From: Marsupella aquatica
Taxonomy: Eukaryota > Plantae > Marchantiophyta
Assembly (NCBI GenBank): GCA_973895155.1
Contig: OZ316895.1
Location: 19,854,803-19,918,802, forward strand
DNA: 64,000 bases
Reading direction: 5' to 3'
The notes under the pieces: model-generated
The model's database searches: none
Told to the model about the DNA's origin: nothing
Seen by the model: only the letters and a program-made list of their open reading frames with translations
Shown here: in pieces, positions 1 through 64,000 of the stretch
Layout of the letters: each line of letters begins with the position of its first letter
Numbering within the stretch: position 1 is the first letter of the stretch
Position numbers and translations under genes: made by a program

Positions 1-3000
1 GTTGAGAGACAATGCAAAATAACTCACTATTGTAATCAACAATTGTCTTGTGATCTTGAACTCAAAAAGTTACCTGATCATGCCGTGCTATAGGGAGGAA
101 TATGATCCGTGTATGGTCGAACCATGATTGGAGTTCATCACATAAAAGGTGGGGGTTGTACTCATTCATGTATTGCTTTTTTAGGGAATCAGCCAAGTGA
201 TGTCTTATTAGGATTAGGGCCCAAGCCTTTTGCTGTAAGGTAGGTCCATTATCCGTTAGGATTGTGTTCTGGAGGTCATTAGATGTAAGATGTGTCTCTA
301 TATATCTAGTGACCAGGAGAGGTAATTGGAGTCGTCTATATTTAATGATTGGAAGTAAAGCTTCTCGATTATATTTGTAGCCATGATTTATATTCAGGTC
401 TCAATTGGTTTTCAGTTTTGATGGTGAAACTATTCCTCAAAGGAAAATTGCAATTTTACAATTTATGTTCTGTATTTCAATTTAGAGAAAGAAGAAAACT
501 GGTGGATGGTTAAGGTCATTATTTGGTGGAGAATCTGCCAATATTGGGAAATTATGTCCCCTCTTCAATTTCTCCTTAATCAATTTTGCCTCTCCTTCAA
601 TTTTTGGTTTTATCTCAATGTCTTGTGTTGTGATTTTTGCTGCAATAATCGTTTTGAGGCAGTTAATTGATCACTCAATGCAAAATGTGGTGTATTCAAC
701 GCGAGGAGACTTTGACAAACTTGTTTTAAATCTGTGAAATTGAGTGATCCTTCTTGAGAAAATTTGTATTGTCAATTCTCAATTGATTCTCAAAAGTTCT
801 AATCACAATCTCCACAAGAAGGTAGTATCCAAGGAGAAAATGAAAAGATGCCTTAGTGCTCAACAAGTTTTGCCTAGGTGAATTTCCTAAAAAATAATGT
901 ATCTAGCAAATTCGTGCTGATAAAGTGTTCAACTACACCCAACAATGAATAATTTCCATTCCACATAATAGGGTTTATATACATATGATAGGTGTGTTGA
1001 GATTGAACCTAAGGTAGACTTAACTATATAAGGTTTATCTTGGGTTGTAATAGTTCTTCTAATAAATCCAAAGTGTCATACCAACAATTTAAATTGTTTT
1101 CATTATTAAGTCTCTCAATATATCTAGTATTCAAATGATTAGTGACAATCTCAAATTCCACTCATATAATGCTATCCAACCTATATGAAAGATAAATGGA
1201 GTCTTCTTGGTTCTTATATTTTCTATTGTCTGATAGACCCATAGTGTTGAGGGTACATAATTTGATGTCCAAATCAACTTTATGAGCAAAGATCATTTTG
1301 TTCAAGATTTCTCACTTTATATTAAGATTAATTAACAATATTGGTGTCAATGATAGTCTATTTATTTTATACCACAGATGCTATCAATCTTAACAAACGA
1401 TATAATTATGCCCACAAATAGTTGCATTGATTGATCGATTCTCTTTTGAAAGTCAATGCAAAACAACTAAATTGTGGGGAAAAAAGTTTTGTTTTCTTTT
1501 GGTCTGACTTAAGCTTGGCTTAGATGTAGAATGAAAAGTATGCAAAATTTGGTAAGGATAATTATAGATTTCTTTCATTGGCCCCACACTTCCCTTAACA
1601 TGTTGCATATGTATATAAAAGAAAGTCATTTTTGTCCATTGAATCCGTAACACAAAGTCCAATTTCTTCAAATTTGAGAAAATGTTTTACACCTTTGGAC
1701 CTCAATGATTAAAGAGGTTTAACTTACAATAGTGTTAGTGATAATTTATCGTGTACTTTACCATGGATATATAATTGGTTGTAGGAGATGAACACTAACT
1801 AGATATTGAATTTTAATGTATCATGATGAAAGTTTTGAGATACATGATAGTTTCATGTGACAATAACTAACTCACGTACAAAGCAATGAATGTACAAATA
1901 TATCTAAGTGACCAAAAAGACTTGCTTGGATTAAGGAGACAAAGTTTACTCTTCAAGATACTAGTTGGCATGTTGATAGGACTCACGCAAACTCAATCTC
2001 TCTCACTCATCTCCACTCTACAGGACCACAAGTAGAGGCTGCTAACTGACCGCCCTAACCACCCAAGACAACTTAGCGAATGAGATATATTGTCACAACA
2101 CAAGTTCATTTTAATTAGTGAAAAATAACATGAAATTAACATTTTCATATAACTTAGATAAATAGGGTCAGTGGACCAAACACTTTCATATATTTATGAT
2201 ACAACCAAATTTTCAATAAATGCATATTTATTATCACCCATTCTTGGATGTAAATATTTAAAATTAATTAACTTCATAACTTGAAAAAATTCTGGAAAAA
2301 ATAATAAGGTACATGCTCAATCTATTACATTCAATCTTATCATGAAAAACTTGCAATATGAACTTTTCAACTTTTGTAAATACATATTAGAATCTAGTAT
2401 TTTACACCCTAGACAAAAGAACTAGGGGTCCTCAAACTAATTTGTGTATTCAATTCCTTTTATTGTTGTAATTTAACTTGTCAACTACTTTTGGCTTAAG
2501 ACAATTCCTTTGGAATTTCAATCTTAGCTTGTTTAGAGATTCCTTTATGATATTTTTTGATTTTAAAATATTTCCAATGAAAGTTCTTGCCTTGAAAGGA
2601 GTGTTCTTTCACAATTTTTGTTTTTGAGTTTTTTAATTTGTGGACCTAAAGAAGACATATAATCTATAATCATTCTCAATATGGATAAATATTGTAAACA
2701 CTTCATTATTATTTATATATACCAAGACTTTATAGTATTAAAACTATAAATTTGTATTCCATAGTATTTTTAATGCAAAAGAATTATTTTTATTATATGG
2801 TATAAATTAAATATAGTGATTTTTGGATTAGGGAAATAAAGTTAGTTGTATGACGTTTCACCTTTTTATATGAAAAAACAATTTTCTTAAGTGATGACAA
2901 TAAAATATGCCAAAAACTTTGATGCATAACTTTTGGTATATCACTGTATGTACATAGTATATAAGAATTTTTATTCCCCAAAAATTAATGATTTATACTC

Positions 3001-5169
3001 ATTAATGATCTCGTGTATTTGTGTTAAAAATACCGATTATTCGTTCAATCATAATATTTTCTTCTATAAATGTCTCAAACTCAAATTCTATAATTTCTTC
3101 TAACCTTGTTTCTCTATATAATTTTCTTTTGTTCTTATAAAATCCAACTAACTGCTAGTTCATTTGGATTCTCAATTGATTCACTTCTCATTCAATTCCA
3201 TAGTTATTTTTTAAAAAACATTACAAGATATTGAATGGATTTCCACTTGTCGTAGACCGTCCTTATCACCTAGAGTGAAAACTAAATGTTATCTCAATCT
3301 TCAATCAATACAACCCTTGTCTTGGATGCCTGATTGACTATTTTTGTGTCCTTTCCAATAGGATTGCAACATAATCCTTATTTGAGCTTGTACTTCTTCT
3401 AAGAGCTTGAGGAATCTTCTTCATTCTCCTCTAGATTTCCACGTAGCTAGGGTTTGACAATCATTGAGCCACTACACAATCATTGACCTCAAAAACAAAG
3501 AGCAAAGTTACAAGTAGTACGTATGAGCTATAAGCTTTGCAATCTGTCATTCAATATTAGTTGAGTATTTAAATTGAGTATTAGCTTTGTAATCGTTCAT
3601 TTAGTATACTAAAAGGTATATTATAAAAATACAATGTTGTCTACAATGATGTCGTAAGTATGGAACAAGGTCAAAGTACAAACTTTATGGGGCCTCTCCA
3701 AAGAAGATTTGAAAAGCACTTTTTTGTGACTTAAGAAGTGCACATTGGTGCTTACAAAACAAAGAAATAAGTTTTGAATGTGTGTCTACAAATAATTGGT
3801 TTCATTCACTTATTTATTACCCTAAATTTCCCTCTTCATATTGACATATTTTTTACTTTCATTCTTTGTGCAGGCTTTTTGAGGTCATGCTATTCAGATT
3901 GTACAATGGTGCTTCCAACCAAGGAATTAGAAATAATATTGTCCACAATTCTTGTTTTGCAGCAATTGATCTTGTTGCAACTACAATTATACACTCTTGT
4001 TGCCAATAATTTGGTACCATGCAAAGACGTGACAACGTTGGTTCACATTTTGCTAACTTGCTTTGACTCTCAAATTATTTAGCATGCATTTTGTAGAGAC
4101 TATCATCACATTTTGGGGAATTACATTGAGCCAAGGTCAAGAGAGTGGAGTGGCTAGTATCCTTGGGCCCTTAGTGTTACTAATACAGGGAGGACATGCG
4201 AATAATGCAAGGGTATTTTTAATGTAATGCAAACTAATTCTTATAACAATTTTTAAAGTAGGCAACATCCCTCTATATACATTCACCACAATATTAGTAA
4301 TAAGGCAAGAATCAAATACATGTCACATAAATCTTATGCAAGGGTACCCAAAATGCCAAGTACATGCGTCACTATATGGTTGACACACATGTCATCACTT
4401 CAGTTGCACACGTGTCCATATAGTAAATCAGATATTTAATTATTATCGTCTTAAGGCAAGTTTGGTTTCGTTGGTCTCCTTATGGTGGAACAAATGGGTT
4501 AAGGTAGACATGTTTACCCGCATGTTTAGGAGTTAAGTGGGGAGTTGAGTAAATTTTGGGCCAGGATCTTTGGGCCCAACTTGGTTGGGAAACTGGGATT
4601 GATGGGGATCCATGGATCAATCCCACATGGATGGACAAGATTACTTTTGAATTCCCTTGAATCAAACAGCCATGTATGAGGCCAGATGTGTTTGTGTATT
4701 GAGGGAGGGGTCTCGAGCGCTCAAACAATGTTTGTTATAGTTGGTTCAGACTTTGAAGTATTATTCTTGGATTATACATATATAGTACTAATGAAACTAG
4801 AAGTTCATAGGCACTTTTGTGAACACTAAGACAAAACTGCAGGTCTATGTGTAAACTATAGGAAGAACTATAATTTTCTCTCGTCCTAATTTTGTTTATC
4901 TATATAAAATATGTACCTTGAACATCGAGCATAACATACAAGTCTTCTATGAAAGATAAAGTTTTAACTATTTCAGTATGATATTTGTAATTCTATATAA
5001 AAATTCAAGGGTGTTTTCAATTCCTTGAAAAACTCTATTATAATTTACAAAAGGATAAAATTTAATAGGAAAAATTAATATTTTTACATTAACAAGGGGA
5101 TTTTTTTTGTGAACAAAAATATTAAGAAGGGGTACACGGGGGGTATCTGTTCTCAGGGGGTTCACTTGA

Positions 5170-6300
5170 TATAGTAAGAGTGAGGGCCCAGGGGCTGGTA
5201 TCTCACGCATGTTATTGAGCAGAATCCCCGACAGAATCCTATTTGCTTCAAGTATTTGTTTCAGGTGTCACCGACAACGTTCATGTACATTTGTGACCTG
5301 GTTTGAGAAATCATGACAACAAATCCCTCGCCTAGACTCCGCAATTTGATTAACAAGACATTGTACGTTAAGCGCCAAGTTGCCATAGCTCTCCGTCAGT
5401 TTTCCAATGATTGCTTGTTGTTGACACTTTCAGAGATATTTGGGGTTTTTGTCCCATGCATATTGGAAGTCTTCTGGCAATTTGTGAAGGCTTTAATTGT
5501 GCAAGCAAGGGGGAGAGATTTGAGATGGCCACAAAGAGAGGCCATGGCAATGGTGAAAGAAGAATTCTGCCAACTACAAGGACTCCTTAATTGTTGTGGT
5601 GCAATTGATGGGATGCATTTTCAAGTGAAGTTACCTCCTAGAATGGATTCCATTTCTTATCATGATTACAGGCATGGTCAGGGCATTTCCATGCAAGATA
5701 TTGTGATAGTCGCCTTCTATTTTTGGGTGTCTTTGCATGATGGCCTGACAACATTCAAGACTCATGCCTTCTAAAAGTATCTGAATTTTGCAACGATATT
5801 TTGGTACACCATACAAAATTCTCAGGTCCAACATTTACATCACCAACAGGATTTTGTACAAGGGAGTATATTATTGGTGATGTCGGCTACCCTACTTATT
5901 TGTGGTTGATAAATCCTTTTCCTTTTGCAATGGAGCATAGCTGGGAGAAGGAATTTAATTACAAGTTGAGCTCAACTAGGATGTGCGTGGAGCGTGCTTT
6001 TGGTTAGTTGAAAAATAGTTGGAGATTTATTTCATGCAAAATATATCGATCATCTCTAGGTTATCGACTACCGCATTACATTACTTGTGCATGCATTCTT
6101 CACAACATCCGTATTCACCATCGAGATGTTTATGACCCAGCTTGGGGGATAGGCCCAGACCCCCTAGGTTATGAACCCGGAGGTCCTCCTACTACACATC
6201 AAAGTTACAATAATGGACGTAGATCTATCATACTCCAATGATGAACCATTTTCTCCCTCAAAGAGAGTGGGAGCATGAACAACAAAGATGTTGTGCTACC
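5170..6300 (+). pseudogene. PIF/Harbinger transposase (DDE_Tnp_4/HARBI1-like), frameshifted
   Basis: ORF pieces 5313-5774, 5801-6007 and 6008-6241 carry CCGAIDGMHF, YIIGDVGYP, FNYKLSSTRMCVERAFG and ITCACILHN. Upstream frame reads FQVSPTTFMYICDLV. Stops and frameshifts present; ends approximate. Confidence 0.9.
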
Positions 6301-6489
6301 CCTTACTAGGGATAATGGACTATGATTATTTGTGTTTTTTCCAATTGCAAAAGGCTAATTTGAAATAAAAATTCTAATAGAAATGTGCATGAAAGTGTCA
6401 TCATGTAGTCTTATGTAATTGTGAGGCCCATTTTGCTACACTTGATGAAAATGTAGGTACTTGCTTCTATAGACAAACTAAATAAATGT

Positions 6490-7650
6490 TACTCTATTGT
6501 GAAGGTTGTGAAGAACTAGCAAGCTTCTCCATAAGGACGTCAGAAAAACGTGTCATTTGCTTTGTTGTTGTCGTTTTTGCTGTAGTTAAAATTCTCGTTT
6601 GTCAAATGTCACACTCACATTCTCAAATTTCACTATCATGCTTGGCCGTAGATGCCATCTCAACACAACCATTGGCCATGGTTTTCAAATGGCCTTGTTT
6701 GTCACTACCAGGCTTAAAGGCCTTCCGCTTCACACTTCTCTTACTTGGGCCAGAAACTCCTAAGGAGATGATGGTTCTCTCACTCCACCAATATGCTTAG
6801 TGTTCTATTTCGCACTCTCTTTCGTTGGTTGTGAGCAGTAATTTTGGCTCAAAGGTACAAATCTATATTTATCAACCTTGTCATCATCACTTGCAAATAA
6901 AAGAAATAGAAAAACAAAGAAAATGAGACAAAAATTAGTGGGCATGAAAATGTGTGATACATTCAAACAAACTACTTGCACAATAGGATTCAATTATAAA
7001 ACAAAAACCCAGTTCCACCTGATAGTACAAAATTGAGATAAGAGCTTGTAAGTAACTTCTTACATTCTGATGACAAGATGAATGGATCTGCCCTAGCTTG
7101 GGTTTTGGTCCATAGCAAAAATATCAGATAAAAACCTCATAGGTGGAGTAACGCACGGGATACCTGCATACACTCCAACAATTCCTCATATAGGCCAATA
7201 GAGAAATTAGTGAGGAATCGATCATTGTGTCGCTATTTTTCATCCATGTCAAAGTAAGAAATATGCCCGGTTTTCTCCTTCTTTTCATAATCATAAATGA
7301 GTTTGAACTTGCTTTCAATGATCTACCACTTCTTCTTACAAGAGTTTGGATCTTGAATAGGATTATCCCTCATCCACCATAAATTTTGCCACTACTTTCC
7401 ATTTCAACTTGTTGCTGGTCACCTTCTTTTATGTTGAGCCTTCCATAACAACATTGTGATATTCATTCCGCTTTGCTGCAATGAGAACCTTCATCTCCTC
7501 ATTGGTCCAATCTGGCAACTTACTCTTTCCTTGAGCCCGTGGTGCATTAGTGGGACAGGCTGTAGCTACACTGTTGAGATCCAAGTCATGCAATGGCTCA
7601 CATTGTTGTGCACTGTGGCCTGCAACGCCACTCAATTATGGCTCATCATC
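6490..7650 (-). pseudogene. Myb/SANT-like (trihelix) DNA-binding protein, Harbinger ORF1 partner, degraded
   Basis: 7429-7635 gives PDWTNEEMKVLIAAKR. Downstream on - reads CKKKW*IIESKFKLIYDYE..SYFDM, a trihelix pattern. Convergent with the Harbinger transposase, as expected for this superfamily. Exon limits approximate. Confidence 0.75.
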
Positions 7651-7799
7651 TGAAAGGGACATGATAAAATGCAAATATCATTGTCAAGAAGTTCACAAAA
7701 TGACCAAGGAAATTATTTATTCACTTTGACAGTGAATCACAATGGTATAGAAAGTACATTGCCAAAACTAGTTAGGTCTCATAAGTTTGACCTTCTATC

Positions 7800-9600
7800 T
7801 ACCTCTAAGGTTCAATCCTTTCGCAAGGAACTGGTCCTACAATCAAGGCCCTAGGCCAAGAGAATCACTTTCCAAGCAAAGTTTTTTCCTAGGTTTTGCA
7901 AGATATATGATAGGTTTGATGGGCGAGATGTTACCCGGTATTTAGAAGAGTATAAGACGCAAGTCGAGATACAAATGGTGAATGAGGTTGTGGCAATCCG
8001 AAAGTTTGTACAGTTGTTGAGATGAGTTTAAAGGGGTTGGTTCAGGTTTTGGTTGATAGGTCAGTAGAGGATAGGACTTGGAGGGATTTTGAGCGGCGAA
8101 TGAAAGAAGAATTTCAGTTGGAGGATTCGAGTCAAGAAACTCACACTTCCTTCCTGGATTGGGTTAATGAGAGAGAGAAGAGGCTTGAGCCGCAACATTA
8201 CTTCGAGAGTTCACTCGAAGGATGAGCCAGCTCCCTTGGCGTGATGTGAGAATTATTGAGCTCCAAAAGTCAGAGCTATTTTTGAGAGCAGTAGGGGAGC
8301 AGCTTAGAGACAAGCTAGAGAATGCCATGGATCTACTAGAACCCACTTGGGCGGAAGGACCAGCGGATTGGGGTCTGGTTGAGAGGGCAATAATGAAGGT
8401 AAATGAGCGTAGGAGGAGGAGGGAGAACGACAGAGAAGCCACAAGAGAGGTGGTAAGGAGGAGGGAAAGTGAAAGAGAGGTCACCAGGGATGTCTAGTTG
8501 GGAGGAGGGAAGATACTGAGAGGAGGGTGCAGGTGGAAGGATCAAGCTCAGGGTCGAGCACGACTGACCCTAGAGAAAATAGCAGAAGGGATAAGGCTTT
8601 TGACCTCCCATGGGATAGAGCAGAGGTCTCCGAGAACTGAGATTCCAAGGAGAGAACCAGCTGAGAGGAGGCCGAATGCATTGTGTATGTGGTGTGATTC
8701 TTGATTCGAAGGATCACACCATAAATGAGTGTAGGGAATTGACATAGGCCTTGAGAGAACAATGGGTCAAGTTTGTAGGGGAGCCAGGGAAGAAGAGACT
8801 AGCATACTTTGACGATGGGGAAGGGGGTTCCGTTGAACTTTGGGAAGGGAGGGATGAAGGTGCTTGTTGAAAAGCATAGAGGAAAGGCAAAAGTTGGAGC
8901 CATGATGTATGAACCTAGGGTGTATGTAGCTGAACGAGATAGGGTAGAGACGAGTAGTGGCATGAGGTCTAGTTTTGATGAGGTGAGTGAGAAGAGATAT
9001 GCTGAGTATTTGCGGAGGGAAACTGAGTGGTTGGAAAGCACCAGTTTTTGTGAATTCTATTTTGCAAGGGAAGGGTAGTTCCGAGGTAATAGTAGAGGTG
9101 AAACAAAGGGATTCGAGAGAATCATTTAGTGCTAAAGAGGGGGAAAAATGAGAAGGAGAGTCAGGAGAGATTAAGAGAGAAGAACCAGGGACGAGTTCTA
9201 GGGTACTAGAGCAAAAAGGGAGAGGGAAGGTAGGAGGGAAGAAACCAGGATGGGTTTTAGGGAGGGAAATTGAGTGGGAGGTTGATTTTAATGCGGTTGG
9301 CACCAAATTTTGGAATCAAGAGGTGCGGGGTCTAACAAACAAAGAAGTAATAGGGTGTATGCAGAGAGATGTGCAAGATGTTATCTTGACGCAGGTCAAG
9401 ATCGAGAAAACGCATCCTAAAGGAAGGGCCGCAAGGGGTGGCATGTACTTTGGTAGAGGAGGGGAACTTTGACTCGGAAGATGAAGGGGAAGATAGAGTG
9501 ATGCCATTTGTGGAAAAAGTGAGTGGGGAACGAGAGGGCCTTCAGTTGAGAGAGGAGAATCCTTGAGTCAAGAGCAGGTGGGGGTGGAGGTTATGAGGGC

Positions 9601-9650
<50 letters not shown>

Positions 9651-11598
9651 TAGCTTGGTGCTCGATAGCCATGGATGTTAGGAAGATGCATTGGGCACGA
9701 GGGTGTAGTGAGTGCGAGGTGGACTTAGATAGAATTAAGAGACTCGTGAGAGCATTATTAGATTCAGGTTCTGAAGTGAATATTATTTTGATGCGCATTT
9801 ACGAGGAGGGATAGTGGGCAGTAGACCGACACAGTGGATGGGGAGTTAGATCTGTTAGTGCAGACAAGAACAGTTTTTGGGGAGCTTGTCCTGGAGTTAA
9901 GCTCCGAATTGGGGACATTGTGGAACCAATGAATGTTTTTGTCATGAGAGTCTTCCCATGCAGATGATTTTAGGGCAGCCATTTATCACTGAGATGAGGA
10001 TGGCAACACAAGTATTAGATGATGGGACGCATGTGGCCCTGATCCGGAGTAGAGATGGATCTAAGATGATTCAGTTCCCAACAGTACAAGCCGCCCATCC
10101 TAGAAATTGTATAGAGTTACGGGAAGGGAAGAAGAACGAAGGGAAATTTGAGGATTTTGACTAGGCGCCATGGCAGGGAAATCGTCCACATTAGGGGAGT
10201 TAGAAAAAGTTTTAGTTTCGTCCTTTGTTGGATTTGGATTTGGAAGAGTTATAGTCCACGTTAGGAGAGAGGAATGTTGTAGAAAAATTGTGTGTGGGTT
10301 GTGTAGAGAGGAAGCCAAGTTACATAAGGGATTAGGGATAGGACCAGATGAGTGTTTAGAGGGCTATATAGATGAGTTTGGGATAGGGGAGACAGTTGAG
10401 CAAACCTTAGGACTGATGGGGAGAGGAGTGAGTGAGATTGAAATTGGGAAGGATTTGTATGGAGTGATTAGCACTTTTGTGGGGAGTCAAATTAATGTGG
10501 ATACAAGTATTATAAGACAGTTGACAAGAAGGTGAGACCCGCAGCTGTACCTTTGCCTTTAGATGCTCGAGGGTTGATAGAGAAAGCTAGAGAAGAACCT
10601 GGCTTGAGAGACCCAGATGGGATTGGGCATTTGTTCACTGAGGAGACTCTTGCTCAGATTAGGATAGGAGATGATGGGTTACTTTGGGACGTAGAAAAAG
10701 AGAGGTTTAAGGAGATGATTAGTAGACATGGAAAAGCTTTTTCCTTTCATTTAGATGAGATTGGTTGTGTTAACCCGAGAGAGGTAACCCCGATGATTAT
10801 TTTTATAGTACCACATATTCCATGGGATTTGAGACCACTTCTGGTTCCTCGAGCCCTAATGCCAAAGCTCATGGAATTACTTAAAGAGAAGTTGAAGGCC
10901 AAGATTCTTGAGCGATCTGGAGCCCCATACTCGAATCGGTGGTTTACTGTTAAAAAGAAAAATGGGAAATTGCGTTTCATCCAAGATATGCAACCACCTA
11001 ATAGGGTTACAATTAGGAATGTCGGTACTAGACCGGTTGTAGATGAGTTTGTAGAAGAGTTTGCTGGTACTAGGGCAATTTATTTGATAGGGGACCTGTA
11101 CTAAGGTTATGACCAATTCCAGTTGTCTAAGCGTAGTTGAGACATAACAACAATGCGGACACCATTGGGGTTGGTCAAGATGTGTACCTTGCCACAAGGT
11201 GCTACAAACTCGGTAGCACACATGAAAAACGCCATGAATATGATTCTTCAACGTTTTATTCTTGACAAGACCCGACCCTTCCTTGATGACATACCTATTA
11301 AAGGATGTTTAGACCTAAAGAAATATGCATGAGACGGTACGAGAGGATGGGATAAGGAATTTTGTTTGGGATCATATGCAGGATGTTGAGGCAATTTTGC
11401 AGCGCATGATAGAGGCTAGAGTAACGCTCTCAGGAGAGAAATCTGCATTTGGGTTAAAAGAGGTAATGGTAGTGGGTCAGCATTGTGGAACTTATGGACA
11501 AAGTCCTAGTGTAGAGAAAGTCAATGCTATTAGTAAGCTAGGAGATTGTACCTCACCTACAGAGGTCTGAAGATTTTTAGGAGCTTGTATATTTTTAG
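7800..11598 (+). mobile_element. Ty3/Gypsy retrotransposon fragment (gag, protease, RT), no LTRs, 3' truncated
   Basis: gag-like RFDGRDVTRYLEEY (~7910), protease VRALLDSGSEVNII (~9745-9790), RT PYSNRWFTVKKKNGKLRFIQDMQ, LPQGATNS and PFLDDIPIKG (~11280). Many stops. Confidence 0.9.
9605..9647. repeat. (GA)n microsatellite inside the Gypsy fragment
   Basis: Uninterrupted gagaga run of about 20 units. Confidence 0.95.
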
Positions 11599-13085
11599 GA
11601 GCATCAGAGTGACTCTTGAAGTCCTTTATCCCCAGCCCCCCTGCGGCCGAGACATCCTGCCCCAAGACACTAGTGGTATTCTTCGTCCCCCCTCTACGTT
11701 GTATCCCCACAAGAAGTCTCTGCACAACGCTGTCATTTTCCTGTCCAATCCGTGGGATGCTTTAAGGAACATCGAGTGATATATCGGGATTGCTTGTAAG
11801 ATGTGTCTCACCATCAGAGTTCTTCCAGTGAATGATAGTAGCCTGTTCGCCCATGAGATAACCGCTGCCCAATTTTGTCAAGTACAAAGCTGTGCAATTG
11901 TTCCATCTTCAAATCAACCCCTAATGGGGCCCCGAGGAATTTATGTAGCTCTCCTCTTTTGCTGATCCCACATCCATTGTCCCTAAGCCAGCCCGGAATG
12001 TTGCCAAGGACCAAAGGGATCACGATCAACTTCTTCAAGTTGAGTCGGGCCCCAGTGGTAGCTTCATAGCACTCAATCATTGTAGTGACCTATTGAAAAT
12101 TTATCTACAATCTCCGTTGCAGGGGTAAACATCCCCCAGTCATCCGCAAAAATTTGGGAGCAGGATTGTAAGTATCTCTGAAACCTGTATCCCTGCAAGT
12201 CTACCAACAGATAATTTGGCATCCATAAAGTCCATTAATGGTTGCGCGGAAATAACAAACAAGAGTGGGAACAGTGGACAGCCCTACCTGACTCCCCGTT
12301 TGAGTTCTATCTCCATTGATAACATTCCATTCAGATAAACTCTTGACGTTGCATGCTTCAACAGTGACTATGCTGGTTTAATAAAATTGCTGCTAATTCC
12401 TAGGAGCTGCATTGTCTCCCACATGTAGTCGTGATCCACTCTATCAAACGTCTTCTCAAAATCCAGCTTTAGAAAGAGTGCCTTGTACTTCCTATTTTTC
12501 AGCCAATCAAATGTTAACCATGCCAACAAGATATTTTCCAAGATGTTTCTTCCCGGGATAAATCCCGTCTGCTGCGGGCTAATTAGCTACGGCAGAATTC
12601 TAATCAACCTAAGTGCCAATATCTTTGCAATCAACTTATAGATGGTGTTCAACATGGTAAGCGGTCTCCAGTCTTTCAACATTCTCTTGTCAGACTTCTT
12701 GGGGATGAATTTAATTGTCCCCTCTTTGATCCCACTCGCCAGCTTCCCCGTCAGCCAGAATCCTTGTACCATGGCTACCAAATCTCTTTCATGAACCCCC
12801 AGCACGCGTGGTATACTCCCACTGAAAGTCCATGATCTGGTCCGGGTGCCTTATCCTTAGGGAGCAGCCACAACACTTCTTTGATTTCCTTGATTGTTGG
12901 TAGCCCCTCAAGCATCCCAATTTCAATTGCTGATAAGGCAATCCTCGCTTCGTTTGTAGGAGCAACCGGGGCATACAGTTCCAGGCACATCCGTTTGACC
13001 TCTTTCATTATCAATCCCTCTTCTCTAATTTCCCTCCCCCCATCAAGCAACAAGCTCTTCATTGCCTCGCGGTCCCACTTGGCCT
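11599..13085 (-). mobile_element. L1-type LINE ORF2 reverse-transcriptase fragment, truncated at both ends
   Basis: Minus-strand motifs KAPGPD, DWRPLTMLNTIYKLIAKILALR, LDFEKTFDRVDH, GCPLFPLLF, IFADDWG (~12140), FLGAPLG, CRDFLWG, GGLGIKD. Confidence 0.92.
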
Positions 13086-14527
13086 TCACTGTTACAAAGG
13101 CGGCTTCAGCCGCAATGGCAGAGGACGACCGACCTTCAGAGGAGGTAGACAGTTTGGAGGCGGAAGATCTACCTACCTCAAGGGGAGAGGTAGAGGCCGT
13201 GGAAATGGAGGAGGCCACGGACAAGGAAGATCAAGCTTCACCTACATCCCTGAAGGAATGGGAAGACCAGGAAGACCAGCCCAATGGGGTAGCTCTTCCC
13301 GACAATACTCAGGAAGACCTGTGGAATGGTTCCGATGCTATACCAAGGGCCACCCACAGAAACTGTGCTGCATACCTACACATCTAGTAGAATTATACCA
13401 GCAAAATAGAAATAACAGGACTCACGAGGCACATGACACCTTTCTAGAGCAAGATGAGCATCTAGAAAACTACACCCACGATGGAGCCATCCTTGAGACA
13501 CATATGATTACACTTCAGCAATAATCCTCACCTTTGGATGACATTAGAACCTGTATAGTAGATAGCGACACGTCTCACACTATATTAAAGTGTAGGGACT
13601 ATTCACATACATTACTCCCTCCCATAGAAATATGACTACTATTATGGGGAGTAACCAGATAGAAGAAGGTAACGGACCCACCACCATCACATTACCTCAG
13701 GGCACTACCATTCATATTAATTCTGCCATCTATGTACCTAATGCCACAAGGAACTTGATTATTTTCAAGGACATTAGAGATAATGAATACCATATCCACA
13801 CCAGCACAGATAAGAACCAGGAAGTAATTCATATTTTACAGAATACTTCTGATGGAATGCAAATAAAATAAACACTTTTTGCGTATCCGTTGGGTTTCTA
13901 TGTCACACTCGATGTCACACAGTTGAATGCTTTTCATTCCACTACACATGAGATGTCAATTTATGACCTTTGGCATACTAGGCTTGGACACTCCGGCATG
14001 ACCATGTTTCAAAAGATGAAAAGAGTAACCCACGGAATACCACAAAATGCATATCCAACAAATCATTATCAGCCATGCATGGCATGTTCTCCAGTTAATC
14101 CTTAGACCTTCTGTCCCCGCTTCTGTCTCCAAGACCATCCATGAAATGCCCAGATTCTTGGAACGAGTGCATGCAGATGTATGTGGCCGTATTGAGCCAC
14201 CAAGTGGACCATTTTGATTCTTTCTAGTCATTCTCGATGCATTCTCAAAATGGTCGCAAGTTTCATTGCTTTCCACATGAAACGTGGTTTTTCCACAACT
14301 TTTAGCACATATCCTCAAGCTAAAAGCCCAATTCCCTAAAAACTCTCTCAAGACGATTAGGGTTGATAATGCATGCAAATTTACTTCAAAAATATTCAAA
14401 GATTTTTGCATGGCTACAGGGATAGACACTCAATACTCTGTACCTCACAATCATCCATTTCCAAAATGGCATTGCTATCTGTCATCAAGAGAATACAGAT
14501 GATAGCAAGACCCATGCTTATGCAAAC

Positions 14528-14870
14528 ATCAATCTATTCATTAAAAGTGTATTATTATTCAATTTATGAACATTTGGGCAATAAAAAGTGTACATTTGGC
14601 TTTCAAAAAGTGTATATTTGAGCAAGAAATAAAGGTGATGGCCATCAGATGTACCACCATGTTCATCCTTTGTAAATGAACTAGGATGAGACTCTTTCTA
14701 GTAAAGATCATTTTTGTCCCCTTAAGTTTACAATTGACCATTTGGGTGAAGAGTATTGTACTATAATGTCCCTTTTGGGGTTAAAAAGTGTAAATTTAGA
14801 GACCAAAAAGTGAACATTTAGATGCCTAAAAGTGAACAAAATAAAATACACTTTTAATGAATAGGGTGAT
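14528..14870. mobile_element. 343-bp TIR MITE with 4-bp TSD (AAAC), inserted in Copia integrase
   Basis: Termini ATCAATCTATTCATTAAAAGTGTATT ... AATACACTTTTAATGAATAGGGTGAT. AAAC at 14524-14527 and 14871-14874. Removing it restores PMLMQTQLPTTTWGHAVLHA. Confidence 0.88.
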
Positions 14871-16541
14871 AAACGCAGTTACCCACAACTACCTGGGGTC
14901 ACGCTGTACTACATGCAGTAGCTTTACTTAAATATCACCCATCGATGTACAATGACCAAACTCCACACCACTTAGCCTTTGGAGTAGACCCTAATATATC
15001 CCACGTCAGGACTTTTGGTTGCCAAGTACTAGTCCCCATAATGGGACCCAAACGTACTAAGATGGGACCTCAAAGACAAAAAGGCATATATGTTGGTTTT
15101 GAGTCACCATCCATAATCAGGTACTAAGAACCATCAATTGCCGATGTCTTTCAAGCAAGCTAGGTTCCCTGACTGCCATTTTTACAAGAACATTTTTCCC
15201 AAATTATTTGAAGAAAAACCACAATTTGAACGACCTCATAACTTAGAATTACGATGGTAGACTCAATCCACTATTTGGAACAATCCACGAACACAACAAT
15301 GCAAAGAAGAAGTCCGTAGAATATTGCAATTGACAAAGATTGTGGAGCAAATGCCAAACGCATTTACAGATATTGCGCAGGTGATGAGATCACATATCCC
15401 TGTTGCAAACGCTCCTGCACGTTTGCAAGAATCCACACAATTGGCCACAAACCAACCACCAAGAGCAAACCATGAACGTCCTTTGGGATCTAAAGATACC
15501 CAACCACTTGAGACAAAGAAAAACAACCACAACAATATCACTTGTAATACCAGAAGTGATACCCACACCAAATCCTGTGGAAATCCCAGAAAATGAAAAA
15601 TATCAATTCACTACATGAATACTGGGACTATATGGAATAGAAATAATATTCCCATGGACAACAATTTTGCCTTTCACATTTCCCAAAATATCATGAATAC
15701 ACAAGTACTTGAGCCTAAAATGATCAGTGAGGCACAGAAAAGCCCAGATTGGTCAGAATGGGAAAAGACAATTAATTCAAAATTGGATTAACTGATTAAA
15801 CGCCAAGTGTTTGGACCTATTGTCCCAGCACCACCATATACCCACTTAACGAACTACAAGTGGACATTCATGAAAAAGAGAAACGCTCAAGGACAAGTCG
15901 CAAGATATAAAGCATGCCTTGTTGCAAAAGGATACACACAAATACCTAGACGTGACTTTGACTTGACATACACACCAATGATGGATGCAATAACCTATAG
16001 ATACCTAATCGGCTTTTCCCTAGGTCATCGACTAATGATGCATCAGATGAATGTCGTAACAGCATATTTATATGGATTACTATATACTACGATACACATG
16101 AAAGCACCCCCAAAATTAATAAAGAGACACACATATCATATTCAGGGGGAGCATAAGACAAAGCAAAACCCTACCACACATCTCTACCTTATACCACAAA
16201 AAGACCCTAGGAAGGGAAAACGGGGTATGGCGGACCTATAGTCCTGTAGCCACCATGGAGTGGACCTATTGCTTTTCCTAAGAGCGGACCTATTGTCCTC
16301 CAATACATAAATCCATGCCTCTGGCCAAGGATGGATATGTTGTCCAGATCATGAGATCTTTATATGGATTAAAGCAAAGTGGAAGAATGTGGTATCATAG
16401 ATTTAGAGATGAAATGTTGAATATGGATTTTACTAATGAAGATATTGCTTCTTGTTTATTCATTAAAAAAATGATGAAGAATTTTTGATAATCGTTGTTT
16501 ACGTAGATGACATTAATTTGTTTGGACACCTAAACTTATTA

Positions 16542-16854
16542 GAGGCTTTACACCGTGCCAGGAAACAGGAAATTTTTTTCCTGTTATGAGCAAAACTTTA
16601 TAGTTACGAGCAAAGATGAAATATAAAAAATGTCTAATTAAAACTCAAAATTTTCAAAATATTTTTAAAAACAAAATTTTTTGGCTAGCGTAAGGCGCTA
16701 GTAAAAACATGTCAAAAATACAAACCAAAAAAGAAAATTCCAAAAACAATTCTGAAAAAATTCTGAAAAAATTGTCATCCATTTGTTGTTTACTGTTTAC
16801 TGTTTGTTGTTTGTTATTTCCTTTTTCCTGTTTCTTGGGATGGTGGTTATACCC
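16542..16854. mobile_element. 313-bp Mutator-like MITE with 9-bp TSD, inserted in Copia RT
   Basis: AACTTATTA at 16533-16541 and 16855-16863. Imperfect TIR: CACCGTGCCAGGAAACAGGAAA versus TTTCCTGTTTCTTGGGATGGTG. Confidence 0.88.
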
Positions 16855-18020
16855 AACTTATTACAACACACTATTGAGATACTAAAATGCGTATTTGAGA
16901 TGAAAGACTTAGGCCAAACTCACTATTGTTTGGGCCTACGGTTTGAACACCTACCTTATGATATACTTTTACACCAGAGTACTTACACTACCAAAATCCT
17001 CAAACAATTCAATATGAACAAGGCACATCCTCTAACTTCTCCTATGGAAGTACGATCTCTAAACAAAGACAAAGATGCATTCAGGAAGAGAAACAAAAAT
17101 GAACCACTACTCGGTCCCGAAAAACCATATTTATCAGAAATAGGAGCACTCATGTTTTTAGCCAACCAAACACAATCGGATATCTCTTTTGCAGTAAACC
17201 TACTAACCAGACACAGTGCACAACTTACTATACACCATTGGAATGACATAAAAAGAATAATGCATTACCTCCAAGGAACCATTGATATGAGACTATATTT
17301 CCCTAATAACACTAATAAGACCTTTTGTTAACAGGCTACGCAGACGTTGGATATTTATCAGACCCAGACGACGCTAAATCACGGACTGATTATGTATTTT
17401 TTGTACGGTACTACAACCATTTCCTGGAAAAGCACTAAACAAACACTAACATGCACCTCATCTAACCATGCCGAGATTATTGCATTATATGAAACTAACA
17501 GAGAGTGCATTTGGCTAAGAAGAGTAAACGACCATATTCATACAAACTGCGGCTTGCCAACACTAACCAAACCTAGCTACTACACTATTCAAAGATAATC
17601 AAGCATGTGTTGAGTAGGTCTCGAAAGGATTCATCAAAGGAGACCGAATCAAGCATATCACGCCAAAATTCTTCTTCACCCATGAACAACAAGGAGACAC
17701 CATTCAAGTGGAAACAATTGCAAGCAAATACAACCATGTTGACTTATTCACAAAAGCCTTGACTCTAGCACTACATACTATTCATTGTCAAGGCATAGGT
17801 TTACACAGACTATCAAAACTCAAAGATTAAACATAACACTAACTCTAGATAATCATAAACTTTTGTATTCTTATCTGTAAAGATAGTTGTACTCTTTCCC
17901 TCGCAGGAGTATGAGAGGGTTTTAATGATACAACACCTCCATAAGAACAAAGTACAAAACATAAAACTTTTGTTGGAGAACTTAACTAATATAGAATTGC
18001 TTGCATTACTCCCATAATAA

Positions 18021-18109
18021 AATCAAGGGGGAGTGTTAAGATACTATAGTTAAGTCCTAACCATGGTTAGGAACCTGCATTGTACCTCTTTACCCTCATC
18101 TATATAACA
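18021..18109 (+). repeat. Copia polypurine tract and short or truncated 3' LTR
   Basis: AATCAAGGGGGAG then TGTTA(18034)...TAACA(18109). Contains TATATAA and an 18-bp palindrome. True right end uncertain. Confidence 0.6.
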
Positions 18110-18711
18110 CCCTAGGAAGAAGTTGGGGTAGCAATTGGAGATTACATCGAACAATTTCCAATTTTTTTGGAGTATTTAAGAGTGTTGGAGTGACATTTAG
18201 AGCAAGTTATATGTTTTTATGCATTTATGTCTTCACACCTTCAAAGTAATTACAGGTAAAAGTGTTAAAGGACTTACACTCAACACGTGGAATTGGGAGA
18301 TTAAGTTTGGAAAGTGAAATGATGACTATGGAAAATATTTACCCCAACATTGATGGCTCATTTGCAACAAAGAGAGATATTAGAAGCCATTCAAAAGACT
18401 TTTAGAACCAAGGCTAGCATCAAGTAATAAAATTGTATTTTGAACAGAGAGGGTTTTGGGAGGGTTAAAAGACTTCCCCAAAGGATATCTCAAAAAGTTT
18501 TGTACATAATTGGAAGACACTATGGGGGAGCTCACTTTTACACCCTAAACAAAATAGCTAGGGATACACTAACTAAATAGTGCAAGTTCCCGCCTCCCCC
18601 CTCTATTCTCATATCTTAATTGAACGAACGTCTGTATTTGCGTTCACGTAACGTGTAATCACACTAGTTTAGCACAATACGAACGCAGTACCCAAAGTCC
18701 GCAAACGTTGG

Positions 18712-18719
18712 TTTCGCGC
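18712..18719 (+). promoter_or_regulatory. E2F-type site TTTCGCGC upstream of the RecQ gene
   Basis: Exact match to TTTSSCGS about 310 bp upstream of the ATG, with a near-site TTCCCGCC at ~18587. E2F control of replication and repair genes is established; function here is inferred. Confidence 0.5.
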
Positions 18720-19028
18720 GCATTTTTGATTGAAAAAATTGTCGTTCAGTCGCTGCTTGGAATTGCACACTTCGATTGCATTCTTGCTACTGTGCCTCCG
18801 AAGACTGTATTCCTGCGATTGTGATTCCGAAGTATTGCTGCGATTGTGATTCCGAAGGACGGATTGACGAGACAGTGAGTTGCGGACAGAAACGAGTGAT
18901 GAATAGAGAATGGATCGGAGATGAGAATTTAACAAATGAATGCATGATTGCATCTCACAGTGCGGTTGCATTCAGTAGCTTTATGTTTGAACGGGAATGT
19001 ACTTTGGGTGAGCGAGGGAGCCGGAGAA

Positions 19029-22996
<3,968 letters not shown>

Positions 22997-24850
22997 TCGT
23001 CCTAACAGGCTGCAGTTTTGGGATATCGTACAGAAATTGTTTCTGAAGGAAAGGCAAATCTTTTATGAAAATGTAGAACTGTTCCTAAATGGAGTTGTTG
23101 GAAGGAACTATACTCCTGCCGTGATCGTATCAGATTATATTCAGGGTGGGTCTCGGCGTCTACCGTATTGCTCATGACAATGGCTTGCCGAACCATGCGT
23201 GGCCAAACGCAGCCCAACAGTTCGGACACTATTGGTGCAACAATTAAAGCAACCTGGTTGGAATGCAACCAACAAGACGGTGTTGCTCCAGCTCTTTAAT
23301 GGGCTGCCTCTTAAATTGCTTTACAGAGCGCAACTAATCTCTGAGTTGGGACCATTCTTTTGACTTTTAATATTTTGAAAAGCAACGTGTCCGATAAGTT
23401 AGGGCTGGCCACCTCTTCAACGTATTTCAAGATCATTATAGTCCCATCCTGATCAGTTATCTGTTGGCATTGTGGGCCTTGCCAGCCGGTTTGATGTGTT
23501 TGTTGTTTGCGGCATACGTCCTCAATTTTGATTGTAATAAATTTACCTGGGCTATTCCCTTCCAGCATTACATATAATAACTGATAACAATAATAATTTA
23601 CTTCCCATAAATCATAGGTTAGGATGTGCTACCTCTTGAGATAAGTTGGGTATCACACAATTATATATGCTTGAAATCACAAGTGGGGCATTGTGGTGAC
23701 TTGTGATAGGTTATGCTATAGTTTCAGTTCTGGGTTCTGTGCCACTTCATCTCTGGTTGATTTAGGCTAGCTAATTCAGGTTAGGTCAGTATGATAATAC
23801 AATATTTATCTGAATTGGATACCATTCAACTGGCAATTAGGTGGAGAATTTGGTCACATAGATCTTGTATTTTGCTTCAATTTGTTGGTTGCTATGTACA
23901 AATTTATAACAGAAAAGGGGTCATTCATCCCATTGCCGTAAGACTTTGCTTGCGGGCCCTACGGTTTAGGGTTTAGGGGAAAGTGGCTCTTTAAGGAACC
24001 TTCATAGGCTTGGCACCAAAATAAAATTAAAAAAAAACATTTGACAATGGGACTAGTTATGGGCAAATGTTATGACCAGTGTTTGGTGGGTATAGGGTTT
24101 CCTTTAGCCAGGTAAAGGTATATGTAGTGGACATCTCTCCCCACTAGGTATGGTATTGAACTGTATATAAAGTCCCCCCAAAATTTCTAAATTCAAAAAT
24201 TCTCAGGTTGTAGACTGGTATAAATATAAAGTTATGGGGGGTTATACCATGGTAGTAAGGGAATAACAGGTAAAGGTACAGTAAAATATGACTCATAGTA
24301 GCCCAAAATCCAACTAAAGTTCACCAAATCATACCCTTTTTAATATCCGCTTTGTGCCAGTACTTCCTTGCCAATGCAAATTGATTTTTGCAGGACCACA
24401 GATTCATATGAGAAATTTGTTTATCTCTCCCCAACAATGCTTATGACCAGAACCTCTGTGTAGATTGGCTGGGTGCTTCTTAAGTGGTATGGCTGAGGGC
24501 TCTTGGATATCGGCAGCCCTTGCTTTTGCCTAAACCTCTCTTGGCATCATATTATTGACTGACTATTTCATGTCTGAATGTCTGAACCCCTCCCTCAGGC
24601 AGGCCTGACTGCACTTAAAATCAAGATCCAAGTGCAAAGGTTGGAACTTTTTGCCTTTTTGGCCCTTAGGTTCCTGACCTTTGAAATGTGAATAAAACAA
24701 AATGACAGCAGCAGGTCCCACTAACACTAGCAACAATCACGGCTTCTTGTTGTGCATCCCTGACTGTATTTTCTCAGCAGCTTAATTAGAGAGAACTGAG
24801 GCTGCTAAAGAAATGGTCGCATACATGCAAGCCATAGCACCCAAATGGCC

Positions 24851-24999
24851 ACTGTCTCTCATGGAACCTGGATCCACCAAATTTCACCATTAACAGTGAA
24901 AATTTCCTGAATTTGTGGAGGAGACTGTCTCTCATGGAACCTGGATCCACCAAATTTCACCATTAACAGAGAAAATTTCCTGAATTTGTGGAGGAGACT
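24851..24999. repeat. Tandem duplication, 2 x 73 bp
   Basis: ACTGTCTCTCATGGAACCTGGATCC...TGTGGAGGAG starts at 24851 and again at 24924, with 1 visible mismatch. Confidence 0.9.
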
Positions 25000-25887
25000 A
25001 ACAAAGTTAGAGGACAAGAGTGAAGGTTTCACCATTAGCGCTTCTCAAAGCTCATCTTTTGAGGGCCCATAATTGTCTTGTTGCAGAAATGATCCTCACA
25101 TGTTAAGCACAGCTTCCCAGATGACCTTTAACTTGTGGCCTTAAGAAACAACCTTAACTTGTGTCTGCTTTGGCAATTCCACAGATTTCTGAATCAAAAA
25201 TTCAAAAAAACTCTTACTGTTGATGGTAAGACTACGAACAAAGTATAATGACCAAATTGTTACGGCCAAAGTCCCATTACCAAATTGTTAAGGCCAAAGT
25301 CCCATGACCGTAACATTCCAGCTTTGAGACTCCCTATCAATAGTACACTTTCCTGAAATTGTGTACGAAACCTCGCTGGGTAAAGGATGAGAGTGAGTGG
25401 AATGTGTAAAAACGGAGGAAGTCTTGGACCCTTCCCTTTATATGGGGCCTGTGGTGATTTCTTGGGCCAGGTTTCTCGTCCTGCCCAAGGACTGTTCATC
25501 CTGCCACCCGTCACCTACAACATCGACGGATCAACCCCTATGCTCGCTCTCTTTACGTTCCTCCGATTCTCCCTGACAATAATCTGCCCTCCTGTCTTAT
25601 CTCGCTAAAAAGCCACTGTGTTTTTCCTTACCCACGAAACCTCACTTGGGCCCCTCCTGTCTCACCTTCTCGAGCTTTTCAGCTGGAGCCTCTCTCCTCC
25701 ACCATATCCGGGCTCCCGCTTCCATGGTGGGGTTTCTGTAGGTGAAGGAGGTGAAATTCAGGGTGTGGGTATCAGGTACCGAGGAAAGGGTCTCATTTTG
25801 TTCGTGGGTTTTGTTCAATTCTGTCTCTCAATTCCACCTCTAGATGCACACTCTGCACCATCGGTGCCAAGACGTGACTTGCTGTCT

Positions 25888-27258
25888 ATGGCTAGCATGA
25901 GCACCACCACTGCATCTCTGGGTGTGGGCAGCAGCACCATGAGTCACAGATTAGCCGCCCTGGCTAGCAGCTCTCAGATTTCAAATGGTGGGCTGAATGC
26001 CGCCCTGCCGTTCAAGCTGAACAATCTGAGTATCGCTTTGGAGTTCGGACACGGCCAGCACCACCAACAGAAAAGGAAGGAGAAGAAAAGGCAGAGCCTC
26101 ATGGTTTGTGCTTCTTCCACTGGAGGGAGAGAGCTGTACCAGCCCTTCAGGCCGCCCCCTAGTCCGCTGTCCAGCACTCCTTCTGGAGCGACAACGATTG
26201 AGAATCAGCTGGAAGTTCTCAGAGACAGGCAGGGTTTATGGTTTGTCTATGCCACCGTCATCCCCTCCCTCGGCCGGGCAGGATTCACACCCAGTGAGAT
26301 TGATGAAGCGACAGGCCTCACTGGCCATGAGCAGAACCAGCTTGTAGTGGGTGCACAGGTACGAGATTCGCTCATATCTACCGGGATGGACAAGGAATTG
26401 GTGGCCTGGTTTGATGTGGGTGGGCCAGAACGATTGTACGAATTGAGAACACTCTCAGTTCTGGAGAGAAAAGCTGCAGCCCAGTTTGTGATCGAGAGGA
26501 ACATGGATGCAAAGCTTGTCCGTGATCTTGCTAAGGCAATGAAGGATTTCCCTAGGAGGAAGAGTACCGAGGGATTTGCGTCATTCACCACTGCACCGGG
26601 TGATTGCTTGGCATTTGCACTCTATAGGCAAAGCAAGGAGACCAGCAGTGACTCCGAGGCAGAGTCGATTTTGAACAGGGCTCTGGAATTCGCTGCGACT
26701 GAGAAAGCCAAGGCGAAGGTGTTGAGCGCTTTGGGAGTGGGTGAGGAGGAGGTTTCCGTGGCGCCTGAGATCGCAAAGGTCAAAGTGTTGGTCCTGAGGC
26801 TCGCTTCTGAAACGATTCCGGTTGTGCTTCCCGTTGCTGACTTTTCTGCTAAAGCCCTTGATGAAGCTCCGGCCATTCCTGCTGTGGCCCGTGGTTCATC
26901 GTCTGGAAATTTTAATATTTCGACCACAAACTCGCCTTGGGCATCATGGACTGCAATTCCAAGCTGGAGGCCCATTGCTTCTGCAAAGTCTCCAGTGGCT
27001 CTACTTGTCCCTGATGGAACTGTTCTTCCCAAGAACACTGGGATCAAGCTAGCCAAGGATGCAATTCTTTTAGTCGTAGATAAAGGGGATAAAGAGATAG
27101 GGGACGATAGTTTCTTTTTGGTGGTTCCGTCAGAAGGTGGCCTCACGTTGCAGGCAGGATCTAAAATCTTGCCTGGTCAGACGGTGCTTGGCAAAGTTTT
27201 GATAGCTCTAAAACCTCCTCTACCTGAAGATCCCAACTTAGACACAGATTGGGAATAG
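25888..27258 (+). CDS. RAF1: Rubisco accumulation factor 1, chloroplastic (intronless)
   Basis: Ser/Ala-rich transit peptide from ATG 25888, then ELYQPFRPPPSPL, LRDRQGLW, GFTP..IDEATGLTG.EQNQLVVGAQVRDSL, LYELR.LS, AKAMKDFPRR, PGDCLA and acidic C-terminal DWE, all typical of plant RAF1. Confidence 0.95.
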   Translation: MASMSTTTASLGVGSSTMSHRLAALASSSQISNGGLNAALPFKLNNLSIALEFGHGQHHQQKRKEKKRQSLMVCASSTGGRELYQPFRPPPSPLSSTPSGATTIENQLEVLRDRQGLWFVYATVIPSLGRAGFTPSEIDEATGLTGHEQNQLVVGAQVRDSLISTGMDKELVAWFDVGGPERLYELRTLSVLERKAAAQFVIERNMDAKLVRDLAKAMKDFPRRKSTEGFASFTTAPGDCLAFALYRQSKETSSDSEAESILNRALEFAATEKAKAKVLSALGVGEEEVSVAPEIAKVKVLVLRLASETIPVVLPVADFSAKALDEAPAIPAVARGSSSGNFNISTTNSPWASWTAIPSWRPIASAKSPVALLVPDGTVLPKNTGIKLAKDAILLVVDKGDKEIGDDSFFLVVPSEGGLTLQAGSKILPGQTVLGKVLIALKPPLPEDPNLDTDWE

Positions 27259-29038
27259 TTTTACATTCAGGGTTAGCCACTGGAATTTTAGTTTCAATTT
27301 TGATTTGTACTGTCAAACAAAGAGCACACGAGGAAAGTTCCTGCCCTGCCGTTTCTTGGCAGGGCCTTCAACAAAGACTTTTGTGGGATTGTGCTGGCTC
27401 AAGGGATTGTAAATTAACTTCGAGTGAATGAAGAATTCTAGGCGACCTGAAAGCTGTGGTGGTCAAATCTTAGCTTTTTACAATTCTGCTTTGTGGGGGA
27501 AGGGCAATTGTGTCTCCGTCTCACTACCATCGTCAGCGATTCTTTTTTGAATTTTGATGTCGTCTGGGATGTTTGTTGAAGTATCCATAATATTAGTTCT
27601 TGACTGTGGCACCAGTCTTGAATGCTGAGGCTTAGAAAGAGCCTCTCTATGTTGCAGCCAGGTTGTGGGTTTTGTGATCCAGGTTCACTGTTAGCACACA
27701 CATCGTTTAAACGGTCCAAAACCTCCAAAAGCTTTTTAAGAGTTTGGACCTTGGCAATGGTCATGACTATATGTGTGCCACAACCAGTCTTTCTCAGTTG
27801 GTTTTGTGTGTGTGCTTCCGGCTTATATTTGGCCTTTGCTCACAGTGACCTTCCAGTAGGACCTTGTTTGGCTTGATTTTATCGACCTGTTCAAACGTTC
27901 AGTGATTTTCTGTATGCTATACCCATGGGTTTTTGGGTAGCAGTTCCTTGGGTCATCTAATCACCTTTAAGATAGCAACTTATCCCGAATTTGGCTCTGT
28001 GATAACCTATATCTCAATTGCTTGTTGTTTCCACGAACTGAACGGGACAAACTGTGGCCTCTCCTTGTTTTGCCATTAGTCGTCTCGTTCTATGTGCTTG
28101 CAACTGTAAGAATCTACTATTCGACATTGTGAGCCCCGATTGCTGTCTTCTGATTGCTTGTCTCGTTTTATGTACTTGCAAGTGTACGAATCTTCAATTC
28201 CACATTGTAAGCCCAAGCTGGCTGCTACACTCTGAATCTAAGTTTAGCGCAGACAACTTCTTTCGCTAGAAGATTCCAATGAGTTTCTGCACCCCTCTTC
28301 ATCAACATCAATTTCAGTGAAGCAACGCCAGACAAGTTGGGGAAAAAATTGCCATGAATCGCCTCGGGGTGAAGCAATTGATTGCCGCGTATCGTGAAGT
28401 AATATTTTATTTTCGTGAAACATTATTTACTCTTTCAAGAGTATATGGATCATTGCAACGACGGGACAGAAAACATTACGTTTCATGACCCCTCAAGAGC
28501 CCAGGTTATCACGAACCCTCCAGTTCCCTGACATCTCAAGAGGCAATCAGCCTCTTTGTGGAAGAGTTAGTGGAAGATCTTCATCACTTCAAAATCCAGC
28601 TGAAGACTAGTCTACGAATTTTCAAGGCACATATGTTTTGCAACTTCCATTGAGTCCAGACTTGACAATTGTGCTACCTGTATCAGACAAACCTACGACC
28701 ATGACAATATTATGTTGCAAATTAGAACTAGCTACGGCCGTAGATCCCTGTATAAAAGTAGGCATGTCTTCTTGATGTTAGCCAACGCTAACCTGCCCGC
28801 TCAAAAAGCATAAATTTGACAAAACGGAAAGTTTTCATTGTCATTCAATGGATGCAAGTATCTAACCTAAATGACCCCCATCTGCCATCAGCACCTGTGC
28901 TGAAAAGCAAATCAGCTATACAAGGACATAAGATGTACAGTTTACACAATTCAGTGCCTTCTCAGGCTGCTTCACGTATGGTCTACGGAAGCCTTATGGT
29001 ATGCTTGGCTGGAGACCAGGTCCGGCCGCAGCTTTAGG

Positions 29039-29428
29039 TCATCCATCTTCACCATCACTGCCGACTGGAAGGGCATCCATGTAATAGTCAATCCCCGTCC
29101 CATCACCGCCAATAACCTTTACTCTTTCAAGAATAAACTTCCCCTCCTTGTACTTTTGAGATTGCTCGTGGGCCACTTCATATTTCCAACCAACAATTTG
29201 TTGGCAGCAGTTGCAAAAAATGTCGGCAACGGTGTGAAGCCCTGTGGTCATCAGTCGATCTTCTTGAGGCCCCACCGACACATTCACCACGGTTTTGAAC
29301 AGGTAGGCCTTACCATGGCGGCAGTGGAACGCCTTGGAAACCAATTCGTCAAGTTTGGCCAAGTGGCTGTGGCAGAATCGGCAACTGTAGATGCGCCCAT
29401 CGAGCTGTATCAAATACAACTTTCCCAT
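29039..29428 (-). CDS. Yippee-like (YPEL) zinc-binding protein, 129 aa, intronless CDS
   Basis: MGKLYLIQLDGRIYSCRFC..HLA....VSKAFHCRHGKAYLF..VVNV..G..EDRLMTTGLHTVADIFCNCC...VGWKYE.AHEQSQKYKEGKFILER. Confidence 0.95.
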   Translation of the reverse strand: MGKLYLIQLDGRIYSCRFCHSHLAKLDELVSKAFHCRHGKAYLFKTVVNVSVGPQEDRLMTTGLHTVADIFCNCCQQIVGWKYEVAHEQSQKYKEGKFILERVKVIGGDGTGIDYYMDALPVGSDGEDG

Positions 29429-30526
29429 GCCTGTTTCCCTCTTGCTTTCTCGTCGATTAGCTTCCAATTCTCTCCTCTCCCCTCCGTCTCTCGTATCGTC
29501 TAACTCTACACCAGGCGCAGCATATTGAACGGAATTCACAAATTCTCCTCTTCAATGAAGTCAGGGTCTTTCCTTACTTGTCAGCTGCTTCAATCATACC
29601 CTTTGTTGGCGGCCGTGGCTTCAGGATCCTCGCTCGGCTCGTCTCGGCTTGGATAGTCGTGAATCACCCGTACGCGCATATGAATTGGAAAGGCGCCGGA
29701 CTGTTGGTTCCCATCCGAGATAGGACAGAAGCTTGCAACAGAAACCTTCGCAAGTTCTTCATGGGGCCGACCCTGACCTCCTCAAGATCCAATCAAATGC
29801 CCTCTCTCTCTCCGTCCTGCGATGCAACAAAACCACTCCGCAATACTTCAAACCGAGGCCGGCCATGAACATGAAAGGGTACCCTCAGGAAGCGTTACCC
29901 TCTCATCATCACAGACGACACAAAGAGAAGAAGAATTGCTACTAAGCCTAAATGTGAACGAGGCTCACCCAACAAAGAATTGAACAGCAGCGGCAGGTCC
30001 AGACGATACAATGCCTGACTCGCATGACGCTTCTCAGCGCCCACTTACGCTTAGGTGAAGGTTGCTTCTTTTGCAGGGAGAGTACAGAAGAGGTTTCGTT
30101 TCCATTTTGGTCAAGCAAGCTTCACAGAAGATGTGGCCAGCCACCACCCCACAGATCTTTCCTCTGCCACATGATTTCTTCCAGCCCAGAGAGTAAGTTG
30201 GGATGCACGCCAGCAATACGCGCATGGGAATACTTTTGGGGAATTGGGAGGAGGAGGAGGAGGCGGAAGAGTAGGACGGACATATTTATTTCTGATGGGT
30301 AATATATTCTCTTGTAGCCTAATGCCCCTGGGTTACAATAGTGGAGCGTAAAAGATATCGAATAAAAAAGATGAGGAGCGAAAGTGTTATCAACCATAAA
30401 TGTTGTTGACGGGGGGATCTCTTGCCCAGCATGAGTGTTCATGACAAAAGACAAGATGAGCCTCTCCTATTTAGCTGTTGCTTGTGCCTGCCACCCATCA
30501 TTTTTTTCTTTTTAATTTTCCCAAGC

Positions 30527-30598
30527 ATAAATAGGGTGAATGAACCCCACTTTTGGGTGGGATAAATAGGGTGAATGAACCCCACTTTTGGGTGGGAT
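30527..30598. repeat. Tandem duplication, 2 x 35 bp
   Basis: ATAAATAGGGTGAATGAACCCCACTTTTGGGTGGG repeated twice. Confidence 0.85.
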
Positions 30599-33224
30599 GA
30601 ATGTTGGATCGAGCATGCACCAGTAGGATTTGAACCAGAGATCTGTCCTTCCCCATTGAGAGTGATTTGCGCCTTGTATTTATCCTAATACAGGTGTCAG
30701 TCACAGGCGGGCAGCTAGGTATGGTCTATCAATGCTACTTGCATTGATGAGCCTTTATCTTAAGCTTGGTCCTTAATACATAAGTGTTGTCAAAGTGGAA
30801 AGTAGTGCAAACACAAATGCAAATATAAACAGCTCAAAGTGATACAAACTTGATCATAGGTAAAGAACATGCAATCTTTACTATTTTCTGTAGTCCAATG
30901 CCTGTGTGTTTATCATTACAATATCATTAGCAGAAAAGTGTTTGGGGGAAGTGTTGTTTATGGGAATAATCAGCAAGTGAAAGTGTTGTCCACGCAGAAA
31001 GATAATTAAAGTGAAAGTGTTGTTGATGCAAAAGATGATTGAATGCAGAAAAGAATGCAAAAAGAAAATGCAATGTTGTGTGCCTCTGCATTGTATCAAG
31101 ACAGTTCAATTTGAAATATAGTCAGCACAAAAGATTATGGGTGAAAGGAGTAACTAGCCATTGCATTGGAAGGAAATTCTTCCCTTTCCCTTTCCCTCTT
31201 CTCCTATCCCTGTCCCTTTCCCTTTCGTCTCCCTTTCTACTCTCTTTATCCTCTTTTAAAAAACTTTTTCCCCCTTCTCCTCTTTCCTCTCACTTTGTTT
31301 CCTTCCCCGCCTCCCCCTCCTCTTTTCTATCTCCTCCCCTCCCCTACTCTTTTCCCTCTCCTGACTGTCTTGTCTGGTGCATTCAGGCAAGAGGATCTGC
31401 CCCCAACAGCTGGCCTACCCACAAGGACCTCCCATTTTATCCCATCATCTCATCCTCGTCAGAAAACAACTCATGCCATCCATGCCCATTCCATCATGTG
31501 ACCCAAGATGTGACCTACATAGCCACGCCCAGATTCCTTTCACAACCCTGCTTCCAAGAGTGAAAACTCTCCTACTTGTTTGGATGGCCGAAATTGGCTA
31601 TTGCACCCTCCTGTACAGTGTGTCCCTATGGCGGCCAGAGGCACAGGACTGTAAGTAAGAATAGTTGTGCAGCACTTTGTGGACCTGGTGGCTCCTCAGT
31701 CACTTCCCTAACTTTCAGGTGGGCTCTGCCCTATAAAAGTGAGTTTTAAAGCCGACCATGCCCTACATTTGGGTGGGATTGTTATCTGTAGTAACTAGAT
31801 ATTACTTACCAGTCCCAAGCTAGTGAAGGCTCTGGAGGAACAATGTTTCCTTCTGTCTGTCTGTCTATTGTCTGTCCACAGGGACAAATACAGGTTTACC
31901 AATTGTGTCGGGTCCAGTTAAGCAAATGTGATCAGTTATTAATAATGTTTGGATGTGAGGGTTACTATATAGATATGGCAAACATAAACATAAATAGATG
32001 ACAGTCCCTTTTTCATTAGGCTTTCCCAGGCCTAACATGTATCTTCTTGATTGACGTGTGTTTGGTAAAGCTCTACCAAGAGAGAATTGTCCAAATAAAA
32101 GGCTCCTGGGCAGCCTGCCTGAGGGCTTTCATTTGGGATATCTCTTGACAGGGAAAGCCCAAACTTATTTTGGTTCTTGATCTAGATATTCTGAATTATA
32201 TAGTGTCCACACAAAGGGATACCATAGAGACCATCAGGTTTTGGCATGCCGTGCACCAAAACATAATTTTTCTACCTTTGAAATCATGGTGCAGTGCTAA
32301 AAATAATAGAAGATTCCTCAAAAAGTGCATTGATATTTTTCCCAAGTTCAGAAGACTTTACCTAGAGTTTAAATTTTCAATAATTTATTTATTTATTGCA
32401 ACCCTGAATGTCTAGTCCCTGAAAGAATGTCCTGGCTCCATACTGCTTTGTTGCACTTATAGATAGTAACAACCCTGTAACAAGGCATTATGAGCCATAA
32501 CAATACAAACATGAGAGCCTTAGTTCAAGTTTTAAGGGGCTATTATTACACATAATGGCTTCTTAACAGGTTGTTAGTACACATAAAGCCCTAGTGGAGT
32601 TTATAATCTTACTACTTTAATAAAATTATAGGATAACGTTCATAATGCCCCTCCATATTTGTACTTTGCATTCTTGTCCAATGGCCTGAGCCAGAGGGTG
32701 AGTGAGTTATAGTCCACAACACCTGACATGGTTTGTGTCCTCAGAAAGAATGTGATGTAGTTTTTGTATCCAATTTACTTTTTGGCCCCTCGTTTGGCCC
32801 TCCAATGATGTATTTATTTTTTCTCGCTATGCCCTCCTTTCCCATGTTTAGTTCCTTTGGTCCACCCATCCCCAGTTTCCTCCACTCTCGTTGTTCCATC
32901 TTCCTTTGCCCCCTCCTCTCAACCCTTGCTCTTGGTCTTCTCTAGATGTTTTCCCTTGGCCCCAAAATTCACATTTACTTTTCTCTGCTCCAATCCTTGA
33001 ATTCCACCTCCTGCCCCCACTCAACCCAATTCTTGCCTTCAATTGTCCTCATTCCAATCTCATCTTTGCCTTGCCAACTTGTGCCTATTGTTTCACTCCC
33101 AATCAAGCTCCCGATGTCCACCCAGCTTCCACCTCCCTCCCTTCCCTACTGGCTCAACTATATTTTCTTTTGACTTTTGTTCATACGCGCCCACCATCTG
33201 CCTCACCTCACTAGTGGAAAACAA

Positions 33225-33935
33225 TGTATTTTATGACGGAAACAATGACTATTAATCAGGTCTTTTTAACAAAACAATGACGCAATCGTTCTCGTCTTTC
33301 CAGACGCGTCACAACGGACATTTTGGTCACGGTCCTTTTGGAAAAATGACGCTAAAAACATGTGGTCATTTCATACTATCCTAAATGACCGTTTTTATGA
33401 TATGGTCATAAATGCTGAACGTTCCAAAATGACGACACAAATCACCATCGACGGTCAATTGCCGTTGACCGTCGATGGTCCCCGTACCCAATCACACAAC
33501 AACACATGGCAATCAAAAAATAAATAACAGTGGTCATTTTGGACTTGTCCAAAATGACGTACATTATATAACAAATCAAATAGTGACACGTGGTTCAAAG
33601 AGTATTCACCATTTGGCAATATATTTGGGTCATTTTAGACGTGTCCAAAATGACTACGGTATAAACAAGTCATATTGAGACACGTGGTTCAATTGGGAGG
33701 AGGCACGTAAAGATACACATTAGTCATTAATGACATGTCTTGAATGACATAAAGTGAGTCATAGTGGACTTGTTTATAATGACCATGAGAATGGTCATTG
33801 TATATGTCATTCTTTGAATCATTTAGTCTATGTCTTTAATGACCAGAGTTGAGTCATATTGGTCACAAAGATAGTTGTGGATAATGACCATTACATCAGT
33901 CATTCTAGCCAGTCATTCTAGCCAGTCATTCAGGT
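33225..33935. repeat. CACTA subterminal repeat zone (AATGAC/GTCATT motifs in both orientations)
   Basis: Many ATGAC/GTCAT words packed next to the TIR, mirrored at 57630-58845. Confidence 0.8.
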
Positions 33936-34284
33936 GAAGTATTCAATGATTTGGAGAAATTCAAATTTAAGTGATCATGATAGATAAAACTTCATGTCAA
34001 TCAAAAATCATACATTACAAAGCCATTCAATAGATTTGCTGAATGAAAACTTAAAGAAACATTCGATATATATCACAAATCCAATTGACATTCATACAAG
34101 ATACCTTCATAAGTCTCACAGTAACTATTGAACTCAATGCAAATTTATGAAACAAAATTACATTGACATCAATAATATTAGATTGGCAATTGTTACAACC
34201 TAACATACCAATCACTCTGCATGTTTATAGAAAAATAGAGTTATCATTCTATCATGTCTAGTGTTTCTTGACAGAGTGCTATTT

Positions 34285-37154
34285 CTATTGCTTCTTAAGC
34301 AATCTAGAGTTCCATAGGGCATTCATCCCTTTCACATCAGATAATTTAGACTGGTTCTCCCCTGCATTTGGCAAATGGCAATGCCACATCTACAAACACT
34401 TCAATCACACGCACTCGCAAGAAAGGGCTTTCAAAATCTGCACAATGAAACTTACCTTCTCCTGGCAGCCCTGTCACCTCACCTTCTGCCACTATCATGG
34501 AATTGTCCACAACTCTCTTCATCTTCACCAAATCTCCTCTTGCAAACTGTGAACAACACATTTTGTTAAAAATGCAATAAACAGAAATTGAAAGATAGAA
34601 GAACACTCAAATCAAACACACATTTACCTTTGCAATGGGGTTAGGAGACTGCATTGGTTTCTTCTGTGCAGGTGATGCATTTGCTGAGGATCCTTTCTTC
34701 CTTTTCTTCTTTCCCTTTCTAGTTGATGGAGTGTCATCCTGCTCACTTGGAACAGGAGTTTCTTTTGGCAACTCAGATGATTTTGGGGTTACATCTGGTG
34801 TCAACTGATTTGACTTATCCTCTGGCAACTGAAAAGCATCTGAAATGGCTTATTTGGGCAACTTAGATGGCAAAAGGTTCACTTCCAATTCAGTTTGCTT
34901 CAGAGTATTGTTAGCTATGTCAGTTGGTCTTCCTTCCTCCCCTAAAGATGTTGTCATAAAACACACACAAAAGAAATACATAAACAAACATGTATACACA
35001 TATAATCACACTAAAAACATGCAAGAACATTATAAACATGCAATGGCATATACACATCACAATAATTACATTGAATGGACAGTGTATACATGATAGAGAA
35101 TTTTACCTTCATTATCACCTGAAAAAGTAAGAGATCGCTTTCTACTACCTTGTTTGGTAGCTATAGTCAACTTACTGTGACTAGGTACAACTGTTGGAAC
35201 TTGTGCATTACTGGTGTGATGTGCCATCCACGTAGTCATCATGTTTGTCAACTCTCTCACAGTGTCTTTCAACTCATCAACATCCAATTTCACAGCCCCA
35301 ATGGCAGTGATCTCTTCTTTTGAATGTGGGGTCTGTAAATGAACCACAAACCAACACAACATTCTCACTGTCAAACTTACAAACGACACAACACTCTGTC
35401 AAATGGAGAATGATGTACAAATCAAATTGGTATGACAATACTCACAGCTGATCCATGTCTGTTTCCTCGCCCCAGTAAGCTAGCACTTTTACCCTCCCCA
35501 CTTGCCAATGATGGGCTCACCTTTGCTCCCACAAAACTACCAGTCTGACCTTGTGCACTTGCCAATGATGGGCTCATTGTCACCTTTGGCAATGAACCCT
35601 GACTACCATGGTTTTCTTTCAGGTCAGATATACCTGGGCTTGATCCTCTCTTCTGCTTCTATTCAAACACACAATGAATGAGAATCACAGAGTCTATTTT
35701 CATCAAGATTCACAAACAAGACAGAATTGATAGTGAAAATGATACAGGCCACAATTTACCATTCTCTTTGCTGCTGCAACATGCCCTCCTCTTCCAAAGT
35801 GAGAGGTATCTTGCACTCGTGCTCTTTTATCAGTCATCTGTTTACTCAAAGATATCAATGCTGGACTGGTAAAATGAGATACCAAAGCTGCCCATTTCTT
35901 TGGATCAACACCAGATGGCCCAGGTTTGGTTGGATCCTCATTGCAAACTTTCTTCCAGTAACCATGCATTTTATGGCACTCTCTCTTCAATATGCCATGA
36001 CAATGACTCCGGAATTTGGTCTTAATAAATTCCCCACCCACATACTCCCACTCAGCTGCCATGTTATTCCACACTGTGGTTGTATGAACTTGTGGATGAT
36101 CAGTCCATTTTGGCTTTGATACATCAAAGACTCTGAGTACGTTGCCACGAAGTTCCTCCAGCCAGTATTGTTTGTTGCCATCAGAATCATCAATATCATT
36201 GTCATAAATCTGCATTTCACAGACAATGTCAGATCATAACTCTGGAATTTATGCAGAGTCCAGGTTTTATACACACAACAACAGAGAGGATCAGATTTGT
36301 CTAAATCTACATTCAAAAAAAGTACAATACTCACTTTAATGTGTTTGGGAAAATCTCCGCAATCCCTTTGTTGTTTGGCAGTATTATCAAACTGCCTCTT
36401 AGCATGCCTTCGTTCCCTACGCATCTCAGAGGCCCCGCCTGCAATGCACACACATGCATTCAATCAAAAATATGTACATGATTGAAAAGTACAGCAAATG
36501 CACTTGCATATGCATGACGAGCAGATTGTGTATTACCTGAAGATCCTCTAGAATGTAGTACATCAGATTGACCTGATCTGCCTTCAGATGCTGATGGAAC
36601 CACTAAACAAACACACAACACCAAAGCACTTCAATTAATTTCATTTCCAAGTAGAATATCAACTTCCAAACACACCTAAAAAGTAGAACAGTACAATCCA
36701 ATCACTTTCATATAAGAGTCCAGTGTCTGGGTCTTTCCAACATCTCACCAACCCACCTCCACCAGGCCCAGTCTTCTTAGGACCATGATTTTGTTTCTGT
36801 ACCTACATCATGGACAACGTAAGCATATCAACATATAATTTGAAAAAGGGACAAGGATCCCTTCCTATTAGGATGATGAAGTTCAAGCATTACCTGTTAT
36901 TCACTCTCTGGTTTTGACCCTCCAATGTCACAATCCTCACTGTCATACCCAGAAGGAGAACCATAGCCATCATCACCAGACTCTGTCATGTTCACCTTGG
37001 TAACTTCTGATAGTCTAGAGCTCCTCCTCTTTGGCAATGTTTCAGTTGAAGTACCTTTCATCAAAGCAGGCTTTCCTCTCTCTCTTTGTACACGTGTGGT
37101 TGGGCCTCTAAGGAACAAAGCAATCATCAACATACACCAATGCAGATCAAACAT
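34285..37154 (-). pseudogene. CACTA second gene (TnpA/Ptta-like), multi-exon
   Basis: 35703-36215: KWAALVSHFTSP..SLSKQMTDKRARVQDTSHFGRGG (Transposase_24-like). 34346-34550: IVAEGEV..LP..KFH....LRVRVIEV..DVALPF, then LSDVKGMNALW after a frameshift (Tnp1-like C-terminus). Exon structure not fully resolved. Confidence 0.7.
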
Positions 37155-38285
37155 ACATGCAAAATGAATCTACAACACCGTAACACTAGTACTTATGTAC
37201 AGGATCCATACTAGTATGTGACCAATCTGGAATATGAAAACAGAACATGAACCTGACAACTCCATCTACTGAATCAAATTTGCAACAGACATATTAACAC
37301 ACACATCAGCTTGCAGTCTGGCCCCAGTCCTAGATCACGCATAATTTTGACATTATGCTCTATGTTCCGATTTTGGGCCTCCTCATAAGGATTCACAGAA
37401 TGTGACAACCCCTGCAATCTTCTTTTCACAGGCTGCATTCACCAACTGCACAAATGGGTAAACCATTAGTCTGATTTCATATATAGTCCATACATGTAGT
37501 CCATCTATGGACTTCACACACCTAAAACCTATTCATGAATTGCTTAGGCCTGCCCTTTCTTGCAGATCCCTCTACATCTCTGCCTCGTTTGGGACCAGTA
37601 TTTGGTCCTGGATTTGCTCTTGACGTACAGGCCTTAGCCAATTCGATGTGTAATTTGGCATTGTTTTCCATTGTAGCATGGAAATCAACGTCTGTGTAAT
37701 CACCTAACACCCTTGTGGGCCTGGATTCTTTGTGGAGGATTGTTCTCCATGCTATCCCCTTCTCATTGGGGTGGAAGAAAACCTGCTCCACTTGCTTTGG
37801 AAAAACGTAATCCATTTTCTTGGACACACCCAGTTCTCTATGGAAATTCACCTGCCAAAGACCAGACTCGGAATACCTCATACTGGCAGAGGATTTAGGA
37901 GTCCATAATGGATCTGCCCATTTCCCTTTGAAAAGAATCACCTCTTTCCTCAAGTTGCCGTAATTCAGTACCAAGATATCTGTCAAGGCCCCTACATACT
38001 ATACAGATTCTTCTATGGTTGCACCAAACCTGTCCACTCGCTTCTCAGTGGATGTAGAAGCCATCCCATAATCAAAAGTGCTAAAAGCACCAGAATCAAA
38101 ATCACTCAAACACCCCAAGGATGGAATAGTCCTCCAATGGTGCCCATAGGCTCTGCATGCCCTATACAATCGTGCCTTCAAACTAGGTGGTGTGGAGTAT
38201 GCAGATAGTAATGACCGCTCAGACTCTTTCTCAAAATTATGGGTATTGACTAATGTTTGAAACCATTCCCTGAAAGGTGGCAATT

Positions 38286-41200
38286 TGTGAGATAAGGATG
38301 TTTATGAAGGAAGGGTTAACTAGCCATAAATTTTTGAATTTTTAAGTTTAAGATCTCAAATGAGGCTAAAGAGGGACCTGACGACTACTTTGAAGTGTTA
38401 TGAGACTTTCAAGCCCATCTGAGGTCAACCCGGATTGATATTAGAGAAGGAGGATCGACCTGGAACTTTTTGTTATAAGCCTGGAATGAGATATAAAGCT
38501 TATACCGAGACTCTACTCAATAACAGCTGTCCATTGCCAAAGTTTTTAAAACCATAAGTCAAACACAGGCACGACCACAGTAGAATCTGGATATAAGGAA
38601 GGAGAGTCGATCCGGCCTCTCACACCTCTCAAAGCCGAACTTAGTAGGTTTTGAGTTCCCGAGCGCATTAGGCTGTTAAAGCAGTAGAGTGAGGAGGCTC
38701 TACCCTTTTGGTAGAGGATCTTGGGTCCGGATTATAGGACCAATCTTGAATTTCTTGATGAGAGCCTGGATATGAGGGTACTGACTGATTCGTTGTGAGG
38801 GGAATGCCTACTCCGCCGCTGGAAGTGAAGGCAGGAAGTTTGAGATTCTGATTGTGCATACATCGGTGATGAGAAGGAAGGCCAGATCGATCCGGACATC
38901 CACATTGCAGGCCCGTTTGAGTCTATCTTTGCCCCACGTTCGATGCACCTGAATTCTGATTGACGGGATCTTGATCAACGTTTCTAGAAGCGCTTGTCAG
39001 TTGATCAGAAACACCGTAGCCAGGTCGACCCGGACATTTCTACCATTGGTCGACACCGAAGCGATTGACCATTCTGAAGTCTCAGCATTGTAGAGCTCGC
39101 CGACGAGAAGGCAGGCCATTTATTGGGAATCCATTTTCTGCTTCGATAAGTCCTATGGAGCAAGGGACGGATCCAGCCGGAATTTCCACTTCTCGCGTCT
39201 CTAAGGGGCATTCAACCTCAACATCACCTGCACCTACTCCGGTTAAAGCCCCTGTGAGACGATCGAAGAGAAAGGAGGTCCCCATTGCCATGAAAATTCT
39301 GAGGCCAGCTATTCCGGACAGTGAAGCTGAGAAGGTCAAATTGAGGGAGTCTTTGCTCAGGATGGGCTGTGAGTCTCTGATGGAGCTACCCTAGAGTTAT
39401 CAGAGCGAAGATATGATCAGAGAGATCCGATCCAAGGAGTGTCCGGCTGAGTTTAAGGATACCTCCAAAGACCGACCTGAGCGATGGACTCAGATGATGA
39501 TTGTAGGAGCTTTTGTATTGGAAGATGAAGGAGAAGGTCCAGTGGGAAGAGCTGTCAATCTAATCCTTCCTTACTTCAAAGGAGCCATCAACAGTAAGGA
39601 CGGGTTCAATGTTTCTAAGTGTTTGGATCCTGATCTGAGACAAGTCTTCAGCTTTCTGCTACCCCTGCTGTACCCTGAGAAGCCAAGAAGAGTTACTGTT
39701 GGAGTTGGCTCTACCATTGTTGCTGCTTACAAGGGAGAAAGAAAAGTCAATTGGGCTAAGCTTATCTTTGATTTGATAAGGAAGTTGGTACAGAACCTAT
39801 CCAACAAGAGTCCTACTCCCCTATCCTGCTACCTGGTACATCTATATAGCTTTGAAGGAGTTTTGTTCAAAAAGGAGAAGAAATTACTATTGGCCAAGTA
39901 CAACTTCATCAAGTATGGAGAGACAGATCCAGATATCACCCAGGCCACCTCTGATGACAGTGAGGATGAGGAACCAGCAGAGACAAATCCTCGAAAGACC
40001 CGGTCTGCTGCCCGGAACCTCGACCCGGACTTCGTCGATCCGGCTGAATGTCCGGATGCACCCGGCCATGCCTCCCAAGACACCCTAGCTGATTTCCAGA
40101 TCATCTCAGACACGTTCCAGAAGGTGAAGAGGAAGACCACTGTGATGGAGAAGGTCATCACCGACATTTCACAGAAGCTAGGAGTGAAACCAGGGCAGAT
40201 TCTTGAGAAGATCTTCACCATGAGTGATGCCACAGATAAGAAGAAGTTGGAGAAGGAGAATGAGTTCCTCAAGAAGAAGGTATCTGAACTCAAACAGCAG
40301 TTGGAAAGGAGTAAGAAGAAGAATGAGCTTGAGCATACTCTCCAACTCAGTATCACTCAATCTTTGGATCTGATTGAGCCTTTGACTAAAATAGCTTCTC
40401 TGGATCTTCTTAAGGCCCAAATTTATGATGAGTATTCTGCCAAGAACACCACACCCATCCTTTTCTCCAAGATTAACCATTTAGTGGTAGATGTGAGTAC
40501 CAAGGTGGATGATGCACTTACAGGCCTCTCAAAGACCTGTGAAGCCTTAAGGGAGATGAGTGACTTGACTACTGAGGAGCTATTAGCTGATACTGAGATT
40601 CCTCCCTTTACTACCAGATCTTTCTCTCCTAGTCCTCATGAAGGAGTCTATTCCACTGGCCCCTCATCACCCCTCAACCCTCCTGGTTTCCCCACTCCCA
40701 GTACACACTTCCACTCTCATTCTTACACCTATTCTCATGACCCAAGTGCCCATCAGGAGAACATGGATATTGACCCGTCCATCCCTTTTACCACTGGTCA
40801 GCAGGGAGTTTACCTTCGGCCAGAACCCCTTGCTATGGCCAACCCTGAGGAGGATCCTTCCCAGAAGATAGGACCTGAATAGAACTATATTTAGAGAATT
40901 AGAGCCACATTAGTTTAGACCTAGAAATGGCTATGTAGACTAGTATATGAGTAAGTAGACTCCAACATTTTGTTGATATATCCATTGTAGTCTCTACTCT
41001 ATTTTTGACTAGGATAGTTTACTTTTATTTACATACTTCTTTAGACTTGGGTTTTGAAAAGGCATGTCTTTTCATAATCTCCACTTTTAGTACAAAAGGA
41101 GGAGAACCCAAAGTCAACCGGGAGGAGAGAGATGCATTTGATTTCCCCATTTTGATTTTGGATAAATCTATGTCTTTTCTTCCCTTCTTTTTACCATGGT

Positions 41201-41869
41201 TGAGTAAAAGGAAGAAGTTTAGCAACCCTTGAGTTGTTGTGAAATGTTCAATGAATGCTAGAGTGTGCCTATAATGATATTGGAAGATCAATGAGATTTG
41301 TGACCAATACATTTGAAAGATTCACCAAAGAGGAAATTGACATTTGCACAAACTCAACCAAGCAATCTTAAGGATTGTAGGAGAAGTAAACCAATTCGAG
41401 TATCCTAGTACCGTCTTAAGCAAGACCAGAAAAGTGTCCCGGGTTGATTTACATTGTTGTCTTCTAAATTCAATAGATGGAGAAAAGTTGCTACGAGAAA
41501 TCAAAAAGCATAGAAAATGTTGATTTCTGAATCTTAAATTAGGCCATAATCCTTATTGAAGGAGTGGTGATGGTCAAAAATTCAATTCCCTTGCACTTTG
41601 AAAACTCCTATCTACTCTCTCTCTAGTTTAAATTTTTGTTAATTCTAGTCTTTATTATTGCACTGTGAGTCCTAAGGATTACCCACTTGAGTTTGTGGTT
41701 AAACACTTATGTTAAGAAGGTCATTAAAAATCTTTCCAATCTAAGAATGTTGGTGTAAACTTCTCAAATCGTGTTAATTAGGTCTTTTCGATCTTATCCA
41801 CTCCTAACCAGAACAAAATCGAGTTGTTAAGGAGTAAATAGTCATTTATCTCTTTATCACCTTGCTACA
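38286..41869 (+). mobile_element. 3584-bp solo-LTR-like element (TG...CA, TSD CAATT) carrying a long ORF
   Basis: CAATT at 38281-38285 and 41870-41874. Ends TGTGAGATAAGG...CCTTGCTACA. Excision restores the transposase frame (..PADCQE/LPPFREWF). No gag/pol and no internal direct repeats seen. Confidence 0.85.
39155..40882 (+). pseudogene. LTR-internal ORF (~575 aa) with conserved retroelement-accessory N-terminal domain and coiled coil; one TGG>TAG stop
   Basis: ORFs 39065-39394 and 39413-40882 are in the same frame. The stop at 39392 aligns to W in the paralog (LMELP*S vs LLTLPWS). Coiled coil KKKLEKENEFLKKKVSELKQQLE. Confidence 0.75.
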
Positions 41870-44800
41870 CAATTCTTGGCAGTCAGCGGGAAATTCCACT
41901 GGTTTTCTTTGATTGGCAGGCTTCCTCATCCATTCCTTCCGGAAATCCACTCTTCATTTGGTAACAGTCTCATTGGTAGCATCATATATCTTGCATGGCA
42001 ACAACAACACTGAAGACATTAGTGCATGATCCACCATGAATATACAAACACAATGGGGCAACATAATTTAGGGTTTATGTACCTGTACCATGGAGCCACT
42101 TTCTCTTCATTCTCCAATATATAATGATGCATGGCCATCATTTCAGACCAATCCAAAGTTATCGCCTTTGCAGCCCCTTCCAAAACAATGCCTGCAGTGC
42201 CAGCATCCTCCTCCAACTCCCAGGTTTGTTTTCCCTCTTCCTTTGCATCAATCATGTATTCAAAAAGGAATCCCAAAGACTCATCTAATACATAGCCTTC
42301 AGCCATAGAAGCCTCTGGATGTGCCTTGTTTTGTACATAACCCTTCAATACCTTCAGGTTCCTCTCTATTGGGTACATCCATCTGCCTGTAACTGGGCCA
42401 CACAAGTCTAATTCCTCCACTAGGTGAATCATTAAATGGGTCATGACATCAAAGAAGCTTGGTGGAAAATGGATTTCCAAAATGCAGAGAGTGAATGCAA
42501 CATCCATCATCAAATTCTCATACATTGAAGGGCCCCACACCTTTGTACAGATCTGGCGATAGATATTGCTCACCCCAGCTATGGCCAAGCGAACCCCTTC
42601 ATCAAGTAATCCCATTGTTGCCAGAGGGAGAATCTGTTGCATGAGTTGGTGGAAATCATGTGATTTCAACCCAGAGAGTTTCTTGGATTTTGTAACACAC
42701 TTTGCCAAAGAACTTGAAAAACCAATGGGCCCTTTCAAGGTCAATAAAACCTCCAAGAACCTTGTTCTTTCCTTCTTGCTCAGGCAATATGGGGCTGGGG
42801 GCATCAACAATTTGTCATCGTTACGCTTGGGAGCTGGATTGGGTACAAGCCATAGGTGTTGGCGCACCTGTAAGAGCTTCATGTCTTCTCTCATAGAAAG
42901 AGTGTCCTTGGTCCCAATGATAGTGTGCACAATGTTGTGTGCAAGATTCTTCTCATAGTGCATGGGATCTAGACAATGGTTAATGAGTAGTTTCTGCAAT
43001 GGACACACAATTCAGAAATTAGGGCATTGAATACAACTTTTGGCATCAATGGGCAGTAGTTTGTGCAGTGGACACAATTCAGAAATTAGTGCATTGAATA
43101 CAACAATTACAAAATCTGGGGTACAGGAACTATATGAAGAGAATATATTTCAAAGTCATATGAAGAGATTGCAGAAATTCATTGTAGTAGTATGGAGTCT
43201 TACATTCCAATAGGGCAACTTGTACAGACCAGTAGCCCTCTTCACTCCATGCACCTTTATGGGGCATTTCTCATCCTCAACCTTGGTTCCTCCCTTCTTC
43301 AAATATTCTGTTGTCTCGTCTCCCCACTTCTTTCTATCAGAGCTTGTCATTCTACACGGTGTAGGTCGACTCTCAATTGCACCATCAAAGTATTGTGCAC
43401 TGTCTGGTCTACGAAAAAGATGCCTTGCTGCTAACCATCGACTTGGCATTCTCACCCCTAAAGAGCATGCAACCTTTCTCACAGACAGGGATTCTCTCAT
43501 AATCCAAGCCAAGCTTTCTCAATAGCTGCTTTGCAGCATATAAGTTCTTGGGCAGATTATGCTCTGCAGGCATACCATGCTCCCCCATCAAAGACAACAA
43601 TGCATTCACTCCTTTGTTTGAGAATCCATGGCCATGACAGATGTTCAGCAGAAGCAACATGAATGACACAACATCTATTTTGCTGCCTGGGAACAAAGGT
43701 TGCATTGCTGCATTTAAAGATAACTGTGCAGGAGCAGTCTCCATAGGAGTTTTAGAGGTTTCAAGGGGGTTTACAGGATGGGCACCTCCTTCACTCTCAT
43801 CATCCCCAAGTACAAAATCCAAGTCAAAATGGTCCTGATCATCTAGTTCATGCTCAGGGGATTCTTCATTGGTTCTCAGCAACGTTTCTTCTAGTAGAGC
43901 CCTGATATGTTCTTCGACATCTATAGTTGGATACTCTGGAACATCCACAGTTGGATACTCTGGAACATCTACAAATAAATGTTCTTCAACATCTACAGTT
44001 GGCTGTTGTGCACAGGATGCCTGCTGAAGGTTTGCTACCCTCAATGCCTCAGGGCCATGTTGTGACATGTAGTCAGCACCCCACTCTTCATCAGAAGAGT
44101 CCTATCCCTCTCCCACCCACACTTGACATGCAGGGTACCGACCATGTTTAATAAGGTGCAGTCTAGCAGTATTCCGATTAGTCCTATAATTCCCTTTGCA
44201 GTTCACACAAGGGCAGTACATCTTATGGTCCCCACTCTTGTGGCGAGCCTTCTGTTCTCGAACCCACAAAGCATCGTCACGATGTTGTACTCTAGCTGGA
44301 TGGAAGAGTGGCAACTTTGGAGTTCTACCCACACCTAACGTATTCTGTGGCAATTGTGCCATGCTAGCTTGATTGAAATTGTATTCAAACTATGATTTTC
44401 AAACTAAATCAGTGTGACATGCATACAAAATTGGGCCTACCGTCACAATTGTACAACCGATGCCAACCACAGTCCAATTGCTCAAACCCATAGAGCCCAG
44501 TTTCTCAAATCCACTGTAGTGGGGCACCTTCTCCTTCTTGCATACAAATAGAGCATCACATATAGTGTCATCAGAATGATACTATGAACGTAAATCTTTG
44601 TGCCTTCATCATTTCCAGTATTTGTTTGCCTATTAGGAATGTGAGCAGACAGGTTTGGAATAAGTAATGTTTGTGACACCAGTGACAAATTTACAAGTGA
44701 AGTTTAGACATCAACAATGACCCGAGTCACACTCAAAGCACATGCATGAAAATCAGAATCTTACCCTGGAAAAGATAGTAAAGTTGATTTCTCAAAATTA

Positions 44801-44962
44801 ATTGCCTCAATCCGCAATGCATTGTCGTAGAGTGTGTATACATGAGGAGTTCATCAAACTGCATATAAATAGTCCACATGTTTTAGCACTCTGAAAATTG
44901 TTGAAGTCCACGTGAAACCATCAAAAAACTCTATCTCAAGTTTGTGTTCCATCCAGCCTCAA

Positions 44963-45622
44963 TCAAATCCAAGATATGTGGCTCCTAGCAGGAGTGCCTA
45001 GTGTAGGGTCAATGTCATGGTCAGGACAGTAAACACATCCCCTCTTGGGCTGCCCATGCGCTGAGTGATCCCAAATTGTCCGATCATGGGCAAATCCCCT
45101 CTGCTGGATAAATAGCAGGCAGTCCTTGTGCCATGCCTTAGGACACCTCATGCACTGAACCAAAAAGCCATTAGCCCCATCATTGGGCCCTTGTCCACAA
45201 GTAAGACAAATATGGAGTCCACATGATGCTGTGCCAGGAACCAAACACTGCTGACAGTAAAACCGGGCACATAGAGGGTCTGGACATTTTCTTACCTCTT
45301 CACCCATTTTTCCAGACACATGACACTTAAAGCAAGAATGTTCCTCATTCTTGCAATCGACACAAAGCCATTCTCCAACATGGCCATCAGCCAGGGATAT
45401 AGTTGGGCATAGCCATTGCTGACCCAAAGGACAGGAAACATTCTTATGGAAATGTCGGTGGCAAGGCCCATCACAAAAAATGAGATCCCCTCCCTCATCA
45501 CAAATCGCACATACATGTGGACTATTCTGGTTAATCTCAATGTCTGAGTATAAGGACAATTGAGGTGCTTGAGAGGATTCACCTCTACAACGATTTGTGG
45601 CCTTCTGCTTATTGCGAGCCAT
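44963..45622 (-). CDS. EDM2-like composite PHD-finger protein (~219 aa) inside the CACTA element
   Basis: VCAICDEGGDLIFCDGPCHRHFH..C..C..WLCVDCKNEEHSCFKC..VRKCPDPLCARFYCQQC..CGLHICLTC..VQCMRCPKAWHKDCL..RTIWD..VYCPDHDIDPTLGTPARSHISW. This parallels, from recall, the EDM2 PHD region (CAICDNGG..CEGSCLRSFH..HQCFIC..CPLHKC..CRRCPKSYHRKCL..RAWD..YC.EHEID..L.TP.RDH). Open, intronless frame. Confidence 0.85.
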   Translation of the reverse strand: MARNKQKATNRCRGESSQAPQLSLYSDIEINQNSPHVCAICDEGGDLIFCDGPCHRHFHKNVSCPLGQQWLCPTISLADGHVGEWLCVDCKNEEHSCFKCHVSGKMGEEVRKCPDPLCARFYCQQCLVPGTASCGLHICLTCGQGPNDGANGFLVQCMRCPKAWHKDCLLFIQQRGFAHDRTIWDHSAHGQPKRGCVYCPDHDIDPTLGTPARSHISWI

Positions 45623-47744
45623 GGTCCTGCACACTCAGACCCTACATCAGATTATGAAACAAGAAGGAATAACAAGGTGCAGCATGACACACAAGAATGA
45701 GGGTGCAACATAAAATATGACATGTAACCACAAGGGTGCAGCATAAACCAATGCTTTATGGATGGCAAAGCATTTAGGACTGAGCAGCGCAAATAACCTT
45801 GGCCTATGATTGGAAGCAATCACAATATTGCAACCTGTATGCCTTCGCTTGCTGTACAGCAGTGCTCACTCACCCTGCCTTTTTAAAATCTGTAAGGGCA
45901 ACACAGAACAAATAGCAATTGAGTTTCAGCAAAGCATTCATTTGGCTCTCAAGTTTTAAAATGGACAGAGCAAACACAACAATGTGCACAACAAAGCATA
46001 GAGAGCAACAAAACTCCAGCAAACTTGGGACTCAGGCAAGAGATACAAATTTTAGCAGCAAAATCAAATCAAGATTTGGACCTGTAAGTTCAACATGCAA
46101 TGCTCAGTCACCCTGCCCTTTTTTAAATCTGTAAAAATCAAGTTTTATTGCGTGCCTTCTACATCTTAAGTTGCTGCACACATCTGTTACAGAACCATAA
46201 GTTGCTGTACTCTCAACAAGCTGCTGGTCCACCCACTTTTTCAAAAGCTGCACCGTACTCTATCTTTGTGTAGTCGTGGCATTACCGGGCTGCTGTCAGA
46301 GACCCTTACAAAGAATTTAAAATTGACCAAGCTGATTTTAGTTTAGTTTCGTCCAGTTTGCAGACCAAAGGAAATCATGTGTGAACGTCAAACAGTTAGC
46401 TGTAAATTACCATAGTTGAAGAGCAAAGCTTGTACAAAAGCCACTGAGGAATTCTCTGAGGTGGCACAGTAATTGGCAAACCACACACGAAACTCTGAAA
46501 CTTTTTGGCGACAGAATTCTATAGAGTCGCTGCTGGAATCCAGTGAGGATTCACCATACATGCTTGCACTTCTCTTCAGTAAAAAAAAAGTTGCTGAAAG
46601 TGCCAACGGCAGGGAGACAAAAAGTGAAGAAATGAGAAGTCTTTGGCACATTGATAACCAGTGTGGTCCTCGGACTTCAGATGCAAGAAAGGAAATGGAA
46701 GAGACAAAAAAATCTGTGAAAGAAAGTAGAGCGCAACAGAGATCCAACATACGCAGATTTGGACTGTGGGAACAGATTTTTGACGCAGATTTTCCAGCAA
46801 GGGTTAGCAAGTAGTCTAGTACTTACTAGTACTTACATTGTTCGATCGCAGCTCACTCATTCAAAGGAAAACAAATCCTCAAATTAATGCTCTACATTGC
46901 CTTTTTCCTCATGCATGGATAGAGCCAATGTCTGTTGAGAATCTTTTACAATTGTTTTGAAGCAAAGTACTTGCTAGACGGCCTGGTCGCTCATACAGAG
47001 CAAAACAATGAATGAACTTACCCCACGACAGAGCACTTAGCTACTCACTATGACATCAATATCACCATTCTTATTTTGTCAAAGATAAGGAAATTATCTT
47101 AGGGCTTGAATTTTTAAGTAGAAGAGGAAGTGCACTTTAGGGTGTTCGAAAATTCTCCGATGTGTTTGTTAGTAAAGTCCACAGTACCACAAATTGCCAC
47201 AACTTATGGTTGCCATTGAGCGAACATTACTAGTTGGATGGATTGTGATAATGGTGATGGCCCCACCCTCATAGCTGCCGATTGCTACGTTCAGGCATTG
47301 ATCAAAACGGAATATCAATCAAACGTATATGAAACCCTCAGTCTACGGTTAGCCGGCACTTTCATCCAAAGAGTGTGCTTTTCACCATTCAAATCAAATT
47401 CCGCAAACTATAACAGACAAGCACAGTTGGCAATTGATAGACCAAGCATAGTGCCCTGAAACAGACTACAAATCAGCAATAGAACTCACTCTGCATTCCT
47501 CCCAACAGCCCTAGATTATTGTGAGTAGAATGGAACGGGATTTTTATTGGTGTTCAACATAAGAAATCTGTCTCTAGATGTGGACACTCTAGAGGCTCTA
47601 GAAGAGAAAATTCAGTGTCACAGAATGAAACGCGGTGGCAATAGCATGCAGCAGAACAAATCTCTTTGTGGGAAATGAGAAGCTTGACTCCCAATTAAAG
47701 TCCCAAAAAGACAAGAAGCTCACTCTACGAATGGAGATGGAGGG

Positions 47745-48135
47745 GAACCCGTCCTTCGCTCGCAGCTTGTCCTCTGCTCGCAGCTCAGCCCAAGCTCGTC
47801 CTCCGCTCGCAGCTCAGCCTCCGCTCGTCCTCCGCTCGCAGCTCAGCCTCCGCTCGTCCTCCGCTTGCAGCCCGAGCTCGTCCTCCGCTCTCCGCTCGTC
47901 CTCCGCTCGCAGCCCGAGCTCGTCCTCCGCTCTCCGCTCGTCCTCCGCTCTCCGCTCGTCCTCCGCTCTCTGCTCGTCCTCTGCTTGCAGCTCGTCCTCT
48001 GCTTGCAGCTCGTCCTCTACTTGCAGCTCGTCCTCTGCTTGCAGCTCAGCCCTCCGCTCATCCTCTGCTCGCAGCCCGAGCTCGTCCTCCGCTCTCTGCT
48101 CGTCCTCTGCTTGCAACACGTCCTCCGCTCCTCAC
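47745..48135. repeat. GC-rich minisatellite of ~18-nt units (CTCGTCCTCCGCTC...)
   Basis: About 20 degenerate units. They generate the SSSA / AEDE low-complexity ORFs in several frames. Confidence 0.9.
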
Positions 48136-49819
48136 CCGCAACTTGGAGGAAATGTAAAGAAGCTATTGCAATGCTAATCGATCGAAGCTCCTGGAAACAT
48201 GTAGCGCCCAAGTCCTACTGAGGTGCTCCGCCGAACGCGCGCAACACACTCAAAAACAATGGCAGCCTGAATGGCTTTGGGTCGGAGCTCCTCCTCTAAA
48301 GCTTGCAAATGGTCAATAGTTTAGGGTCCAGGTCCAAGGCTTCACTGAAACAATGCCTCGCCCAACGCTTGCCTGTTGTTACGCAGCGCAGTGATAAAGT
48401 CCCAAGAGCACTTAAACTTTGTGCAACCCTAAAGGTGAGAGCACTCCGCGCGGAAACTGATATGTGCACACCAAGAAACCATGACATTCAACGTAGCAGA
48501 TCGATGGTTTTTGGGAAAAAGGGCCCTCGTGCGAATGGTGAACACTTGTGCTGGAAACATGTCGCCCCCTAAACCCGGTCATGTTTACCGTTGGATGGGC
48601 TTAAAAGACACACACAATAGGGTAATTCACTTACCCTAAAACTCCTAAAAATGTCCTGACCCCCATAAGGCCACAATACCCTAAAACCCTAAATGACTCT
48701 ACACCCCCATCTAAACTTTAACTCAAGGGAAGCCCACCTCCCACCCATAGGCAGCCCCGGGCCAAATAAGGTAATTTCTGGTGATTTCTTATAGGAGTCC
48801 TCCCATATCATACCACAATGACATTATATAAGGTCCTGATAATTAAAATCTTGAGAACCCCCATATTCCAAAATGTTTATGCCCCACTAGTGCATGGAGA
48901 ATAGTATGTAGAGTGTCATGCAACCCTCCTTAAATATTGTACCCCTAAATGACCCAATGTATGACTTCAGTCTAAAACAACCACTAGTTGCAGTCATTAG
49001 ATCTCAATTTTTGTCATTGCCAAAGACTCACCATTTTGTTCATGTCACGATCAACTATTACCCCTACTCTAAAATCGGCCTGGCAATAATCACACATTGA
49101 TCAAAACGTGTTAATAATTTGTGTGAACTCTCTTATTTAAGGAAAATAGTGAAGTTTATTATAGTATTGAATGATATGGTATACCATATATGTACTATTT
49201 TGATTAACACTTATGGGGCCCCAAAAAATTTGGGTCCAAGGAATTACACATTCAGATGTGATAATATGTGATATACTATGTCATTTTTTAATTCATGACA
49301 ACCCCAATGACTGCACAAGGGACCACTTAAATGACCAAATGTCCAATAATTTGTCTTATATGACACTTAATATGACCATTTCAATGACACTATTTGTAGT
49401 CAAAATTGGTTTTTATGAGACAACATTTGAATTATATGACATGCAAAATGACGGCGCCAATGACCCTCACTTCAGTCATTGGCATTAATGAATACCCTTA
49501 TCCAAAATGACCCAATGAAATTATGCTCCTCTTATAGTGCCCAAAGTTCCATAATGCCTTCCCTAAACGCAAAAACATGTCTGAACATTTATTATGCTGC
49601 AACTAGTGGTGGAATAGAAAGTATTGTATCCCCGACCTCATGGAACGGTGGTGAGCTCTATGTGGGACCCGTGGCACTCATTCTTACATTCAGCCCCTAG
49701 CCCCAAACTTGTCATTTGTGCTTCTGTTTAATGACTGCACACAAGGGACCACACAAATGACCACAAGTCCAGTCCTTAGACTTATATGACATCCCATATG
49801 ACAGTTTTAATGACCCTTC

Positions 49820-52800
49820 TGTAATAGCTGTCTAAATTAGAAACTTAGAAATAATGAAAACTTTAAAAAAAATTGTAGTTAGAAATAGATTAAACATAGC
49901 CAATTAATCTACTTTTAGATATGTAAGGTTAAGACTTAGTTAGGCAGATTAATGGATAATACCCTGAGTAATTAGGTAGGGGTGAGACGAGTCAGAAGAA
50001 ACTACTATCGATGTCCTCAAAGCGCGAAAGGAAGATTGGTGCTGCCACGTTTGACTGTGGGCGCAAAGAGCGTTTTGGCGCAACAGCGCAACGGCGCTTT
50101 GGAGCGAAAGCGCAACAGCGTATCGGCGGAAAAGCGCAACGGCGTTTTGGAGCCAAGGCGCAAGGGCGCAAAGGCGCAATAAAGCGAAAGGGCAACGGCG
50201 GATCACTTGGCATTGCTCTCTCTCCGGATCGATAGTTGGTGACAACGCCTTGTTTCTTGTTACTATGGCAGACGAAGGGGGAGAGATGACCGCGAGAGGA
50301 GTTCCTCTACCTAAGGCCGTCCCTGTGACATACCCTACGATGAAAAGAAGCTTGCACGTTTTGAAGGAAGCACTAGCGGTCATGCACCTGAGTAAATTAC
50401 TCACTCTGCCTTGGTCTGCAACTTCATTGAGTTTTCTGAAGGATTTCAGTGATGGGGCACAAATTGAAGTCGGTATGGTGGGAACTGCTCGGGCAAATCC
50501 AAAATTCTGGACTCTGCAATTTGTTGCTGATGCTTTTGACTGTCCCGCCGAAGGCGACAGCTTACACTCACGACAAGGGGAGATTGCGAGGCCTTATTTT
50601 TCTGGAACTCGAAACGTTCGCCATGGATGGAAAATGGATCAGTGCACCGATTATACTCTCAAAATCATTTTAGAGTTTTTGATTCCAATTCTCCATCCCA
50701 TCCGTCCACATATGATACCTGTGTCACTTGCCAATACTATTGTGGCAAGTTGGAAGGGAGTTGCTCAGATAAATTGGGCCTTGTTGCTAAGACAGGTTAT
50801 TTTATCTCAAGTAAAGAAGGTGAAAATGGACGAGTTCACTACTCTCCCTTCTTATCTTTGCCAATTGTACTTTCATGGAAATTGCTTACTTTCAGGCGAA
50901 CAAGAGGAGCGGATCAGACTGCTTGATGAATTTGATCTTAGTGAGTCAGGAAACGAGGATACTGAAGGAGAAGATGCTGATGAAGTCCAACCGGAGGTTC
51001 CCCCACCTATCTGTTCAGAGGTTACCCCTCTTACCCATAGAGAACCACTTGTGGAACCCAGAAGCACCTCTTCACCAATTCCTGATAACCCACTATCCCC
51101 TTTCGAAGATCTCAATCAGGATAGAAGACTTTACACCCCCCTCAATTCCAATCTTGATGAGTATACATTCAAGCCAGAACCAGTAGGAACGTCCCCACCT
51201 TTTGTACCTGTAGTTGACATATCTATCCCTAATACTCTTCGATCACCCACAGTCCCAACTCAGAATTTATCTGTAGACAGCTTGACCCCTTCTATGAGAT
51301 CCCGTAAGAGACCCTTCATGTTCAGCAAACCAACGGTTGATGAACTGAGAGTAGAATCTAATCAGCAAATTATTGATAAGTTAAGCAACTTATTGATCTG
51401 TGAACCTGAGGAGATAGTTGACTCTGTTGAGAGGTTAAGAGCAGCCTCTGTAACTCTGCCTGAACCTAGTAGTCCCGACTCTCCATACTCTCCAACCCAA
51501 GGACCGACTCAGTTCTATCCCGAAGTGATGGAGCTATTTCGACCCACCTCCAATATTAGGGTTACAAATATTGCTGAAGCTGAACCAATGGAGGAAAATG
51601 ATGCATCACCCAGGTTAGAGCTCCAACAGACACTATTTGCTTCCCCAGGTCACTTTGCTGAACACTATTCTACTCTTGTTAATAAAATGGCTGACATGCT
51701 AGAGTGTGATGAGAGACACTTAATTGATGTCTTGGATGATCTTTTGTGTAAGACATCAGCTTTACTTACCCGAGATCATCATCAAGAATATTGTGAGGAT
51801 TTAGTCCACAGGCTTACACAAATTTTCGGATGCAACCGGAAACAAGTCTATTATGCCGTCCGTTATCATACCTCAGCCTCTGGCTCTCCCATTTACTATT
51901 CTTCCCCTTCTTCCAGTCATTCACCCACCTCTCCTTACAGTCCTTCGAATCAACCAGACCAGCTCTATCCTAGTTTTCCAGAGCCTGAGATCACCCCTAC
52001 AGGTGAACATCTTGCCACTTCTTATCCTGACACCCTTCCACCAGGTCAAGATCAATCCTGCCAGGTCAATTTCATCCCTACACTGCATATTAACCCTAAG
52101 ACCCCTCAGGAGAATATTACACAATTTGCTGAGTTTGTTAGAGTTTCAGACCTTAGAACTCCTCCCATTTTAGAGTTTTGGCAATACTATCATAAGAAGA
52201 GAGTTGAATGTCTCTATATCCTGAAGCTTCATCTGAAGGATGTCACCCGCCTAGAGATAGCAGAGATGGATGAGATCTGGACAGAGGCTAAATATTTTCG
52301 TCCTATTCTTGCTGTCATAATCCTGGTTGGACACATTGTATTGGAGAATGGAGATCTGGCCCTGACATACTTCGGGAACTTACCTGCCTATGTCTTGGAA
52401 TTCATCATCAACTTTTTGAGACAAACCAACAAACGATATCAGGTCGACCATGGTGTTCTACCAGAGAAACCTTTTATTGTTCAACAATTTATCCACCAGT
52501 TGCTGAGAGTCAGAGAATTTGGAACAACATCACTTCCCAATGGTTGACTGATTACACCTTGAAATGGCGAGAACTGTTACCTCGTGTCACCCCACTTCTG
52601 TCACTTGCCAAGGACTCTGACACCTTCATCAACAAGTTTCCACGCAACTACCATACTACTTGTTGTAGTTATGACTTGGTCGGCATCTATATGCAAGCTA
52701 GCAAGGTGAACACTATGTTTCACAGTAGAATACTTCCCATTCTAAATGCTGAACGACAAATCAGGTCTCTTCCATTTGCTCAACATGATACACAAGCTAT

Positions 52801-54335
52801 GGATTTCCTTCGAGAGGTGATTCAAACCGAGACATTCAGGAGAGTTCAACAACTGGACCAGTCAGCACTACTTCAGGAGGATTGATCTACTCCATCCTTT
52901 GAGTCAGGATTAGTCAATCTCCATCATTTTTGTTAAATAGTTATCATAGTTAAAAAAGTCTCATACTTTTTTAGGAAATAGCCCTTATGTAGTAGAATCT
53001 CCCCTGAAAGTATCGGCTTAAACCGACATGTCGTTTAGAAGATATGACATTTTTAGTTTTGCTTAAGCGTAAAAGCGCAAAGGCGCAACGACGCTTCCGA
53101 CACTTAGAAAAATTTCTGGAAAAGTGTATTTTATATCTGACAGCACTTTTCATCAATTTTATTAAGGCACTTAGACACCTCAGAAAAGTCTAAAATTTTT
53201 CCAGCATGAAGCATGTATATAAATCTTCTATCTAGTAAAGTTTCACCCCATTTTAAATTTTATGTTAGAAATTATAATTCCGATAAACTCACTATTTATT
53301 AGTTTTACCACAAAAGTGCAAAAAACACTTTTACTCCAGTTTACACTAGGGATAACTTTTAGTTAGTTTTTCATTCCAACAACATTCTAGTGAACCTTGA
53401 GTACTCTTATAGCATATTTTCATACTTTTTACTTTAGTTTATGACCCTTAAGATGTGAAAGGGCATGTCCTTTCATTATCTCTTTTCCCCTTTAGTTTCT
53501 GCTAGCCTATATGTAGTAGAGTTTTTGCCACTTTTAGTGTGAAGAAATTTCATGAGCGCTCAGTTGCAAGATTACAACTTTGTTACCTCCATTTGTAGCA
53601 AGCACTCCATTGCATATGAGTACTTAATACAAAGGAATTCTTCCCCTTCAAGTCTAAATGAATGAGAAGTTTGGACCTTTGAAGTAAAATTATTGTGAGT
53701 GTTAAATCTTTTGAGTATGTGGAAATAGATTACTTGTTGGTGATGTTTCACATATTCCTTAGTTCTTGATGCATAGTTTTTGACGTGACATTGCTTGTGC
53801 ACGGGATACAAAGATTGTTACTTATCAATTACTTATGGCTTCAAATTTGATTATGATGGTGTCTCTTATTTGTGACACAAAGTACCGATTGGATACAGAA
53901 GTGATTGATTACTAGTCTCCACTCAGTACCTTGGAAGGAAAAGTTGAGACATGTTGACGGCATTTTAGTAATCATCCTAGTACCGTAATCCTTTCCAGAA
54001 ATGTTCTTGCGGATATACCACCTAAATCATATCAAATGAAGTTATGTTGAGGAGTCACCTTGGTTGTTTCCTAACTCCCTCACCATACCTCAAGGTTTTC
54101 ATTGTGTTTTATTAATTGTTTCCATTTATTAATTTTATTTACAATGTCAAGCAGACATTTAAAACTATGCCTTGCTGAGCAACCATAGTAAAAGGCTCCA
54201 CCTTTGTGTTTTTGTTACCTTATTCATTCATAAGTGCTAAATCATAGAAAATCATTCCTTTCATGTTCTTCCATGGGAACGAATACCGAGTTTTGGATCT
54301 TAAATGTTCATTTATGTCCCAAGTGTGATACTACA
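49820..54335 (+). mobile_element. 4516-bp solo-LTR-like element (TG...CA, TSD CCTTC) carrying a long ORF
   Basis: CCTTC at 49815-49819 and 54336-54340. Ends TGTAATA...TACTACA. Its removal restores a normal 580-bp unit. No gag/pol. Confidence 0.87.
50265..52547 (+). CDS. LTR-internal ORF (760 aa), paralog of the 39155-40882 protein; may continue to 52885 across a frameshift
   Basis: Open frame from MADEGGEM. Shared blocks with the other ORF: WT, PYF.G, FL.P.L.P..P, TIVA..KG, NWA.L, YL..LY. Confidence 0.75.
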   Translation: MADEGGEMTARGVPLPKAVPVTYPTMKRSLHVLKEALAVMHLSKLLTLPWSATSLSFLKDFSDGAQIEVGMVGTARANPKFWTLQFVADAFDCPAEGDSLHSRQGEIARPYFSGTRNVRHGWKMDQCTDYTLKIILEFLIPILHPIRPHMIPVSLANTIVASWKGVAQINWALLLRQVILSQVKKVKMDEFTTLPSYLCQLYFHGNCLLSGEQEERIRLLDEFDLSESGNEDTEGEDADEVQPEVPPPICSEVTPLTHREPLVEPRSTSSPIPDNPLSPFEDLNQDRRLYTPLNSNLDEYTFKPEPVGTSPPFVPVVDISIPNTLRSPTVPTQNLSVDSLTPSMRSRKRPFMFSKPTVDELRVESNQQIIDKLSNLLICEPEEIVDSVERLRAASVTLPEPSSPDSPYSPTQGPTQFYPEVMELFRPTSNIRVTNIAEAEPMEENDASPRLELQQTLFASPGHFAEHYSTLVNKMADMLECDERHLIDVLDDLLCKTSALLTRDHHQEYCEDLVHRLTQIFGCNRKQVYYAVRYHTSASGSPIYYSSPSSSHSPTSPYSPSNQPDQLYPSFPEPEITPTGEHLATSYPDTLPPGQDQSCQVNFIPTLHINPKTPQENITQFAEFVRVSDLRTPPILEFWQYYHKKRVECLYILKLHLKDVTRLEIAEMDEIWTEAKYFRPILAVIILVGHIVLENGDLALTYFGNLPAYVLEFIINFLRQTNKRYQVDHGVLPEKPFIVQQFIHQLLRVREFGTTSLPNG

Positions 54336-57300
54336 CCTTCTTGTAGTCATTGGCATTTATGACGGTCCGTTGGTCATATATGACCCAATGAAGGCCCTAG
54401 TACCTCCAAAGAGAGCCCCCAATAGATTCCTTGCAAGGTTGGAATATTCCTATTTCCTAAACCCGCACCCACACTATATAGGGAAGAACGACTCCCCTGC
54501 CCATTCCATTGGTGCAGCACCACCTCTTGGAGAACCACAAAACAACTTTTATTTGCCTTTTGGATGTGATGGTGTGCATGCATGGTAACACTTTTGGCAA
54601 ATCACTCCAAAGTCGTACAACTTGGGAGTGATTTCCCCAAAGGTGCATCATGCCTTAAGTAAATGCAAAAACATGTGTCCAAAGTGTTTATGTCGCAACT
54701 AGTGGTTGGACAATGATGAGTATAGTGTCCCGCACCTAGTGGAGGGGTTCTCACCTCTATGTAGGGCCACATGGCACTCTAGGGCCCACCTCCAGTCCCT
54801 AGCCCCAAACTGGTCATTTGTGCTTTTCCTTAATGACTGCACAAGGGACCCCTCAAATGACCCGGTCACAACTGCAGTCATTAGACTTATATGACTGCCC
54901 ATATGACAGTTTTAATGACCCTACTTGTAGTCACTGGCATTTATGACAGTCCATTGCTCATATATGACCCAATGAAGGCCCTAGTACTTCCAAAGAGAGC
55001 CCACTTTAGATTCCTTGCAAGGTTGGAATATTCCTCTTCCCTAAACCCGCACCCACACCATACAGGGAAGCACGACTCCCCTGCCCATTCCATTGGTGCA
55101 GCACTACCTCTTGGAGAACCACAAAATAACTTTTATTTGCCTTTGGATGTGATGGTATGCATCCATGGTGACACTTTTGGTAAATCACTCCAAAGTCGTA
55201 TGACTTGGAAGTGATTTCCCCAAAGGTGCATCGTGTCTTAAGTAAACACAAAAACATGTGTCCAAAGTGTTTATGTTGCAACTAGTGGTTGGACAATGAT
55301 GAGTATAGTGTCCCGTACCTAGTGGAGGGGTTCTCACCTCTATGTGGGGCCCCATGGCACTCTAGGGCCCACCTCCAGCCCCTACCCCCAAAATGGTCAT
55401 TTGTGCTTTTCCTTAATGACTGCATGAGGGACCCCTCAAATGAGAATAATTCAGGTCATTCCGCTTATATGACATCCAATGTGACCATTTTAATGACCTT
55501 TCTTGTAGTAATTGGCATTTATGACAGGCAATTACTCACATATGACCCAATAAAGGCCCTAGTACCTCCAAAGAGAGCCAGCTTTAGATTCCTTGCAAGG
55601 TTGGAATATTCCTATACCCTAAACCCGCACCCACACCATGCAGAGAAGCACGACTTCCCTGCCCATTCCATTGGTGCAGCACTACCTCTTGGAGAACCAA
55701 AAAATATGTTTTATTTGCCTTTGGATGTGATGGTATAATCCATGGTTGAACTTTTGGCAAATCACTCCAAAGTCGTACGACTTGGGAGTGATTTCCCCAA
55801 AGGTGCATCATGCCTCAAGTAAACACAAAAACACGTGTCCAAAGTGTTTATGTTGCAACTAGTGGTTGGACAATGATGAGTATAGTGTCCCGCACCAAGT
55901 GGAGGGGTTCTCACCTCTATGTGGGGCCCCATGGCACTCTAGGGCCCACCTCCAGCCCCTAGCCCCAAAATGGTCATTTGTGCTTTTCCTTAATGACTGC
56001 ATGAGGGACCCCTAAACTGACCACATATCCAGTCATTTGACTGATATGACTCTCCATATGATATTTTTAATGACCCTACTTTTAGTCATTGGCATTTATG
56101 ATGGGCCATTGCTCACATATGACCCAATAAAGGCCCTAGTACCTCCAAAGAGAGCCAGCTTTAGATTCCTTGCAAGGTTGGAATATTCCTATACCCTAAT
56201 CCCGCACCCACACCATGCAGAGAAGCACAACTTCCCTGCCCATTCCATTGGTGCAGCACTACCTCTTGGAGAACCACAAAATATGTTTTATTTGCCTTTG
56301 GATGCGATGGTATAATCCATGGTTGAACTTTTGGCAAATCACTTCAAAGTCGTATGACTTGGGAGTGATTTCCCCAAAGGTGCATCATGCCTCAAGTAAA
56401 CGCAAAAACACGTGTCCAAAGTGTTTATGTCACAACTAGTGGTTGGACAATGATGAGTATAGTGTCCCGCACCCAGTGGAGGGGTTCTCACCTCTATGTG
56501 GGGCCCCATGGCACTCTAGGGCCCACCTCAAGCCCCTAGCCCCAAACTGGTCATTTGTGCTTTTCCTTTTAATGACTACATAAGGGACCCCTCAAATGAC
56601 CACAAATCCAGTCATTAGACTGATATGACTCTCCATATGACAGTTTTAATGACCCTACTTTTAGTCATTGGCATTTATGATGGGCCATTGCTCACATATG
56701 ACCCAATAAAGGCCCTAGTACCTCCAAAGAGAGCCAGCTTTAGATTCCTTGCAAGGTTGGAATATTCCTATACCCTAATCCCGCACCCACACCATACTGA
56801 GAAGCACGACTCCCCTGCCCATTCCATTGGTGCAGCACTACCTCTTGGAGAACCAAAAAACAACTTTTATTTGCCTTTGGATGTGATGGTATGCATGCAT
56901 GGTGACACTTTATGCAAATCACTCCAAAGGTGCATCATGCCTCAAGTATACGCAAAAACATGTGTCCAAAGTGTTTATGTTGCAACTAGTGGTTGGACAA
57001 TGATGAGTATAGTGTCCCGCACCTAGTGGAGGGGTTCTCACCTCTATGTGGGGCCCCATGGCACTCTAGGGCCCACCTCAAGCCCCTAGCCCCAAACTGG
57101 TTATTTGTGCTTGTGTTTAATGATTGCATGAGGGACCACACAAATGACCACAAGTCCAGTCACTTGACTTATATGACAGTCCATATGACAAATTTAATGA
57201 CCCTACTTGTAGTCATTGGTATTTGTGATGCAAATGTTTTTAGAAATGACCCAATAAAGATTACACTAGCTCCTTGAATGCCCCATCACTATTTATTTGC

Positions 57301-57707
57301 AAATTAAAATATTCCCCATCCAAACACCGGCACAAACATGACACAATTACAACAAAGGATGACAACCTTCCATTGGTATTGCCCTACTTCTTGGAGAGAC
57401 AAAAAGGTTTCATTTGCCTTTGGATACGGTAGTATGCGCGCATCTATATATGGTGACACTTCTGGAAAATCACTCCAAAGGTGTATGACTTGGGAGTGAT
57501 TTCCCCAAAGCTAGGTGCATCATGCCTAAAGTAAATGCAAGACATGTGTTGAAATTACTAATGTGCCAACCAGTGGGAGGACAATGATGAGTATTGTGTC
57601 CCGCACTTAGTGGAAGGGTTATCAACTATATCAATGACTCTACAATTATGACCGGTGTCTAGAATGACTATTGAGTATTTTAATCTTCATATCTCTTGGG
57701 TTCTTTA

Positions 57708-58480
57708 ATGACTCTATAAGTAGTCATTTATGCAATAAGTCCATAATGATTGTATGTTATTGTAAACATTGATATATCATGAGTTTTAGATTGACCCTAT
57801 ATTTAGTCATTTATGCAACAAGTCCATAATGACAGTATGTTGTTGTAAACACCGATATATCCTAATTTCAAGATTGACCCTAGAGTTAGTCATTTATGAG
57901 AGAAGTCCATAATGACGGTATGTTCTTGTAAACACTGATATGTCCTAATTTCAAGATTGACCCTAGAGTTAGTCATTTATGAGAGAAGTCCATAATGATG
58001 GTATGTTCTTGTAAACACTGATATGTCCTAATTTCAAGATTGACCCTAGAGTTAGTCATTTATGAGAGAAGTCCATAATGACGGTATGTTCTTGTAAACA
58101 CTGATATGTCCTAATTTCAAGATTGACCCTAGAGTTAGTCATTTATGAGAGAAGTCCATAATGACGGTATGTTCTTGTAAACACTGATATGTCCTAATTT
58201 CAAGATTGACCCTAGAGTTAGTCATTTATGAGAGAAGTCCATAATGACGGTATGTTCTTGTAAACACTGATATGTCCTAATTTCAAGATTGACCCTAGAG
58301 TTAGTCATTTATGAGAGAAGTCCATAATGACGGTATGTTCTTGTAAACACTGATATGTTCTAATTTCAAGATTGACCCTAGAGTTAGTCATTTATGGGAG
58401 AAGTCCATAATGACAATATGTTGTTGTAAACACTGATATATTCTCATTTTCAGATTGACCCTATATTTTGTCATTTAACA
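57708..58480. repeat. 83-bp tandem array (~9 copies) in the CACTA subterminal region
   Basis: TTGACCCTA at 57791, 57874, 57957, 58040, 58123, 58206, 58289, 58372, 58455. Central copies are nearly identical. Confidence 0.95.
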
Positions 58481-60551
58481 CCGTTGGTTCAAATGACGGT
58501 AATACATTTTTTGTCATTTATCACCGTTGTCCAAAATGACCCAAATAGATTTTTGGTCATTTCAATCATTGTCCAGAGTGACTATAATGTTGTTAAACAT
58601 TGATTTATCATTGTTGTTATTAATTGCGTCATTTAAGACATGTGTCTAAATTGACCATTTAGGGAAATTGGGACATTTTGGTCCCATCAGTCATTACAAA
58701 CATTATACAAAATGACGCAAAAGTTAACATTTTGTCATTTCATTCCATTGGTCATTGTGGACAGTCATTCCCTTGTCATTCTTTTTGTGTCATTAAAATT
58801 TTTGGTCATTTATTCATCTCCGTCATTGGGTGATTGGTCATAAAGGGCCCTGTTTTCTTCTAGTGGCGCGGCCTCCTCATTTGCCTTTCTCTCTTTTAGA
58901 ACCCTCTCTTATCAGAGATATACAGTTAGAGGCCTTAATGATGCTCCCCAACATTTGTGAATATGTCGTTCACTCCCAGATTAATTTTCTTGAGTGGCGC
59001 GGGAAATGGAGGTATTCAATCTCTGTGAGCCTGGAGTGTGAAGTGCCAATATACTGTCATCTCTCTCTAAGTGCACATTGTCAAAAAAGAAGTATCTGGT
59101 GTGCACTAAACATCTCTGTGCACTAAACATCTCTGTGCACTCTTATCACTTATCAATAAGAGTGTCTGGTTTACATCTCTTCATAAAATGTGCAATGTCC
59201 TTAGTCAGTGAACAGTCTCAAGACTCCTACCCTTAATTGTGCATCCCTGCCTCAAATGCCGGCCCCTACCCCGCAAGTGCAATTTTAACAGTACTACAAA
59301 GTGCCATGCACTTATCCAGACATTTTTTGGCAAGTTAAATATGATGTGTGATACACATGTCTAACTTAAAGGGAGTTGAAAGTAAGATTATTCTCACTTT
59401 TTGGATTGTTGAACCTGTAGACTATTGCACACCACAATGTTCCATGATTGCTCACTCGCTAGTAGTGATCAGAAATGATTGGTTAATGAAGTCAATGTAG
59501 CTCAATAGAACCTAGCTATTGATCATCTCCACTGCACAACTGCCTACTTTGTTATTGGCCCCACCTTCTACTGTACATAAAATACTTTCCAAGGGGCCTC
59601 CATTTGGCTTCAAATTGCAGAAACTGCAATTGACCCTTCTTGGTGGCAAAGTCTTGGGACTCATCATCTTCAGTAAAGGAGATCTCCCTCCAATGGCAAA
59701 TTCTCTAGTGATTCCCAACTACCAACTGATAGCAACATCCCACAACTCCTCTCACTAATCTGCCCTCTTGCTGTAAAGTTTGTTATTTCAATCTGACTGG
59801 CTGAATCAAATCTTTATTTATGCTGGGAGTGCTCCTTTGCTTGGGTGTTTGCTAAAGAAATGTGGCATTGGATTCATGCCATTCTAACCCCCAAAATAAC
59901 CTTCCGACTGACAATTTCAGAATTTTGCACAATCAATTCCTGGGATTGTTTGCCACACAGATGGTGGACCAGTACATTGTGGTCAGACAAATTGAGAGAT
60001 TTTAGTCTTTGAAAAGTGTGTGGTTGAATCCTAATGCTGTAATTTTTCATCCAGAAAAATTTAATCAACTTAGGCATAAGCAATTGGAGTAAAGATTTGA
60101 GCAGAATTTAAGACTTCCTTAAATATTGCAGCGTAGATAGCCCAGGTTGACATACAAAATGCAACCTCAAGGCAACAAAGTCATCTATTGAAAACTCAAC
60201 ATTACTTTGGAGTGTCCCACGTACCTTGCGGGCCTCTAAACATCTTGGAAACAATTGTCCTCCACCCCCAGGTACTATGGCAACTTTGTTGTACACTTAA
60301 TGCTACCAGCCTGAGTGCATTGAGGTGAGTACATTCAACTAAGTGTGTTGCATTCAAAGACTTACCCTCCCCCCATCCCATTTTTCATTTGCAAGCCCAA
60401 CTTCAACTACACCCCAAAGTCACAGTCTAGAGGTTTCACTCTAGCTCATAGGCCTTGAAGCAAGCCTTGAAGAGTAGCTTTCAATCATGATTGTATAGTA
60501 AGATGTCAATTTGTTCTCCATGATGAAGATTCTCCTAAGACACATGCACTA

Positions 60552-60963
60552 CCGTCTTCCCCCAAACACAACGCCATGGCCTTGTGTTTGAATAGTGGGC
60601 CATGAGGTGCTATATTCAAATAGTGCACCCAGGGTGTTGTATTTGAGTATTTGTTTTCATTTTTTTGTATTTGCAAGGCATTGTGTTTGAAAATGGGCGT
60701 TGTGTTCAAATACTGACATTGTGTTTGAATATTGACATTGTCATTTGATTCTTGAATGTTTTACTATTTGTGTTGTTTAACAATTTAGGTTTCAATCTCA
60801 AAAACAGTGTCCAACTTGAACACAACGCCAATATTCAAACACAACGCCCGGGCGATGTGTTAAAATGACGTTGTGTTTGAAGAAACCATACTTTTTCTTA
60901 TAAAGACCTGAACAAACTCGTTTTTGAACACAACGCTCGGGCGCTGTGTTTGGGGGAAGACGG
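60552..60963. mobile_element. 412-bp Tc1/mariner (pogo-like) MITE with TA TSD
   Basis: TA|CCGTCTTCCCCCAAACACAACGCC ... GGCGCTGTGTTTGGGGGAAGACGG|TA, with internal TTGTGTTTGAA/TTCAAACACAA motifs. Confidence 0.9.
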
Positions 60964-61373
60964 TAGTTGGATAACAGTTGGTTTTTAAGGTTGATAATGT
61001 GTTTGACCTTTTCTATTGGGGCTTTGTTCTTGCGTGGCTATTGTTTTGATGTTCTCCACCTTTTTGGCCGTGTGATTTCCCATGATTCACTGTGGGTGCT
61101 CTCAAAGGGCAGTTTGCTATGGCTGCCTCACCCCTTGTACTTGCCTCGCACACTCTTTGCAGACTTTTGGCTACTCTAGTTACTCAAGTAATGAAGTTGT
61201 TGGGTATTTTGAGTCAAATAAATAAGTATATTATAATGGTCTACCTCAAATGGTCATTACAAGTTAGGGGGATTAAACTACAAAGCCAAGGATGCACATC
61301 AAAAGGAATTGACTCAAGCAAACTTGTTGTCAAAGGAGATTGTGTCCGAATTGTATATAAATAAATATATATA

Positions 61374-62470
61374 CTAGCTCAATACCCGTGCGTTGCACAA
61401 AAGATGTGGTGAAAAAAAGATGTGGTGTTGTCCAAGATGTTGTTAAGAAAATATGTCTCATTTTGCCCAAGATGTCGTCAATAAAAAATATGTACTGACA
61501 TTGCCAAAGATGTTGTTAAGGGGAAAAGATGTTGTGTTGCACAAGATGTTGTTAAGAAAAATGATGTTGTGTCGCCCAAGATGTTGGTAAGAAACAAAAT
61601 GTCGTGGCTCCCAAGATGCTGTTAAGAAAGAAGTATCATGGTGCCCAAGATGTTGTTAAGAGCAAAGATTATGTGTTGCCCAAGATGTTGTCAAGAAAAA
61701 AGAAGTCATTTTGCCAAAGATGTCATCAAGTAAATAGATGTTGTGGCACCACTTATGTTGTTATGCCAAAGATGTCATTAAATATAAAGATGTTGTTAAG
61801 TACAAAATGGTCAATAAGTAAAGTATGTAGTTAGTCAAAGATGTTGTGAAGTAAAAGATTTGGGCCCAATTCTTGTGCGATGCACAAAAGATGTTCAGGT
61901 GACGAAAAAATGTCAAGTTGAAAAAAGATGTCCATGAGAGAAAAAAATGTTGAGGTGAGGAAATGAAGTGGAGGTGAAAAACATGCCAAGGTCAGAGAAG
62001 ATGTCAAAGATGAGGAAAAGACGTCGAGGAGAGAAAGATGTCAAGAGTGAGGGAAAGATGTTGTGGTGAGATAAAGATGTCAAGGTGAGAAAAAGATGGT
62101 GAGATGAGAAAAAGGTAAGATGTCATGGTGAGAAAGATGTCAAAATGAGAAAAAGATGTCAAAGTCATAAAAGATCATAAGGGGAGAAGATGTTGAGAGT
62201 GAGAAAAAAATCATGGTGAGATAAAGATGTCAATGTGAGAAAAGATGGCCAGATGAGAAAAAGATGACAAGGCAAGGAAAAGATGCCGAGGAGAGATAAA
62301 CATGTAAAGATTAGAAAAATATTGTCAAGGCAAAAAAATATATCAAGGCAAGAAGAGATATCAAGGTGAGGCAAAACATTATAAGCTTTGCAATGTAATA
62401 TCAAGACATGTTATTTGTGATCCCGACCATACACTTTTGTGGTCTTGTTCAATACCTCTTGCGTTGCACA
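61374..62470 (-). mobile_element. Helitron-like non-autonomous element, 3' end plus degenerate AAGATGT satellite
   Basis: Minus strand reads GTGCAACGCACGGGTATTGAGCTAG|T, a hairpin followed by CTAG and T. The interior has dozens of AAGATG(T/C) units of ~20 bp. 5' end not located. Confidence 0.65.
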
Positions 62471-64000
62471 TAGAAATTGGAGATGCAAGATAATTAGGCC
62501 AGAGCATCATAGAGTCCTAGCACATTCAATGAAGTGATAGGAAAAGATATAGTTTTTCTTTTTCTTTTATTTATATTCAAAGTTTTTCAAAGTTTTCTTC
62601 CCAATTTTTCAATTTAAATATAAATAAATTTGATTATTTGTTAATTAAGTTTTTTATCTTGGGCAGGTGCAGGCAGGCTAAAGGGCAGCTTGGGCAGACA
62701 TTTATTTCAGATGTTGTGTATGGATAGATCTAATGGTATTAAAAACCATAGTTTTGATGAAGTATCAAGATTGTTTCTTGCTTTTTTATTAGTTTGTAAA
62801 AAGACAATCCGAGATAGGTATTATAGTGGTAAAGAATGGTAGAGGGAGGTAGAAGGAGGAACACTTGATATGCATGGATAGTGACTTGTTTCTTGTGCAG
62901 CATTTGGCAGCTCCCCTGTCTTGCTTAGGTGTCAGGCTTGTCTTCACACTGAATGTAATTGTTTTTTGGTTTATTCCTTCTGTTTGTCAGTTTCTTAATT
63001 TTTTGGGTCTGCAAATTCAAAAGACTACCACCGCAAAAAAAAGGTGCAACATGGTATTATAGTTTTTGATGTTGTCAAATGTGGTTGTCCCTTTTTATAT
63101 GTATCCCTAAACCCTATCACCCAATCCAAGAGTAGTCTGGCCCCCAACCCATTGTTATCTCATCCAAATATATATATTGAATTTTTCCAAGTAAATTTGT
63201 TTCCATAAAATAATTTCATATAAGTACCAAGGTGGAATGGGTGTGTACACTCTCCTTGCATTGCATGCAGAGTGCGTTGGGGCAAAGGGTCAATACAAAT
63301 AAGACTGGTCAGGGAAAGATTGGATAAAGAGTGTACTTGCCAGTACAAGGGGACATCAAAAGGAAGTAATGTATTTGCTAAAGTGATGAGAAACATCAAG
63401 AAGGATTCGTCTCCCTTCATTTTTTCCAGTGGCTTTATTTTTATTTGTCCTCTTAGCTATGCTTTGCATATTGGGTTATTTCATCTTCTAGTAGAATGTA
63501 GCTTTCTGCTGCTAGAGGAAACCATAAACTAACTTAGCTTGTATCACTTGCAAATAGTATAAGCAAAACAATCAAGTTTGGTGCGGGGTTTGGTGATGCA
63601 AAGTACTCAATAGAGGTCACCATAGTATCATGAGCTGAAAAGAAGATTATGTCCTGCTTCCTTGGGCACTAAGAGTTGAGATGGTTTGAAATGCAGAAAA
63701 ACATATAAAAATAACTAGGGCCTCATCATGAATTCTCTGTCCAAACGACATTGTGGGAGGAGTTGTAGAAGTGGTAAAGAGAGTCTAACAGGGGTCACTG
63801 GATTTGTCAGCATGCAGCTCTATACAACTCTGTATCAGCTCCCTCCAAAAGGACTAAAGCAACATTACATAAGTCAGATAATTATTTGCAGATTGAGATT
63901 GTTAGCTTATGACAGCCTGGAATGCGCCATAGCTACCACGGGTATAAATTCATCATTTCAATTCATTCGACAAAACAAAAGCCAATTCAAAGGTCCCCTA

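Follow-up and report, generated by a model that had tools for sequence, protein, structure and literature searches.

Two long units in the genome of the liverwort Marsupella aquatica raise the question of what a solo LTR can carry. Each has LTR-type ends, and inside each lies an open reading frame for a homologous protein. A preliminary description of the locus read the pair in one of two ways: as a lineage with a gene inside the LTR, every solo LTR then leaving a complete expression cassette, or as a new non-autonomous unit mobilised by an integrase. We analysed the 64,000-nt stretch which holds both units (contig OZ316895.1, positions 19,854,803 to 19,918,802 of the forward strand; here called the window), together with relatives found elsewhere. 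The units are called E1 and E2, and their features are collected in the table.

Features of units E1 and E2, with positions in the window
Feature	Positions	Strand	Remarks
E1, 3,584-bp TG…CA unit, inferred solo LTR	38286-41869	+	TSD CAATT, 38281-38285 and 41870-41874
E1 accessory gene of 575 codons, interrupted by a single stop at codon 80	39155-40882	+	
E1 conserved globular domain, ~215 aa, predicted VANC21-like fold	39278-39930	+	model
E1 helical region, long helices / coiled coil plus hairpin	40076-40591	+	common to E1-type relatives
17 CCGG sites in E1 (5 upstream of the ORF, 10 in it, 2 downstream), candidate motif CCGG(A)	38433-41450	.	
E2, 4,516-bp TG…CA unit, inferred solo LTR	49820-54335	+	TSD CCTTC, 49815-49819 and 54336-54340
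E2 short-repeat array, 8 GCGCAA, candidate binding motif	50061-50195	+	immediately 5' of the ORF
E2 accessory gene, 760-aa open frame	50265-52547	+	
E2 N-terminal domain, predicted VANC21-like fold	50307-50930	+	model
E2 C-terminal domain remainder, other frame	52499-52888	+	tblastn with the 808-aa relative P0065
Two further GCGCAA in E2	53075-53092		
Non-coding block, 24/27 identical between units	41055-41081 (E1), 53456-53482 (E2)	+	
ATCCTAGTACCGT, common to E1 and E2	41402-41414 (E1), 53974-53986 (E2)	+	
Terminal block common to E1 and E2	41811-41849 (E1), about 54277-54315 (E2)	+	

E1 and E2 each prove to be a discrete insertion, with ends of LTR type, a 5-bp TSD and an empty site. The ends are as first described (CAATT/TGTGAG…GCTACA/CAATT and CCTTC/TGTAAT…ACTACA/CCTTC); because 404 TGT…ACA pairs with a 5-bp TSD occur by chance across the window, such ends alone are weak evidence of a boundary. 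E1 sits in a CACTA transposase gene whose frame is continuous across the insertion site, and contigs in all four runs join 38280 to 41870 with a five-letter overlap, which is the empty site. Its right end is sharp in four of four runs, with unlike flanks: 3-6 contigs per run enter unlike DNA there (consensus agreement 0.46-0.53), so many insertion sites share this one end. E2 lies in a ~578-bp tandem array, and its flanks plus one TSD match five neighbouring stretches of the array at 72-85% over ~650 bp. Paired repeats and gag/pol had been reported as absent, and both statements stand: blastn found no internal repeat in either unit, and nothing like the pol of a relative, L002, was found in the whole window at E<0.01.

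The two reading frames are homologous, as had been claimed from shared words in their translations (28% identity over 221 aa, E 2e-27). The claimed protein length of 600-900 aa fits E2 and does not fit the shorter, interrupted E1. Homology of E2 to the intact P0065 runs on to 52888 in another frame, for about 870 aa overall, and by this comparison the E2 copy is frameshifted. The E2 C-terminal domain starts at about 52086 and is without a family match; a search with it returned its own cluster only, among proteins of 444-1414 aa. The E1 protein carries a Pro/Ser-rich tail after its helical region, and its internal stop is absent from nearly all other copies compared. As its frames read, the gene is broken in both copies here, and the suggested complete expression cassette in every solo LTR is not borne out by them.

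Relatives show where the gene sits when pol is present. Related loci were confirmed for 3 of 47 candidates in metagenomes (L001, L002 and L003, from two families), for none of 31 pattern matches in viral contigs and for none of 20 in prokaryote genomes. L002 encodes a Ty3/gypsy RT, RNase H and integrase (Pfam) with a stop at 2487, followed by a PPT (GAGGAC…AAAAAGGGGTAA), TGTGGG at 2525 and the ORF at 3097. L001 has the same arrangement of integrase, PPT, TG and homologous ORF. L003 has the same TG start (22/30 identical) with the ORF inside, and the 26 nt before its TG are without a purine tract (6/26 identical). The distance from TG to ORF is 869 bp in E1, 445 in E2, 572 in L002 and 701 in L003. 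Ahead of the ORF, a possible splice acceptor (pyrimidine tract plus CAG) can be made out by eye in L001 and L002, and a regular expression for such sites gave candidates in E2 and L003 only. Between L001 and L002 pN/pS is 0.35, on 16 and 15 changes.

The LTR left end thus follows the PPT in L001 and L002, which are relatives outside E1's and E2's own families. The PPT, where the plus strand is primed, defines where both LTRs begin on the left, so an ORF 3' of it would lie in U3 and be present twice per element. Because the relatives' ORF sits behind the PPT or the TG start, E1 and E2 are most likely solo LTRs with a gene in U3. Of the two original readings, then, the arrangement of these loci supports a gene inside the LTR, which we hold to be very probable, and leaves a separate non-autonomous unit unneeded. 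The link of E1 and E2 themselves to pol is indirect, because the protein tree separates L002 and L003 from them (100/99 split).

Two other origins have to be weighed against this arrangement. In the first, the ORF would be a normal 3' extra ORF of the internal region, flanked by two PPTs in the manner of Athila, and E1 and E2 would be internally deleted derivatives or chimeras. There is a second purine run with TGT 370 bp past the ORF in L002 (5361) and a similar one in E1 (41120), Athila4 and Calypso are described in the available text of PMC2829016 as having an additional PPT ahead of an internal ORF, and none of the three recovered loci is a complete two-LTR element, L002 ending 1.1 kb past its ORF. 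However, a deleted element retains two LTR copies, and E1 and E2 show no such repeat; the same deletion would be required in two unrelated families; the TG start which follows integrase in L002 stands free in L003 as a left end, the ORF lying behind it; and of the 15 contig joints listed (of 20), none marks a shared junction within E1, and the strongest of them is the empty site. We regard this origin as very improbable. The second, that these are autonomous-looking non-LTR units which a borrowed integrase or a Ginger-type transposase moves as DNA, would suit the TG…CA ends and 5-bp TSDs, and no PBS, the tRNA-Asp/Asn type of Athila included, was readable to the right of E1 in other copies, where loose contig ends are mixed. 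It seems very improbable for units whose terminal inverted repeats reach only 5 and 7 of 12, whose homologous gene is joined to gypsy pol via a PPT in relatives, and in which E1 has a CCGG signature in common with the pol-bearing L002.

The first 80 nt of E1 and E2 show no likeness beyond chance (416/1000 shuffles). ATCCTAGTACCGT is present in both 3' non-coding parts, as the preliminary description had noted, and the 24/27-identical block has an alignment score of 57, matched by none of 200 shuffles. The terminal blocks it called similar are indeed so: over the last 80 nt the alignment score is 46, where shuffles average 15.8 and 1 of 1,000 reaches as high. These terminal blocks are likely R/U5 or integrase attachment signals.

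The L002 pol shares 50-59% identity with proteins from Riccia and Calypogeia, and 36-52% with those from angiosperms. Neither it nor three full polyproteins 74-78% identical to it has a Pfam match to an added archaeal-type RNase H or a chromodomain. In this RT-RH-INT order without additions the relative resembles Athila, as do the units in their 5-bp TSD (though this is common to most lineages), in a sense extra ORF after pol, in a globular domain with a coiled coil, and in the protein's embedding neighbours. In the text available from PMC7264820 and PMC6317226, Athila has its extra ORF after pol and before the 3' LTR, whereas here the ORF is behind the PPT, inside TSD-bounded LTR units, and kept in solos. 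Moss Tat-like elements without the added RNase H, and Phygy, are likewise bryophyte non-chromovirus elements; they are reported without extra ORFs in the accessible parts of PMC4408406 and PMC6317226, and the Phygy TSD is a 4-bp NCGN, in contrast to the 5 bp of E1 and E2. The ORF0 of PMC3485330 is, in the portion available, placed upstream of gag-pol and outside the LTR.

What the gene encodes was approached through its ~200-aa domain, a family with 1,138 representatives at 50% identity whose nearest named members are from a liverwort. No above-cut-off Pfam match was found for this domain, including to PF03078 (ATHILA ORF-1), PF20167 (Transposase_32) and PF10536, which sets it apart from the Athila protein. 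PF20167 was touched by just 2 of 84 members (best E 0.005), and PF10536 and PF03078 by none of the 84, among 25 families listed. Embeddings in the Atlas placed the domain near an ATHILA PF03078 cluster (0.87) and Transposase_32 clusters (0.90-0.91), with feature counts of 136-163 that fall under the 170 typical for same-family matches. The guess that the protein is kin to Athila ORF1, Transposase_32 or the plant mobile domain has the support of embeddings and fold only, and none from Pfam scores.

The structures of both domains were predicted with high confidence (pLDDT 96.4 for the E2 domain; 92-98 over residues 1-220 of E1). Against the structure of the anti-silencing protein VANC21 bound to DNA (9lnk_A), the E2 domain gives Z 7.3 (rmsd 3.9, 191/208 aligned) and the E1 domain Z 7.7 (rmsd 3.9, 197 aligned), values of 7-8 being middling and, according to the structural-search tool, usual for best matches of unknown meaning. 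For E2, VANC21 is the sole match at Z>=5 among 48,161 chains, the next reaching Z 4.1; for the E1 domain it is the sole match among those listed. The alignments of the two models largely overlap, matching VANC21 residues ~296-559, at 8-13% identity. Foldseek found nothing at E<=0.001 for either model against the PDB or for the E2 model against viral structures, and a profile search of PDB sequences gave coiled-coil matches only, with the VANC21 chain absent among the best 60 of 107 rows. The E1 C-terminal helices matched generic helical bundles (Z up to 8.2). Eleven alignment columns are K or R in >60% of rows. From these models, the accessory protein probably has a DNA-binding fold of the VANC/PMD type.

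An env-like membrane role was also considered and is disfavoured for the E1-type proteins: five of them have no membrane segment, with a best 19-residue hydropathy <1.0. Two E2-type proteins are borderline (1.7-1.8).

A family-specific short motif is enriched in the elements: CCGG(A) in E1, L002 and L003, and GCGCAA in E2. In E1, CCGG makes up 17/69 of CpGs vs 42/962 in the rest of the window (p 5e-8). Its share is 62/241 in the L002 LTR part, 30/127 in L002 pol and 24/81 in L003, which come from other genomes for which this window's background may not hold. Within the window it is 4/88 in the host CACTA and 3/98 in E2. GCGCAA occurs 10 times in E2 vs 0.5 expected, an excess that represents few events because 8 of the 10 sit in one array. 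According to the portion available of PMC5735166, VANC proteins target short motifs which have been multiplied in arrays and which vary from family to family. VANC21 sites are non-coding, whereas the E1 CCGG sites are mostly inside the ORF.

The CCGG excess could be of mutational origin, and a gene inside the LTR could serve a different purpose, for example particle or nuclear transport, targeting of integration or simple activation of transcription, with the motifs left by mutation bias or slippage. Three observations are in keeping with this: the VANC21 match is middling, CCG sites are methylated differently in moss according to the accessible text of PMC6453930, and the part available of PMC13547354 predicts coiled-coil pentamers with many host contacts for Athila-domain proteins. 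We think such a purpose unlikely, since within a single genome the motif excess is specific to the family, as the CACTA, E2 and E1 shares show, the VANC21 match spans the whole domain and stands 3.2 Z over the next, and the E1-type proteins are without a membrane segment.

We lean towards E1 and E2 as solo LTRs from two bryophyte non-chromovirus Ty3/gypsy families, each with a gene in its 3.5-4.5-kb LTR for a VANC21-like DNA-binding protein that would shield its own element from silencing. Recombination between LTRs would have deleted gag-pol, leaving one gene-bearing LTR. The protein is predicted to have an N-terminal VANC/MAIN-type DNA-binding domain, an acidic linker and, in the E1 type, a coiled coil for oligomerisation. 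It may bind the short, CG-containing motif its own family has accumulated and, once bound, locally lower methylation as VANC does for VANDAL elements. By analogy with VANC, an anti-silencing role is conceivable, if a little short of probable. The gene may have come from an Athila-like ancestor with a PPT on either side of its extra ORF, where adoption of the upstream PPT would have brought the ORF into U3.

The comparison with VANC21 and VANC6 extends to a conserved domain with a variable tail and to family-specific short motifs in the element. It has limits: VANDAL is a Mutator-like DNA transposon of dicots, whereas here there is a gypsy-pol-linked retrotransposon of bryophytes, and the candidate motifs here contain CG. 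In the sections available, VANC and MAIN are said to be structural homologues (PMC13547354) and Gypsy elements to carry PMDs (PMC5418596). No paper on a VANC21 crystal structure was found in the mostly open-access literature searched. The same literature, with the element table and FASTA of PMC6317226 outside its scope, gave no description of a plant or bryophyte LTR that contains an ORF.

Genes do lie in the U3 of retroviral LTRs, in MMTV sag and lentiviral nef. These are alike in having a protein gene inside the LTR, two per provirus and retained in solos; they differ in that here the element is a plant retrotransposon with an unrelated protein, no envelope and no known immune role.

A gene inside the LTR recasts the solo LTR from a spent promoter to a possible source of protein. 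It would account for many "hypothetical proteins" in liverwort annotations, and LTR annotation confined to the internal region can overlook it. According to the text available from PMC7264820 and PMC4408406, no function is known for the extra ORFs of plant Ty3/gypsy elements, and the question gains a concrete test here: one genome with two families, each with its own domain variant and candidate motif. If binding is sequence-specific, the >1,100 representatives would be a large natural set of DNA-binding variants. More speculatively, and held only tentatively, E1 and E2 may belong to a widespread bryophyte Ty3/gypsy lineage that moved a VANC-like anti-silencing gene and its motifs into the LTR, so that each solo LTR, a standalone unit of gene and target, could go on protecting its family from silencing in trans once gag-pol is lost, and the Athila env-like and Transposase_32 ORFs may code for anti-silencing factors that share this fold and bind DNA. 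If this is true, the main route by which the host removes retrotransposons would leave their counter-defence in place.

E1 and E2, two TG…CA units that we take to be solo LTRs, were both found at the coordinates and with the TSDs assigned to them in the preliminary description. Because chance alone yields 404 TGT…ACA pairs flanked by a 5-bp duplication in the whole window, the boundaries of each unit were tested separately. E1 interrupts the transposase gene of a CACTA transposon, with DUF4218 on one side and DUF4216 (weak) on the other. Contigs from 4 of 4 runs show its empty site, joining 38280 and 41870 through an overlap of five letters, and the transposase reading frame is unbroken once E1 is removed. 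At the right end, contig matching ceases at 41869 in all four runs, and past it 3-6 contigs per run go on into dissimilar DNA, with no PBS readable in them. E2 lies in a tandem array whose unit of ~578 bp is continuous across the insertion site. Neither unit contains an internal repeat or pol, as had been described, and the gene-bearing units are a real feature. The host CACTA may also carry the ORF with NSD-like PHD fingers.

Features of the window and of related sequences (window coordinates unless a locus or protein is named)
Feature	Position	Strand	Remarks
E1	38286-41869		3,584 bp; TSD CAATT
E2	49820-54335		4,516 bp; TSD CCTTC
Purine run, then TG	E1 41120-41134; L002 5361-5380		240-370 bp past ORF stop; possible relic second PPT
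E2-type C-terminal domain	52086-52888; P0065 530-808		~270 aa; conserved at 32-39%
ORF with NSD-like PHD fingers	44963-45634	-	~2 kb upstream of E1-interrupted CACTA transposase
Rubisco accumulation factor 1	25609-27258	+	host gene
Yippee family	29039-29551	-	host gene
Helicase C-terminal fragment	21995-22399	+	host gene
Ty1/copia RT fragments	15792-17331	+	decayed; RVT_2
ORF resembling piece of unrelated gypsy polyprotein	10496-11104	+	by eye; no Pfam match
~578-bp tandem array	49300-58600		interrupted by E2; grades into 83-bp array at 57606-58569
35-bp and 19-bp arrays	61388-62318
18-bp array	47750-48142

The homology proposed for the two proteins holds (28% identity over 221 aa), as does the likeness of the 3' non-coding parts, which have three collinear blocks in common; the two blocks tested both exceed shuffles. 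No such likeness shows between the 5' ends in the shuffle comparison. Codon 80 of the E1 gene is a stop, which nearly all other copies compared lack, and the E2 gene carries a frameshift near 52.5 kb when set against P0065, an intact 808-aa relative.

Three related loci were recovered from metagenome contigs: L001 and L002, which are one family, and L003, which is another. In L002, RT-RNase H-integrase extends to 2487. Next come a purine tract typical of gypsy elements, then TGTGGG, which begins at 2525, and the ORF, which begins at 3097. L003 has the same start (22/30), preceded by DNA without a purine tract, and its ORF lies 701 bp inside. The PPT sets the left end of both LTRs, and the ORF is therefore in U3. 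ORF offsets of 869 bp in E1 and 445 bp in E2 agree with this layout. With the ORF 3' of the PPT in L001/L002 and behind the same start in L003, the suggested lineage with a gene inside the LTR is very probable. Against it count the lack of a two-LTR element among the three loci, the lack of a readable PBS past the right end of E1, and the second purine run 3' of the ORF in L002 and E1. An extra PPT ahead of an internal ORF is described for Athila4 and Calypso (PMC2829016); the second run is possibly a relic of such a state, which would suggest a route by which the gene entered the LTR. The LTR of the L001/L002 family and that of L003 both start with TGTGGGA…TCCCACA (27-56 in L003), a short inverted repeat that is absent from E1 and E2. 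In the non-coding part of L002 past the ORF (5400-5830), a ~250-bp repeat is present in two copies that have diverged.

MMTV and lentiviruses are known to carry genes in U3. In the part of the literature covered, no ORF is described as lying within a plant LTR. Reviews locate the extra ORFs of plant elements in the internal region and describe the function of these ORFs as unknown (PMC7264820, PMC6317226, PMC4408406). Such ORFs are reported to be lacking in moss Tat-like elements and in Phygy (PMC4408406, PMC6317226). The pol of L002 has no match to an added RNase H or chromodomain, and its closest proteins include ones from Riccia and Calypogeia; it is Athila-like, without assignment to Athila.

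A profile search gave 1,138 family representatives at 50% identity, 173 of them below 1e-30. Three of the ten clusters looked up were named to species, all Calypogeia fissa and among the closest to E1, which makes a liverwort, or else another bryophyte, the probable host. In E1-type proteins a ~215-aa N-terminal domain is followed by a linker rich in acidic residues, then by long helices and a tail that varies. E2-type proteins join the same domain to a C-terminal domain for which neither a Pfam match nor any further homologue turned up. A midpoint-rooted tree was built from 44 domains, those of E1, E2, L002, L003 and 40 database proteins chosen for domain coverage. In it E1 and E2 cluster with Calypogeia proteins, separate from L002/L003. 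The comparison of L001 with L002 counts 16 replacement changes and 15 silent ones, a ratio of 0.35 from a small sample.

The preliminary guess of Athila ORF1 or Transposase_32 is favored by embeddings, whose nearest clusters are ATHILA ORF-1 and Transposase_32 (0.87-0.91, low feature counts), but Pfam gave no family above cut-off for the protein and Foldseek no match to the domain models. The E2 domain model (pLDDT 96.4), compared with 48,161 chains, had one match at Z>=5: DNA-bound VANC21, an anti-silencing protein of VANDAL elements (9lnk_A; Z 7.3, rmsd 3.9, 191/208 aligned; next 4.1). The E1 model matches it too (Z 7.7, 197 aligned); these scores are middling, and the two models were built on overlapping alignments. 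K/R prevails in eleven domain alignment columns. One study reports that VANC and MAIN are structurally homologous and that both VANC and the Athila domain are predicted to form coiled-coil oligomers (PMC13547354). The models point to a VANC/PMD-type DNA-binding fold as the likely one.

VANC proteins are described as binding short motifs amplified by their own elements and differing per family (PMC5735166). CCGG makes up about a quarter of CpGs in E1, the LTR part and pol of L002, and L003, vs 4% elsewhere in the window, and E1 is the window's top 3.6-kb stretch for it (17 vs 8 in the best non-overlapping stretch). E2 has no CCGG excess; it has ten GCGCAA, eight of them in an array immediately upstream of the ORF. 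The best 6-mer z is 10.2 in E1, 13.6 in E2 and 17.3 in L002, vs 5.4 in the host CACTA as control. The CCGG excess could come from mutation, because CCG methylation is described as handled specially in moss (PMC6453930), but such a cause would not easily yield opposite outcomes in E1 and E2, 8 kb apart. For the protein itself, an anti-silencing role is put forward tentatively, as a putative function.

Follow-up and report, generated by a model that had tools for sequence, protein, structure and literature searches.

The maize Spm protein TnpA is a TE anti-silencing factor and, like VANC21 and the PMD proteins, a sequence-specific DNA binder. The counter-silencing factors described for plant TEs act via DNA sequence, and histone mimicry has so far been described for viral and host proteins. 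Known H3 N-terminal mimics (H3TMs) are defined by an initiator Met followed by [AGSCTPV]-R-x-K, a pattern present in 48 of 20,996 human proteins (PMC8166343). TE-borne chromatin readers include chromovirus chromodomains, PHD domains in CR1, DIRS and other elements, and CopiaMBD (PMC6673714, bioRxiv 2021.11.30.470311). A survey counted 823 TE-chromatin fusions, mostly with PHD and Chromo domains; neither CACTA nor EnSpm appears in the available part of its main text (bioRxiv 2021.11.30.470311), and PHD is absent from the available passages of PMC13547354. The plant protein EDM2 was pulled down by H3K9me1/2/3 peptides (PMC6208443). It recruits ASI1 and AIPP1 (AAE complex), thereby suppressing proximal polyadenylation, and contains methyltransferase-like (ELP), acidic and N-terminal RFD-like domains (PMC7529245).

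Here we describe a gene within a CACTA element that encodes an EDM2-type triple-PHD module preceded by an H3-like tail. As in the known TE-borne readers, a host reader domain was captured and retained by a transposon. However, the described readers are fusions with TE enzymes, mostly of retrotransposons, and the PHD gene is a separate EDM2-type ORF in a CACTA element. Like VANC21 of VANDAL21 (PMC8616336) and the PMD proteins, it is an extra DNA-transposon gene proposed to act on the element's own chromatin. The literature searched gave no CACTA-borne PHD or EDM2-like gene, no transposon-encoded histone or H3 mimic, and no H3 mimic fused to a PHD reader. The PHD gene is real, selected and, as a variant of the TE-borne chromatin readers, apparently undescribed; its H3-like tail adds to its interest.

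A dead CACTA copy with a stand-alone PHD gene

The window, i.e. the whole stretch of 64,000 nucleotides that was analysed, contains a 25.7-kb element (Table 1), which was assigned to the CACTA/EnSpm family because of its terminal inverted repeats (TIRs) and its transposase domains. AATGAC/GTCATT words are enriched at both element ends, as in subterminal repeats of the CACTA/EnSpm type. On the left, the AATGAC-rich region extends to about 34000, with 21 such words in 33001-34000. The right subterminal region is unusually long; tandem units of 577 bp, whose palindromic cores resemble CACTAGTG, lie at 49300-57640, and an 83-bp array of 9 copies lies at 57721-58477. A 3-bp target-site duplication was sought at the CACTA ends and none was found, since the flanks differ (CCT left, GCG right). 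One intact insertion is therefore less likely, and the ends may stem from two copies or have undergone mutation.

The transposase domains are spread over several broken frames on the minus strand. Transpos_assoc and DUF4218 (5.8e-34) were above the Pfam cut-off, Transposase_21 and DUF4216 below. Because of the frameshifts and stops in the transposase and the 3.6-kb insertion that splits it, this copy is dead. The exon-like pieces downstream of the transposase had no Pfam support; from their position alone, they would belong to a second (TnpA-like) gene.

Table 1. Features of the CACTA element and its PHD gene (positions in the window)
Feature	Position	Strand	Remarks
Left CACTA TIR	33209..33240	+	23/32 match to right TIR
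Exon-like ORF pieces	34350..37169	-	downstream of transposase
Transposase (TnpD-like), 3' part	37522..38285	-	DUF4216 E 6.7e-5, below cut-off
First nested TG..CA insertion	38286..41869		3.6 kb; 5-bp target duplication; splits transposase
Transposase (TnpD-like), 5' part	41875..44362	-	Transpos_assoc, weak Transposase_21, DUF4218; frameshifts and stops
Stand-alone gene, H3-like tail and EDM2-type triple-PHD module	44963..45622	-	219 aa
H3(1-9)-like motif, codons 2-10	45593..45619	-	5/9 identical here, 7/9 in P0001
Pair of similar micro-exon-like units (16-17 nt, between an acceptor and GT)	45875..46129	-	predicted spliced 5' leader, from sequence motifs
GC-rich 18-bp tandem array	47793..48130		in 5' region of element
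Second nested TG..CA insertion	49820..54335		5-bp target duplication; inside 577-bp subterminal array
Right subterminal region	54336..58833		577-bp and 83-bp tandem arrays, AATGAC-rich
Right CACTA TIR	58834..58865	-	starts CACTAG, as left TIR does

The empty-site joint of the first nested insertion (38280->41870) was seen in four of four runs of relatives. No terminal repeats were found inside either TG..CA insertion (3.6 and 4.5 kb). Each contains a long ORF (495 and 830 aa); the two are related (29% identity, E 3e-25) and gave no useful Pfam match. In appearance, the insertions are protein-coding solo LTRs of unusual length. The 5' region (46464-49200) shows no CpG depletion (o/e 0.67), and its depth figures in relatives are far below those of the rest. 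The 18-bp array within it is reminiscent of the GC-rich downstream control region of Spm. One contig of run X3 (record 16) crosses the left element junction (window 33000-33246) with zero differences; this run thus has the same insertion site.

The minus-strand frame of the PHD gene is open from 45634 to its stop at 44963, with the ATG at 45622. The earlier note had described an open, intronless ORF of about 219 aa between the CACTA TIRs, co-oriented with the transposase and about 600 bp upstream of it. Indeed, the frame is intact between the outer TIR ends at 33209 and 58865, and the first ATG of the transposase, at 44362 on the same strand, follows the PHD stop after a 600-bp gap. The ORF itself is uninterrupted. 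However, an acceptor-like AG lies 5 nt ahead of its ATG, and together with the micro-exon-like units upstream this makes a spliced 5' leader likely, so that "intronless" would hold for the coding part only. A compensated -1/+1 pair at 45034/45038, 4 nt apart, changes Met-Phe of the relatives to Cys-Val here; it may reflect two genuine mutations or a fault in the assembly.

The triple-PHD module contains 24 predicted zinc ligands. In the HMM comparison with PHD families, PHDvar_NSD (E 7.8e-7) and PHD_NSD (2.6e-6) were above the curated Pfam cut-offs, PHD and PHD-1st_NSD below. AF2 with an 80-row alignment gave a pLDDT of 88.7 and a pTM of 0.84, with residues 1-17 disordered and undocked; with only 5 sequences the pLDDT was 45 and the model unusable. 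The earlier view that the protein consists almost only of the PHD module is correct as to the triple PHD, but overlooked the disordered H3-like tail of residues 1-17. The C-terminal motif quoted there is present, but four further residues follow it, so it is not the end of the protein. No DNA-binding domain was detected.

Among solved structures, the best matches by sequence were the NSD2/NSD3 PHD cassettes (E 1.7e-12), together with PHD5-C5HCH (PDB 29hg, 7cro, 9gbf, 4gng), with partial coverage; unlike NSD2/NSD3, the PHD protein has no SET or PWWP domain. Fold matches were PZP and PHD5-C5HCH domains, all partial (Foldseek TMq at most 0.31), the best structural match having a Z of 5.5 and an rmsd of 2.5 A over 75 aligned residues. 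The ESM Atlas held generic NSD-like PHD clusters only (best 0.90, Streptophyta). No solved EDM2 module was seen among these partial matches, which is no proof of its absence. As a natural variant, the protein makes the EDM2 PHD module accessible in compact form.

The PHD protein belongs to a family of stand-alone proteins, probably close to short liverwort EDM2-like paralogs

Searches for proteins of near-equal length returned 4 and then 10 proteins, with local identities of 33-81%. A profile search against 1.84 billion representatives yielded 578 matches at E 0.001, of which the top five were stand-alone proteins of 166-245 aa, followed by EDM2 and EDM2-like proteins. The stand-alone homologs have 210-245 aa and about 40-80% identity; those checked lie on Logan, JGI or ENA contigs, the longest of 1-13 kb. 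Frameshifts or truncations occur in several, which would suit TE copies in decay. Within the family, a CACTA context is established for close relatives alone. A metagenome scan for the context of homologs yielded two loci from 135 pattern matches, both SET-domain NSD-like and unrelated to CACTA. For viral contigs the yield was 0 of 43, and for prokaryote genomes 0 of 84.

The stand-alone homologs formed one clade in three trees, the first of them without outgroup, and had 100/100 support in the careful tree, which comprised 30 rows as a chosen subset of about 165 proteins (tree labels 'algal' and 'nongreen' are our own; P0070 is Chlorella). The clade has a long stem, and its internal branches are as long as those among land-plant EDM2s. 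The careful tree placed it on the streptophyte side (92/92), as sister to short EDM2-like proteins of Marchantia (MPTK1_1g03210, MPTK2_3g02940, MPTK1_4g03050), Riccia (KAL3685775) and Calypogeia (CAM6087769) with 81/86 support, compared to 51 in the quick tree. An AU test did not reject a grouping with non-plant NSD-like modules (p=0.26). The grouping with host EDM2 paralogs is thus tentative.

Residues shared with the liverwort paralogs favour these as relatives. The motif V-[QHA]-C-x-R-C..W was found in 11/11 stand-alone and 8/8 short proteins, the latter having V-Q-C..W-H, and in 0/64 full EDM2 proteins. In addition, all 11 stand-alone and 6 of 8 short proteins end about 20 residues past the last ligand, whereas at least 373 residues follow in full EDM2. 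Judged by these sequence characters, the PHD gene most likely stems from a short liverwort EDM2-like paralog rather than from full EDM2. The host of the element would accordingly be a liverwort, and the RAF1 gene beside the element marks it as a land plant. The earlier suggestion of a trimmed capture finds no support in that form: as these nearest host relatives already end just after the PHD module, little C-terminal trimming was needed.

The module differs from that of EDM2

EDM2 and the short liverwort proteins have the same triple-PHD module and the [YF]C..H..TP..H signature, with 31-36% identity to the PHD protein. The assignment as EDM2-type made in the earlier note stands, based on the alignment of the 24 ligand positions (one His->Cys), the C-terminal signature and the tree. 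The PHD protein is probably EDM2-derived, but it is not an EDM2, since it has 219 aa only and lacks the methyltransferase-like (ELP), acidic and N-terminal RFD-like domains; also unlike EDM2, it is transposon-borne.

Compared to the host proteins all ligand positions are retained, with the His->Cys exchange at residue 123, as are Asp51, Trp85 and the G-G-D-L strand. PHD2 is shortened by deletion of an insert. Before Cys38, host proteins have on average 4.5 acidic residues per 12 (62 rows) and family members 1.8 (14 rows), and the former acidic patch is now a conserved F-[TS]-x-x-E-x-x-Q-x-x-x-H segment (Glu29, Gln32, His36). In many PHDs, acidic residues at this place hold unmodified K4. The specificity of the module probably differs from that of EDM2, and canonical H3K4me0 or H3K9me2 reading may be lost. 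In particular, the H3K9me2 specificity of EDM2, on which the earlier note had drawn, cannot be assumed, because the module lacks the acidic patch ahead of PHD1 and has a rebuilt PHD2.

The PHD gene is conserved in relatives

Sequence of relatives was available from public runs, 8 of 10 of which contain part of 44400-46400. No RNA run was among these 10, which speaks neither for nor against expression. All 30 bins of 33000-49800 were covered in four of four runs, representing three organisms. A single contig of 1204 nt (44522-45725) covers the complete ORF together with 440 bp of spacer on the transposase side, and differs at 37 letters. The depth of this contig (701) is similar to that of contigs elsewhere in the element (750, 800), which is only a hint of family-wide presence because depth is no copy number. 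In one run 345 contigs lay on the ORF and in another 21, with variants at partial frequency and no joint. Run X7 gave one ORF piece and run X8 none, which does not prove absence. The -1/+1 pair at 45034/45038 was the only indel listed among the ORF contigs, and there was no net frameshift.

Selection was assessed on 19 of the 20 listed variant sites, omitting 45036, which falls between the two shifts of the -1/+1 pair. The two codon-9 changes were scored as replacements, and the synonymous expectation was that of the same base changes elsewhere in the ORF. Synonymous changes made up 13 of the 19 sites in the relatives' contigs compared to 6.1 expected (p=0.0009), corresponding to a rough omega of 0.2; this rough counterpart of the dN/dS check proposed in the earlier note speaks for purifying selection. 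Furthermore, 23-24 of the 24 zinc ligands were retained in 10 of 10 homologs, at 32-82% identity elsewhere. With a CpG o/e of 0.22, the ORF resembles the transposase (0.18) and not the host gene RAF1 (0.51); such a depletion would fit long residence in methylated DNA. Taken together, the PHD ORF is very probably a selected gene of the element.

The N-terminal tail resembles histone H3

The tail of the family follows the profile [AST]-R-x-K-x-x-A-[KR]-K, of which the window copy lacks Lys9. The window protein shows the iM-Z-R-X-K start that defines H3TMs such as PCLAF and VRK1, and the family extends the likeness to H3 beyond this start to Ala7-K/R8-Lys9. Influenza NS1 (ARSK) and G9a (ARKT) are further mimics. 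The known cases are host or viral proteins (PMC8166343), whereas here the tail is transposon-borne and joined to a PHD reader.

The H3TM start pattern was found in 7 of 21 family leaders as deposited, the window protein included, and 2 more fit it from an inner Met. By comparison, it occurred in 0 of 112 long homologs and in 1 of 136 ATG-started ORFs of the window, the PHD ORF itself. The mean best BLOSUM62 score of the 21 leaders to H3(1-9) was 16.9 vs 10.0 +/- 0.74 when shuffled. None of 2000 composition-keeping shuffles reached the leader mean, a p-value that is overstated because the leaders are related and that concerns a motif noticed before the statistical test. Host pre-PHD and N-terminal stretches had mean scores of 6.8 and 5.2, and a score of 20 was reached by 0.08% of 14,549 basic 9-mers from long homologs vs 10 of the 21 leaders.

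The H3-like motif is absent from 4 of the 21 deposited leaders (P0002, P0003, P0011, P0161), in some of them possibly owing to start-codon choice. These four were omitted from a 17-row profile, which was anchored on R/K-x-K alone. In this profile, position 1 is A/S/T in 15 of 17 rows and Gln is modal at position 5 (5/17); Ala7 is present in 12, K/R8 in 13, Lys9 in 8 and Pro3 in 6. In about 6 homologs the motif is set back by 7-8 residues and thus has no free A1 amine. A phmmer search with the N-terminal 23 residues of P0001 against the PDB gave no match at E 10, the query being too short to inform. As 11 of the 112 long homologs also start with M-A-R, the pattern may be partly inherited. Such starts, several of them M-A-R-T, are seen in liverwort, Selaginella and algal EDM2 or EDM2-like proteins (P0016, P0017, P0019, P0021, P0022, P0026, P0030). 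It is possible that the M-A-R start of the host EDM2 family is a short H3-like self-ligand.

Proposed function and alternative explanations

We tentatively propose that this conserved CACTA gene encodes a counter-silencing factor composed of a triple-PHD reader and an H3-tail decoy. The PHD protein would probably bind chromatin or H3-like peptides. The balance tips slightly towards a tail that works as an H3 mimic, and a net role in counter-silencing has somewhat less than an even chance. According to this model, the gene would be expressed from a spliced leader off the 5' promoter of the element, and removal of the initiator Met would leave a free A1-R2-x-K4 end. The PHD module would bind nucleosomes or H3 tails with a specificity altered from that of EDM2, and host H3-tail readers and writers would bind or methylate the tail. 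Where the module sits on chromatin, the tail could thereby divert silencing factors or bait activating ones. More speculative, and to be regarded as doubtful, is the wider scenario of an old CACTA lineage, probably of liverworts, with an EDM2-derived reader and a counterfeit H3 tail on which the host H3K4/H3K9 machinery would act as writer and reader.

With a captured EDM2-type reader joined to an imitation of the H3 tail, the range of histone mimicry would come to include transposons. If true, this would be the first transposon-encoded histone mimic and would place anti-silencing at the level of histones, not of DNA sequence. The small, well-folded protein would also be suited for experiments on the ways in which transposons of early land plants counter H3K9/H3K4-based silencing.

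Alternatively, the PHD protein might tether the transpososome to a chosen chromatin state in the manner of chromovirus chromodomains, with the tail regulating or linking it. Co-orientation with the transposase and selection on the gene would agree with integration targeting, as would the fact that TE-borne PHD and chromodomains are widespread and some of them steer integration (bioRxiv 2021.11.30.470311, PMC6673714). However, the targeting readers known so far form part of the integrase or transposase, whereas start and stop of the PHD ORF are its own and are conserved among homologs, and tethering needs no H3-like tail. We consider this role unlikely.

A shade less probable is a selected reader whose tail is no decoy for host enzymes. 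The tail could be a ligand of the protein itself, for auto-inhibition or in a head-to-tail oligomer, or could serve in nuclear import or as a basic arm that binds DNA. The order of the residues matters beyond composition, as seen in the shuffles, and the frequency of high scores among basic 9-mers is far below that among the leaders. The conservation of Ala7, no feature of an NLS, also runs against the expectation for such a signal. Still, the tail is basic and disordered, Pro stands at position 3 in 6 of the 17 rows and Lys9 is found in just 8, and in one subgroup the motif lies inside the protein. An M-A-R start is also seen in bryophyte EDM2-like proteins, and the gain of the tail was accompanied by changes in the residues ahead of PHD1, which would suit a non-decoy function.

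We regard it as improbable that the gene hijacks the EDM2 pathway, its module acting as a competitor or imitator of EDM2 at H3K9me2 and altering polyadenylation so that the element's transcript reads through to the transposase. Such a role is suggested by the EDM2-type module, the position upstream of the transposase on the same strand, and the peptide pull-downs and ASI1/AIPP1 recruitment reported for EDM2 (PMC6208443, PMC7529245). But the remaining EDM2 domains are all absent, the nearest host relatives are the short liverwort paralogs and not EDM2, and the module has lost its acidic patch and has an altered PHD2. Read-through via ASI1/AIPP1, an option raised in the earlier note, is unsupported at this locus.

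The chance is smaller still that the PHD ORF forms one exon in a longer, spliced gene for a TnpA/TnpD-like protein. All 11 homologs compared share the Met-start region and stop 17-25 residues past the last zinc ligand. The search among longer proteins, in itself weak evidence, found only host EDM2-like ones (2 of 1778 candidates). These findings weigh against the acceptor-like AG before the ATG, the micro-exon-like units upstream, and the donor- and acceptor-like sites within and after the ORF, from which such an exon could be construed. Finally, a neutral Pack-CACTA passenger, i.e. a captured host fragment without a role, is highly improbable: such capture is known (PMC8616336), the copy in the window is dead, and frameshifts or truncations affect several homologs, but the single neutral copy that the earlier note had held against its own claim is contradicted by the ORF in runs of three organisms, the synonymous excess, the ligand conservation at about 40% identity, the deep clade on a long stem and the TE-like CpG depletion.

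Neighbouring sequence

Host genes beside the element are uninterrupted ORFs of RAF1 (25609-27258, plus strand) and of the Yippee family (29039-29551, minus strand). RecQ-like exons near 22000 were judged by translation alone. Decayed Gypsy-, Copia-, LINE- and Harbinger-like fragments, judged by their translations, are located at 10161-17331 and 5307-5774. On the other side of the element, a small element with 41-nt inverted ends lies at 60548-60967, adjoined by a degenerate AAGATGT-rich tandem region at 61350-62350.
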